A DNA stretch of 63,539 nucleotides, filler included, from Folioceros fuciformis (lineage: Eukaryota): NCBI GenBank assembly GCA_049999805.1. It is 13 parts of 13 records of this genome, joined end to end, with 100 filler letters (N's around TTAATTAATTAA, not from the genome) between each part and the next. Parts side by side here need not be neighbours in the genome. Positions count along the whole stretch, not along the records: positions 1 to 25,898 come from JBNGIO010004480.1; 12 more parts are not named here. The stretch is one strand, 5' to 3'. Below, piece by piece: positions 1-63,539 of the stretch (within the stretch, counting starts at the first letter, position 1; the number at the start of each line of letters is the position of its first letter). The position numbers were made by a program, and so were the translations under genes. The notes under the pieces were generated by a model. That model saw only the letters and a program-made list of their open reading frames with translations. It was not told the origin of the DNA and did no database searches.

Positions 1-2
1 AC

Positions 3-551
3 CAAAAACCATTAGGGTTGATGAGTATGCTAATTAATATGTTTTCTTGTGAGGGGGACTGGGTGGTTGATGCATGCGCTGGCTCAGGATATCTTCTCCA
101 AAGTGCATTTCAACATGGAAGGCATGCGGTGGCTATCGATGTGGATGTCAGGTGCACTTCATATATTATGCAGCGGATTATCGGGCTAGGGTCTTTGCCT
201 GACGTAGATGAGGAGATTACGACAGAGTTTTTTATGCGAGGCCCGTCAAAGTTTTGGGCGAAGAAAGTGTGCGGTGATGGGACCGTGGACCGCAAACTGA
301 TGGTGTTCAGTATGTTGGGCAAGAAAGGAGAGGTCATATCCCAGATTGATAATAGGCCTGCGGAAGACCTTTATGCCATCACTGTCTGGGATGAGAATTA
401 TACTTTGCCGCCCCAAACTACAGAGGACCCCAACTTCTCGGTGCTACGAGTTGGTGCCAATGACTATGGCGATATAGATGCACTACGGCTGAGAGATTTA
501 GATGTAGTTGTGGACTCCGAAGCCAACCAGGACGACCCTGTTTTTGTTTGA
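3..551 (+). CDS. C-terminal part of a prokaryote-type beta-class (permuted) amino-DNA methyltransferase (N6_N4_Mtase-like), 5'-truncated by the window edge
   Basis: The frame is open from base 3: QKPLGLMSMLINMFSCEGDWVVDACAGSGYLLQSAFQHGRHAVAIDVDVRCTSYIMQRI. This follows the beta-class consensus (HPT)QKPxxLxxxLIxxxSxxGDxVLDPFxGSGTTxxAAxxxGRxxIGIExxxxYxxxxxxRI. About 120 aa of unrecognised tail follow. No intron is visible. The catalytic [DS]PPY motif would lie upstream, outside the window. Confidence 0.75.
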   Translation, partial: QKPLGLMSMLINMFSCEGDWVVDACAGSGYLLQSAFQHGRHAVAIDVDVRCTSYIMQRIIGLGSLPDVDEEITTEFFMRGPSKFWAKKVCGDGTVDRKLMVFSMLGKKGEVISQIDNRPAEDLYAITVWDENYTLPPQTTEDPNFSVLRVGANDYGDIDALRLRDLDVVVDSEANQDDPVFV

Positions 552-864
552 CAATAAACTGGACTTAATTTGAGCTCGTTATAAACTTGAACTTGAAGTA
601 CTTAGAAAAGTTTGTGCGCCGTTTGACCGGCACACCATATGTTTAGGGTTGTGAAATATCAAGTTTTGCGTAGAAGACTCAAACTGTTTATTTCATTAAT
701 TTTGGTTTTATTGACCTTTGCAGTAAAAAGAATATTCGAATACATGTCGGTGGCGTCATTGTTTGTGGTATTAGATCAAAGTTAGATAAGGAGCGTGGAT
801 CACGACGAATGTGAAATGCGCAAAACGGGCTTTGTGCAATCCGCCCGTCTGGGTTAAACAATGT

Positions 865-1530
865 TTAAGGTCCTAGCTTGCCTGCAGCACACTTTTGTTC
901 AAGTTTAGGTCTAGTGAATAGATTCCAATCATTCAAACTACCTGCCCATTCGAAGTCATAATCCCACACTAAGCAATTTGCAATCACTGTTAATTGAAGA
1001 AGTTGAGAATAGAAGCCTTTCCTGTTATAGTAGTCACCCTTGTTTTTGCAAGGTCCAATAATGGGAATATGACTCCCGTCTACAGCTCCAATCACATACG
1101 GAATCCCTTGCAGTTCACGAAACTCAGATGCATATTCAACCATTTTGCTCTTTGTAGGCCACATGATACATGTATCATGCAACTTACAAACAAGTGCTCT
1201 ACAAAACTCCAAAGTAGCCTTATCAACTGCAGATGTGCTATGTCCATAACAGTCGGCAAGTGTATTGAGAGTGTCTCTAGTTGCTAGCCTCCTTAGTGCC
1301 ATGGCAATTCTTGCATCCACAGGAACGGCTTTTTGGAATGCGGTGTCTTTTTTGTGCAGCAAAGGGCCAATTTCAGCACACAAATACTGGAAAGTGGCTT
1401 TGCTCACTCGACAACAATGCCTAAACATTTCATATGTGTAAGACCCAAGAAGGGATTGATCTGTGAAACCATGGTTTCGTTTCACACACCATGTTGACCG
1501 TCATTTTCTTTGTCTCCCACTAGACCCTAG
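865..1530 (-). pseudogene. Truncated PIF/Harbinger DDE transposase (HARBI1/ALP1-like)
   Basis: FRHCCRVSKATFQYLC, RIAMALRRLAT, GIPYVIGAVDGSHIPI (first catalytic Asp), DYYNRKGFYS and WAGSLND are present. The ORF stops at GKLGP*, just before the expected GDxxY motif. There is also an in-frame stop upstream of W-x-VKR. Confidence 0.85.
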
Positions 1531-1699
1531 CAATTCCTAATGCAAAGCCACTGCTGCAGTAGATATGAATGTCCGTAGGGAAGATGAACAAATCTCGAGA
1601 GCACACAACACACTTAGGGCTAATAAAATCTTCTCTCTACAGCCATTCTACAGCGTTGCCAATTCCGTGTCCTCATGGCTATCCAAGTCCATCACTGCA

Positions 1700-1968
1700 G
1701 GAATTTGGAGAGCCATCTCACTGTCCTCCCCTTCCATGTAGGAGCCTTCTCGATGCTCATTCTGCAGCGTNNNNNNNNNNAGGAATTTGGAGAGCCATCT
1801 CATGCTCCTCCCCTTCCATGTAGGAGCTTTCTCGACATTGTGGCCTCAACCCTAAATTGGTCTACCAGTGAGAATGATTGTGAAGGTAGCGGGGGAGGAG
1901 CTTTCTCGAAGTTGTGGCCTCAACCCTAAATTGGTCTACCAACGAGAATGATTGTGAAGGTAGCGGGG
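1700..1968. repeat. Two short direct duplications (~50-70 bp) around a 10-N gap
   Basis: GGAATTTGGAGAGCCATCTCA...CCCTTCCATGTAGGAGC occurs twice, and GTGGCCTCAACCCTAAATTGGTCTACC...GAAGGTAGCGGGG occurs twice. Confidence 0.8.
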
Positions 1969-2787
1969 ACGAGCACGGTTGAGTGGCAAGCTTGTTCACA
2001 GCTCGTAATTACGAAATTATAACAAGTTTACCATAAAGAGGTGCTGCAAAGACGAGATGTAAATACCTCCCCATGAACCGTGATGCTGGGAACAGGATGT
2101 CAGAAAATAGAGTTCGACCGGTCAAGTGTACAACCACATCTCTATAAAATCCTTGTCACCATGTGTTAGAGTCATAACTGGCCAGTGAGCAGTGCTTCGT
2201 GGTACTGACAGCCCGGTCACAGTGTAAACCGAGCCTCAGCTCTTAGCCTGCGCCTGTGCTTGACGACACATGACCCACTCACCGATTCCCATGAATTCAT
2301 CTCCCAGAAATCCGCCAGCCCCTAAACCTCACGTGAAGTTTATTACCTGCTTCTCGAGAGGCGTGCAAGATTTGTTGTTACGCACCCAGCAACAGGCTCC
2401 GCTCCACAAGCTAGTTTTCAATCCATCGTCGGTTTGTTGGCCTGGTTCGCACCAAACTCGTCCCCTACGTACATTCCTGTTGTATACATATCTACAGATC
2501 TATATGTACTTCGGTTTGAATACTTTACTTTTAGTTTTCGTATTCTCCAAGCTGTACTTCGCTGTGTTGAATACTTTAGTATTCTCCAAGCTCCACTTCT
2601 GCGGCGAAGTGCATTCATGGGCTATGGAGTTTGATTGGGCCTTTGCTCTTGAGGCTCTTGGGGCCCTTGCTCTTGAGGCTCTTGGTCGATCATAAATGCA
2701 AGTGTGATCTTTACTTCCTTTAGTCTTCCCCCTCACCACGACGGTTCTCAAAGCACATACCAATAGTGATCTTAAGCATAGTCCTGA

Positions 2788-2962
2788 CTTCCACCTCATG
2801 ATCAACTATTGTTTTCACAGTCACAGCTTCCTCACTACAAGTGATCAACTATTACCTCCACTTCCACTCACTACAAGTGATCAACTATTATCTCCACAAA
2901 CACAGCTTCCACTCACTGTAGGTGATCAACTATGATCTCCACAATCATAGCTTTTACTCACT
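2788..2962. repeat. Subterminal tandem repeat (~35-45 bp unit, ~4 copies) inside the MULE
   Basis: CTTCCACTCACTACAAGTGATCAACTATTATCTCCACAA-like units recur. Confidence 0.75.
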
Positions 2963-3432
2963 AGACCGCTTCTGGAATTCTCTGTCTCACAATTAAGCAT
3001 GCTCAGCTCCATGGCCTACAACCTGCTATGCAAAAGTTCTCAGTCTCTTCTATGGCGAACACTTCCAAGCCTTACTTAAGGACTGGCCAACAATTTCTTA
3101 AGCAATATTTCTCCCAAAATGCCTTTCCTTCTTGTTCGAATTGTCTACTCCAATTTTACCTCTTGCTTAGAGTACTTCCCTCTAAATGCTAATGCCCAAT
3201 TCAAGTTCTCTTTACAAAGCAAACCTAAGGAAGGATGCTGCAAGTTTTCAAAACCCAAGATATGTTCATGGGTGCATATTGGTGAGAAGCCCATTTGAAG
3301 TAGATGTGAAGAAAAGATACTCGTATTGGACAAGAATGGTCAGCAAAAAATACTGCAAGTGTATCAAACCTATTGCTCCATGAAATTGAAAATTGGACTT
3401 CCCAAAGCAATGCAGTCATTGTAGAAACGGCA

Positions 3433-3590
3433 CACTTGAGATCGGGGTTGCTAAAGACCCTTGAACTTGGAGATGGGGTTGTTGAAGACCTGTGAACTTG
3501 AGATCGGAGTTGCTGAAGACCCTTGAATTGAGATCAGGGTTGCTGAATACCCTTGAACTTGTGATGGGGTCGCTGAACACCCTTGAGATC
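3433..3590. repeat. Subterminal tandem repeat (~29-30 bp unit, ~5 copies) inside the MULE
   Basis: CTTGAGATCGGGGTTGCTGAAGACCCTTGAA-like units recur. Confidence 0.8.
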
Positions 3591-4351
3591 CATAACACTC
3601 ATAAGGAAGACCTACTGTAAAGGCCCCTATTCCTCGCATGTAACGAAAAATCACGCTTGCGTTTACGATCTACCAACTGAAAAACAAAAGCCCATTCAAA
3701 CTCTATAGCCCGCGAATGCACTTCTCGGTGGAAGTGGAGCTTGGAGAATATGAAACATACGTATCTATACATATGTATACCACAGGAATGTATGTAGGGA
3801 CGAGTTTGGTGCGAACCGGGCCAACAAACCGGCGATGGATTGAAAACTAGCCGGTGGAGCGGAGCCGGTGGCCGGGCGCGTAACGACGAATCCTGCACGC
3901 CTCTCCAGAAGCCGGTAATAAACTTCGGGTGAGGTTTAGGCGCTGGGCAGAAATCCATTCATACTCTCCTCCGTGCACGCCTGAAACAAGGACAGGGAAA
4001 CTCTATGCAGTCATGCTGTGGAGAAATTTTGCGCAAAAAACAGAGCATCGTCCACAATACATAACAAAGCGAATGCTTGGGCATTAAGAATTACGTAGTA
4101 CGTATGGAGTATGAATACACCAATCCTTCCACGTTACACTCAATTGGCCTTCGGATCTGAAAAAATCCAGAGGGCGTAGGCCATCATCACCCAATCCATA
4201 ATAGAAACATCCAACAGCACAGGCCAATCGTGGCAGAAGTGACTGGCTTGACTAGCCAAATAAAAGAGCTTCCGGCAAGCACAGAAGCCTCGGTGGAGTC
4301 CATCTGCTCTTCATTAATAAGCAAGATGCACAAACGCCAAGGCTCGTATGG

Positions 4352-6910
4352 TCAAGGTCCATGGCTAGATGGCGAAAATGGGTTTAGATTGTGCAGTTGT
4401 GTTTGGATTTTCTGCAGGGGCACAAGAAGATGATGCCTTGAATGTTCTCGAGGTGTAAAATTCCCTGCCATGGCGTCCAGCTTATTGATGATCTCCGTAA
4501 AGGGAGGTCTCTCCGCAGCAGATTGTTTCCAACAACATTCAATTAGCCTGCAGTCACACAGAAGCACAAGTTACGGGATCCACCACGCACGAAAGGGGGA
4601 GAGAGGCCCGGTAGCGACAATGGACAAACATGACGACCACAGCACAGCTCGACATACTCTTTCATGTGCTCTGGGTAGTCCGCCTTGAAAGTAGGGCGTT
4701 GGCCAAATTTAGCCACAATTCTCGCTGCGTCGTAGGGGTCCACGTGTTCAAACGGAGGATGCCCTTCGAACATCTGCTCGACCAAAACCATCATCTCGGC
4801 TTACATCTCGAGAAAAGAAGTGCTGCCTTCAACCAGGGAGTGGCAACAATGCCATGGAAAATACCTCATACAGAATCATTGCAAAAGAGAACACATCCAC
4901 TTTAGAGTCATACTGTGCGTGCTCGAAGACTTCAGGGGCCATGTAACGATCTGTTTCATCATCGACACGCCATAACCATACGAAGCAAGGCGACAGTCCA
5001 CTGGCAATGCCAAATTCAATGTGTGTAGAAATGCTTACAGCTGCCTGTCTCCCCAGTTAATTTATACATGTCATGAAGAGATGTAGTCTGCACAAGCTTG
5101 CTCAGGCCAAAGTCTCCCACCTTGAGAAGATCACCATCTCCTACTAGAATGTTTCTGAACGAAGGTACGCAAAAGTAAGGCATATGCAACATTTCCCAGT
5201 ACCAGATTCCAGAAGCTCAAACCTTTAGCGACGACAAATTTTCAACAGAGGTCAACTTCTTTACTGTTGTAAAGCAATCACCTGGGCTTAAGATCCCGAT
5301 GAATGATGACACCCTTCGTCCCACTGTGCAAATAAGCAATGCCCCTGCAAACAGTTATGCGTTTGCATGTCATGCAACAAGATGTCATACAGCGAGCACT
5401 GACAGTATAACTCACAGTCCCGAATGCAGAACTGAGAGTCCATACCGAGCCATGTCAAGCGCAAAATGGATAGCATGGGATGTCTTTAGAGGATATCTCT
5501 CCTTCAGTACTCGGTGCAGATCTCCCTTGAATAAGAAGAAAACAAAAGATGGGATCTCATTTTCTGAGCTACATCAGATTCCAAGGACAATTCCAGCCTG
5601 TCACACAATGTGAAACTCAGAGTTGATAAGGACTGCTGGAGTACCCCAGAGAGATATTCAGTGACCAATAAGAGTGGCTTCTCTTTGGTGACAGCACCCA
5701 AAAACTGGACACAATTTGGATGACGAATGCGCACAAGCAAATTAACTTCGTGGCAGAAGTCCGTTCTGGTATAGCAACGGTGCTCCATAAGCAACAGTTG
5801 AAAAGCAGCCAATCCAAAGGGTGAAACACCGTATTGTGAAACAGGTATCAACCCCAAATGCTGACACTCTAATGCCACAAGGTTGCACGAATCCTCATAC
5901 TGGACCCACAAGAGCTAGAAACAAAACAGCAGGCAGGGATTAACTTCCGCTGCTTCAACTCTTCCAAATACTTGGTACAGACACCGTGGACAGGAAAAGA
6001 TGCTCACACAACCAACTCATCGTTGGACAAAGCTGGCAAGATTTTCTTTACGGCCACTGGTGTGCCCCTCCACGTTGCTTTCCTAATTTCTCCAAAAGAA
6101 CCCTGCAAACCGTATCAAACGGAGCAACCTCAAGGCACAGTCCTGCAAAGCTCTGAGTACGGCGGTCCGACCGAAGTACTAACGCACTCTAAACAACGTT
6201 CTGACCTTGCCAATGAGCTCGCTGACACTGAGGTCAATCTCTTTGGGATCGATTTCCCAGTCTGCTCGATGCGGCTTCGGAGGCACGGCCTTAATCCCCT
6301 GGTTATCAGCATACTTGCCCTTCAGCAACCACCAGGCACTCCATCAGCTGCAACAGCACGTACATAGATTGCAAACCTCTACCAATAAGCAAGACAAGCA
6401 AGTCCGATACCAGCCAACAGCGGCCACAACAACAATGCAAAGTAACATCACACTGACAATGACAGCTGCCCTACCCCAAGATCCTTCCCGCCATGTCTCT
6501 CCAAAAGTCGTCTCACGTCCTCCTTCTCATTCTCGATCGCATCATGCAATGGCTGACAAACCACGGATCAGAAACACATTCAACATCCCGGCGACCCATC
6601 AAGCTCAGGAAATGCCCCTGACCGCAGCCCACGTCAAATACCTACGTACCGAGTTCTTCCTGCGATCTAACTCGTTTACCGCAGCCCCATGCCGAAGTAG
6701 AACCTCAGCTGACCGCACATGCCCGTGCGATGCTGCCACATGCAGGGCTGTGCGGCCATCGTAGTCTTTGTCATTCACCAGCTCTTTGTTTTCGATCAGG
6801 AGCTGTTCAAGAGCACTAGTCTGATCGTGCGTTACAGCCCAGAGTAGCTTGCTCACACCCACGGAATGGGAGGCCTCTTTCGACCGCTGACCACCAACAT
6901 TTGCGCTCAT
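4352..6910 (-). CDS. VIK: Ankyrin-repeat Raf-like protein kinase (VIK/BHP, integrin-linked-kinase family), multi-exon
   Basis: Exons encode DYDGRTALHVAASHG and PLHDAIEN (ankyrin repeats), then DWEIDPKEIDLS...IGKGSFGEIRKATWRGTPVAVK, HEVNLLVRIRHPNCVQFLGAVT, HRDLKP, KVGDFGLSKL, ETGSYRYMAPE and KVDVFSFAMILYEMFEG. Introns are GT-AG. ATG at 6910, stop at 4352. Confidence 0.9.
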
Positions 6911-7363
6911 TGTGATCACCCGGTGCACCAACGACAGGTGTAGCCAAGAGCGAAACCCTGGGATCCCAGCAGCTGCTCGCACTTCCCGCAACTCTGACAC
7001 TTGTCCCGCTACTGCAAACGCCCAGCACAAGAGATACGTAGTTCCCAGCGTTTAAATACGCGAGTCCACTACGGTCCGACTGACCGAGCACACCCAATCC
7101 CCTTCAATGCGAACCGGAAGACCGCAGGACCAGGCCCACAAGATCGGATTCTCACCGTGTAATATCACACCGACGCCCAGAGGCACAGGGGCACCAGAGT
7201 GTAGCGAAGTCGGGGTTGGATTTGAGGCCTGAAATAGCCGGACAAGGAAGAACCTGGGTGTGTGGCCTTGCCTAGCTGGGAGCGAGCGTAGCAGTTTCCT
7301 ACGTTGTTCTGCTTGGCTGCACAGAGACGCGGGTTCAGGTGGGTCTTGCTGGGGTGTTTCCAG

Positions 7364-9713
7364 ATGGCAGCAACATTCCGGCGCACCACCTCGGCTTGCA
7401 GGTTTGTTGGGATTCTGCCGATTGCTGCTGCCCAGGGTGGGGACTCGCCCGGATTTGCTCACGGTGCTGCGTCGCACGGCTGGTTGTGTGTGAACCAGTC
7501 ATGGCCGAGATGCATCTCTGTTCAAGCCTTCCCAGTCGGAAGTTGATCTCTACCAGCAGAACGTGGAGGACCTGCTGGCCGATACCCCCTCGGATAATGA
7601 TGGGTCGCCGGAGAGTAGAGTCATGCTGTATCCTTGCTTCTTGCATGGCCTGCCTGGGTTCATGCTGAGACTGTGCGTGTGCAGTCTAGGCGCCTTCTTT
7701 TTTTTCCGTGGCGCACAGGTGGATGGGATTGCCTTAACACCCTTACTTCAGACGTGATCTTCTGAACATCAGCCCGGTTTTGAACGAAGCTGCCAGCGCG
7801 ATCATAGATGTAGGCCTCACAGTATGACGCCTTGCCACCTCTGCGGACCGTGGCTGTGCGTGACGAGATGTGTCTAATCTAATTCGGCTCCCAACTTCTG
7901 GCAGGATTCGTTTACAAGATGTTTCAAGTCGAATCCACCAGAACCATGGAATTGGAACGTATACCTGTTTCCTCTATGGTGTCTGGGTGTGGTTGTGAGA
8001 TATGCAGTTCTTTTCCCAATCAGGTACTTGTCCGAGTGAACCAGGCTTCTATTTGAAGCGTTGAGATGGCACTCGACAGCAGCGACTGATACCAGTCATC
8101 CTTCAGACTGTGTCTTCTTGCAGTTGGCTGGGTAATCTTCCTTGCACTCTTCACGGGTGTACATTTTGCTCTGAAGGGTCGTGACAGGCTACGGAAGAAG
8201 CTGGAGGTCAGTATGATGGCATATCGTGCAGGCTTTTATTGATTTTCCTGGAGATGATGGATTTCGAGGCTCTCCCGATGGGGTTTCGTATCTCTGAACG
8301 CTGCTTTTGTTCTAGTGCATACAGAGAGGTTTAGTAGAGTTCATGTGCAGCGTTTTCGTTGCGTCATGGACTGGGGTGATTAGATACCATGGCCCACGAC
8401 CAAGCCGGCGAGCAAAGCAGGTGCAAATATTTGTTGAGTTAGTGTGATGAAGGACCCTAGACTAGTATGATCACCGTATATTTCTTGTTCTAACGGCTGT
8501 CAAATGAATATTGCGTGAAGGCAGGTGTTTGTGGCGAACCACACGTCCATGATTGACTTCATAGTTCTGGAGCAGATCACTGCATTTGCAGTTATCATGC
8601 AAAAGCATCCTGGCTGGGTTGGTAAGCAGCTGGTCGTTGGAAAGTTAAATGCACTCGACAGGGTGGGATCGGTTCACATGTCCATTCTTGACTATTACCG
8701 CAGGTTTGTTGCAAACCACGGTGCTCGAAAGCTTAGGATGCATATGGTTCAACAGGACTGAGTCCAAGGATCGATTGATAGTCGCTCGGAAGTAAGAGTA
8801 GGACATTGTGGGATCTGTTGCCCTTCTCATGTGTAGGAGGTTTACTTATGATCTTGATGGTGTTCTATCATTCTTGCAGACTGAGGTCCCACGTAGAAGA
8901 CCCGGAAAGTAATCCTCTGCTCATCTTTCCAGAAGGGACCTGTGTTAACAACGAGTACACAGTGATGTTCAAAAAGGTAGGGCACGGGCATGTACACGAT
9001 AACCATGACTTGTTCATTCATCACCCACCGTTCCCCTGTTCATGAGGTCATGTTGATGATTTGCAGCTAACTGACTCGGCCTTGTGAATCAGGGCGCGTT
9101 TGAGCTTGACTGCACTGTGTGCCCCATAGCAATCAAGTACAACAAGATCTTTGTGGATGCGTTTTGGAACAGCAAGAAGTAAGGAAAAGCGCTAGGATTT
9201 CCCTGCATGTCTAATGGGTGCGGTTGAAGTCTGTTCGATGTCCAACGAATCCTTCTTGCCTGATTTGCAGACAATCTTTCACCATGTACCTACTACGGTT
9301 GATGACATCATGGGCTGTAGTTTGTGATGTGTGGTACCTTGAACCACAAACTTTGCGACCCGGAGAATCAGCTATTGATTTTGCAGAAAGGTGGAGCGTC
9401 TGGTTTACTTGCTGCTGGCTAGGTGCATTTTTTCCTTGATCCTAACGAAGTCGGTTCCGTACAGAGTGCGTGATCTGATAGCCAAGAGAGCGGGAGTGAA
9501 AAAGGTGCCTTGGGATGGCTACTTGAAATACTACCGACCAAGTCCCAAACTCACAGAAAAGAAGTACGAGTTGTCTGGTTTGCATCCCTTGCTTATGATT
9601 GATTATGTCTGCTACCCCTGTCGTAACTGACACTTCTGTTCACGGCCCTTTGCAGGCAACTGAAATTCTCTGAGGCTGTGCTCAGACGATTAACGACAAA
9701 TGACAAGTCCTAG
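7364..9713 (+). CDS. GPAT9: Glycerol-3-phosphate acyltransferase 9, multi-exon
   Basis: Spliced exons give MAATFRRTTSAC..SQSEVDL, LRDLLNISPVLNEAASAIID, DSFTRCFKSNPPEPWNWNVYLFPLW, VANHTSMIDF (HxxxxD), NPLLIFPEGTCVNNEY, IKYNKIFVDAFWNSK and KVPWDGYLKYYRPSP. Stop TAG at 9711-9713. Confidence 0.95.
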
Positions 9714-9915
9714 ACTCGGTGTTCCTTGCAGACCTTTACCAGCTACAATTTTAGACTCCCAAGCTTTCCCAGGTGACAATACTGCTGATAATGCGATATC
9801 TCCGCTGCCGATTTCTGACTGTTGATTCTGTTCCTTTTCTGTGGGAATCAACATTGTAAGATAAAAGTTCAGGAAAAGGTTTCGTGCCTGCCTGGTTGAT
9901 CTCTGTCTTGGGCGG

Positions 9916-10057
9916 TCTGTTGCTAAGAGTTGATTTTTCCTCTGCTCGCACGGCATCTCTGTTGCTAGGAGTTGATTTTTCCTCTGCTCGCACGGCATCT
10001 NNNNNNNNNNCATCTCTGTTGCTAGGAGTTGATTTTTCCTCTGCTCGCACGGCATCT
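9916..10057. repeat. ~42-bp tandem repeat (at least 3 copies, with a gap) downstream of GPAT9
   Basis: TCTGTTGCTAGGAGTTGATTTTTCCTCTGCTCGCACGGCATC is repeated. Confidence 0.85.
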
Positions 10058-10673
10058 GGGTTCCCTACGTTTCGCACACGGGAACAGTATACAGCGACAT
10101 GCTTGCGTGGTGGAATACTCCATGAACCAAACACTAACATTCCGTAACGAAAGTTATGTCTCATGGTGTCCTAGCGTCTTTCTTGCAGTGGACTCCGCTG
10201 CCTTCCCATCCGCTGTCGAGGATGGTGCTGAAGAGTGGCCACATCCTGGCGCTAACAGGAACATCCAAGGAAGGATTGTGGTGTCAAAAATGGTCATCGC
10301 GGAATGAGCATGAGCTCGATGAAGCGTTCAAGAACCAGAAAAACAAAACTTGGTTTCAAAGTGCTCGCATATCATCGGCGCCGAGTAGTATCGCGAAAGT
10401 CACAAAAAATTCGCGACGTTGGGAATTGGGAACTCTGCCATCGGCATCCACGACCACTCCCGCCCTGTCCCTGTGGAAGCCCGTGACAGACGTGCGGAGT
10501 GATGAATGAGTTCCCTACATCCCAGATCCATCGGTGAGTGAGTGTTCTGCTCTGGCTCTCTACTCGTATAGTAAGCAAGGAAGGAAGACCATCTTCTTAC
10601 ATCAATGCCGCTGGCCCTGTGTTGATGAAAAAAAGAAAAGAATAGTTAAGATGCCTACCTCTTGTCGTAGAAA

Positions 10674-13600
10674 TCAAGCCGTCACCACCTCATCCACAAG
10701 TTCGGGTTCTTCGACCTCCGGTGGCGTCTCGTCCATGTCCATCTGGCCACACACTTCTACTTCTAGCTCCTCCTCTTCTTCCTCCTCCTCCTCATCGTCA
10801 TCAGAGGTGTCATCCCCGTTCTTCTTGCGTTTCTTCCTACCTCGACGCTCGTCCCAGGAGTTTTGTGAGGAACCTCGAATGCCGTTGGTCTCCAGCTTCA
10901 CAAACCCTCGTGAATTCTTGAACAGGTACGGGGTCTGGAAGGCGAATATGGACATGTTGGTGCACTCGAACGACATGTCCGTGAACCTGCAGGCAATGTC
11001 AGAACAGGACAGCAAACGTCAGCCTGATCTCATCGCAACTCTCATTCACAGGAACCAATCTGCGGACAAGGACCTGAAGGTGTTGAGACAATCCGTTTCT
11101 TGCAGCACACGGCAGAAGCAACGGTACCCCTCCTTGTCCGGCTTTGCCGCTGCATCTGGACGTGCCTTGGTGAACTCACTCTCCAGTATGTACTGAACAT
11201 GATGCCATTGGTGAGGCACAAGGCCACATGATGCTTTCCTACCGGTGTATTACCACACGCGTACTTACCACAAAATAATGATTCCTCGCAGCAGGGCAGT
11301 GAATAGCCCAGATCTCGTCTTTCCCTGGATATATAAAATAACCTTCGCCTACCTTGTAGCAGGAATTGACCCTGAGCACAGCGTACTTCAATGAGACGGG
11401 ATGGAACATCATGGTACCCGCAGACGATGGATTCACGGCAGTTACACCTTCAGACGTGGAGCAGCACCAAAAATAGCCTTTCTCAAACAGTACAGGTCCA
11501 AGGCCCTACAAAGCCCAAAGCAGATTGGAGGGGAAGAGCTGTCATAAACCTGTGGGAAAAGGCTACCCAGCAGTCTTGTCTTTCTACTTCGGTGTGGCAG
11601 TCGTACAGCCCAGTACCCCTATTTGGACTCCACTGATCAGCCTCTCCCCTCATGTAAGCGGGTGCCAACTCCAAGAAACGTCTGAAGAATCCAAGGGGCA
11701 CCTGCAGCTTGAGCATCAAAGAGTACTGGGTAGCGTCGGCATTCGATTCATACACCTTTCTGTGAATGAAACTCACACAACGATTTCCAGCTTCGTGTCT
11801 TCCCCTTGGGAGAACCGACCACCAGTTCTTGACACAATTTCCGCATACCAGTTCGGTCTCTTGCGTGAGTTGTACAATGCCCAGAGCTGCAACACCCAAA
11901 ACACCATGGATTGCTGAAATATGCCAACACAGAGACTAGGAAAGAAAGCTAATACTGTGCGTTGCTGGCATCTCATGACACCAGAATACTTCTACTCTGC
12001 AACAAGCGGGTCAAGGGCTTATACCTCCCCTTCATTCATAACAGATGATTCTTCCTCACTGATTGCCTTTGGTAAACTGGCAGATGAGGACTGAGGAACT
12101 AATGCTTCGTCGACCAGAGAGTGCAGCAGGTAGGCAATCACAGGAACCTGCCCAGAACAACGCCACTGGTTGAGTTGGTGCTGACCCCTAATTGGTGCTG
12201 CCACAGTCATACTAAAAGCACCGGCCTACCGAGAATGAGTTTCCAAGCAAACTCCATCGAATCCTGTGCGACTCCTTGATTGTTGCTCCTTTCCTTCCTC
12301 TCCTGCCAATACTGTCTATGAGGACCACAACCTTGCCAGCGAGCAACAGGAACAACGATAAGAGCTTAACTATGTACACGATGCTTGACAAGGATGGGGT
12401 GCGAGAAGATTGAAGTCAGCATCGCAGTGTCCAGCACTTCCAAATGCAGAGGGACAGAATGATTTCTCACCCTCCTCCTAAAGATGACTTGTACTTGATG
12501 TTGGTGTACCCAGCCGGATAACCCATAAGCTTCTCCAGCTCGGTTGTCGTGATGTAACGCAACGTTTTGGTCTCATTGTCGATCACTGCTCGCAGCTGCG
12601 CTTTCGTTCCTGCAGTATAGTTTGCAGCCAGGATACACTGGAAGCGCCAAAGGTAAAAACATTAATCCTCTGGTAAAACAGTGACCCCGTAAGATTAGTG
12701 CAAATCAAACACCAGCATCAATGTGCAAGCTAATCTCAGAATAGGATTACCCCTGCTTTTAATTCAAGAGCGGTGGCTTTCTCAAGGATGCTTTGCAATG
12801 ATGTAGAATAGTGGTTTCTCAGATTCGGCATCCGATAAGGGTGCCCAAAATTTGTCCAGTACAAACGCCTCCGTTTGTTGGGAGTGAGTTCTTGGGAATC
12901 AATCTCTATGGGGAGACAACTTAAGCAATTCGAAATCTCATCCCTATCAACCCAAAACATCGAAGCAACATTTTCGACAAGAAACCTGTCAAGACCATAG
13001 CAGTCATAAGTACAGATGACAATAGAGATGTTGAAGGTACAAATCTACCTTCTCAAAGTCCATATCCACTAAAGGCAATCATGATGGTAAGTACTGCGAG
13101 GGAAAACCCCCACGAGCAAAGCCTGTCTTGTATTTAGCAACAGAGATCATGGATGTAAGATGCAACATGAGGGCATACATAAAAAGATGGGAGTACCATC
13201 TTGGTGAGAAAAGCTCAATGATTCGGAGCATCTCAAAAAATAGTCGACTTCTGCTGCCATGTAGCCTAAGGAATGCAACAAATATACAGCGACAAAATGA
13301 GCAAGTGTTCACCACGGAGGCTTCCCCCAAATCCAAAAACACTTGGGACGATGCAAGACGGTGAGCGGTTGTGAGAGGAGCCCAGCATCTGACTTCGTTC
13401 CAGGGCTTCTCTAAGGGAGGATTTCAAATACCACTGACCCAATCTTTTTTCCCATTGCGCTGAGGTCTTGACATGGAAAGCCACCCACAACCAAATCCAC
13501 TTTCTCCGTAATAGCATCTTTCGTTATTTCAGTTACATCTCCTATATGCTGGACGTTGGGATACCTGGCCTTCAAGAGCTGAAGAGCATAATGATTCTGG

Positions 13601-14173
13601 AATGATCAAAACCAAAGCCCATGTGATCATGGTTGAAGCAAGGCATCACCTGGGCTCAACTTCTGCGGGTTATGCTTTCCGACACGCATACAAAGAGACA
13701 CACAAAGACTCAAGGGGGGATGCCGAGCTCAGCCTCCAGTCTTGCCCTTGTCCCTACAAGGCCCTGTTGCAGTACCTAGCAGCAAAGAACAGTAGTTGCA
13801 TTAAACTGGATTTTTTGATGCCAGAGCAGCGTACTCACGATTTCAGCGCTATATCCCTTGTACGGGATGCCAAGATGGCTCAGAGCAGCCCACACCCCAC
13901 CAATGCCGTCAAAGAGGCTAAGGACTACCAGTGGGGGACCCTGCCATAGCCCAGGGTCAAGCTTCAAAGACTTGAGCCAACTCTCAGCACTGCTGGGGTC
14001 CTCAGCTGCACTGGTGAGCCGCAACACCTGCATAGCCGCTCACCAGGCTCAATACACCCTACTGCTGCCCCTCCCTGCTCCCATGCAAACCTCCAGCTCC
14101 GTACCTCCTTGTGCAAGAACTGCCGCAGCCGCTCCTCCATGCCACATTCCAGGCGGGCTAGCGCTTCCAGCAT
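10674..14173 (-). CDS. DNMT3: Plant DNMT3-type C5-cytosine DNA methyltransferase with C-terminal DUF3444 domain and acidic tail
   Basis: Motifs appear in non-permuted order: I VVLSLFDGIGG, II SAEINHYA, III IGDV, IV LVVGGFPCQDLS, VI FLVENV, VIII RRRLYWTN, IX RYITTTELEKLMGYPAGYT, X RWSLLGNSFSVPVIAYLL. These are followed by DUF3444-like AFSHR...YFIYPGKDEIWAIH and a poly-E tail. Splice phases are consistent across the MTase exons I checked. The start codon (14173) is inferred. Confidence 0.9.
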
Positions 14174-14889
14174 GGAGCCAGCTGTCCAGGCCCGATAGGT
14201 CCGCAGCAAGAAGAGAAGAAAACGAACCCCGACGCTGCAGCACAGCGAGACCGCTAGCAGCCGGAGCGAGAACCCGGCTACATGCGCCAACAAAAAGCCT
14301 TGTCGCCGACAGAACTGGCTCCTCGGACAGAAATGGAAGGCGCCTGTACCTACCATGTAATTGCTTTCACACGGCAGTCAAAAGTGGCGAACGTGGACGA
14401 GCAGCAAAGGACTAGCCGGCTCCGTGCGGACGGAGACGGAATCCGATTCCCAGTCTCTTCTCGCCTCCATCTGTGACGACGTGGAAACATGGCAACGTGG
14501 CCCAGAATTTCGTCTCCCCGCTTCCCAGTGGGCCCCTGTTGGCGCCCCCCACAGCCTGCGTCACCGTATGCGCAGCGACCAAGATACTTCCTGCGCACAC
14601 AATGCGCTTGCATGCCTGTAAGTATCTTGATTCTTCCTCCGCGCGCCCAAGTTTCCCGTCAATTCCCTGCTTTCAGCGACGCCTGCTCCTTCCCCCGTCT
14701 GCCCGCCCTGCTTTCCGCTCGCTGCTTCTAGGTACCCGAGGGTGTCTTCCACTCTAATCCAGTGTTGGGCACCTGTCCAGAGATCTCCTCCTCCGTCTGA
14801 GGGAGGCGTAATTTTGCAGCCCGTCTCTCGAATCCGGGCGAGAATTTGCTTTCTTTCTGGCGACGACTGCCGCCTGCTTCCGTCCGGGG

Positions 14890-16458
14890 ATGGCAGCCGC
14901 GTGGGACACTCTGCTCAGACCGACAGCGCTGCAGGGAGCCGCCTTTTGCCATCAGGAGGGCCGGTCCCGAGTGTGCGAAGCTCGGGTGAGGAGGTGCGCT
15001 GCCGCTGATTCCAGCTTCTGTGCTATCCGGCGTGGAGGATTTGCGAAGCACAGCCAGCAGCAGCAGCTCTGTCGGTGTGGTAGCGGTAGCTTTTTCCGCA
15101 AGGGAGTAGAGCAGAAGACGAGAATTCAGGCAGCAGGCAGACGAGGGGGAGGAGGGTCTGCGGAGGACGAGGATACAGGAAGGAACACCGATGGCGGGTC
15201 CCCGGAGAGCAGGCCGCCGGGGGAGGACCCAATTGTTGATCAGGCTCTGAATCTGGACGGGAAAATTCCTCCGACATCAGACGGATTTTTGAAGACGGTC
15301 TCCTCCCGGGCTTACGACATGCGACGGCAGCTCCAGCAGAACATGGACGCCAGTAGCTATGATGGTACTGTTTGATTCCGATTCTCGATCTGATTTGGGT
15401 ACGTGCATCATTGGCTTTCACGCTCTAGGAATTGCCCCAGGTCGTCCTTTTGCTTTGCAACAGGCATCCTGGTAATCATAGCATGCTGCGAACGTTCTTG
15501 GAACACCAAGAGAGGAGTGCTGTGCACATACAGAGACGCTAGACTGTCTGTCAAGATGTGAATTTGAGTCTTCCACCACCAATTTTGATGTGCCCCTGTT
15601 TCCACGCACCGGCATGCAGTGTTGGAGGCTAATCCGTGGAGGGACTCCTCGAAGCCAGTATACGTGCTTGCGAAAGAGGAGGACGAGCTTCTCACCATGC
15701 GGACGAGGAGGGTGCGAAGGTGTTCACCGAGTCCCTTTCACTCACCCAAACCTTGCACTTTCTTTCCATATCCAAGTAGTCCATCATTGCACCATCCATG
15801 CCCATCCGGTTAGGGCAGACGGTGCTGCTCTGCTCATGGTGCACTAACCGAGATCGTTTCTCATGAAAGCCAGTGAGGTCGAGAGGGAGCTGGGGCTCCT
15901 TTTCCCTAAACGAGGCAGCAGGCGAGGAAACTCCAAAAGACCAACCGCCACCACGTACGAGAACGTGTCGTCGGCTATGCCTACCACCACCGACAACCGG
16001 TTTCGTATGTCGGTGGAGGACGTCCGTGAGGGAGTTCTGGTAATCTTGGTGTACTCCAAATCCACTCACCAACTCAAACCCTCCTTCAACCAACCTTCCT
16101 TCTCCCCACAGTTCTCACACCAGACTGGACACACCACTGCAGGTTTTCGAGGACGAGGAAGAAGCGACCCGCTACTGCAGCCTGCTTGACGGCCAGGGAA
16201 AGAGCTGCATGGGCGTGGCGGAGTTGGATGCATCTGATGTAAGCAGAGATTCTGTGAGCGTCTGCTTTGCCCTTACTCCTGTAACCAGCCACCTACTCGT
16301 TTGCTGATTCCTCCATGGGCTCCGCTCTTCTGCAGGTGTTCGCCATGTGTCAAAAGACTCAGGCATTGGCCGTGGTGTTCCGTCGAGGGCAAACTCCTCC
16401 ACAACCTGACCGCCTCCAACTCAACCTCAAGGCCAGAAAGCGGTCTTTGGAGGACTGA
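14890..16458 (+). CDS. Conserved plastid-targeted protein, DUF3110-like, 5 exons
   Basis: Transit-peptide-like N-terminus, then exons LKTVSSRAYDMRRQL..., VLEANPWRDSSKPVYVLAK, RMSVEDVREGVL|VFEDEEEATRYCSLL..GVAELDASD|VFAMCQKTQALAVVFRRGQTPPQP. TGA at 16456-16458. The family assignment comes from motif recognition only. Confidence 0.7.
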
Positions 16459-17325
16459 CATGCCCTTGCCCTGGTCTGCATTCCCCGCTCCCCCTGCCCT
16501 GCCCCTACCCCTGCCCTCCACGACCAGGTACGTGGAACCTCGGGTCCTCTTCGCACCTGTTGTCGCTACATTGGTAGCCACTTGTACATAATTTGGACGT
16601 CGTCTGATTCATCGAACGTAGTTTGTGTGTGAGGGACTTCCTACGACCACGCCAACGTTCTCTCTATTGCTACGCTAGGTGTAAGAACTAGATTCAATTT
16701 CTGTATTGGAAATTTATCTTCATCTTAAAGGGGTAATAAGGTGAAACCATAAGGGAAACAGCTGGAGATTTGTCTCGCCGTTGTTTGATTTATTTCTCAT
16801 TCACTGAACTGTGAGAGAGGAGGTCATTAACTGAAGGAGGATATCTATCTTGGGGACAAGGCGCTGGTCGACTAAAGTGGTCTTGCGAACCATTAACAGA
16901 TTACGACATTAACAAGCCTTTGGTAAGCCGTACGTAGTTAGGTTTAGGATAGGCCATAATGCTTGGCCCGTTAGAAAGTTAATCTTCCTCCCTCGTTGCG
17001 AGATTTTGATGTGGTCATTCGACCAAAAGCGGCGTGGCGTGTGTCGGTGTAGCCCCATATTATTTTGTTGGAACTTGTTGAAAGCACGGAATTTAATGGA
17101 GGAAGAAGTGGGTGGAGCGTGCTTGGCGATACCAAAAGAGCCTATGAGGTCATCGAGTATTCATGTGTCGGCATTGTGGGACACAGGCTTGTGGGTGAGC
17201 GTCACGGGTCATTTGGGATGGCCATTTAACGCTCATACCCGGGAAGGTGGTGCGTGCAGAGATTCCGACGGCCACACCACACCTTCTTGTTGCTCCACTG
17301 CTATTCGCTCTGGCGAGAGCCGGGT

Positions 17326-18606
17326 ATGGAGCGTGTAATGCTCCTGTACGCGGTGAAGGGGAGCGACGATGGCGTCACCGGCAGCAGTGCGGCGAGCTCG
17401 GACGAGTGTCGCATGGATTCCGCACTTTGGGAGGGCCTGCCGGAAGACATCCGGGAGAGAGTGCTGATGAGGGTTCCGGCGCCAGCTCAATTCCGATTCC
17501 GGACGGTGTGCAAGGCCTGGCGAGCCGTGCTCTCTGCTCCACAGTTTCTCTCTCGGCAGGTGGCCAACTGTCCCCGGGACAGTGCGGCTCTCACGCCTGC
17601 CATCTGCGCCTTCACGATTCTGGATTGCCGCGGCATGCAGGGGAGGGGTCGGTGCACCGCCGCATGGTCCTCGCTCGTGTCCTCGCTCTTCTTCCAACCG
17701 GATCTTGGAGTGCTGCCTGCCAAATTCCATCGCCTCTACGTCCCGCATTGGTGCTCGGATTGTGACAAGATTGTGTCGAACCACGGCCTGCTTTGCTTCT
17801 GCCTAGGAGGGAGGAGCAGGTTCGAGCTCTGCGTCCTCAACCCCATGACCGGGAGGTGGAAGGAGCTGCCAGGGTTGAGCGTTCCGCAGCAGAGTTTCTG
17901 GAAAATGCAGGTGGAGGTGTTGGACAATTCGGACTTCCATGTGGTTGTCATCTTGTGCAGCCAGTGTCGAAGCCTGTGGACAGTTTGCGTCTTCTCGTCT
18001 CTCACGGGGATGTGGACGATCACCCGAGGACACAACGCTCCCGGAGTACTCTTCAGCAAGTGGACCAACAGCGCGCTGGTGCTGGCCGACGGGAGGCTCT
18101 ATGGATGGGATTCCAGCGGCGTGCACATGACCATTCATAGCGTGGCCACTGCCGCTCTCCTGGTCCACTGCAACAGGTCGTTTCCCGTTGCTGGGGAGCG
18201 CAACGGCTGCTGTGACCACCACGTTGTGCAGCATCGAGGTTCGGTTTACTTTGTCACAAGTGGAGACAACTTTTGTTACCGCATCTTCAAGCTGGAAGAG
18301 CGGGGCTGGACGTGGAAGCCAATCGCGGAGTTGCCAGACCAGATGCACCGCAGAATGCTGCGAGATTTCTGTGTGTCCTTGTTGAAACCACGGCATTGCA
18401 CAGTCGTTGGTGACTTTCTCTGTGTTGTGATGGGGGTAAAAGAGGGCATGGGAGACGTTCCTAGAAGGAGGAGTCGAATGCTTGCCTATCACATCGTGGA
18501 GCAGTCGTGGCATTTGTTCCTCAATGACCAGCTGCAGGACGACCATCCTTTACACAACTTTATCACTCTCCGGTTCTTCAAACCTAGATATGATCTCATC
18601 CCTTGA
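17326..18606 (+). CDS. Intronless F-box protein with beta-propeller/kelch-like C-terminus
   Basis: WEGLPEDIRERVLMRVP...FRFRTVCKAWRAVL (F-box) and SNHGLLCF..LCVLNPMTGRWKELP. The start could alternatively be the ATG at 17413. Confidence 0.9.
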   Translation: MERVMLLYAVKGSDDGVTGSSAASSDECRMDSALWEGLPEDIRERVLMRVPAPAQFRFRTVCKAWRAVLSAPQFLSRQVANCPRDSAALTPAICAFTILDCRGMQGRGRCTAAWSSLVSSLFFQPDLGVLPAKFHRLYVPHWCSDCDKIVSNHGLLCFCLGGRSRFELCVLNPMTGRWKELPGLSVPQQSFWKMQVEVLDNSDFHVVVILCSQCRSLWTVCVFSSLTGMWTITRGHNAPGVLFSKWTNSALVLADGRLYGWDSSGVHMTIHSVATAALLVHCNRSFPVAGERNGCCDHHVVQHRGSVYFVTSGDNFCYRIFKLEERGWTWKPIAELPDQMHRRMLRDFCVSLLKPRHCTVVGDFLCVVMGVKEGMGDVPRRRSRMLAYHIVEQSWHLFLNDQLQDDHPLHNFITLRFFKPRYDLIP

Positions 18607-18854
18607 TGTACTCACTGGGGTCTCACCAACTTGGGAGACGTCGGCAAAGTCTATGTTCTGCACCAAATATTCTCCATCCTCTCTGCTTGGATGCTCGTCT
18701 TGGTGCTACAGTCTGGCCAACTCTTAGCACCATGACAGACAACCAATTTGGAAGGAGGGAGAGCCAGCGCAACAATTTGACAAGGTATTCTAATCCCTTA
18801 TCCGAACATGAAATTAATCTACAATACCCAAGCAACCAAGTAAGCAGGCATGTC

Positions 18855-18975
18855 CACACACGTCCTATGCACTTACACAGGACCAGTTTCACACACGTCC
18901 CATGCAAGTACTTACACAGTGGCAGCGTGACACACGTCCTATGCACTTACAAAGGGGCAGTGTGACAAACGTCCG
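18855..18975. repeat. ~35-40 bp tandem repeat, ~3-4 copies
   Basis: CACACGTCCTATGCACTTACA..GG.CAG.GTGA units. Confidence 0.7.
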
Positions 18976-19099
18976 ATGTACCCTCGAGCCATGTGCTAAA
19001 CGTAGGTGACGTGAGAACGCAGAATGCCACTGACAAGGAAACCCACAGAAACTAACCGGAGTTAGAGTATCGAGCCAGGAACCGGTGAGCTTGTTCAGG

Positions 19100-21170
19100 A
19101 ACTTTTTCTTCTTCGTCGTCTTCGTGTTCTTCTATAATCGTACGATGTTTGTTCCCGCGAAAGGACAAGAATTGAACCAGCAGGATATCTGAAATAGAGA
19201 CCTTGCGTGATCAGCAGCTGGTCACCAGCAAAAGCTTGGGAGTGCAAATCCTGTTGCTGTTACAGGCTTGCACGGAATACCACGTCCAGGACTTGTCATT
19301 TGCCTACTTCAAGTCTGGGCACTGCATCACACAATTTCTGCTGACCCAAAAGTCAATTTCCACATCAGTAAGCAGTCACAGTCCTAAACCAAACACCTCG
19401 TACTTCTCTCTGTTTTTTTGAGTTTGGACTTGGCCGGTAGTATTTCAAATGACCATCCTAAGGAACCTTTTCCAGCTCTCTGAGGTATCCGATCACGCAC
19501 GCTGTTTGAAGACACCTGGTAGGGATCGACAAGAAATGCACCTGGGCAGCAGCAAGCACCTTTCCGCAAAATCAATAACTGATTCACGAGGTCGCAAAGG
19601 TTGAGGTTCAAGGTAACACACATCACAAATTACAGCCCATGATGCCATCATCACGGGTAGACCCATAGTGAAAGATTGTCTGCAAGACCAGCCAAAAGAT
19701 TTCGTTACACATTGAAGAGCAATCAAGTGCTTCCCACTCGATGTGCAGGGATATCCTGGCCTGATGACTTACTTCTTGCTGATGCAAAACGATTCTACAA
19801 AGACCTTGTTGCACTTGAGTGGCACTCTGAGGTATGCATCCTGTACAGTTGTGCTCAAATGCATCCTGATTCAGAAGTCCCTTGTCAGTCTGCTGCAATG
19901 CATTTTGACCCTTATGCCAGAGATTTCTCATCAGGGGGAATGGCTGGCCAATACCCAAGAAACAAGTCATCATGATCGGGTAAACACATGCCTGTACCGT
20001 ACCTTTTTCGCCATCACTGTGTCGTTGCGGATGAGACAGATGTCACTTTCGGGGGGATCAGCAAAGGATTGCTTCCAGCATCTTCTACTTACATCCTCAG
20101 TCTGGAAGAATAAGAGACCACAATCAGAACAGAAGGCAAGCGTACTGTATATGGATTGGCAAACAACCGATCCCTTTGATCATGTTCAGTTGAACGATAT
20201 GCAACCTAAACTTTCGATAACCATGGTTTGGAGCAGACCTGCCGTGAGAATCAAGAACGTACAGGATGCCTTTGCATAATGAATCTGCTGGGGACATTGA
20301 AGCCAATTACGGATGTGTGGTTTGCCACAGACCCCTGCCTACACGCAATATTCGATTGAGCATGTCAGAGTGGAATGACTACACGGAGTTGAACAGAACG
20401 CTAACGATACCAGTGTCCTTAGTCACATCCTTAGTCACAGTCCTTGCGAGGCTCATTTGAGCTCCATGAGAAATTATGATTTCTCAAGAAACTCGTCAAA
20501 GCCCTGCAAGATTGGGCCATCATCAAACTGACCTCCACTTCTACTGCAGCCTGTTGATGACCCTTCAGAGTGAAACCTACAACCATGAAAAGCACAAGGA
20601 GGATTACCCCAGCCAACTGCAAGCAGACACAGTCTGGAGACAGTCAGGGATCAGTAGCAGCCAGCAAGTTCCATCTCTAAACTCCAACTAGAAGCCTGGC
20701 AGATAAAAGAAAATTCTCGTGACTAAATCCTTTCAGAAATTGCACCAAGTTGGCCACTTCTCTTCTCGTTTCAGATCACTAGTTGACTAACTACTGGTCG
20801 TGGGATAACATGGACGCATTCAGTCTGAGAGCCCAGACAATGTAAGCAAGAAGCAAGGATACAGCATGCCTTTGCTCTCTGGCGACCAACCATTTTCCGA
20901 CGGGGAATCGGCCAGCAGATCCTCCACTCTACCTGCGGAGATCGACTTCCGACTGGAAAGTCTGACACATAGAGGCATCTCGGCCTCTCTAACTCAAACA
21001 ACCACCCGTGCAACGCAGCACCCTGAGCAAATCCTGACTGCCTCTCACGTCCTGGACTCGAGCAGCAGCAGACAACAAGATTTGCAAAACACCTGGAAAC
21101 GAAGCTGGTGCTCCAGAAGGCTGCTGCCATCTGAAGGCACCCCGTCAAGGCCCTCCTGAACCTTGGGCTA
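19100..21170 (-). pseudogene. GPAT9: Inverted, intron-retaining GPAT9 pseudogene
   Basis: The minus strand aligns to the gene at 7364-9713 from 5' UTR through introns to 3' UTR (CLQMAAAF vs CFQMAATF; SFTMGLPVMMASWAVICDVCYLEPQPLRPRESVIDFAER). Catalytic NHTSMID has become NHTSVIG, followed by a deletion and frameshift (~20270-20330). Confidence 0.9.
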
Positions 21171-21179
21171 TGCCCCCGC

Positions 21180-21348
21180 TTCAGCAAGCGGACGAGCAGC
21201 GTCCTCGTCCTGGCTGACGGCAGGCTTCATGGATGGCATTCCAGCAGCCTCCATAAGGCTATCACAGCGTAGTCAGTGCCACGCCCCTGATTCACTACCC
21301 AAGTGGAAACAAGGCATATTACCCAATCCCCAAGCCCAAGCGGGAAGT
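21180..21348 (+). pseudogene. Decayed internal fragment of the neighbouring F-box gene
   Basis: TTCAGCAAGCGGACGAGCAGCGTCCTCGTCCTGGCTGACGGCAGGCTTCATGGATGGCATTCCAGCAGC matches 18052-18120. After an internal deletion, CAAGTGGAAACAA...TTACC matches ~18257-18300. Confidence 0.75.
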
Positions 21349-21839
21349 ATGTCCCCCACCTCGCCGCATTGTCCTCTCGCAAGGGGTATTATACGTCGGG
21401 CAGTGAAGATTGAGATCAGACACCGACTTGCAGATACTCCAAAACAAACGTATGCCCCGGAAAGACTGGCAACTGACATGGATTGCAGACCCCTTCCTCC
21501 CTCGAAGACCGGTTTCACAGACTATGTATGTACATATCTTACAAAGTCAAAGGTTGCACGATGGACTTGATATATGTATACTACCTACATTCTCAGGGAT
21601 CTTCCTGCAGCATGACGTACGACCAGCACGGCATGAGATGAAGTGCGGCGACGTAGTACACCCAACAGAGGAGGTTCAAATTGTAGCAGTATGAGGACTA
21701 GTTTTTACCAAATAGTCATGCAAGCTTCTCCATCCAATTGCCCACCAGCTGCATTCAGATCCAAGTCTATGAATCTGTGAGAGGGAGCTGCGAACGGACC
21801 CACCGAGTGGAGACACAGTCTTGGAAACATTGGCACTAC

Positions 21840-23783
21840 ATGGAAGCAACCTCCCTTGTCCGTTTCTCGAGGTTATTGTTGTTTGCAAAATCCCACCCAG
21901 GCTTGAGATGGCACAGTCGATATGGCTGCAGGGGTTGGTCAAGGTCTACTCCAGGCGTTGCCTCGCCGGTGCTAGCTCCACACACACGTCAGCGGGTGCT
22001 TCCCTTCTGCACAAGCTCATCCGCCTGGCCTTGTCCTCCCGCGCAAGGAGTGGTATACACCGAACAGGGTCAGCCTGATCATGTGCTCAAGTAAGTGAAG
22101 ACAGGTTGCGGGAAGACGGTTCTCTCAAGCGGTAGATATAACTGACGACAGGTGGGTCGTGAGCAGGGTGGAGGATCTCCCAGCCGGCGAGCTGCATGAG
22201 CAGCAAGTGTGTGTTAAGATGCTGGCTGCCCCTATTAACCCTTCAGACATCAATAGAGTGGAAGGTATGGTTGTTGAGTGTTTGACAACCATGATGGATG
22301 GGGATTGCTGCTCCTCCTTCTAAAAACGTGATGCAGGTGTGTACCCCGTGAGGCCCCCTGTTCCAGCTGTGGGTGGAAACGAGGGGGTGGGAGTCATCAC
22401 GGCTGTGGGCAGTGGTGTGAAGTCCCTTGCTGTGGGTGACTGGGTTATTCCGTTCGGTTATACTCAAGGTAGCTGTCCTACATTGGTGGGTGGCACAGTT
22501 GCATGTTTGTGGATTTCGCAGCTCGTCCCTTTTGAACTCGATGCTTAACGATGGCAGGCACTTGGCGAACACATGTGGTAGCAGACGAGAGTTCATGGTC
22601 CAAAGTCCGGAATGATGTGCCTGTGGAATACGCTGCCACCGTCTCTGTCAATCCGTGTACTGCCCTAAGGATGCTTCACGATTTTGTCTCACCTGTGGCA
22701 GGTTTGTACAAACCTGCCCCTGGCTGGCAGCACCCCTCTCATGTCGTTCTTACGGTGTGCAGCTTGCTCATTTGTGTTCAGTCTGCTGGTTTAGGAGACG
22801 TGGTCATCCAGAATGGAGCAACCAGTATGGTGGGTCAATGTGTGATCCAATTGGCCCCTCTTTTCAATCTTCAGACCATAAACATAGTGCGGGACAGGTA
22901 CGTTTCCAAGATTTGACTGTTCGTGGAGACGCATGCCAAAAGTGCCAGTCATCAACCAAGCAAGTTTCTGACAGGCCGGACCTGGAAGAGGTGAAGTCTC
23001 ACCTTAAAGCAATGGGGGCAACGGATGTCTTTTCGGAAGGCGAGCTCAAGGACCAGGACATGTCTACCACTCTGGTAAGCAGCTCTTGTTGCTATTAAAA
23101 GGCGGATCTTTCTGCAAACGTGTAGCAATTGGGTCCTAAGGGCCGACAATTTTCAGGCTGGCCGAACCGCTCGCTTGGGTCTAAACTGCGTGGGCGGAAC
23201 TGCTGCAACAGCGGTCTTAAAATTACTGGGGTACGTCGTTGCCTTTTAGAGCAAGTACCAATGGGTTGCACACCCGCCGTGTCTGTTACTCTCAGAGGAA
23301 CCCTGATTCTGGTTGACTAACAGGGAGGGTGGCACAATGGTGACATATGGAGGGATGTCGAAGAAACCTGTAACGGTTTCCACGTCATCCTTGATCTTCA
23401 AGGTCTCCTCTTTCCCAATGCCAGCAAGTCGGCACTTCAAAGCTTTCCATTAGCTCTCGTCAAACACCTTGCTCATTTGGCAGGACGTGAAAGTTCAAGG
23501 GTTCTGGTTAAGCAGATGGGCAACAGCGCATTCCAAGGAAGATTTTTTAGAGATGGTGAACTTTCTTCTTGCACTTGTCAAGGAGGGGAAGCTGCACTAC
23601 CAGTAAGTAACTGGAACATGTGCCACATCCTGAAGTCAGTCGAGGGTTGGGATCTTCACCCTATCGTTTGTGGTCTGTGTGATCAGAATGGAGAAAATCC
23701 CTTTCTCAGACTTCAACATCGCCCTTGAGAAGGCCATGGGTAAACAGGGCAGAGCCACAAAACAGCTGCTAGTCTTCGACTGA
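21840..23783 (+). CDS. MECR: Mitochondrial trans-2-enoyl-ACP/CoA reductase, multi-exon
   Basis: Arg-rich presequence, then [102 protein letters not shown] and ending KQLLVFD*. Confidence 0.93.
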
Positions 23784-25897
23784 TCTCTGTCACCCAGCTT
23801 CCTTCGACTAGTACAGCCTGGAATTCGGAAGGAAGAATCTGGACACTCCGTCGAAATATTTGAGAGCTCTGAGTATGACTTCAGATGAGACTTCTGGAGA
23901 AGATCATGCTTGCACTGCCTGCTGCATCCTAGAGTTTCAGATGCATAACCGCGTCTTTCGTCTTGGAGGGCAGAAACGCTTGGTCTGTGGTCTCCAGGGT
24001 AAAACAGGTGTACTGTGGGCCGAGAACGATTCCAGGCAGGCTGGGGGATATCGATGGGCAGTGCTGCGTTTTTCTTTTTTTTGTGGGTCTCCACTTCTGT
24101 GTTGGAGGCCAGATGTATATCCCATTGACAACGCTGAACAGTACTCACATCGTGGATCATGGATCGTTGGCCCATCCCAAAGTGGCGTATGTACAAAAAA
24201 CAAAGCCAAACTAAGAGAAATAGCACTGGAAATCTGTCGCGAGAATCACTGAGGTGGCACCACACGAAATGTGACATTTGCATCATGTGAAGAGAGACAT
24301 CTGACATCACCTGCACCGTGTGTCAGTTGGTACAAATGCCTGACTCAACGGTGAGAATACGGGGTGTTCATGGGAGGAGGAAAGAGTAGCAACAGAAACG
24401 CAATTGACTCTACCGAGAGCCCAATGGAAGCTGTGAGGATGTTTGCCTCTTTTTCCAGGCTTTCATATTAAGTAGACTTTACTATCTAGTAGAGTTCATT
24501 AGAAGAAGAAATGGACCCTCTCGTCTCTCCTTTTTTTTAGTCTGAGCTTGGTCTAGTGCTGCCATAGGTATGTTTGAACTATGCACACTTTAGTATTGTT
24601 GGGAACCCAATGCTAATCACATAATTTGGAGGCTATGAAGGTTATAGGTTGGAACATGTTTGAGCTTAGAACAAACCAGCTAGGATGGAATGGGTAAAGA
24701 AAGGTGACCTCACTTCCAAGTTCTTCTTTTCCAACTCGGTGATCACGATCTAGAGAACTGGAACTTGCATTCTAGTGTGGTTCCATGATGAAGTCGAGGC
24801 ACTGCAAAATTTGAGAAACCAAAAGCTCTTCAAAATCTTAGATGGGTCTTCTACATAATATGAGGATAACATGAGCTTATTATCTCAATAGGTGCCCATC
24901 ACAAAGCATAGCACAACATAAACAATTGAGTTTGTCTTCCTTTGTCCCACATTGCGGCCTTCTTTTGACAATAGGTTTTCATTACATGTCATACCACAAT
25001 GGAAGAATGGTGTTGTGACCTTTTGACAACAAGTGTCCATCATGAAGACAAACTATAGCAAGAAAACTAGAATTTATTTGAGTTGGTTTTTCTTTGTCTT
25101 ATATTGTTGCTTTCATTTGGCATTAGTTGTTCTTCACAAAGGCATATCACAATAGAAAGATGGAAGTTGGTCATTCTTTATTTCACAATGTAGCCTCCTT
25201 TTGATAATTTTTTCTTATTATTTTCTATTATTGGAAAAGAGATAGAAAGTCTCATACGCTCCGAAGATTGGAGGAAGAACCTGAGTAGGCCAAAGGCTAA
25301 AAGGGGTACAGGCCCCTTCGAACATCATTATCAAAAACTACCCACTGCTCCCAAAATGTCATGATGTGGAATAAGAAAAAGCCTACCTACCACTAGTGCC
25401 TAAGAAGCTGCTTGACCTGTGCTTATTGATGTTCTAAAAACCGGTTTGGCCAATGCTCTTGCAAATCAATGGATATGCGTTGTCGAACAAAGGCCACCAT
25501 AGAGGAAAGAGGGAGAACACCATTCCTATTATTCTCATAAACCTTTGCACAATCCTTGATGAACCTTGAAAAGTCCTTGCTCATGGCCGCATGAGTCTCA
25601 AGAGCAAGGGTGATGAAAATATGCTTGAATTGTAGAGGAAAATATTATGGACTTTGGCGCTTGCACAATGTGGAGTGAAATCTTGTATCCGGAGACACCG
25701 CGAGGTCCACATTCACCTTCTATGTCATTGTAGTCGTATGATTCACTCCCAAGGGAATGATTTGTGCCAAGAAACGCTAACTTCTACCCCTACTGACCCT
25801 TACCTAAGTCAAGACTCACTTACTACCTTCCCTAATACCTACAAGCTCAACTACTAGTACCCCTAATTAGCTCAACTACCACGGTCCCTACCCTACA

Positions 25898-25998
25898 ANN
25901 NNNNNNNNNNNNNNNNNNNNNNNNNNNNNNNNNNNNNNNNNNTTAATTAATTAANNNNNNNNNNNNNNNNNNNNNNNNNNNNNNNNNNNNNNNNNNNN
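25898..25998. other. Artificial scaffold linker (N-TTAATTAATTAA-N), first of 12
   Basis: The same six-frame-stop spacer occurs at ~25943, 29095, 35463, 43063, 45322, 50396, 54883, 56381, 57761, 59160, 60471 and 62223. Confidence 0.97.
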
Positions 25999-27985
25999 CC
26001 CCGTCCCATCCCTGCCGCCGCGCAACAGAAGTTCGTTTTTATCATGGAGCAGCCTATCTTCAACAAAAGTAGACCAAGGATTTGAGCGTCCTTGAACAAA
26101 AGTAGACCAAGGGTTTCAGCATCTTTTGACGCAGCGATAACTGAAATCCGGACCTGACTGCTCACATGTCAAATTTGCCCGTGGTAGAGCAACAAGCTCA
26201 CATGTCAAATTTGCCCGCGATAGAGCAACAAGCTCACATGTCAAATTTGCCCGCGGTAGAGCAACAAGCTCACATGGCAAATTTGCCCGTGGTAAAGCAA
26301 CAAGCTCACATGGCCGCTATGCAGGCTTCTATATAGGTTATGCACCTTCTACATAGGCTATGCAGGCTTCCATCTAGGATATACAGGCTTCCATACAACA
26401 TTTTCAGCAAGACATGCAAGGCGTGCCAAATACCTTGGCCAATATTAAAGAGGAATTACGAAGGATTAAGACGAACTCGAATTAATAGCTTTAAATGCTC
26501 AACTTCAGAGCCCTTCACCAATTGAGTGGCTGCTACCTATCCGGCTAGCACATCCTTCCAAAACTCTTACCTATCTGGCTGGCACATCCTTCCAAAACTC
26601 TTACAATCCTGGCACATGCTTCGAAAGGTCTTACCGTGCTCCCAAGAGGTAGCCTTCACCAAGAGGTAGTCTTCACTACATCAAGAGCTTTAAATGCTCA
26701 ACTTAGGAGTCTTTCCATTGAGTCGCTCCTACGTATTCGGTTGGCATACCCTTCGAAAACTCTTACAGTGCTGGCACATGCTTCGAAAACTCTTACAGTG
26801 CTGGCACATGCTTCGAAAACTCTTACAATGCTAGCACATGCTTCGAAAACACTTACAGTGCCACTATAATTCACCACAACCACACGTTACCATATCTAGG
26901 CAGCTACCAGATGTGGCAGAGCTTAGCAAGCACTTGCATTCTAACTTGGCCTAAGCAAGCTGTTTGTCACTAACTCAGTTTTTCCTCATCAGGCGCACAC
27001 CCTGTTCTCCTTCTCTATCTGCCACCCCGGCTATTAACAATGACACCTGGCATCAACACTACCACCTGTGGCAAGACCATAAGCGATGAGCAACGCATTC
27101 AAGGTATGTCCTGTACACCATGGAAAAACTCGAAGATTCATCAGAGGATCTGGTGGCATCACCTGACCTTGGATAGTTAGTAGCCACTCAATTGGTAAAA
27201 GGCTCAACTATCACCTGACCCTGGATAGTTAGTAGCCACTCAATTGGTAAAAGGCTCTTAAGTTGAGCATTTAAAGCTCTTGATGTCGAGTTCGTCGGAA
27301 TCCTTCGGAATTCCTCTTCAATATTGCGACGAATCCTTCGGAATNNNNNNNNNNTTGCGACGAATCCTTCGGAATTCCTCTTCAATATTGCGACGAATCC
27401 TCCGTAATTCCTCGAATCCTCCGTAATTCCTCTTCAATATTGGCCAAGGTATTTGGCACGCCTTGCATGTCTTGCTAAAGATGCCATATGGAAGCCTGTA
27501 TATCCTGGATGGAAGCCTGCATAGCCTGTGTAAACGCTGCATAGCCTGTACAGAAGCTGCACAGCCTGTACAGAAGCTGCACAGCCTGTACAGAAGCTGC
27601 ACAGCCTGTATAGAAGCCTGCATAGCCTGTGTAAAAGCTCCACAGCCTGTATAGAAGCCTGCATAGCCTGTGTAGAAGCTCCACAGCCTGTATAGAAGCC
27701 TGCATAGCCTGTATAGAAGCCTGCATAGCCTGTGTAGAAGCTCCACAGCCTGTATAGAAGCTGAGCTTGTTGCTCTACGGCGGGCAAATTTGACATATGT
27801 GAACATTCTAGTCCGGATTTCAGTTATCGCTGTCAAAACATGCTGAAACCCTTGGTCTACTTTGTTGAAGTTAGGCTTGCTCCATGATAAAAAGAACTTC
27901 TGCAGACCCTTGGTCTACATTGTTGAAGTTAGGCTTGCTCCATGATAAAAAGAATTTCTGCTGCGAGGCAAGGATGGGACGAGGT
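25999..27985. mobile_element. Foldback-type element: long inverted arms built of tandem modules
   Basis: 25999-~26545 is the inverted homolog of ~27165-27985 (CGTCCCATCC..TTTTTATCATGGAGC..GTAGACCAAGG..GCGATAACTGAAATCCGGAC). ORFs 26340+ and 27318- share RLCRLPSRIYRLPY.IFSKTCKACQIPWPILKRNY. Internal tandems: 36-bp (26161-26312), 30-bp (26755-26860) and 20/21-bp (27520-27762). Confidence 0.75.
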
Positions 27986-28134
27986 AGGAAGGAGGGGGCT
28001 TGGCAAGTCGTTCCCTGGAAATGCAGTTCAACAGCTGGAGGGAGGGGCTGGAGGGAGGGGCCTTGGCACGTTGTTCCCTAGAAATGCAACTGACCAGCTT
28101 GAGGGAGGTAGAAATGCAAATGAGCGGCTCGAGG

Positions 28135-28667
28135 GAGGAGCGCGGCCAGTGGATATGCAGAATGGGTCACGAGAGCAGCGCGGCCAGTGGATATGCAGAA
28201 TGGGTCACGAGAGCAGCGCGGCCAGTGGATATGCAGAATGGGTCACGATAGCAGCGCGGCCAGCGGATATGCAGAATGGGTCACAAGAGCAGCGCGGCCA
28301 GCGGATATGCAGAATGGGTCACGGGAGCAGTGCGCCAGCGGATATGCAGAATGGGTCGGGAGAGCAGCGTGGCCAGCGGATATGCAGAATGGGTCACGGG
28401 AGCAGCGCGGCCAACGCCNNNNNNNNNNGCGGCCAACGCCAGCGGATATGCAGAATGGGTCACGGGAGCAGCGCGGCCAACGCTATGCAGAATGGGTCAC
28501 GGGAGCAGCGCGGCCAACGCCAACGGATATGCAGAATGGGTCACGGGAGCAGCGCGGCCAACGCCAACGGATATGCAGAATGGGTCACGGTAGCAGCGCG
28601 GCCAGCGGATGTGCAGAAGGGGTCACGGGAGCAGCACGGCCGGCGTGACCCATTCTGCATATCCGCT
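28135..28667. repeat. 38-bp GC-rich minisatellite (~13 copies) ending in an inverted partial unit
   Basis: Unit GAGCAGCGCGGCCAGCGGATATGCAGAATGGGTCACGG. The final CGTGACCCATTCTGCATATCCGCT (28644-28667) is the reverse complement of part of the unit. Confidence 0.92.
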
Positions 28668-28674
28668 AATCTAG

Positions 28675-29050
28675 GTGATCTCTGACTTCGGGATCGGTGC
28701 TCGTCGGAAAGAGAGGGAGCGCTTTGTTGCGAGCTTCGTTCCAGTGTACTTCGCGAAACAACTGAGAATCCTTGGGGAGGATGTGCGCCTGTTGAGACAG
28801 TACCCCGGGGTCTGGCAGGTTCGGTGACTTCGACCTCTCGAGCCAGTACAATTCAAGCATGCTGCGTGTCTGTGTGTGCGTGGGGGAGGAATCCTGACTG
28901 ATGCCTCGTCTCCTGGACCTGCAGGTGTTTGTGGTGGATGCAGCAGGAGGCAACGAATGCGTCGCGACCGAGCCTGAGAAACCTTCCAACACCAGACTGC
29001 AGAAGATCTTGAAGGGCAGAAAAGGATCCAACGCACAGAAAGGCTGGCTG
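28675..29050 (+). CDS. Two internal exons (28675-28818 and 28925-29050) of a DUF1995-like protein, partial
   Basis: A 144-bp AG/GT-bounded phase-0 exon encodes VISDFGIGARRKERERFVASFVPVYFAKQLRILGEDVRLLRQYPGVWQ, then VFVVDAAGGNECVATEPEKPS. The pattern LLRxYPGxWQV...xKP resembles the C-terminus of DUF1995. Confidence 0.6.
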
Positions 29051-29290
29051 NNNNNNNNNNNNNNNNNNNNNNNNNNNNNNNNNNNNNNNNNNNNTTAATT
29101 AATTAANNNNNNNNNNNNNNNNNNNNNNNNNNNNNNNNNNNNNNNNNNNNCCCCTCCTACCTCCCCACGCTACTACTTAAAGAAGATTATAAGAACTAAA
29201 TTGAAAAACTCTTTATTCTAAGAATTTTCATAGATTACTCCACCAATGAACTCTTTACACAAAGACTTCGATTAGATTGCTCCAATGGTT

Positions 29291-30557
29291 TTAGATCTTG
29301 TCTTCCATTTTTTCAGCCTGGATAAGGGGATTGGCCTTAATAATCTCAAGTTTGCCTACTTCCTTGAAATCAAAGGAACAATTGTGGTCTTCGGGCAAGC
29401 GATGAGTGGGGCAAAACAACTTTTTGCATCGACATTTCATGGTGGTGAGGCTTAAACGTTTCTTGCACACAAAGCAAAGGCTTCGTTTATGAAGTGGAGC
29501 TAAAATGGCAATGGACTCTTGGGCCACACTAACCTCTTCGCTTATTGGAACCTCCTTTGTGTTTGGAAGCTGTGTGAGGAAGCAACGAGAGCACATACCG
29601 TTTGTACTTTGATCCCCAAAGAAGCCACATTGCTTGATGCAAAGTATGCTCACAAAGAGATTAGGGGTAGTGATTATTTTTTCATACTCTGAAGCCTTAG
29701 ACTAAATCATAAGTTCATCTTTGCTTGGAACCGTTGCACTATTCTTGGCTTCTTGTTTGGAGGTGGTGCTAAATGATGTGGATTTTAAAGTCATTGGCTC
29801 AACAATATCTTCAACGCCAAGCGCAATATACTTCTCCACTTCTTGCTTGAAGGTGTCCACTGCAATATACTTCTCCACTTCTTGCTTGAAGGTGTCCACT
29901 GCAATATACTTCTCCACTTCTTGCTTAGAGGTGTCCACTACAATATACTTCTCCACTTCTTGCTTGGAGGTGTGGACTACAATATACTTTTCCACTTCTT
30001 GCTTGAAGGTGTCCCCTACAATATCCTTCTCCACTTCTTTCTTTGAGGTGTCCACTACAATATCNNNNNNNNNNNNNNNNNNNNNNNNNNNNNNNNNNNN
30101 NNNNNNNNNNNNNNNNNNNNNNNNNNNNNNNNNNNNNNNNNNNNNNNNNNNNNNNNNNNNNNNNATCCTTCTCCACTTCTTTCTTTGAGGTGTCCACTAC
30201 AATATCCTTCTCCACTTCTTGCTTGGAGGTATCCACTGCAATTGTTGGTTGTGAAGCCTCTAGCCGGGTAGTGGCTTCAAGAATAAGTGCCATCGTTTGC
30301 TTTACTTCGTGCTTAGAGGTGGTTGTTACCATAGAATCTACAAGCTTGGGGCCCACTTCTTGCTTGTAGTTGGCATTCGCATTTGTTGAATCTTCGTTGG
30401 AGATCACGGATTTTGTTGTCGATTTTAAATCTTGAGACTCGGCTAAAGCTTTGATTTCTTGCTTATAGCAAACTGAGCACATGTTACTAGTCTGAACCCA
30501 TCCAAAGAATTCACATCCCTTCACACAAAGTCTCTGCTCTTCTGCCCTCCTATCCAT
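29291..30557 (-). pseudogene. A20 / 14-aa repeats / A20 / AN1 zinc-finger (SAP-like) ORF with one in-frame TAG at 29702-29704
   Basis: First A20 is LCVKGCEFFG...NMCSVCYK. It is followed by 42-bp repeats (VDTSKQEVEKYIxV), a TAG, then in the same frame a second A20 LCIKQCGFFG...GMCSRCF and AN1 CFVCKKRL...KCRCKKLFCPTHRLPEDHNCSFDFK...IIKANP. Confidence 0.75.
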
Positions 30558-33114
30558 AGTAAAAGAAGAGATACTCACAAGTAAAAGGTGATTATGGCTA
30601 TTTTTCAAATAAGTGCTAAGTAGATATAGATGAGTGTACATAAAACCTCTGTACACACTTATAGCGTTGAAATGCTATGTTATTTTTTTTAATCTCGGAG
30701 CTTATTAAATTTACTAAGAAATATGTTACATCGTTAACAATATTTTCTTGAATCTATGGTACATTCATGTCATCAAATCTAAACACCAAGTTACCTGGGT
30801 AATGTTATTTATTCTAAATCACATTACTAATTTAGGTACTTCACTATTAATTTAAATTAGATTTTAAGCATCATAGCAATAGATACTTCACTATTATTTT
30901 AAAATATATTTTAAGCACCATATGAAGTGGGCTGACTCAACAAAGTTATACTGAAACCTTTTTTTCCCTCCCTTAGAGCAAGGTTTTTAATCTCTTTGTC
31001 TTTAAATTAAGTCTTTGCAAGTTATCCATTAATCTCTAGGTCTCATAATTAATGCCGTCTGAAATATATTGGCTTTTATCATAAATCCAAATGTATTTGC
31101 GAGTTTCTCCCCATTGGACCAGTTTTTCCAAGTTTTTGTAGGTGCGTGTATGGAAAAAACATACACTTATGCTATGACTGTCCCTCCTGTTGTGAACCTC
31201 GAGCTTTTCGGCCTAGTAAATTTGCTGAATCATAGCGTTTTGTAGGTCTCTTCATCTGAGGAACTTGTCCGCATACACACATTTCATCATGTTACATTTC
31301 TTTGGATTTGGTTTACCCATGGTGCCTCCTAGCTAGACAAGCGGCAAGGGTGTGCACAAGTTTATAAATTGCCCAAATCACGCGCACACAAGTGCGCGCC
31401 ATTACATGATCAACACCCACTAACCTTACATATTCTTGTTCCATGCCATGATATACATCAAGATTGACGACGAAGGTGGGTGAAATTACTTTTGCTTAGG
31501 TTCACAGTTGAGGATTACTTGCATCTCAATCACAATAATACACAGAGTAGAGCACATACAGAAGCATAGACTCCTATGCGGGCCCCCTCCTCTTCTTTTT
31601 GTTCTTTAACATGCGGCTTGGGCTTTTGCCAAACATGCTAGTGTAAGCACCCTTAGGTTGCTCTTGTCTGGGTACCCTAGAACATGTTCGCTTTGCGATT
31701 GGATTAGAGATAGATCTTTGTGGGTTCCATTCTCCTCTTGTGTAGGTGCACCCGAAGTCGCCACCAATACATTGGTTTCCATCTGGATGATGCTAAGCAT
31801 AGAAGGGCATAATGCCCTATGTTAACCCCTCTTTTCCTCAAGGGCTTCCTCTTTGGTGATAATAGTTGGAGGAAGTTCTTGAAGCTCATACAATTTTGTT
31901 TAATTAGCTCTTGCATCCGTAATTGTAACGTGTTGTCACAAATCAAGGAGAATCCATATGCCAATATAAATATTTTCGAAACTATAAGGTGGTCTAGTTT
32001 TCTAGGTTGCCAGTTGCGTTGTCGTTTGCCGCAACTCCCTTGTTGTTTAAAAGGATATGTTTCCTTTGGTAGATACCTCCCCTCAAATGCATTAACATTT
32101 TCCATTCATGCATACAACCTTCAAAATGGAACCTAAGTTCTTGTTGACAAGGATCTCTCTATCCTACTCTTGTTGTCTTGGGAGACCTCCTTACAACTAA
32201 GTCTTCTACCATGAGAACCTAATTCTCCATCTGAATTTGCTCTCTCCTCATCCCATGTTCGAACATGAGTTTCTGCATCTCCAATTGATTGTTCCTTTCA
32301 TGTTCCGACAATAGCTTTTGCATTTGTCATTGATTTGATATTTTGGTAGACTCGATAGCAGCTAAACTGTGAGCAAAAGAAGTAAGCCCATTGATCAGTT
32401 AATTTCCAAGGCTTGTAGGCGACCATCTTGTCTTCAACCTTCTTCCTTGCATAGAGTTAGGTAACTTCTTGCTATCTCGACAAGTGGATTCCTCCATATC
32501 TTCTTCTTAAGATTCATTGCCAGAACAATTTTACATGAATCTAAGTCATATGCATGCAAAAAGGATCACACATAAAGGCTCCTAGAAAAAACACAAGATG
32601 TGTAGCTCATACATAGGAGGAGGGATTTATAGTAATAGCCTTGGTAAATTGAAAGTATTTGATATGGGAAACTAAGAGCTTGGACAAGCAGGTGGCATCT
32701 TAGGGTTTTCCTTAGTTGGTATCATGCAAGTCTAGTAGTGGAGTGCTGAAATTGTTGGAATTACGTTCTAGAATGTTGCCAACACCACCCCTTGGATCTT
32801 GAGCATTAGGAATACCTAAGTTAGTATCATGCAAGTCAAGTAGTGGAGTGCTGAAATTGCTGGAATTACGTTCTCGAATGATGCTAACACCACTCCTTAG
32901 ATCTTAAGCATTGGGAATACCTACAAACTTCCAATTGCCTTCACAAATAGAAGCCATAGCTTGAAAATAAGGCCAAAAAATTCACTTGACTTGTACTAGA
33001 CCTTATTTCCTTCTNNNNNNNNNNNNNNNNNNNNNNNNNNNNNNNNNNNNNNNNNNNNNNNNNNNNNNNNNNNNNNNNNNNNNNNNNNNNNNNNNNNNNN
33101 NNNNNNNNNNNNNN

Positions 33115-33281
33115 CAAATTTCAAGCTTTGAGATACAGCAATTTCAAACCATTGTTGATATCCCAAATTTCAAGCTTTGAGATACAGCAATTTCAAACCA
33201 TTGTTGATATCCCAAATTTCAAGCTTTGAGATACAGCAATTTCAAACCATTGTTGATATTCCAAATTTCAAGCTTTGAGAT
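33115..33281. repeat. 49-bp tandem repeat (at least 3.4 copies, beside a gap)
   Basis: CAAATTTCAAGCTTTGAGATACAGCAATTTCAAACCATTGTTGATATCC is repeated. Confidence 0.9.
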
Positions 33282-34759
33282 GCATCTCATGGTCTGCATC
33301 AATAAGTGTAAACATTGTCACTTTTGACTAGCCGAGAGACTTGAGAGAGTCTAACCTGTCTGTTGTATGTTGCCTCGTATTGACTTGTGGATCCTAAAAT
33401 CACATCCTCATCATCCTGATCTAGCAATTGAGAAAAAAGGGCCATCGCTTCATCCATTGACCACATACTACCAACACATTGCAAGCCATAATGCTAGACC
33501 ACATGCACACCTTGCAAGATGGTTTATAGCCGGAGAAACACAATCTCGAGGGATGGCCACAACAACTTGATCTTAGAGAACAGTTTAGTTTCAAGGCACA
33601 TTTCTATGGCTTAATGCATTTCATTATAGATTGCGGCCAACCCATGGAAGTAGAACATGGATAAATCTTGACATATATGAAAACACTGCGATGTAGACCT
33701 GACAAACCATAACACAAAAGATGGCAAAACGATGTTTAAAATAAGGTTCTCTTTTCTTTACGGTCGATAACTATTACTACGTGGTTCCTTTAGCCACCTT
33801 CGTTGTGAAAGGTGCTTGAAGTAAGTCCAATGTCTCTTTTGAGTAGATTAGGTACTCATAGGAATAGACTTTGGAGATGTTCCATTATAATGATAACGGA
33901 ATTCTGTGGCTGCGTGCTGTGAAGCTCAACGGCTCTACAGAGGAGTCCACATTTGTCTAGTTATTATACATCGTTGCTTGTAATGATAGTGTAAGCAAAG
34001 ATGCTATCCATTATATCAAATGAATAATTTTAGGAAGCAAAACTAGACTCAAATGAAACAAAAATGCGAAGATATGTTTTTTATTCTTTGTTTTCACAAA
34101 GAATTTAAGTTCTAGTTCCCTTATTTTGTTGAACTATGCTTGGTGCACCACATCATGCACAAACCTCTTCACATGTATAAGTGTGAAAAAATAGATAAGA
34201 TGTATCTTCTCTTCCAATCTTGTTATAACTTGAATAACTTTGTAGATTTGAGCTCGAAGGTAAGGAAATTAATGGGCATCTGTGAATCTAATGAGACAAA
34301 TGAATCCATAATTTTTTCCATAATATTCATTTGCTAATCCAAGTTTAAACGAAGCAAGCCCATATGTAATCCTTAATGTTCACAATGTGCTATTCTTCTA
34401 GAGTATTATTAGATCCATTTGTCAACATATTTAGAGCTCTTAGTGCAGCAACATAGATTGAGCTGGATATTAGCTTTAAGCATTTTGAAGGCATGGAGTC
34501 CTATTAGCCACATGTATGAGCATTATTATGTGGCTAAGGTACTACTTTGAAGATTTAAAACATGCTTTCTAATAAAGTGCACTACGGTGGAGCGATGCGG
34601 CCTAGGGCGGAATGGTGCACTACGGTGGAGTGATGTGGCCTAGGGCGGAATAGTGGACTAAGGTGGAGTGATGTGGCCTAGGGCAGAACGGTGCAGTAGT
34701 ATGGTGTGGTGCACTACGATGGAAGGGTGTGGCCGTATACGCAGGAGTGTTGTAGAGCA

Positions 34760-35320
34760 TGGGTTTAGGTTTAGCAATGGTATATTGGATGAAAATGGTA
34801 TACCGACATGGTAGAGCAAGCAAGTAAGGTTTAGGGTTTAGCGGCAGGGCAAAGCGGAATGAGTTTGGGTGTTTAGTAAAATGCCATAGCAAAATGAGAT
34901 TAGGGTTTAGTGGCATGGCAGAGCAACAGGGGTTTATAGTTTACAAGCATGGCAGCAGTAGAATGAATTTAGGGAATGGTGGGGGAGAATGGATGTAGGG
35001 TTTAGAGGCATTGCGGGGAAAAATAGGTTTAGGATTTAGCGACATGATGGAGTAGAACAGGTTTAGGGTTTAGCCGCATGGCAGAGTGGAGTGGGATTAG
35101 GGTGTCGCGACATGGTGGAGAAAAATGGATTATGGTTGTATCAGCATTATGGGGCAAAAATGGGTTTAGGGTTTAGTGACATGGTAGAGTTTAGGGTTTA
35201 GGGTTAGGTTACACGATGGAGAAAAGTGGGTTTAACGTTTTATAAACATTGTGGAGCAAAATGGGTCTAGGGTTGAGCAGCTTAGAGTAGAGCATATGGA
35301 GGGCATTATAGGGTTATGGG
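34760..35320 (+). repeat. Degenerate ~35-40 bp repeats each carrying plant telomere-type TTTAGGG motifs
   Basis: GGTTTAGGGTTTAG..GCATGG.AGAG recurs more than 10 times, all on one strand. GTTTAGGGTTTAGGGTTAGG occurs at ~35189-35208. Confidence 0.7.
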
Positions 35321-35518
35321 TTACAATGAGTACAATTGTTTGGTTTTGATCATTTTACAAAACTTTCTACGTGCCTCTATCACATGGCGCGTGACACCCA
35401 GCCTTTACCTGTCAAGGANNNNNNNNNNNNNNNNNNNNNNNNNNNNNNNNNNNNNNNNNNNNTTAATTAATTAANNNNNNNNNNNNNNNNNNNNNNNNNN
35501 NNNNNNNNNNNNNNNNNN

Positions 35519-35579
35519 CCTTGCCTTGCCTTGCCTTGCCTTGCCTTGCCTTGCCTTGCCTTGCCTTGCCTTGCCTTGC
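35519..35579. repeat. (CCTTG)n microsatellite
   Basis: About 12 perfect CCTTG units at the scaffold start. Confidence 0.95.
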
Positions 35580-37075
35580 TCGCTTGACCGATCGGGAGAG
35601 AGGCACCGCGCCCGAGCCTGAGCCCGATCGCACCCGGCCATGGCAGCTCGGGCGTGAAGGAGCTCGGGGGCACGCAAGGCTTCGCGCCCACGCGCCGGCG
35701 CCACCGGCCTCAATTTGGGCGCCTTCCTGGACCGGACCTTCCTGCCTCACAGCGGAGGGGACGGCAGGGGAGCAGGCGCGCCGCAGCTCACGACGCGCTT
35801 CGGCGGCCTGCATGGACGGGGCCGATCTTGATTGACAAGCGCTGCGGCGGCGGGGCCGGCGGATGGTCCCAGTCTCGGNNNNNNNNNNNNNNNNNNNNNN
35901 NNNNNNNNNNNNNNNNNNNNNNNNNNNNNNNNNNNNNNNNNNNNNNNNNNNNNNNNNNNNNNNNNNNNNNNNNNNNNNCTTGATCGATCCCGGCGCGCGC
36001 AGCGGCAGCGAGGAGCGATTTGGAACCGCCCGGCCCCGGATCGCGCTCTTGTTCTGCGGGCCTCCAGGCCAGTAATTGAGCTCGCATAGGAATGACGGAG
36101 GTGTGTCAGCCTGTCGACCGTATCCTGTTCCTGTTTGCATGCGTGAGAGGGAGGTGTGGCCGGGCCTGCTCTTGATTGTGCGTGGGAATGAGCTTGGAGG
36201 CACTGCTGCGGAGTCGCTGGCTGGCTGGAGTGAAATTTTGGAGCGCCGTAATTGTCTTCTTTGGCTGCGCCGGCATGACTCGCTCGCTCTCGCTCTCCCC
36301 CTCCCCGAGTGTGGGATACGCCGTGCTTCGTTTGGCCTTGTCAGAGACAGGGCTCCACACCTTGTGCTGTTGCTATCTTGGTGCCAATTGCCGGGGGATG
36401 AAATTGCCGTAATTGCGGCCCAATTGGCAGCTCGGGCCTCTGCGCTCCGGGACAAAGCCCATTGCTGCCATGCCTACGCTCTTCTTTTTCCAGTGCACCT
36501 GCTCAGCTGCTATTTCCCTCCTTGCCCTTCAGCTCCGTGTGCTCCTGTTGGCACTGCATGTCGCCCGTAGGTGTCGTAGCAACTCTACCTTGCCTTGCCT
36601 TGGTGCTTTCCTTTTCTGCAAGTTTGAAATTCTTGCCTGGCTTTGGCTCCTCTCGCTTGCCCGTGCACGCTCCTCGTCTCAGGGACTCTCCCGGTTCTTG
36701 CCTTTCCGTCTTGTCGCTTCTCATTCTTCCCTCTGCTTCTCGCTGCTGAGCATTGTTGCTAACCGCGCTGGCCTCAGCAGCGGCGTCGCTTGTTCGTCAT
36801 GTATGTCGACCGCCTATCTTCCTTCGCGTCTTGATGTATCTTCACAACGGTCTCGAGGGAAGTGGACACTGGTCGAATTCCCGAAGCGCAATCGTGGAAG
36901 CCCTCGTGCGGTCACCTCGTCGTGAGGTGTGGTGGGAGGGCAATTCTGGCCGGTTAATGGGGTGGGGTTATGGCATCTGTGGTTGTGCTTGCAAGCGTGC
37001 TAGGTTACTGACTAGGAAGGGTTTTGGATCGTCCCTTGACTTCAGTCTTCAGAACCGAGCGACCCGCGGCAGACA

Positions 37076-40000
37076 ATGAGTACCGATGGTCAAATCAAGT
37101 CGGTTGAATCCGCTGAGGTACTTTCAGCATGAGCCCTGACCCCCTGCAACGTTTGGATCACTCTATCTCAATGGTTGTCCAGTTGCCTTTGCCTCCTTTC
37201 TCGTTTGTGATCACCTCCAAGAGGGGGTCGGTCTCTGAGGAGAGGGATGCAGTACTGGCTTGACTTGACTCTTGACGCAATGCTGTGTAATTTTGCAGGT
37301 AGTTCCTGCTCAAGATGATACCTCATCTGACGGGGGTGGAGATGCACCTCCTGATGCCAATGATGCCCCCAGACCTAATGGGATACACGAAGGAGGGATT
37401 GATCCTGCAGTGTATTATGGGCCCCCAGGTGCATACTGTGCTGGTTATGTCTACGATTATCAATCAGGTAACTCCTTACGAATGGTAGCGCTGGCCTTGA
37501 ATTTCTCAAGATTCTATGCAGCACCAGCACGTTTCCTTTATGCTGCTGTTGGAATACACAATCCTCACCTGGTTGGGATGCCAGGCAGCCGTTGTTAAGT
37601 ATCTTGTCTGAAAGCAACCTCAGGGCTGGTGTATGCATCATTGTCAGGCTACGAAGGAAATCCGCGTGACTGGGAGGACTATCGATATGTCGAGGGATCG
37701 GAAGCTCACCCCCCAGTAAGCATGGCTGTTGTCTTCGTTGGAAGCTCTACCGAGTGTGACAGAAACTTGACGTGTTGCTTGCATGATCTCATATGTGCAG
37801 TTGTACAGTGACACCGGTTCCGTTTATGTCCATGGTTATCCATATCCTCAACCATCTTATGGTCCTTTCGGTCCCAGTGGCATTCCAGCTATAGGCCCTG
37901 ATGGTCAGCTCTACGGTCCCCAGTCCTTCCCGTATCCCAGCCACTTGTACTCCCAACAGGGAGGGCAATACTTGCAAGCGCCTCCTGTGATGTCGGGAGA
38001 AGTTCCCGCTGGAGTTGGAGAACCTACCCCTCCCGGTGTTGATGGGTCCAATTCTGCTATTGCAAATGGAAACAGGTATCCTGTAGCAATGATCCCACCT
38101 CATGGTTCATATGGTAGGGGCGTTCTTCCTCTGACAGTTCACAATCCAAATCATGACCTACGGACCTACGAGAATAATCGGGGCAATGGTAATCAGTCCT
38201 GGGCGGATGTGACAAAGACTGTAGATGGTCAGCAGCGACCTACAAATCCTACACAAGTGCATGCGAGTGGTCCTCAGACCCTGCCTGCTGCTTTGCAATC
38301 AGCGGGCCAAACGGGCAGACCTAATTCAACGTTACAGGTCCTTCCTGATCCCTCTCAAGTCGTCTGCCCATTCTCATCTTTTCCGAACTGAGGGTGCGGT
38401 CACTGCATTGTTTCATTAACGGCTTCTCCTTTTATGACCTCTGTTTCTCCTTTTCCTTCCTCACTTGTGGGAGCTGGTGTTTCTCAGCAGATGCACATCC
38501 AAACACCTCCGCAGACGCAGCGGGCTCCCACATGTTCAGCTTCAAGTAGCTTGGGGCCAGGTGCATTGGCACGGGGCTATCCCCCCTTAGGAAGGCATGT
38601 CCATGCTCACAACCTTAATGGTGGTTCTAAACCAGCCCGTGTGGTGGGCAGTGGTGTCTTAGACTCAAAGAGTAACGGTAGGAGCTGGGCAGGTGCAGAC
38701 AAGGGTGGGAAGGCAAGAGTAAGGGGTAATGGCCCCGGCCCTGTTGTTGCTATGGGTAATGGCAATGGTAATGCCAATAGCAACGGTAATGGCAACACCC
38801 ATGGTAACGGCAATGGCAACCTTGATGTCCTAAATGAGCAAAACAGGGGGCCACGGACAACGAGGATAAGAAGTCTGCGAGGACCACCTGGCGTGCTCCG
38901 GCATGGAAGAGTACAAGGGGGGACCTCAAATGGTAACAATGAAGCATTGACAGCTCTTGCCAACAAGGATCAGTACAATCGGCCTGATTTTCCCACCAAG
39001 TATGAGAACGCGAGATTTTTCGTCATAAAGTCATACAGTGAAGATGACGTTCACAAAAGCATCAAGTATAATGTTTGGGCTAGTACTCCAAATGGCAACA
39101 AACGACTGGAGGTCGCATATCAGGATGCTCAGACAAGATTTAGTGGGCAGTCTGAGGGCAGATGCCCCATCTTCTTGTTCTTCTCGGTAATCTGTTTCAG
39201 TTTTTGTCACTTCTGGCCATCGCCCTGATGTTTTGAAGCCTGCTGAATGTGGTGATTAGTTGAGTCTCAACTCTCTCACCTCGTACTGGCATGGACAGGT
39301 AAATGCAAGCGGACAATTCTGCGGTGTAGCAGAAATGGCTGGATCAGTGGATTTTAACAAGAGTGTAGACTATTGGCAGCAGGACAAGTGGAATGGCCGC
39401 TTTTGTGTGAAGTGGCACATCATCAAAGATATCGCGAACTGTTATTTTCGTCACATCATTCTGGCAAACAATGACAACAAACCCGTGACGAACAGTCGCG
39501 ATACTCAGGAGGTAATTGATCCTTGGAACATGGCAACGCAGGCCTCGGGGTCGCAATTATCTAACTCTGCTTCACGTGGAATTTGGTTGAGCAGGTCAAA
39601 TTTGAGCAGGGACTGGAGATGCTCAATATCTTCAAGAATTTTGATTTTAAGACTTCAATTCTGGATGATTTCCAGTTTTATGAGAACAGACAGAGGGCAA
39701 TGCAAGAGAAAAAAGCTCGCCAACACGTTCAACAACAACGGGAGCACCGTCAGCAGGTGGACGCTTGTCACTCAAGCCTCACCTATGGAGCTGTGTAATA
39801 TGGTAGTTGAGTACGTTTGCAATTCATTGGGCTTGAAACGTTTTTTAATTGTGGAAACAGGGAGAAGTGCACCTGGCTGGTAACCTCGACAAAGTACGCT
39901 TTGATGATGCCTCTGCCAAGGTGAAGGTGGCGGCGAAGGCCACGGAAGTTGCAAGTGAGAATGGTCACAGTACAACAAACCCACGCATATTGTGCCCGGC

Positions 40001-40202
40001 TGAGGTGAACTCCAGATTTGCTCCTAATCAGAGTGACATCTGTGAGGTGACGTCCCAGAGACTTGGGCAGTTAAGCTTGACGAATGAGAGGGAGAACTCT
40101 TCAGCTTCTTCTACAGACCTGGCTCCAGGTGAGGAGGAAACTGCTTTGACATCCGACTCATTGTCTGCTGACAAAAATGGGTTGGTGAAGCAGGAAATTT
40201 AG
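37076..40202 (+). CDS. ECT: YTH-domain m6A reader, ECT/YTHDF family, multi-exon
   Basis: Y/P/Q/G-rich N-terminal region and LNEQNRGPR, then the YTH domain [31 protein letters not shown]...[18 protein letters not shown]...YWQQDKWNG...[15 protein letters not shown]...[11 protein letters not shown]. All three cage Trp residues are intact. The start ATG and last exon are inferred. Confidence 0.92.
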
Positions 40203-41012
40203 CTTCATTTTATAAGTGTTTTCAAGGGGCACTCTTTGCAGGGAGGCGTGTAGGTCGCTTGCCTTTGCTTGTTCGAGGTGCTCATGTCCCGGTCATTTGA
40301 GCCGATGACGCCCGGTGTGAAATTGGGGCTGCGCTGGGGTGGATACCCCAGGAATTGACACACGAATAAGGCGTTGGTGGGGAGGGAATGTTATGTGTTT
40401 TGTAGCCGTTCAAGGATGGTTAGTCGCGTTGTGGTGACTAGGTTGGTTTGGCCTCCGCTCCGTTGCGTTTCTGGATGCGGATGGCAATTTNNNNNNNNNN
40501 NNNNNNNNNNNNNNNNNNNNNNNNNNNNNNNNNNNNNNNNNNNNNNNNNNNNNNNNNNNNNNNNNNNNNNNNNNNNNNNNNNNNNNNNNNGGCTAAAGCA
40601 TATCAGTACTAAAAGCCTTGGCTTTTGATAATACACATAGTTTTGGGTTGCTGGAGGGAAGTTTGCAGCATGCACCGTTGTGAACGTTTTGATGTTAAAC
40701 TCCCCGACTCATCACTACAATGTGCTGGGCTTGATTGATTTGATACGTGTCTAATTCTACAGCGATGCCATTTCACACTGATCAATTTCAGTTGAAAGCC
40801 TCAAATCGTTTCCAGTACATTTCCTTTCTTTCGGCGCTTTAGAAAATTCCTCTACATCACCTCTTGTTCCAACTCCCTCCACTTGCTGTGCAAGCAGTGA
40901 AAATGTAATGATATTTCCGAAAAACTCATTACCCAATTCGTTCAAAGAGATCTATAGCGTCGTATCAGCCCAGAGCTCGTGCCGACAGCAAAGTCTGACC
41001 AAATTGTGCTTC

Positions 41013-42260
41013 TTAAGCAGGCACTGTGGCTAGCCTCTCCTTGCCTCCTGAAATATCCTTGCCGAACAGTTGTGCAATACCTGCGGCAGGATCATTCTGC
41101 TTCACGAGTGACTCCCCAACTAACACAGCACCTACTCCTGCACTTTGAACCAGAGCAATATCATCGGAAATAAAGAGACCCGACTCCCCTACAACCAAAA
41201 GGCCCCTGTCTCTAACAATTTGCCCCCGCTCACCCTGCAGTAGCTGCACCGTGTTGTTGATATCCACCTCGAAAGTTTCTAAGTTCCGATTGTTAATACC
41301 AATAAGCTTGATATCGGGAATTCGTAGAACCCTATCCAACTCCTGCGCGCTGTGGACCTCAACCAGAGCAGCCATTCCGAGCATCCCCAGGATCTTGGTG
41401 AAATACTTTAGATCCTGGTCGGGCAAAACTGCAGCGATGAGAAGTGCAGCATCAGCCCCCTTGGCGCGGGCATAATACAGCTGCCAGGCATCCAAGATGA
41501 ACTCCTTGCAAAGCAAAGGGATTTGCACCCCGGCATCCCTAATAAGCCTCAAATTCTCAAAACTCCCCTGAAAGAATTTCTCGTCCGTGAGAACGCTCAG
41601 GCACGCAGCCCCGCCTTGCTCATACGCCTTGGCAATGCGCACGGGATCGAAATCCGGCTGGATCACGCCCCGGCTGGGAGACGCCTTCTTCACCTCGGCA
41701 ATTAGAGCCGGCTGCCCCGTCTCCTCCGCTCGCCTCCTTAAGGCCTCGATGAAATCCCGCGTCGGGCCCGCAGCATCCATCAGCTTCTTCAACTTCGACA
41801 GCGGCAGCTTCTCCTTCATCTGCGTCACCTCCGTGTCCTTGTACCACACAATCTCCTCCAGCACATTCCGCGGCTTGTTCCCCTCGTTCTCCACCCGGAA
41901 CTCGAACGGCCCCACGTAGTGCTTGGGAGGCCCCGTAGACGGCCTCCTCCGGATCGTGATTCCCTCGCTGGCCGCAGCCTCTTCCGCCTTCCGCCGCTCC
42001 TCCCAATTCCGCCACTCCGCAGGCACGGCATACGGATCCGGGCCGCTCCGGGCCGCACCCTGGGCCTCCTCCGCCCCCTCGCCTGCGCAGCACCTCACGC
42101 AACCCCTCTCCGCTGCCCCTGCCATTCCCCGCCCCCTGCCAAGCTCCACCCGCGCCGAGCCACCTGCACAGCTTTGTCTCGCCACCTCACTACCCCAAGC
42201 CACTGCTGCAGCGTGCGGCGCAGTACCAGCTGCCAGGGCGTGAAGACAAGACGACGCCAT
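41013..42260 (-). CDS. IGPS: Plastid indole-3-glycerol-phosphate synthase, single exon
   Basis: 415-aa uninterrupted ORF with a transit peptide, ITIRRRP...PRNVLEEIVWYK, IAEVKKASPSRG, LSVLTDEKFFQGS, LLCKEFI, LVEVH, IGINNRNL, VGESG and LVGESLVK. Confidence 0.96.
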   Translation of the reverse strand: MASSCLHALAAGTAPHAAAVAWGSEVARQSCAGGSARVELGRGRGMAGAAERGCVRCCAGEGAEEAQGAARSGPDPYAVPAEWRNWEERRKAEEAAASEGITIRRRPSTGPPKHYVGPFEFRVENEGNKPRNVLEEIVWYKDTEVTQMKEKLPLSKLKKLMDAAGPTRDFIEALRRRAEETGQPALIAEVKKASPSRGVIQPDFDPVRIAKAYEQGGAACLSVLTDEKFFQGSFENLRLIRDAGVQIPLLCKEFILDAWQLYYARAKGADAALLIAAVLPDQDLKYFTKILGMLGMAALVEVHSAQELDRVLRIPDIKLIGINNRNLETFEVDINNTVQLLQGERGQIVRDRGLLVVGESGLFISDDIALVQSAGVGAVLVGESLVKQNDPAAGIAQLFGKDISGGKERLATVPA

Positions 42261-43123
42261 GGCCTAGGCTTGTGCTCGTGCTCGAACTCCAGCTGGAGCC
42301 TTCCAGCTCCTGGCGACTTTGCACTGATCAGACCTAGACGCTACAGTAGATACATATGCAGCTTTCCACCCTGAGATGACTTGTTCGCACCACACTTCAC
42401 TTCAGTTCGACGTCGAGTAGACTGGTGGTCAAGTACAACAGCCGACTCGTCGACTAACTCCCACCATAGAGAAAAACAGTCCGCTCGGGACACGGAAACT
42501 TTGTCACGCTACAACCCTGAGAACCCGGCTAATGCGGTTCGAATCTCGGGAACGGCGAAGCTCAAGGAACGCAGCTGTGTTCTGGTTCTTGTCGGCGTGA
42601 TGGACATCCAGCTCCCAGATGTCGAGTTCGCTCGCTGCGCCCTGTGGTGTGTGCCCTGCTGAGGAGCCCTGCACGGGGCCCTCACTGAAAGGGGTGTCTT
42701 TTAAAAATAAAAAAAGGAAGGAATCGTGCGAGGGAGTTTTTTAAGGAAGAGACCGACGGGTTGATGCGATAGAGTGGCATTTTGACGGGCTGTGACAGGC
42801 AGCGAGGGCCCTACCCCGGTGCATGGTGCGAGAAAAGAGCTGGCTGAGAGAGTCGGGGCAGGTGTAAGCCGCTCGCGACTCCGTGTGGGCCCTGCAACCT
42901 TTCTCCCGCTTCCGCAAACATCTGAAATTCCCGGATTGATGCCTTGACCTCCATCCTGTCCGATTTCCGCTGCACGTTGCCCAATTTTACGCACGCGTAC
43001 AAACCCACCGCTGTCGTCNNNNNNNNNNNNNNNNNNNNNNNNNNNNNNNNNNNNNNNNNNNNTTAATTAATTAANNNNNNNNNNNNNNNNNNNNNNNNNN
43101 NNNNNNNNNNNNNNNNNNCAGCG

Positions 43124-45277
43124 ATGCTGCCGCAGCCGGGCGTCTCGGCCCGCTCCCAATTTAACAGTCTCAACATGCTGGCCGGCTTCTACAACCTTTC
43201 GTCCCTCAACGTGCCGGGCGCCGGTGCTGCTGCCGGCCCCGGGAATGCAAATTCTGGAGGCGGTGGAAGTGGAGGCGGAGGCGGGATGGGAGTGGTAGGA
43301 CTGGGGCCTGCTGCGGCCGCGGCTGCGCTCGGTCAAGCGCTCAATGCTGCAGCTGCCAGCAGCTCCGCGGGAGGAGCCAGTTCGCTCACCGCAGCGCAGA
43401 CTGCTAATTCCACGCTGTCGCAGCAGCACCGCGGCATCTCCGACTCCATGGGCCTGCCTGCCTCCCCGCACTCTTTTACCTCCAGCAATCTCAACCTTTC
43501 CGCCTCCGCCGCGTCATCGCTAGCCAGGCAGCAGCAGCCGCTCTCCAGAATCCAGCTCCACGAGCAGCAGCAGCAGCAGCAGCAGNNNNNNNNNNNNNNN
43601 NNNNNNNNNNNNNNNNNNNNNNNNNNNNNNNNNNNNNNNNNNNNNNNNNNNNNNNNNNNNNNNNNNNNNNNNNNNNNNNNNNNNNGCAGCAGCTGCACGC
43701 AGGAGGCGTTCAGCATCAGGCGCTCAATGGCCAGCAGCCGCAGCAGCAACAACAACAGCAACAGCAGCAGCAGCTTCTTGTTGGGGGACAGCTCAATATG
43801 CTGAGCCAGCAATTGCAATCTCCCGCGGCATTAGGGCCGGTCAAAATGGAAGCTCAATCCAAGGATCCAGCGGGCCCGAGTCAGCAGCAGCAGCAGCAAG
43901 CTGCGGGCCTGCTGGTCCCTAAGGCGGAGGTGAAGCCTGAGCCTGATCTGCAGCAGCAGGTGNNNNNNNNNNNNNNNNNNNNNNNNNNNNNNNNNNNNNN
44001 NNNNNNNNNNNNNNNNNNNNNNNNNNNNNNNNNNNNNNNNNNNNNNNNNNNNNNNNNNNNNNGCAGCAGCAGTCGAAGCAGCAGCAACTGCCGCAGCAGT
44101 TGCAGCTGCAGTTGCAGCTTCAGCAGCAGCAGCAACAGTATCTGCAGCAGCAGCAACAACAGCAACTGCAGCAGCAGCAGTACCACAAGTTGCAGCTCTT
44201 GCAGCAACAGCAGCAGCAAACGCAGGCCCTGTTAGCTGCTGCGCCGGCCAAGACTGCGCCGATTGAGCCTGGGATGTGCGCCAGAAGGCTCATGCAGTAC
44301 ATGTTCCACCAGCGGCATCGCCCGGATGTAAGCTTCGTCCTGCTTTTTCCCGACGTCCGGCATCGCCATCACCCTCTCCTGCTCACCTTGCCGCTTCCTT
44401 TGCCAGGACAACAACATCGGCTTCTGGCGCAAGTTCGTGGCTGAGTACTTCGGACCTCGGGCAAAGAAGCGCTGGTGCGTCTCGTTGTATGGAAGTGGCG
44501 GACGGCAACCTACCGGCGTCTTTCATCAGGTATCGTGGTGCGGCTATACTCTAGGGAATGCTCTTCTGCACTTCGCCCGTCGTGCATTCCTGGCTCGCAA
44601 CTTACCACATCTCCTGTTATGGCAGGATGTGTGGCATTGTGAAATCTGTGGAACACGGCCGGGCAGAGGTTTTGGTGAGCAGTTTGCACATTCCCTTCCA
44701 TCACGACGGCAGTATGGGCAGATGTCCCCGTTTCGCGCTTTCTGCGAGTTGGAGCCTAAATGCTTCTTCTTGAGTTGTGCCGTCAATTTCCCCTGTTCTG
44801 ATGTTTCGGAGGGGGGAGGTAACTTTTGGTGTGTGGCTGGCATCCAGAAACGACTGTGGAAGTTCTTCCGAGACTGAGTAAGATCAAGTACGACAGCGGT
44901 ATAATGGAAGAGTTGCTGTTTGTCGACATGCCGCATGAGTATCGTCTGAATTCGGGCCATATTGTTCTCGAGTACGGCAAGGCCATCCAAGAAAGCGTCT
45001 TCGATACAATTCGAGTCGTGCGAGATGGGCAACTCAGAATCATCTTCTATCCAGATTTGAAGGTGTAGTGTCCAGTGTAGCTTGACGTCGTAACACACCA
45101 ATTCACTGCCCTCTTCCCCAGGTTTTCTGATGTTTTCTGACATTACCCCCTGACCGCGAGGTTGTTGCTGGTCGTCAAGCGTTCCGTTTAATGCCTGTTT
45201 GTTTCTCGGTACCCTGCCTACGTGTCCCATCGCGCACCTCTGATACCCCTTTCGATTTCTGATGCTCCAGATTAAGT
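43124..45277 (+). CDS. SEU: SEUSS-like transcriptional co-regulator (LIM-binding domain), partial, poly-Q with gaps
   Basis: Poly-Q tracts, then GMCARRLMQYMFHQRHRPD|DNNIGFWRKFVAEYFGPRAKKRWCVSLY, DVWHCEICGTRPGRGF|ETTVEVLPRL..ELLFVDMPHE..KAIQESVFDTIRVVRDGQLRIIF. Confidence 0.92.
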
Positions 45278-45904
45278 NNNNNNNNNNNNNNNNNNNNNNN
45301 NNNNNNNNNNNNNNNNNNNNNTTAATTAATTAANNNNNNNNNNNNNNNNNNNNNNNNNNNNNNNNNNNNNNNNNNNNGGCAGTCTTGGGATCCTCCACGT
45401 TCCCCTAGTGGCAAGGGAAATCAAAACCTTGGTTTAGTCTCAACCAGCTCAGCGCCCTAAGCCAGGAGTTCTGCACCCAAGGTCCAGGGAAATTGCGCCG
45501 TAGACAGCCCCCTCCTCAATGGCAGGTCTAGCCTCTTATACTACCTTGGCCCAAACCTCCATCTCTATCTATTAGGGTTAGCCTCAGTTAACTACCTAGC
45601 AATCTCTCTTTGACCTAAGCCGCCCCTAATTCTGACCTAAACCTAACTCTGACCTAACCCTAACTTNNNNNNNNNNNNNNNNNNNNNNNNNNNNNNNNNN
45701 NNNNNNNNNNNNNNNNNNNNNNNNNNNNNNNNNNNNNNNNNNNNNNNNNNNNNNNNNNNNNNNNNNTAATCCTAACCCTAACTCTGACCTAACCTTAATC
45801 CGACCTAATAGGGGTTGTGTCCCATGGACACCACTGGGTGCCCTTACCAAAATTGACCAACCTCTCAAGACTACCAAAATGGTTAGTGCCTCTCAACACT
45901 CTCC

Positions 45905-46133
45905 CTCTTCTCTCAAATCATTCCATCCCTTCTCTCAAATCATTCCATCCCTTCTCTCAAATCATTCCATCCCTTCTCTCAAATCATTCCATCCCTTCTC
46001 TCAAATCATTCCATCCCTTNNNNNNNNNNNNNNNNNNNNNNNNNNNNNNNNNNNNNNNNNNNNNNNNNNNNNNNNNNNNNNNNNNNNNNNNNNNNNNNNN
46101 NNNNNNNNNNNNNNNNNNNATCATTCCATCCCT
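45905..46133. repeat. 22-bp tandem repeat spanning a gap
   Basis: TCCCTTCTCTCAAATCATTCCA is repeated. Confidence 0.9.
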
Positions 46134-48419
46134 TCCCTTCAGAGCATCTAGCAACCCTTCAAAGACCCGTCTCGCCTCACCATTATTCAAGCTACTAATC
46201 TAACCTAATCTTCTAACCATTTCACCACAGGACTCACTCAGAGATTCCCAAAAAGAGAAATCCTACCATTTTCCAAGGACCTATTCAGCATGAGGAGTCC
46301 ACACCTCATACGGAGACCATGATTATGCAGCTGTTGATTAGCTCATGGATCCAAGGGCAAGAGTAGTTCCACGCCTTCTCCACACAAGACTTCAAAAATT
46401 GTGCTTGCACTTATTTGTGCTTCTTAAAACAAAGCAAAGAGGTAGAATGCATGCATTCCATTGAAAACATCACCTGCTTCCATATTTTTGCATAAGAACC
46501 CTTTGAGCTGCATAGCCTCGTTGCCCCATTAAGTGATAGACAGCTAGTTGATCCATAGGTTAAATAGGCCAACACTCCAAGCATGTCCTCACTAAGATAA
46601 TGAAACAAGAGGAGTGCCTATTGCTTCATTGAAACCAAAAAGAGCAGCTTAATATGTTAAAAGCACTTGGGAGGAAGGGAAAACCTATTATAACCATTCT
46701 TCGATTACATACGAAAAACCACGACCCATGATAAAAAGTGTGTTGACTCTTATGAGATGCCCCTGTACATCATAGTCTACAAGCATCTACATTGGTGACC
46801 ACAAGCAAATTGTCCCATCAATCAACATTCTGGAGGCTAGCTTGAAAAATAGCCATACCATAGCTCAAACCTTGGGGGGAATTCCTAAAGTAAACCACAA
46901 CAATTTAAGAGTGGCCTTGCGGCAGTGGACAATTAAGTGTAGTCTATGGGCCAAAGGTTCACGCTTAGCCAACTCACAAACCTAAACCATCCATTGGTAC
47001 ACCTCGGAAATACAAGAATTGAACAAGGATATGCCCTCCTTTCACGTTCCTCCTTGGCTTTGAAGGATACAGAATCATGTCTAGCCTAAGCACTAGTTGC
47101 TAGTTTTCAGCCAATTGTAGCCAACTTTGGGGAGGAAGAGGAGAGCTGCTCATCGATTGAGTATTGGAACTTTCATAATGTGTTCGCTAGCATCCAGCCT
47201 TCTACGTGCAAGAAAGGATTGTAATCTAACAAAGACATCCTTGTAGGCCTGCCTCCTTGCATCTACCAGCTCCCCCAAGTCTCCTCGAAGTATATATAAC
47301 AGAAAAGGATTGCCATTGGTTGGGAGGATACCTCCTCCCAACCCATATCGCTTAATCAAATTCTTGACCAGAATCCTCCATATATCAATGGTACTAGCCT
47401 TCTTCTGAGGTTTCAAACACATGTGCAACCCCTGATTCTCCAACACAACATGGGGAATCCTCATGGGGTGTCAACACTTATGCCCTTAGCTCTTCTTGCA
47501 CCCAAGCAAAAACAGAACTAACATATCTCTTAGGGAGGGAGAAAGCAATCATACAAGATCTTTCCCACCCACTTCCCTAAGTTGGGTGCTTGTTTCCTAG
47601 TTGTGGCATCAGGTTCATCGGCGGGTGTTCAGTCATTACGAGAGAGAGGCGGATACCCAACTTTAACCTAAGCCTTCTTAGATCTAGCCAAGGGTTGTGC
47701 GGCCTATTGGAGCTGAGACGAGCTCTAATGGGGAGGCCTGTGATTTAGTAAGTCGCCTGCCCATGGGCGGCACCATGCCAAAACCTTTTGCCACATGCAA
47801 CCTGGTAAGGCTGCTGAGGGTACTGTTCAATTGCTAGAAATGTCGAGGAGGGTGGCTCCAATCTTGCAATGCAATGGCAGATGCGCCTGAGCGGGAGGGT
47901 GCGCCACTGAAGGAACTACTCAGCCTGTCATGTGGCAAAGGACGTCAGAGTGTTGAGCAACACGGGTAGTGATGGTCTAATGGCATGGCTAGGAGGAGCA
48001 TCCGATTACTGGAAAGCCTGAGGAGAAGTTCTCAAGAGATTGACGGTTGGTGCATTGTGCCTAGGCATTTGGATTGGACTCAAAGGCTTCATCCACCTGC
48101 TGTGCGCCATGCAAGTATCTCTGCTGTTGCTGTGTCACTGTTTGTCTTTCGAGCAACCAAGTGGTTGAGTATTTTGCCCAAGCTTAATCCACCAAATGCA
48201 CTTCCTTAACTTACTAGACTCCAATCTAGTATGATTGTCCGCCCTCGTGATCTTTGCATGTAGTCTTAGCAGATCCATCACATTGTGCTGCTAAGCCGGC
48301 AGCAGTGGATACAAATTGAGGCATGTGCCAACCTAGCCACCATATAAGTATATCACGAGTCAAAGCAAGCAGAAAAATCACACAATCCTACCCCATGCAT
48401 ATGGAGGTATTGTGGGTGC

Positions 48420-49940
48420 TTAGGTAATCCCTTAGTCAATATATCTACCGTGTTCAATTTTGTACTGATGTATCCCACCTTGATCACACCACGGGAGACC
48501 ACATCCTTGATCTAGTGATGTTGGATCTCTATGTGTCTACTCTGGGTGTGGAAGGTAGGTTTAGTCACTAATTCAAGTGTTGATGTGTTATCACAGAGAA
48601 TTAAGGTGGGCTGTGCCTGTTCCTAACCAAGGTCTGCCAAGAAGATACGTTCCCATTCTGCTTCTTTAGCTACATCGGTAAGGAATTTGTACTTAGCTTC
48701 TGTTGAGCTAATTGCAATGGTAGTCTATTTTTTACTGCTCCATCTGACAACTGCTAAAGCAAGAAGGAAAAAATGGGTGGATAGGCTTCTCCTTGAGTAG
48801 GAGTTTGATGCCCAATCAATAACTAAAAATCTAGCTAAGGTGAGTTGCTACAGACCACTTCATTTGTACATCAACCCATAGTGAATTGTGCCTTGAAGAT
48901 AAGAGAAAATGCATTTAACTGCAGCCCAATGGCTCCTTCCAAAATTTTCCAAGAATTGGGAAACAATACTACTGAATATTGTATGTCAGGCCTAGTTCAA
49001 TTGGCAACAAAGATTAGGTTTTCCACTGCATTCCTGTAAGGCACACCTTCCATATCCTTCAACTCTTTACGTGTTTGTGGACACTACTATCGTGTGAGCT
49101 GAGCTCCTTTTGCATAGGGTGTAGTGGCGGGCCTAGCCTGGTCCAAGTTGAACCTCCTTAATATCTCATTTATGTATTTATATTGGTGTATAAACATGAG
49201 TCCATAATCGGGTACGCATAGTAGCTGGATACCTAGGCAATACTTCAGTTCGCCTATATCCTTCATGTCAAATTTGCTGTGAGCTTCTCTTTAACTGCTG
49301 ACAGTAATTTCTAGTCATTCATGGCAAGGATGAGGTCATCTACATACAAGACCAGAAGAACTATGGAAGAGCCTTGGGTAAGTTTGTAGACATTTGTGTT
49401 AGCAGTATTCTGAACAAAGTTGACAGTTAGAAGATATAAGTGCATGGTGATATACAAAACTCTTCCGCTTTGCTTCAACCCATAGATGCACTTTAGAAGT
49501 CTTAACACCTTTTGTGGATGTGTAGGATCTTCATATACCTGTGGCTAGAGCATATACAACTTCTCATCCAAGGCACCATACAAAAACTCGTTACACATCC
49601 ATCTGTTCAAGGTCAAGGTCAAATTCTATTGCATATGCCAGGATTAGGCAAATAGATTGGCTGCAAATCTTTGGAGAAAAAGTGTCGTGGTAATCAAGTC
49701 CCTCCACTTGAGTGAAACCTTTGGTAACCAATATTGCTTTGAACCTTGCAACCTCACCCTTGGCATTGAGTTTTAACTTGAAAGTCCATTTGCAAGAGAT
49801 GGCATTATGTCTAGTTGGGAGGTTTGCAAGTTCCCAAGTCTTGTTCTTAACAAGGGAATGATATTCATCCTCCACTACAGCCTTCCATTGCACATGTTTT
49901 GGACTACTAAGATCATGGGTAAGAGTAGTAGGCTCTTTAG
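48420..49940 (-). mobile_element. Degenerate Ty1/Copia reverse transcriptase and RNase H
   Basis: WKAVVEDEYHSLVKNKTWEL, CKWTFKLK, KGFTQVEGLDYHDTFSP, QMDV, CIYGLKQSGR, LYVDDL and RNase H CDNTS..FHTQSRHIEI..DILTK. Multiple stops and frameshifts. Confidence 0.92.
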
Positions 49941-50174
49941 GGAGAATTGGGCTAGCAGCAAGGCTTGGAAACCAAATGGGTGCGAAAATCAATGGAGGTG
50001 TATGGGGGTTCCTTGCACTCAGAAGGGGGAGGATGATGGCGAGAGGAACGCCTTGGAGTAGCCTTTGGCTTAGGAGCAAGAGCCTCAACAAGCTCATGAG
50101 GAGCTTGTTTAACTTCTACAGGTAGAAAATCATGGTCAAGAGCCTTTGGAGTGGCCGGGATATGATCAGGCCGA

Positions 50175-50320
50175 GATTACATCGGTTTACATGGTATCAG
50201 AGCCATGCACCAGCCACACAAGATTAGTAAATGCCTAGACGGGATTACATTGGTTTACATGGTATCAAAGCCATGCACTGGCCACACAAGATTTAGCGAA
50301 TGCCTAGGCGGGATTACATC
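50175..50320 (+). mobile_element. LTR end plus tRNA-iMet primer-binding site, tandemly duplicated with a 68-bp period
   Basis: GTTTACA|TGGTATCAGAGCC at 50192 and GTTTACA|TGGTATCAAAGCC at 50260. Confidence 0.65.
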
Positions 50321-51132
50321 GAGAATCGCAAAGCTGAAGATGGGATGGAAGNNNNNNNNNNNNNNNNNNNNNNNNNNNNNNNNNNNNNNNNNNNNTTAAT
50401 TAATTAANNNNNNNNNNNNNNNNNNNNNNNNNNNNNNNNNNNNNNNNNNNNAAAATTGGTTCTCTATTCATCACGAAACACTTACAATCAAAGAACGGGG
50501 GCCTCTGGATCAAGTTCTTCCTTCTACTTATATAGGATGGCAGACGGCTTCTTACCTACCACTAGCCGTGGCCAGCTTTAACTACGCACACCTACCAAGA
50601 GGCTAAGACCTACCAATAGTTGCTAAGGCAGTCTGCGCCGATGAAGATTAGGACTGTCGGTGCCGCCATAGAAGATTCGTTGACCCCCTTTTTCAAAAAG
50701 GTATGGCTAGGATGGCTCTTGAAGGGAGGNNNNNNNNNNNNNNNNNNNNNNNNNNNNNNNNNNNNNNNNNNNNNNNNNNNNNNNNNNNNNNNNNNNNNNN
50801 NNNNNNNNNNNNNNNNNNNNNNNNNNNNNGGGTGGGAATGTTCCCTCCGTAGGTAGGGTACCTACCATTCCTACCCCTCCTCTCGTAGGTAGGTTTCCTA
50901 TGGGAGTAGGTACCCCTCATTGCGTGCTCTTCCTAGCCCATACCAGCTCCTCAGGTTCCCATTGCGAGCTCTCCAGGTCCATACTGCTTTCCTCTTGAAA
51001 GCTTGTTGGTAGAGGTACTGTCTCCAGGGCCTCACGATCGTCATCATGTGGCCCAAGATACCTTCGCCTTGCCAATGCTACCAGTTCCTTGTGATGAGCG
51101 AGTAGACGTTGGTGTAGGTGGAGGTTGCGATT

Positions 51133-53155
51133 CTATTGAGCTAGATCTATGGTATCCATGTCAACAACCCAATCCCCACCCTCGCATCTACTCTTGTAGA
51201 TATCCCGTTCAGCCTCCATCGCCCATACCTTCAACTGTAGGTCAAGGTTTTCTTGATGAGTTGCATGAAGCTTGGTCATGCACCCCGTCAAGTAGGTATA
51301 GTCAGCACGAAACCTACGAGCTTGAACCACCAGCATCCTGTGAATCTTGGTCTGATGCTCAGCTTCTTGTTGTACTTTCTCCTGCTGAAGGTCTTCTAAT
51401 TGGATGGTCAATTGTTCCCTCNNNNNNNNNNNNNNNNNNNNNNNNNNNNNNNNNNNNNNNNNNNNNNNNNNNNNNNNNNNNNNNNNNNNNNNNNNNNNNN
51501 NNNNNNNNNNNNNNNNNNNNNTGCCCTGCTTCAAGTCGTTGCTGGAGTTCCTGGTTCGCTTTAGCATTCTGTGCCTCCAACTCATCTAGCTTGCCTTGTA
51601 AATCCTTTGCAATGTAGACTTGTTCTCGTAGCTGTTCCTCCACCACCTTCCTAGTTTCCTCAGACTGGGCGAGGTCCCTTCGACATACAATGATCTCATG
51701 TGATAAACCTTGTTGGGAAGTTTGCAACGTGGTCACCTGCTGGGTCAACTTCTCCAGTCCTTGCCTTTGCTCACCATCCTTGAGGAGATATTGTTCTCGC
51801 TCCTTTTCCACTTCCTGCACTTTGGATTCTAGTCATGCCTGGTTTGCATCCCGACTTATGTCCTCCTGTAGTAGGGTTGCAATCATTGCACGGGCCTCTC
51901 CCCAATTGATGTGTTGTAGCTGTTGGCCACACTGAATGATGTTGCTCCACACTTCCAACGAAGTATCGTTACCTTGGCTTGTGGCGTGTGCTCCTCGGGC
52001 TACTTCCCAATTCACTAGGCTCCTTCTCCCCAAATCTGGTGCTCCACTGTGTGCTTGCACTACTGGTGTCATCGCCAAATCCCCTACCTGGTACCCTACC
52101 TCAACTATTGGCTGGCTTGGTCCAGGATCCCTCACTGTCTCCATCTCAGTTGGGGCGGAATTTAGGGCTGCGGGGGTGGTAACTAATGGAAGCCTTCGGT
52201 CCCTTTGCTGCTCCATAGGTCTCCGTATCAACGGGGTGTCATCTTCATCAGACTCATCATAGGCTGCCATGGCTGATTCGGAATCAAGTGGGGACTCCTC
52301 ATCCATAAGAGGGGTCGACACTCCACCAGAAATAAAAGCCTCCCCCTGCAACGGGACAACTACAAAAGGTTGTTCTGCCTCCTCCAACTCCTCTTGTGTT
52401 AACAACCCTTCTGTCTTCCATAAGTGCACCAAGTAAGTCGAGAGGTAGCAAGGAGGTGCACTCCCCCCCTCCCTACCGTTCGGCTTGTGCAACTTCTCCC
52501 TGTGGTAGGTATACGCCTCATACATAATTAACCCCCAGTCTGGCTTGGCTCCTTGAGTCACTCTCCAAAGGAAGTGGAGGAAAGCATTGCTGAAATATGA
52601 GGTGCATTGATAGTTCACCAATCCAAGAACAACCTTAGTGAACAACCGCCATTTGAGCTCCTTGATCCTCTCAGTCCTTCACTCGTTTTTGGTTCTTGCT
52701 AGCTCTCCTCCCAACAACAATTCTAGTGCCCCAGATGGTAGGGTGGTGCTGGGTGACCTCTGCTCATCTATGGTTTTATCCAGGATCCCAATACCATCGC
52801 TCTCCTCTTCCGACCTACCATACTTCTGTCGGATGCTCCGGACAGTCCAACACCGAGGGTCAGTCCTCGCGTTTCGTTCAGAAAGGGCTTCCAACTCCTC
52901 CTTCGATTGCTGTAGGTTGGTATAGCACTCCTTCACCAAGCCTTCATGAACATATGACCTGTGTCTGCCATATATCCAGTCAAGCTGGATATTTGCGTCA
53001 CATGCCCAAGTCCGTAGGTCTATCAAATCCCTTGAGTTCAGTTGGCCCCCAAAGCAAGAAAAGGACGGAACATTGGTTTGGGGAGAGTTGCCTGCCCTCG
53101 TGGGTCGTCCCCTACTACCGGAACCCACCTGAGTATTGTTGGAGGTCCGCGCCAT
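51133..53155 (-). pseudogene. Gypsy (Athila/Tat-type) accessory ORF: plant-transposon-protein-like domain plus coiled coil, with two in-frame TGA stops
   Basis: ORFs 52679-53155, 51833-52645 and 51359-51820 share one frame. Motifs VHEGLVKECYTNL, KPDWGLIMY and PCYLSTYLVHL precede an acidic linker and a long heptad region. The last part lies beyond a 100-N gap. Confidence 0.55.
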
Positions 53156-53432
53156 AGTTGATAGAAGAAAACCCCAAGAATGTCGGTTGCCCTCCTTTAC
53201 GCAAGGTTATACCCCTACCTCCGTAGGCAACTGCTCCTAGCTTCTGTGCAGCTGATTTCACGTCCCTTGCACGTTTCTCCCTATGGCTCGCACCACAGCA
53301 AAGCCCTTTCTCTCTCTTTGAGTCCGCTTGGTCACAACAAGTAGGTCCTCGGCGTAGGTGTCTTGTCGCACAACTACTTTCTTATTCCCCGCTATGTCGC
53401 CTTCGGGACGGAATAGTGCAAGAAGCAGTAGA

Positions 53433-53812
53433 TGTAGTTCCCTACGTGGAGGTGAGCACCCTTCGTTGATGGGACACCTTAGGTAGGGACCCCTTTAAAT
53501 ACCCTCTTGTCGTAGTTATACTTCTATATGTAGTAACTGCCCTTAATAGATACCCTACATAGGTGTCCCCTGTAGGTAGCTTGCCCTTCACAACTATATT
53601 TCTTATTTGGGTACTACCTCCCACAGAGATATCCTCCCTATGTGGGCATACCTCCCTACAGGTAGCCATCCCAAAGAAGGTAACTTCTTTATAATACTAC
53701 CCCTTATTATCGTCACTCATCTAACCTACCAAACCAAGACCAAATAAAACTGAAAATGTTATTAGCCGCTCCCTACCTACTGCGGGTATTTGCCAAAAAC
53801 CCGCATTCCACA
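53433..53812 (+). mobile_element. Candidate LTR (TGT...ACA)
   Basis: Purine-rich AAGAAGCAGTAGA, then TGTAG at 53433, TATA-like TTTAAATA at ~53494, AATAAA at ~53743 and TCCACA ending at 53812. There is no second copy in the window to confirm it. Confidence 0.35.
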
Positions 53813-54059
53813 TATATCTTTGGATTCCTCTTGCTGGAGTTTGAGACGGTGAACTGAATCGGTTGCCCTCTTGCGATTTTAAATTCGAGGTTGAGGGGGG
53901 CCACTAGTTCCAGCTTGTTCATCCCCTAGATACGTGACATGTTTCGTGATGGCTCCACATCCTGACCATGCTGCTAGCCCGCTTTCATACCCTAGCGCTA
54001 ACCACGGTAGAAACACTACTTCAGCTACCAATTACCAACTCATTAGGGCACCTTCTTAT

Positions 54060-54270
54060 CTAGAAGACTATGACAAAGTGTTTGTCCAGTGATAGTAAGC
54101 TACTCAACACCACCACATATGTTGCTTTCATTTGGTCTACCAACTCTTCCAACTTATTGATATGTTGTTGAATGACATCACCTTCAAGCCTCTTCAAGTT
54201 TGTGGCTTGTTGTTCCAACAACATCTCATTGACCAAAATTCTCTTCTCATATATGTTGTAGAAGTGTACC
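54060..54270 (-). mobile_element. Degenerate Copia gag (UBN2-like) fragment
   Basis: LLEQQATNLKRLEGDVIQQHINKLEELVDQMKA...VLSSL. Confidence 0.6.
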
Positions 54271-55655
54271 ACACTTCCTTTGAGGTTGCACAAACACTCA
54301 CTCAAATAACACTCACATTTGAGTGAGTGTGTCGTTAGACATGATAAGAAGGATAGTGGCCAACGCTCATCCACAGATTTCTTAATGGTGTAGTATGAAT
54401 GATAATTAACTGATGAACCAAGAAGGAATACTACATATATATTACAGCACAACACAATAGAACAATCAATCATCCAAAATTGATTGTTCTACATTGTGTG
54501 CCATTTAGAGTCTTGAGGACATTCTTCATGCATATGTTAGCCTTTAGCTGAATTAGTGGGAGTAATGATGGTCTTATGGAGAGTGTCATTTGCACTCTTG
54601 AGAACATTCTTCATGCATATGTTAGCCTTTAGCTGAACTCAAGGGAACACTTGACAGTGCTACAACATGTGTCATTTGGACTCTATAGAACATTCTTTGC
54701 TGAATTAGTGGGAGCAATTTCCATGAAGTCTTACCTTTTATTGTTTTATGAGTTTTAATCTAGCACTTACATTATCCGCAACATTGCCCAATGTTGATAA
54801 AACATCTACTAAATTTAAATTTCTTCACCACCGTGCCCNNNNNNNNNNNNNNNNNNNNNNNNNNNNNNNNNNNNNNNNNNNNTTAATTAATTAANNNNNN
54901 NNNNNNNNNNNNNNNNNNNNNNNNNNNNNNNNNNNNNNAGGTAACCTTGACATTAGTTCACTCCCTTGGGAGCGAATCATAAGACTGCAACGATAATAAG
55001 GGGAAGTGTGGCCCCTTGGTGGTTCTTGGGTGCAAGTTTCACTCCACACTACCTTCCTCCCATCATATTGATTGCCTCCATGAAGAGGAGCCCCATGGGC
55101 CCTTACTACCTTCCTCCCATCATATTGATTGTCTCCATGAAGAGGAGCCCCATGGGGCCTTACTACCTTCCTCCCATCATATTGATTGCCTCCATGAAGA
55201 GGAGCCCCATAAAGTCCCACCTGAAGAATTGCTAGGGGAGCCACATGATGAAGGAGGAGGGGAGCCACATGAAGAAGGAGGAGAGAAGAAAGCAAGGTCT
55301 CTCACACATGTCAATAGGATCGACTCCAGTCTATGTGCAAGTGTAGGAGAGGAGAGGGTGGTATTGGTGGTCATTGTTAAGCATAATTAATGTTGAGATT
55401 AATTAGTGCTAATCCAGCTTATTGAGTTAGTACTAATTAGTGGTAAGAGTGATTAAGATTATGATTAATATATATATATATAGCTTATTAGACTTTGCTA
55501 TGTTAGGCAAAAAAAGTATTGTAGGGTTTGGGGTCATTTATCCCATATTGGGCACNNNNNNNNNNNNNNNNNNNNNNNNNNNNNNNNNNNNNNNNNNNNN
55601 NNNNNNNNNNNNNNNNNNNNNNNNNNNNNNNNNNNNNNNNNNNNNNNNNNNNNNN

Positions 55656-55880
55656 ACCCATAGGTCCATAAAAGAAGGGATGAACCCACTTAGTATATGC
55701 AGGCTAACTCCCTCTTCACTTGTATTGTGTTGTTTTTGTAATTCTCCTTTTATTTGAGTTTAAGAGCCTTGTTATAGTGCTCTTAGTTTTAGGATTCTGC
55801 ATCTTGCTTCAACTAACTTATTTTAACCCAACTAACTTATTTTAACCTCCTTTGAGCATGGCGGGGGTGACATCTCAACA
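55656..55880 (+). mobile_element. 3' part of an LTR ending ...CAACA
   Basis: An inverted copy begins TGTTGAGATG at 56120. Further copies of its 5' part lie at 57818-57900 and 58738-58820. Confidence 0.65.
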
Positions 55881-56119
55881 TGGGACCTTCGGCCCTACTC
55901 CCATTTCTCATTATGGTAGACAATGGGCCCTACTCCCNNNNNNNNNNGTAGACAATGGGCCCTACTCCCATTTCTCATTATGGTAGACAATGGGATAAAT
56001 GGGAATTCCGTAAATGGTTATTGGGATCTTCTCAAAAGGTACATTCTCTGCGGTTCCATGGATTTTACAAAATATTATCACAAAACATGGTGCAAGCCCA
56101 TAAGGGAACAAGTTGGTGT

Positions 56120-56336
56120 TGTTGAGATGTCACCCCCGCCATGCTCAAAGGAGGTTAAAACAAGTTAGTTGAAGCAAGATGCGGAATCCCAAAACTAAGA
56201 GCTTAAACTCAAATAAAAAGGAGAATTACAAACCCAAAACTAAGAGCATTATAACAAGGCTCTTAAACTCAAATAAAAAGGAGAATTACAAACCCAAAAC
56301 TAAGAGCACTATAACAAGGCTCTTAAACTCAAATAA
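56120..56336 (-). mobile_element. Second copy of the same LTR end, opposite orientation
   Basis: Reverse complement of ~55735-55880, with an internal ~60-bp duplication. Confidence 0.65.
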
Positions 56337-56435
56337 NNNNNNNNNNNNNNNNNNNNNNNNNNNNNNNNNNNNNNNNNNNNTTAATTAATTAANNNNNNNN
56401 NNNNNNNNNNNNNNNNNNNNNNNNNNNNNNNNNNN

Positions 56436-57716
56436 NTAGGAATGGACGGATGTTCACTCTGGATGCATCCATTCCAGAGCTAAATGCAGCAATGTTTACA
56501 AATGATGCAAGTGCCATACGTGATGTTGAAATATGGCATAAGAGGATTGGGCATGTGAACATAGAGAAGCTGAAATCTATGCAACATAAAAGTGTGGTGG
56601 AAGGATTGCCCAAGTTCAAGTATGTTGATCTTTGTCATGTGTGTTCTGCATGTGAATTTGGAAAACAGTCAAGGTTTCCATTTGTGCAACACGTGCAGAA
56701 CAGCTCGAGACCTTTGCGATTGATACACTCTGATGTATGGGGTCCTTCACAGAATGCATCGTTTGGAGGAGCCCACTACTATGTCTCCTCATTGATGATT
56801 TCAGCAGGTACACGTGGCTGTACATACTGAAGCATNNNNNNNNNNNNNNNNNNNNNNNNNNNNNNNNNNNNNNNNNNNNNNNNNNNNNNNNNNNNNNNNN
56901 NNNNNNNNNNNNNNNNNNNNNNNNNNNNNNNNNNNCTCCATCTCTTGTCTAAGATCAGATGGAGGGGGAGAATATGTCTCAAATGAGTTTGACAGGTATC
57001 TTGCCGAACATGGTATACGAAGACAGCTGCGGACTTGCAGATACGCACCACAGCAGAATGGTGTTGCAGAGAGGAAGAACAGGGTAGTCATAGAAACAGC
57101 AAGGGCAATGCTGAATGAGAAGTGCTTACCTAATGATTATTGGGCAGAAGCAGTGATGACAGCAGTGTATGTACTAAATCGAACTCCTACGGCAGGAATT
57201 CATGATGCTACACCAATNNNNNNNNNNNNNNNNNNNNNNNNNNNNNNNNNNNNNNNNNNNNNNNNNNNNNNNNNNNNNNNNNNNNNNNNNNNNNNNNNNN
57301 NNNNNNNNNNNNNNNNNTAGGAATGGACGGATGTTCACTCTGGATGCATCCATTCCAGAGCTAAATGCAGCAATGTTTACAAATGATGCAAGTGCCATAC
57401 GTGATGTTGAAATATGGCATAAGAGGATTGGGCATGTGAACATAGAGAAGCTGAAATCTATGCAACATAAAAGTGTGGTGGAAGGATTGCCCAAGTTCAA
57501 GTATGTTGATCTTTGTCATGTGTGTTCTGCATGTGAATTTGGAAAACAGTCAAGGTTTCCATTTGTGCAACACGTGCAGAACAGCTCGAGACCTTTGCGA
57601 TTGATACACTCTGATGTATGGGGTCCTTCACAGAATGCATCGTTTGGAGGAGCCCACTACTATGTCTCCTCATTGATGATTTCAGCAGGTACACGTGGCT
57701 GTACATACTGAAGCAT
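56436..57716 (+). mobile_element. Ty1/Copia GAG-pre-integrase and integrase fragments
   Basis: IWHKRIGHVN, CSACEFGKQSR, LIHSDVWGPS, LRSDGGGEY and PQQNGVAERKNR. 56436-56835 is repeated at 57318-57716. Confidence 0.92.
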
Positions 57717-57899
57717 NNNNNNNNNNNNNNNNNNNNNNNNNNNNNNNNNNNNNNNNNNNNTTAATTAATTAANNNNNNNNNNNNNNNNNNNNNNNNNNNN
57801 NNNNNNNNNNNNNNNNAGTGCCACCCATAGGTCCATAAAAGAAGGGATGAATCCACTTAGTATTTGCAGTCTAACTCCCTCTTCACTTGTATTGTGTTG

Positions 57900-59115
57900 T
57901 TGAAGAATTTTCTTAAATACTCTCCTTCCCCATCAGTTCGAAGTTTCTTCAAATTCTTTCCGGTTTGTTTCTCTGCAGACGCCCTGAACATCTGAAATGC
58001 TTGGAGAGCATCACTCTTCTTTCGCAGGAATGCTTGGAGAGCATCACTCTTCTTCCGCAAGAAGAACACCGCTGTTCTCCTGCTGTAGTCGTCGATAAAT
58101 GAGATAACATCTGAAATGCTTGGAGAGCATCACTCTTCTTCCGCAGGAAGAACACCGCTGTTCTCCTGCTGTAGTCGTCGATAAATGAGATATANNNNNN
58201 NNNNNNNNNNNNNNNNNNNNNNNNNNNNNNNNNNNNNNNNNNNNNNNNNNNNNNNNNNNNNNNNNNNNNNNNNNNNNNNNNNNNNNNNNNNNNNAAAGAT
58301 CAGAAAGATCAGAGTGGACAAGTTCCAGGACTTCTTTTGCTCTCTTCGTGACTGAAACATAAGACTTTCGGGGATGCTTGCCTTTCATGCAGGCATCACA
58401 CAAACCAAGTCTGCCTTCTGGAGCTCCATGCTTGTCACGAACTTCTTCCGCTCCATCTCCAAGAGAAATTTCAAGTTGGTATGCTAGAACCGTGTATGCC
58501 ACAATAGGACATTTCCACCTTTCTCTGACACTGTCAGAACCTCTTGGTCATCGAGAACCTCCATCTGGTACAGGTTCCCTGTACAATGGTCTTTTGCCAC
58601 CACATCGCCGTGCACCTTTTGCCACCACATCGCCGTGNNNNNNNNNNNNNNNNNNNNNNNNNNNNNNNNNNNNNNNNNNNNNNNNNNNNNNNNNNNNNNN
58701 NNNNNNNNNNNNNNNNNNNNNNNNNNNNNNNNNNNNNAGTGCCACCCATAGGTCCATAAAAGAAGGGATGAATCCACTTAGTATTTGCAGTCTAACTCCC
58801 TCTTCACTTGTATTGTGTTGTTGAAGAATTTTCTTAAATACTCTCCTTCCCCATCAGTTCGAAGTTTCTTCAAATTCTTTCCGGTTTGTTTCTCTGCAGA
58901 CGCCCTGAACATCTGAAATGCTTGGAGAGCATCACTCTTCTTTCGCAGGAATGCTTGGAGAGCATCACTCTTCTTCCGCAAGAAGAACACCGCTGTTCTC
59001 CTGCTGTAGTCGTCGATAAATGAGATAACATCTGAAATGCTTGGAGAGCATCACTCTTCTTCCGCAGGAAGAACACCGCTGTTCTCCTGCTGTAGTCGTC
59101 GATAAATGAGATATA
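57900..59115 (-). mobile_element. Ty1/Copia integrase fragments joined to an LTR piece
   Basis: LLWHTRF, CDACMKGKH, LELVHSDL and FLRKKSDALQAF..KKLRTDGEGEY. Confidence 0.88.
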
Positions 59116-59215
59116 NNNNNNNNNNNNNNNNNNNNNNNNNNNNNNNNNNNNNNNNNNNNTTAATTAATTAANNNNNNNNNNNNNNNNNNNNNNNNNNNNN
59201 NNNNNNNNNNNNNNN

Positions 59216-59740
59216 TTGATTATGAGGTGACAAATGCATGTGCTATCTTTTCTACTCCGGATGCAGATGATATATGGGCTTCTGTTCAACCTCCACCTGA
59301 AAATGAAGTTGTCGACGTTGAAAATTCTTTTGAAGAATATTATGAAGAAAGGCCTATTTTAGGTCGTGCTCAAGTAGAAGATGCACGTGGGGTGATACGC
59401 ATGTTTTTGAAGCAACAACCAAATGATATGATGTCTACAATTAGGAATTTGCAACAAATCGAGAAAGAAGTTTTAAAGCAAGTTAGGTCCTCTTTGAAAC
59501 AAGTAGAAATAACCCGTTTTTTTAAGCCATTTTGAAGTTCANNNNNNNNNNNNNNNNNNNNNNNNNNNNNNNNNNNNNNNNNNNNNNNNNNNNNNNNNNN
59601 NNNNNNNNNNNNNNNNNNNNNNNNNNNNNNNNNNNNNNNNNTTTTATTTTTTATAAATACTTAAATTCTCTATATGTTACACCTCCTTAAATATTACCCA
59701 ATGCCCTACTCCCAACATGTAACACTTAGGGAGGGTGGAG
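59216..59740 (+). mobile_element. C-terminus and probable right end of a pogo/Tigger-type (Tc1/mariner) transposon; ORF part repeated at 60101-60426
   Basis: An acidic stretch is followed by EDARGVIRMFLKQQ...LKQVEITRFFK*, the KQxxIxxFF ending typical of pogo/CENP-B-like transposases. The candidate terminus ...CCCAACATGTAACACTTAGGGAGGGTGGAG is followed by TA (59741-59742). Confidence 0.55.
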
Positions 59741-61361
59741 TAATGGCATAAGGTGGCATAAGTGAAATAAGGTGAAAGTTAAAAGTAGAAAGGTGAAAGC
59801 TAAATCTAGAGCTGTCCTAATGAAGAAGCAAGTATGCTTCTTGCTGCCTTTGAAAACAAATTGTGTGTTCCAGGCAAAACCTCCTAAGAAGGATGGAGTT
59901 GTAATGACCACTAGTATTCTAGGATGAGTGGTGTGTATAATTCCCAGTTTTAGCAGTGGCTTAGCTGTGGAGTATAAACAGGCCAGTGTTAGGGTCTTAA
60001 NNNNNNNNNNNNNNNNNNNNNNNNNNNNNNNNNNNNNNNNNNNNNNNNNNNNNNNNNNNNNNNNNNNNNNNNNNNNNNNNNNNNNNNNNNNNNNNNNNNN
60101 TTGATTATGAGGTGACAAATGCATGTGCTATCTTTTCTACTCCGGATGCAGATGATATATGGGCTTCTGTTCAACCTCCACCTGAAAATGAAGTTGTCGA
60201 CGTTGAAAATTCTTTTGAAGAATATTATGAAGAAAGGCCTATTTTAGGTCGTGCTCAAGTAGAAGATGCACGTGGGGTGATACGCATGTTTTTGAAGCAA
60301 CAACCAAATGATATGATGTCTACAATTAGGAATTTGCAACAAATCGAGAAAGAAGTTTTAAAGCAAGTTAGGTCCTCTTTGAAACAAGTAGAAATAACCC
60401 GTTTTTTTAAGCCATTTTGAAGTTCANNNNNNNNNNNNNNNNNNNNNNNNNNNNNNNNNNNNNNNNNNNNTTAATTAATTAANNNNNNNNNNNNNNNNNN
60501 NNNNNNNNNNNNNNNNNNNNNNNNNNACATTTGATTACTTTGTAACCCACTTTCAAATATAGGCACAAGGCTTATCTTCTAAACATTTGATTACTTTTGT
60601 AACTCACTTTCAAATATAAGCATAAGGCTTCATCTTCTAGACATTTGATTACTTTGTAACCCACTTTCAAATATAGGCACAAGGCTTCAAGATTACGAGA
60701 TCCACAAATTAAATACACTTTTGAGTGCCCAAGCTCACAAGCCTTGTTTCCATTGCATTGAGAAGTTCTCTTCCCACAAGTCTTCCCCTAGATAGCATAT
60801 CTCAAGAAAGTAGTCTTCTGTGCATTTCCTTCTCGACAACTCTTCACGACAATTTAGTTGCGAGCTGCATGGTAACCATACTTGNNNNNNNNNNNNNNNN
60901 NNNNNNNNNNNNNNNNNNNNNNNNNNNNNNNNNNNNNNNNNNNNNNNNNNNNNNNNNNNNNNNNNNNNNNNNNNNNNNNNNNNNTAAGTGTTCCATGTGC
61001 CTCCCGCTAATGGCCTTGAATAAGGCTTGAATTTAAAGAGGTATATGTTATTTTGTGGTAGGGCCCAAATTCAAGGTCTTAGAGTCTTACAACTTGGGAG
61101 ACTTGATCTTGGCACATAAGTTGGATGAAAACATTTGACCCACTATTACCCTTATTATATAAGCTATCACTCTCAATAGACATGATGCTAGTTAATAATA
61201 AAAAAATATAAATATTTAATACTAAGTACAATCATAATTGCTAGCTAATAATATAAAATACNNNNNNNNNNNNNNNNNNNNNNNNNNNNNNNNNNNNNNN
61301 NNNNNNNNNNNNNNNNNNNNNNNNNNNNNNNNNNNNNNNNNNNNNNNNNNNNNNNNNNNNN

Positions 61362-61645
61362 GATTAACTCGTGACAATAATACTTCAATAATCCAATAAT
61401 ACTTTGATTCCAAAAATTGATTAACTCGTGACAATAATACTTCAATAATCCAATAATACTTTGATTCCAAAAATTGATTAACTCGTGACAATAATACTTC
61501 AATAATCCAATAATACTTTGATTCCAAAAATTGATTAACTCGTGACAATAATACTTCAATAATCTAATAGTACTTTGATTCCAAAAATTGATTAACTCGT
61601 GACAATAATACTTCAATAATTCAATAATACTTTGATTCCAAAAAT
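61362..61645. repeat. 57-bp AT-rich tandem repeat, 5 copies
   Basis: GATTAACTCGTGACAATAATACTTCAATAATCCAATAATACTTTGATTCCAAAAATT is repeated with no variable spacers. Confidence 0.93.
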
Positions 61646-62075
61646 TCTTTTAAATGTTAATATTTTTTAGATTATATTATAGAGTAATATTATAATAGGA
61701 AAAATTAACATGTATATCAATGACCCATCCCATGGATGTTATGATAATATAGATTAAACAACTCACATTGAACCCACAATATTCAAACAATCTTCAATGA
61801 TAGATAATAGAGACTTAGAAAATGCTCAATAATAGATATACATAAGAAATAAATATAGGGGAAATAATGATAGGGAGGCTCCCCTTATATGGGCTAAGAA
61901 GTCTATTCTAATGTAATACTAAAATAGTGATCTCTATTTTCTAAGCAACATAAAAAAACCTTAAGGTAGTAAAAAAATAATATATGAAAAAGCTATTAAA
62001 ATAAAAAGCCAAGCTATGTATAAAAGCTTTTAGAAAGATAGAGGCAATTGTAGTTATTGAACACTCGAAACAATG

Positions 62076-62178
62076 TTCTTCTATATAGGAGAGAATAGAG
62101 AATTTCTTCTATATAGGAGAGAATAGAGAATTTCTTCTATATAGGAGAGAATAGAGAATTTCTTCTATATAGGAGAGA
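62076..62178. repeat. 28-bp tandem repeat
   Basis: TTCTTCTATATAGGAGAGAATAGAGAAT, ~3.7 copies. Confidence 0.9.
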
Positions 62179-62278
62179 NNNNNNNNNNNNNNNNNNNNNN
62201 NNNNNNNNNNNNNNNNNNNNNNTTAATTAATTAANNNNNNNNNNNNNNNNNNNNNNNNNNNNNNNNNNNNNNNNNNNN

Positions 62279-63539
62279 AATCCAGAGTTTGACAACAAAC
62301 TACGCATCCTCTCTTGGATGGTCCTATTCATCCGTTCAGCCACACCATTCTGGGGAGGAGTATACGGCGCAGTCAATTCTCTCTTGATTCCCTTAGAATC
62401 ACAGAATGACTGGAAAGCCTTCGAGACATACTCTCCCCCATTGTTTGTCCTTAGACACTTCAGTTAGAGGCCAGACTGAGCCTCCACAAGGGTGACGAAT
62501 TTCTGAAACATTGTTAGAACATCGTCCTTTTTCCTCAAAGGATAAACCCACACCTTGCGTGAGAAGTCATCAATGAAAGTGACAAAATAAGATGCACCGC
62601 CTAACAATACAGTGGGCATAGGTCCACAAACGTCACTNNNNNNNNNNNNNNNNNNNNNNNNNNNNNNNNNNNNNNNNNNNNNNNNNNNNNNNNNNNNNNN
62701 NNNNNNNNNNNNNNNNNNNNNNNNNNNNNNNNNNNNNAACCGACTATGCCATAAGGAAACACTTGGTTGTTCCGTTACACAAATCATATGATCCTTGACA
62801 GTGGTTACCTGAAGCGAGTACAAAGTGCCACACTTCGATCCACGAGCTAACACAAGAGAACCTTTGGAGACCTTCCAAGAATTATCTCCAAACCAACAGT
62901 GGTAGCCAACGTCATCCAATTGCCCTGCATTAATCATGCTTTTTGTCAACTTCGAAACATGCCTAACATCCTTCATTGTGAATGAAGATCCAATGTCAAA
63001 CTTCAGCCGCACATCACCAATGCCTGCAATCTCGCATGCGTAGTTATTTCCAAGCCGAACACATCCTTTCCTAGTAGCATNNNNNNNNNNNNNNNNNNNN
63101 NNNNNNNNNNNNNNNNNNNNNNNNNNNNNNNNNNNNNNNNNNNNNNNNNNNNNNNNNNNNNNNNNNNNNNNNNNNNNNNNAATCCAGAGTTTGACAACAA
63201 ACTACGCATCCTCTCTTGGATGGTCCTATTCATCCGTTCAGCCACACCATTCTGGGGAGGAGTATACGGCGCAGTCAATTCTCTCTTGATTCCCTTAGAA
63301 TCACAGAATGACTGGAAAGCCTTCGAGACATACTCTCCCCCATTGTTTGTCCTTAGACACTTCAGTTAGAGGCCAGACTGAGCCTCCACAAGGGTGACGA
63401 ATTTCTGAAACATTGTTAGAACATCGTCCTTTTTCCTCAAAGGATAAACCCACACCTTGCGTGAGAAGTCATCAATGAAAGTGACAAAATAAGATGCACC
63501 GCCTAACAATACAGTGGGCATAGGTCCACAAACGTCACT
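62279..63539 (-). mobile_element. Ty1/Copia pol fragments (protease region, pre-integrase, integrase)
   Basis: MKDVRHVSKL..GQLDDVGY, SLWHSR, SDVCGPM..FIDDFSRKVWVY, LRTNNGGEY and PQNGVAERMNRTI. 62279-62637 is repeated at ~63181-63539. Confidence 0.92.

Follow-up and report, generated by a model that had tools for sequence, protein, structure and literature searches.

A probable methyltransferase-like gene remnant on a multi-copy, presumably mobile repeat of Folioceros fuciformis

We suggest that the open reading frame at the left edge of the analysed stretch of Folioceros fuciformis DNA (63,539 nucleotides, hereafter the window) probably represents the rear half of a gene for a methyltransferase-like protein, that this gene lies on a multi-copy, presumably mobile plant repeat, and that the present copy is most likely decaying. 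The original prediction had weighed two options, a 4mC/6mA writer and, second, a transposon-borne methylase; the second is the best fit to the data, given many diverged copies with differing flanks. The features on which the argument draws are the following.

3..551, plus strand: 5'-open ORF for the C-terminal half of a protein resembling beta-class amino-methyltransferases, with a tail specific to the family (ORF list, PF01555, 41-55% identity to P0001-P0007)
3..218, plus strand: methyltransferase part, residues 1-72, with motif X (QKP), motif I (VVDACAGSGY) and AVAIDVD (alignments, pLDDT)
189..548, plus strand: tail, with the family motif SLPDVDEEIT (LPDE.QEIG in relatives) and then ~110 residues without a known domain (family alignments)
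552..865, plus strand: 3' part of the repeat without coding sequence, ending where the copies begin to differ (covered by contigs in every bin)
865..1485, minus strand: ORF of 206 aa for a DDE transposase of PIF/Harbinger type, truncated at 865/866 (DDE_Tnp_4, Plant_tran)
1639..1968, no strand: tandem repeat with a unit of ~74-82 bp, running across the 10-N gap at 1771-1780 (repeat finding)
25899..25998, no strand: first scaffold separator (44 N, TTAATTAATTAA, 44 N), where the ORF-bearing scaffold ends (N-run listing)

The SAM-binding half, its tail and its relatives

The frame at 3..551 (+) has 182 codons and a stop at 549-551, with its 5' side open at the window edge; by simple arithmetic, a random open frame of 182 codons has a chance of ~1.6e-4 at 3 stops per 64 codons. 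Its translation, QKP..LINMFSCEGDWVVDACAGSGY..GRHAVAIDVD..QRI, is the one quoted in the original prediction. In a Pfam scan, residues 1-48 matched positions 165-212 of the 221 in the PF01555 (N6_N4_Mtase) profile at 32.8 bits (E 9e-8), above the gathering score of 26.7. Among PDB sequences, TTHA0409 (2zie, E 0.0021) and M.RsrI (1eg2, E 0.013) aligned to it across motif X (QKP) and motif I. The SAM-binding signature, QKP...VVDACAGSG followed by the acidic strand end AVAIDVD, is predicted with pLDDT >90, in a model with pLDDT of 83-97 across residues 1-70. Judged by these alignments, the frame is the predicted SAM-binding rear half of a beta-class (PF01555) amino-methyltransferase-like protein, as had been proposed; the profile check suggested with that proposal bears it out. 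The position of motif IV lies upstream of window position 1, which puts the catalytic motif outside the window, again as foreseen.

The tail had been described as lacking a domain, and its ~110 residues indeed gave no Pfam match at E <= 1 and are modelled with pLDDT below 50 from residue 78 onward. It is common to the ORF and the eukaryote-type relatives P0001 and P0002, the alignment of P0001 to window 12-413 reaching into it. A candidate RPGRIP1-like domain, proposed from a match to a 2984-aa protein (E 3.6e-9, 8 stretches), was rejected because it amounts to one ~30-bit match repeated over near-identical repeats, has no RPGR1_C and falls in a tail with such low pLDDT.

A search of all proteins with the ORF returned 57 matches at E <= 0.001, the best of them 41-55% identical over residues 1-60/90, while word-index searches with the ORF alone, against longer proteins and against proteins of near length, gave no match. 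The matches to P0034 and P0036, both repetitive proteins, were disregarded. Among 20 clusters looked up, two bear an organism name: Ginkgo biloba Gb_37443 and Riccia sorocarpa KAL3699649.1, the latter encoded on a 46.9-Mb contig.

At the position of the bacterial D-P-P-Y-G, alignments read D-L-P-R-G in P0002, P0003 and P0006, D-I-P-Y-G in P0021, P0030, P0031, P0035 and P0059, and D-I-P-H-G in P0007; DLPYG was found in P0062 and P0063, both named methylases by their source. The three closest full-length relatives of the ORF all have DLPRG here. SPPY occurs in none of the 10 clade members in which the motif IV region is visible, and the Riccia member aligned with no recognisable motif IV. The DIPY-type members retain the Asp, the second Pro and the Tyr, and could be enzymatically active. 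A deviant motif I had been taken as a reason to doubt activity: the missing Pro proves to be the norm across the clade (D-x-C/F-x-G-S-G), and the Y of GSGY is the part that is private to the window copy. Most other copies have S there (8 contigs each in DNA runs X1 and X2, with 118/142 and 149/179 of the summed depth).

A quick tree, built from 89 rows and 75 columns, put the window ORF on a 43-row side together with all DLPRG, DIPYG and DIPHG rows and no DPPY row (SH-aLRT 93). This tree left out P0005, P0034, P0036, P0016, P0058 and P0095-P0108, which were repeat hits, near-duplicates or, in one case, a protein with three domains, as well as P0061, which was too short. The ORF belongs to a separate eukaryote-type clade of PF01555 homologues, in which the Ginkgo and Riccia proteins are the only members with an organism name. 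The AlphaFold model of one relative, P0003, has a pTM of 0.77 and a core pLDDT above 90, and in a Foldseek comparison with the PDB it gave 179 matches at E <= 0.001, with CcrM the best (E 1.7e-11) and M.MboIIA, M1.HpyAVI, N4CMT, M.RsrI and TTHA0409 also among the best. This clade member, which stood in for the window protein in the fold comparison, is thus predicted to adopt the beta-class amino-methyltransferase fold.

With the clade-only profile A2, M1.HpyAVI scored 54 bits, CcrM 48.5 and N4CMT 35. Matches in other collections were distant: 31 loci in prokaryotes sampled at one genome per species (24-32% identity over 60-117 residues), 80 loci kept out of 170 confirmed ones in IMG/VR (27-45% identity) and 23 loci on metagenome contigs (24-33% identity, motif X-I stretch only). 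None of these three scans provided a genomic context for the plant-type clade.

Copy number, junction and scaffold

The original prediction had called for a count of genomic copies. Contigs matching 1-1770 number 311 (X1), 317 (X2) and 141 (X3) in DNA runs of one organism, at about 90-100% identity; in X1, 75 are at >=99%, 82 at 95-99% and 154 at 90-95%. With hundreds of contigs per DNA run, the ORF region is a repeat. Its copies are dispersed and diverged and have differing flanks, the sequence behind 865 varying from copy to copy. From X4, guessed to be an RNA run, came 4 contigs; none of them lies on 1-865, a result with no bearing on expression.

Of the 12 best-supported differences between the ORF and other copies, 9 change a residue and 3 are synonymous; these are a subset, with 176 further differences across 1-1770, and among the 12, mutations of this copy alone stand alongside variation within the family. 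A single base, at position 86, is missing from one contig. In all likelihood the window copy is a relic in decay; since its frame is open for 182 codons, it is not demonstrably dead. That the ORF belongs to the plant genome and is not a contaminant is supported by its multi-copy presence in the DNA runs of one organism, by best relatives of eukaryote type and by prokaryotic matches of only 24-32%.

At 865/866 the repeat meets a truncated transposase ORF. This ORF, on the minus strand, matched DDE_Tnp_4 at profile positions 1-68 of 158 (E 3.4e-5, 23.9 bits, just under the cut-off of 24.8) and Plant_tran at E 0.017. Stops occur further upstream in its frame, and by hand translation the frame runs on past 866 through a GDAGY stretch in other copies. 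Behind 865 there are 3 loose contig ends in X2 (agreement 0.52), and before 866 there are 4 in X1, 3 in X2 and 1 in X4; summed depth over most of 1-865 exceeds that over 886-1534. None of the longest contig pieces listed spans 865/866; the junction could therefore have arisen by misjoining of two repeats from short reads instead of by insertion. Further along, copies of the tandem repeat at 1699-1753 and 1781-1835 are 93% identical (TRF 1822-1968), and at one X1 loose end, behind 1755, the sequence runs on into this repeat unit.

Within the 3' 865 bases of the methylase-bearing repeat we saw no transposase, reverse transcriptase or recombinase of its own and no terminal repeat or target-site duplication. 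By eye, the last bases before 865 show no CTRR (Helitron), no TG..CA with a matching 5-bp duplication (LTR), neither poly-A nor a terminus of CACTA, hAT or PIF type; a GC-rich 6-bp stem lies at ~825-848. When the window was searched by tblastn with 15 proteins of the family, no additional piece of the gene turned up; its front half and the other end of the element fall outside the window.

The window contains 50 N runs in 63.5 kb. It joins separate scaffolds by 12 spacers (44N-TTAATTAATTAA-44N), so the linkage argument made earlier, that the ORF shares a scaffold with spliced plant genes across a single gap, was overstated. What is linked to the ORF is 1-25898. The F-box/KIB1-4 gene at 17254-18606 is the only one of those plant genes on this scaffold, and that part of the argument stands, with two 10-N gaps between gene and ORF; the IGPS and YTH genes lie on another scaffold.

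Mechanism and competing explanations

In the reading we favour, the clade would descend, probably, from prokaryotic or phage N6-adenine enzymes and, possibly, from ParB-methylase fusions. Its members keep the SAM-binding motifs; the base-binding DPPY has, where visible, turned into DIPYG or DIPHG, and into DLPRG in the relatives nearest the ORF. An intact protein would presumably bind both SAM and DNA and so serve its element as an accessory factor, and the DLPRG type probably performs no canonical adenine-N6 or cytosine-N4 methylation. The repeat would end at 865, and it is there that the neighbouring PIF/Harbinger transposase gene is broken off.

A more far-reaching version is possible and, to us, still some way from probable. 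Land plants, among them a liverwort, Ginkgo and the organism of the window, would hold a hitherto undescribed clade of ParB-methylase-derived beta-class proteins, specific to eukaryotes and with a re-tooled catalytic loop (DIPY/DIPH/DLPR), carried and amplified by mobile elements as an epigenetic accessory factor. Such proteins would either write 6mA on their own element or act as SAM- and DNA-binding pseudo-enzymes that disturb host silencing, a green-plant counterpart of the red-algal PAG2 and of DAM retrotransposons. In the literature, within a limited collection, we found no prior description of such genes in land plants.

Four other explanations were weighed. An origin from a giant virus, a polinton-like virus or the like, integrated and later amplified, is improbable. 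It would suit the mostly viral PF01555 methylases that language-model features place among the nearest clusters, and the many distant relatives on phage and IMG/VR contigs; the viral taxa in question, however, are phages (Uroviricota) that match at 27-45% identity over short stretches only, the ORFs scanned in 1-25898 include no other viral gene, and a transposable element accounts better for so many copies with such varied flanks.

It is slightly more doubtful that the ORF and the adjacent transposase lie tail to tail in one element, the ORF being a Harbinger accessory gene. The two frames do converge within 314 bp on one contig, and Harbinger elements bearing accessory genes are mentioned in the available part of 10.1101/2025.02.11.637652. 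Yet it is precisely at 865/866 that the transposase domain breaks off, after 68 of the 158 profile positions, and other copies continue it there; copies of the left part diverge behind 865, as the agreement of 0.52 indicates; and the excess of depth over most of 1-865 relative to 886-1534 likewise counts against a single unit.

The leading idea of the original prediction, a horizontally acquired and domesticated 4mC/6mA writer of the host like Marchantia DN4MT1 or rotifer N4CMT, has not stood up and is now very unlikely. The ORF does share a Pfam family with both proteins, its frame is open, its SAM-binding residues are retained and confidently predicted, and homologues occur in Ginkgo and Riccia, plants with swimming sperm. 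Against this stand the hundreds of diverged copies, the mostly non-synonymous differences from sister copies, nearest relatives with DLPRG in place of SPPY or DPPY (and DIPYG or DIPHG elsewhere in the clade), a clade profile closer to N6-adenine enzymes than to N4CMT (54 vs 35 bits), a Pfam scan of the ORF with no chromodomain or other reader domain, and a Riccia member without recognisable motif IV.

That the ORF is not plant DNA at all, and comes from contaminating bacteria or phages or from a chimeric contig, can practically be dismissed: the family is typical of prokaryotes, the assembly is very fragmented (50 N runs in 63.5 kb) and 865/866 is bridged by none of the longest contig pieces listed, but the three DNA runs of one sample hold many diverged copies, the best prokaryotic genome matches reach 24-32% identity vs 41-55% for eukaryote-type proteins, the tail is common to the eukaryote-type P0001 and P0002, and the tandem repeat continues over the 10-N gap into the next contig.

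If a repeat-borne methyltransferase-like gene is the right reading, mobile elements of land plants too would carry prokaryote-derived DNA-methyltransferase-like genes. A PF01555 match in a plant assembly does not by itself make a candidate 4mC/6mA writer, and copy number, catalytic motif and scaffold structure need checking before it is called one. The altered catalytic loop offers a simple handle on the question of enzyme versus pseudo-enzyme. The window copy itself is of low practical importance, being partial, probably decaying and on an unplaced scaffold.

Comparison with known systems

Like the DAM domains of DIRS/LTR retrotransposons, as far as these are described in the available text of 10.64898/2026.05.21.726589, the ORF would be an adenine-methyltransferase-like domain that came from prokaryotes and was multiplied by mobile elements of a eukaryote. 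That source defines the DAM domain as Dam-type and next to a reverse transcriptase or tyrosine recombinase, with an Asn-Pro-Pro pocket and an alignment to T4/E. coli Dam from TR-2 to CD-2. In the same portion it names mostly unicellular eukaryotes as hosts, finds no activity in heterologous expression and reports DAM-LTR elements to be absent from Streptophyta (10.64898/2026.05.21.726589). A DIRS-type DAM was the first identity considered for the ORF and was rejected, since it belongs to a different methyltransferase family: no Dam-type Pfam family matched the ORF at E <= 1, and among the relatives the one Dam-type match was PF02086 at E 0.059.

N4CMT and DN4MT1 likewise represent a PF01555 domain of prokaryotic descent in a eukaryotic genome (PMC8885841; 10.1101/2021.02.12.428880, both as partly available), and DN4MT1 has the catalytic motif TSPPY in the accessible portion of the latter. 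Unlike the repeat-borne ORF, they are described in those portions as host genes with few copies: two alleles in the rotifer and two genes in tandem (DN4MT1a/b) in Marchantia. N4CMT carries a chromodomain according to these excerpts, whereas the ORF has no reader domain. N4CMT is also a weaker match to the clade profile than the N6-adenine enzymes; from DN4MT1 the ORF is set apart by description.

PF01555 accessory genes are reported for giant DNA transposons of red algae in the part of 10.1101/2025.02.11.637652 that was available. PAG2, which combines PF01555 with SET and serves Plavaka, Mutator and Zisupton transposons as an accessory gene, is accompanied there by the ParB-like protein PAG3 (10.1101/2025.02.11.637652). 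On the description in that part, with which the ORF was compared, the likeness lies in a beta-class methylase domain serving as a transposon accessory gene and in a possible ParB-like N-terminus of the Ginkgo member. The differences are the SET domain, absent by Pfam from the window ORF and the 14 relatives scanned, and the lineage, a red alga in one case and a green plant in the other.

ParB_N plus N6_N4_Mtase fusions from bacteria and phages are, after the clade's own members, the next-best matches of the clade profile, PF02195 and PF01555 occurring together in 15 of the 37 listed. One of them, P0040, has the GDWILD..CCGSG form of motif I, as in the clade; the fusions retain DPPYG or DPPYN and are ~25-30% identical to the clade. 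A tie to the ParB fusions is weakly backed: the Ginkgo N-terminus matched the ParB-methylase P0066 at E 0.056, which is not significant, and DUF6551 reached E 0.019.

The order of halves, catalytic and then SAM-binding, is the permuted one that M1.HpyAVI, CcrM, M.RsrI, M.MboIIA and TTHA0409 have in common with the clade. The beta-class N6-adenine enzymes also resemble its full-length relative in motif X (QKP), motif I (D..xGSG) and fold. The plant-type clade differs from them in having DLPRG, DIPYG or DIPHG for DPPY, A/L/G-C where their motif I (DPF) has Pro/Phe, a tail that is acidic, of low complexity and marked by LPDE.QEIG, and multiple copies in a eukaryotic genome.

The methyltransferase-like fragment and its relatives

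3–551, + strand: frame of 182 codons open from the window edge, stop at 549–551 (ORF list)

The original prediction saw in this frame the SAM-binding half of a beta-class amino-methyltransferase, and the observation is real: the translation reads as it was quoted, PF01555 (N6_N4_Mtase) matches residues 1–48 above its cut-off (E 9e-8, 32.8 bits against 26.7 bits in Pfam), and the best PDB sequence matches, TTHA0409 (E 0.0021) and M.RsrI (E 0.013), align with it from QKP (motif X) through VVDACAGSG (motif I) to AVAIDVD. Only profile positions 165–212 of 221 are covered, i.e. the SAM-binding end, and the catalytic half of the gene must lie upstream of the window. The C-terminal ~110 residues matched no Pfam family at E ≤ 1; when the ORF was folded with its relatives, residues 1–70 were confident and the tail had a pLDDT <50. 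Weak similarity of residues 93–164 (window 279–494) to each of at least eight near-identical RPGR1_C-type repeats in P0005, a 2984-aa RPGRIP1-like protein (~30 bits per repeat), was judged a chance match inflated by repetition.

A search against all cluster representatives returned 57 proteins at E ≤ 0.001, the top ones 41–55% identical over the methyltransferase part. Members of this clade carry a motif I of the form GDW-V/I-x-D-x-C/F-x-GSG, then an LPDE.QEIG motif and acidic low-complexity tails, all of which are present in the window ORF (SLPDVDEEIT being the counterpart of LPDE.QEIG); one relative, P0001, can be aligned up to window base 413. Organism names were obtained for two of the 20 clusters looked up, Ginkgo biloba Gb_37443 (670 aa) and Riccia sorocarpa KAL3699649.1 (390 aa, on a 46.9-Mb contig), and the similarity of these two proteins extends into the sequence that precedes the methylase part (E 5e-28). 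The catalytic position was read in those clade members whose front half is visible.

Residues aligned opposite bacterial DPPYG
DLPRG: P0002, P0003 and P0006, the three closest full-length relatives
DIPYG: P0021, P0030, P0031, P0035 and P0059
DIPHG: the Ginkgo member
DIPST: P0028

DLPYG occurs in two proteins named methylases by their source. A quick tree (75 shared columns, 89 rows) put the ORF on a 43-row side together with all DLPRG, DIPYG, DIPHG and DIPST rows and no DPPY row; support for this split (SH-aLRT 93) falls short of the 95 mark, and the ORF is placed to the level of the side only. In (D/N/S)PP(Y/F/W) enzymes the aromatic residue stacks on the flipped base. The DLPRG branch lacks this residue and canonical N6-adenine or N4-cytosine methylation by it is therefore doubtful, while the DIPYG members might still be active. 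We consider the clade to be plant-type with a re-tooled catalytic loop.

A 374-aa DIPYG-type member outside the window (P0059/P0094 cluster, JGI) recurs almost unchanged, as one sequence on 29 contigs, all of 1.8–3.5 kb. This pattern would be consistent with a transcript that is expressed, or with a young repeat, in an environmental eukaryote.

The model of P0003 (32-row alignment; pTM 0.77, core pLDDT >90) matched CcrM (E 1.7e-11), M.MboIIA, M1.HpyAVI, rotifer N4CMT, M.BceJIV, M.RsrI, TTHA0409 and M.PvuII in Foldseek. A profile built from the plant-type clade only scored M1.HpyAVI at 54 bits, CcrM at 48.5, M.RsrI at 44 and N4CMT at 35, with M.PvuII absent among its listed matches. In a large protein collection its best matches after the clade itself were largely ParB_N + N6_N4_Mtase fusions (15 of 37 listed), and the ParB-like similarity of the Ginkgo N-terminus was non-significant; ancestry from ParB-methylases is possible.

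A multi-copy repeat ending at 865/866

Sequencing runs found with window 1–860 all bore one organism label, and their contigs were aligned to 1–1770. Three of them, from one sample, gave 311 (X1), 317 (X2) and 141 (X3) contig pieces; those of X1 were ≥99% identical in 75 cases, 95–99% in 82 and 90–95% in 154. Calculated from typical piece lengths (70–300 bases), around two dozen variants can be told apart at each position. These counts are in keeping with a multi-copy family that is dispersed, and do not fit a gene present once or contaminating bacteria.

The 12 best-supported differences between the window ORF and other copies, a small sample beside 176 further differences across 1–1770, comprise three synonymous and nine residue-changing ones, a ratio close to that of unconstrained change; the window copy shows no sign of constraint. 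The odd motif I ending GSGY, pointed out in the original prediction, is present in the window copy; however, Y30 is S in most other copies (and in P0001), so the family motif is GSGS and GSGY is peculiar to the window copy. A base is missing at position 86 in one contig. A contig extending left of the window reads ...ISPY-L-KP by hand translation and has a stop in frame nine codons upstream.

865–1485, − strand: truncated DDE transposase ORF, 206 aa, DDE_Tnp_4 positions 1–68 of 158

The DDE_Tnp_4 match (23.9 bits) is just below the 24.8 cut-off, and that to Plant_tran is weak. The methylase-like gene ends 314 bp before the repeat boundary. Several contigs (four in X1, three in X2, one in X4, guessed to be RNA) match rightwards from 866 with other sequence before it, and three in X2 match up to 865 with differing sequence behind (agreement 0.52). 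Hand translation of the consensus before 866 continues the transposase frame in other copies (...KLGP-YCLVGDAGYW, which we take to resemble the second-Asp region of PIF/Harbinger transposases); the window transposase is therefore cut exactly at the end of the methylase-bearing repeat. The simplest reading is that this repeat inserted into a Harbinger copy. The junction could instead be a short-read mis-join of two repeats, as none of the listed contigs bridges 865/866.

Scaffold structure and neighbouring genes

The window has 50 N runs, and at 12 places it carries 44 N + TTAATTAATTAA (a 12-mer) + 44 N, a six-frame stop spacer that presumably marks concatenated independent scaffolds. At least 13 separate scaffolds are thus joined end to end in it, and linkage across the spacers is artificial. 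Beyond 43 kb most scaffolds are 250–400-bp contigs joined by 100 N. The ORF scaffold, 1–25898, consists of contigs 1–1770, 1781–10000 and 10011–25898.

25899–25998: separator; others start at 29051, 35419, 43019, 45278, 50352, 54839, 56337, 57717, 59116, 60427 and 62179
17254–18606, + strand: F-box + KIB1-4 beta-propeller gene, single 450-codon frame, sole recognisable gene on 1–25898
38434–39228 and 39260–39883, + strand: YTH-domain (m6A-reader type) gene in two frames, domain split at profile position 49, scaffold 35519–43018
41013–42260, − strand: indole-3-glycerol-phosphate synthase (IGPS; PF00218, E 9e-77), complete, scaffold 35519–43018

The ORF had been said to share its scaffold with spliced plant genes. 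This holds for the F-box/KIB1-4 gene as a scaffold neighbour, but not for IGPS and YTH, which lie on another scaffold and are therefore uninformative on linkage. The 10-N gap after 1770 sits within a 74–82-bp tandem repeat seen on both sides, and a contig from an independent run continues past 1755 with the repeat unit found beyond the 1771–1780 gap, making this join plausible. Four further ORFs in 1781–25898, as well as 10534–11196 and 23636–24316, had no Pfam match.

The second 10-N gap (10001–10010) begins exactly at base 10001; so round a number points to an artefact of formatting or masking and not to a genuine break in the assembly. Inverted arms of 150 nt, 89% complementary, lie 1.3 kb from each other at 2315–2464 and 3797–3946. 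Together with the arms nested between them (2575–2653 and 3677–3755), they look like a foldback or MITE-like element immediately to the right of the Harbinger fragment. Long opposite-strand ORFs (17233–17784 and 17803–18546) overlapping the F-box/KIB1-4 gene are probably a side effect of high G+C (0.55). The YTH gene probably has a short intron near 39.2 kb. The IGPS frame is uninterrupted over 415 codons, with an N-terminal extension of ~130 residues; an unbroken frame seems atypical of plant IGPS genes and could reflect a retrocopy or a compact genome.

Proposed working and comparison with known systems

We favour, with reasonable though not strong confidence, a transposon-borne methylase-like gene of which the window copy is a relic. 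The repeat would be a mobile element and the gene its accessory; an intact protein would be expected to bind SAM, because motifs X and I are conserved, as is the acidic residue. Of more interest than this modest fragment is the clade as a whole.

That the ORF is a new plant 4mC or 6mA writer, as first proposed, is very improbable: it has PF01555 in common with the 4mC writers N4CMT (bdelloid rotifers) and DN4MT1 (Marchantia, with TSPPY), but those are low-copy host genes (10.1101/2021.02.12.428880, PMC8885841), whereas the ORF lies in a multi-copy repeat. The literature searched contained no description of such a gene in land-plant repeats. The methyltransferase domains of DIRS/LTR "DAM" elements are of a different family and have an Asn-Pro-Pro pocket; DAM-LTRs are reported to be missing from Streptophyta (10.64898/2026.05.21.726589). 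The nearest precedent in kind, likened by description, is PAG2, a PF01555 + SET accessory gene described as moving among red-algal Plavaka, Mutator and Zisupton transposons with a ParB-like protein (10.1101/2025.02.11.637652).
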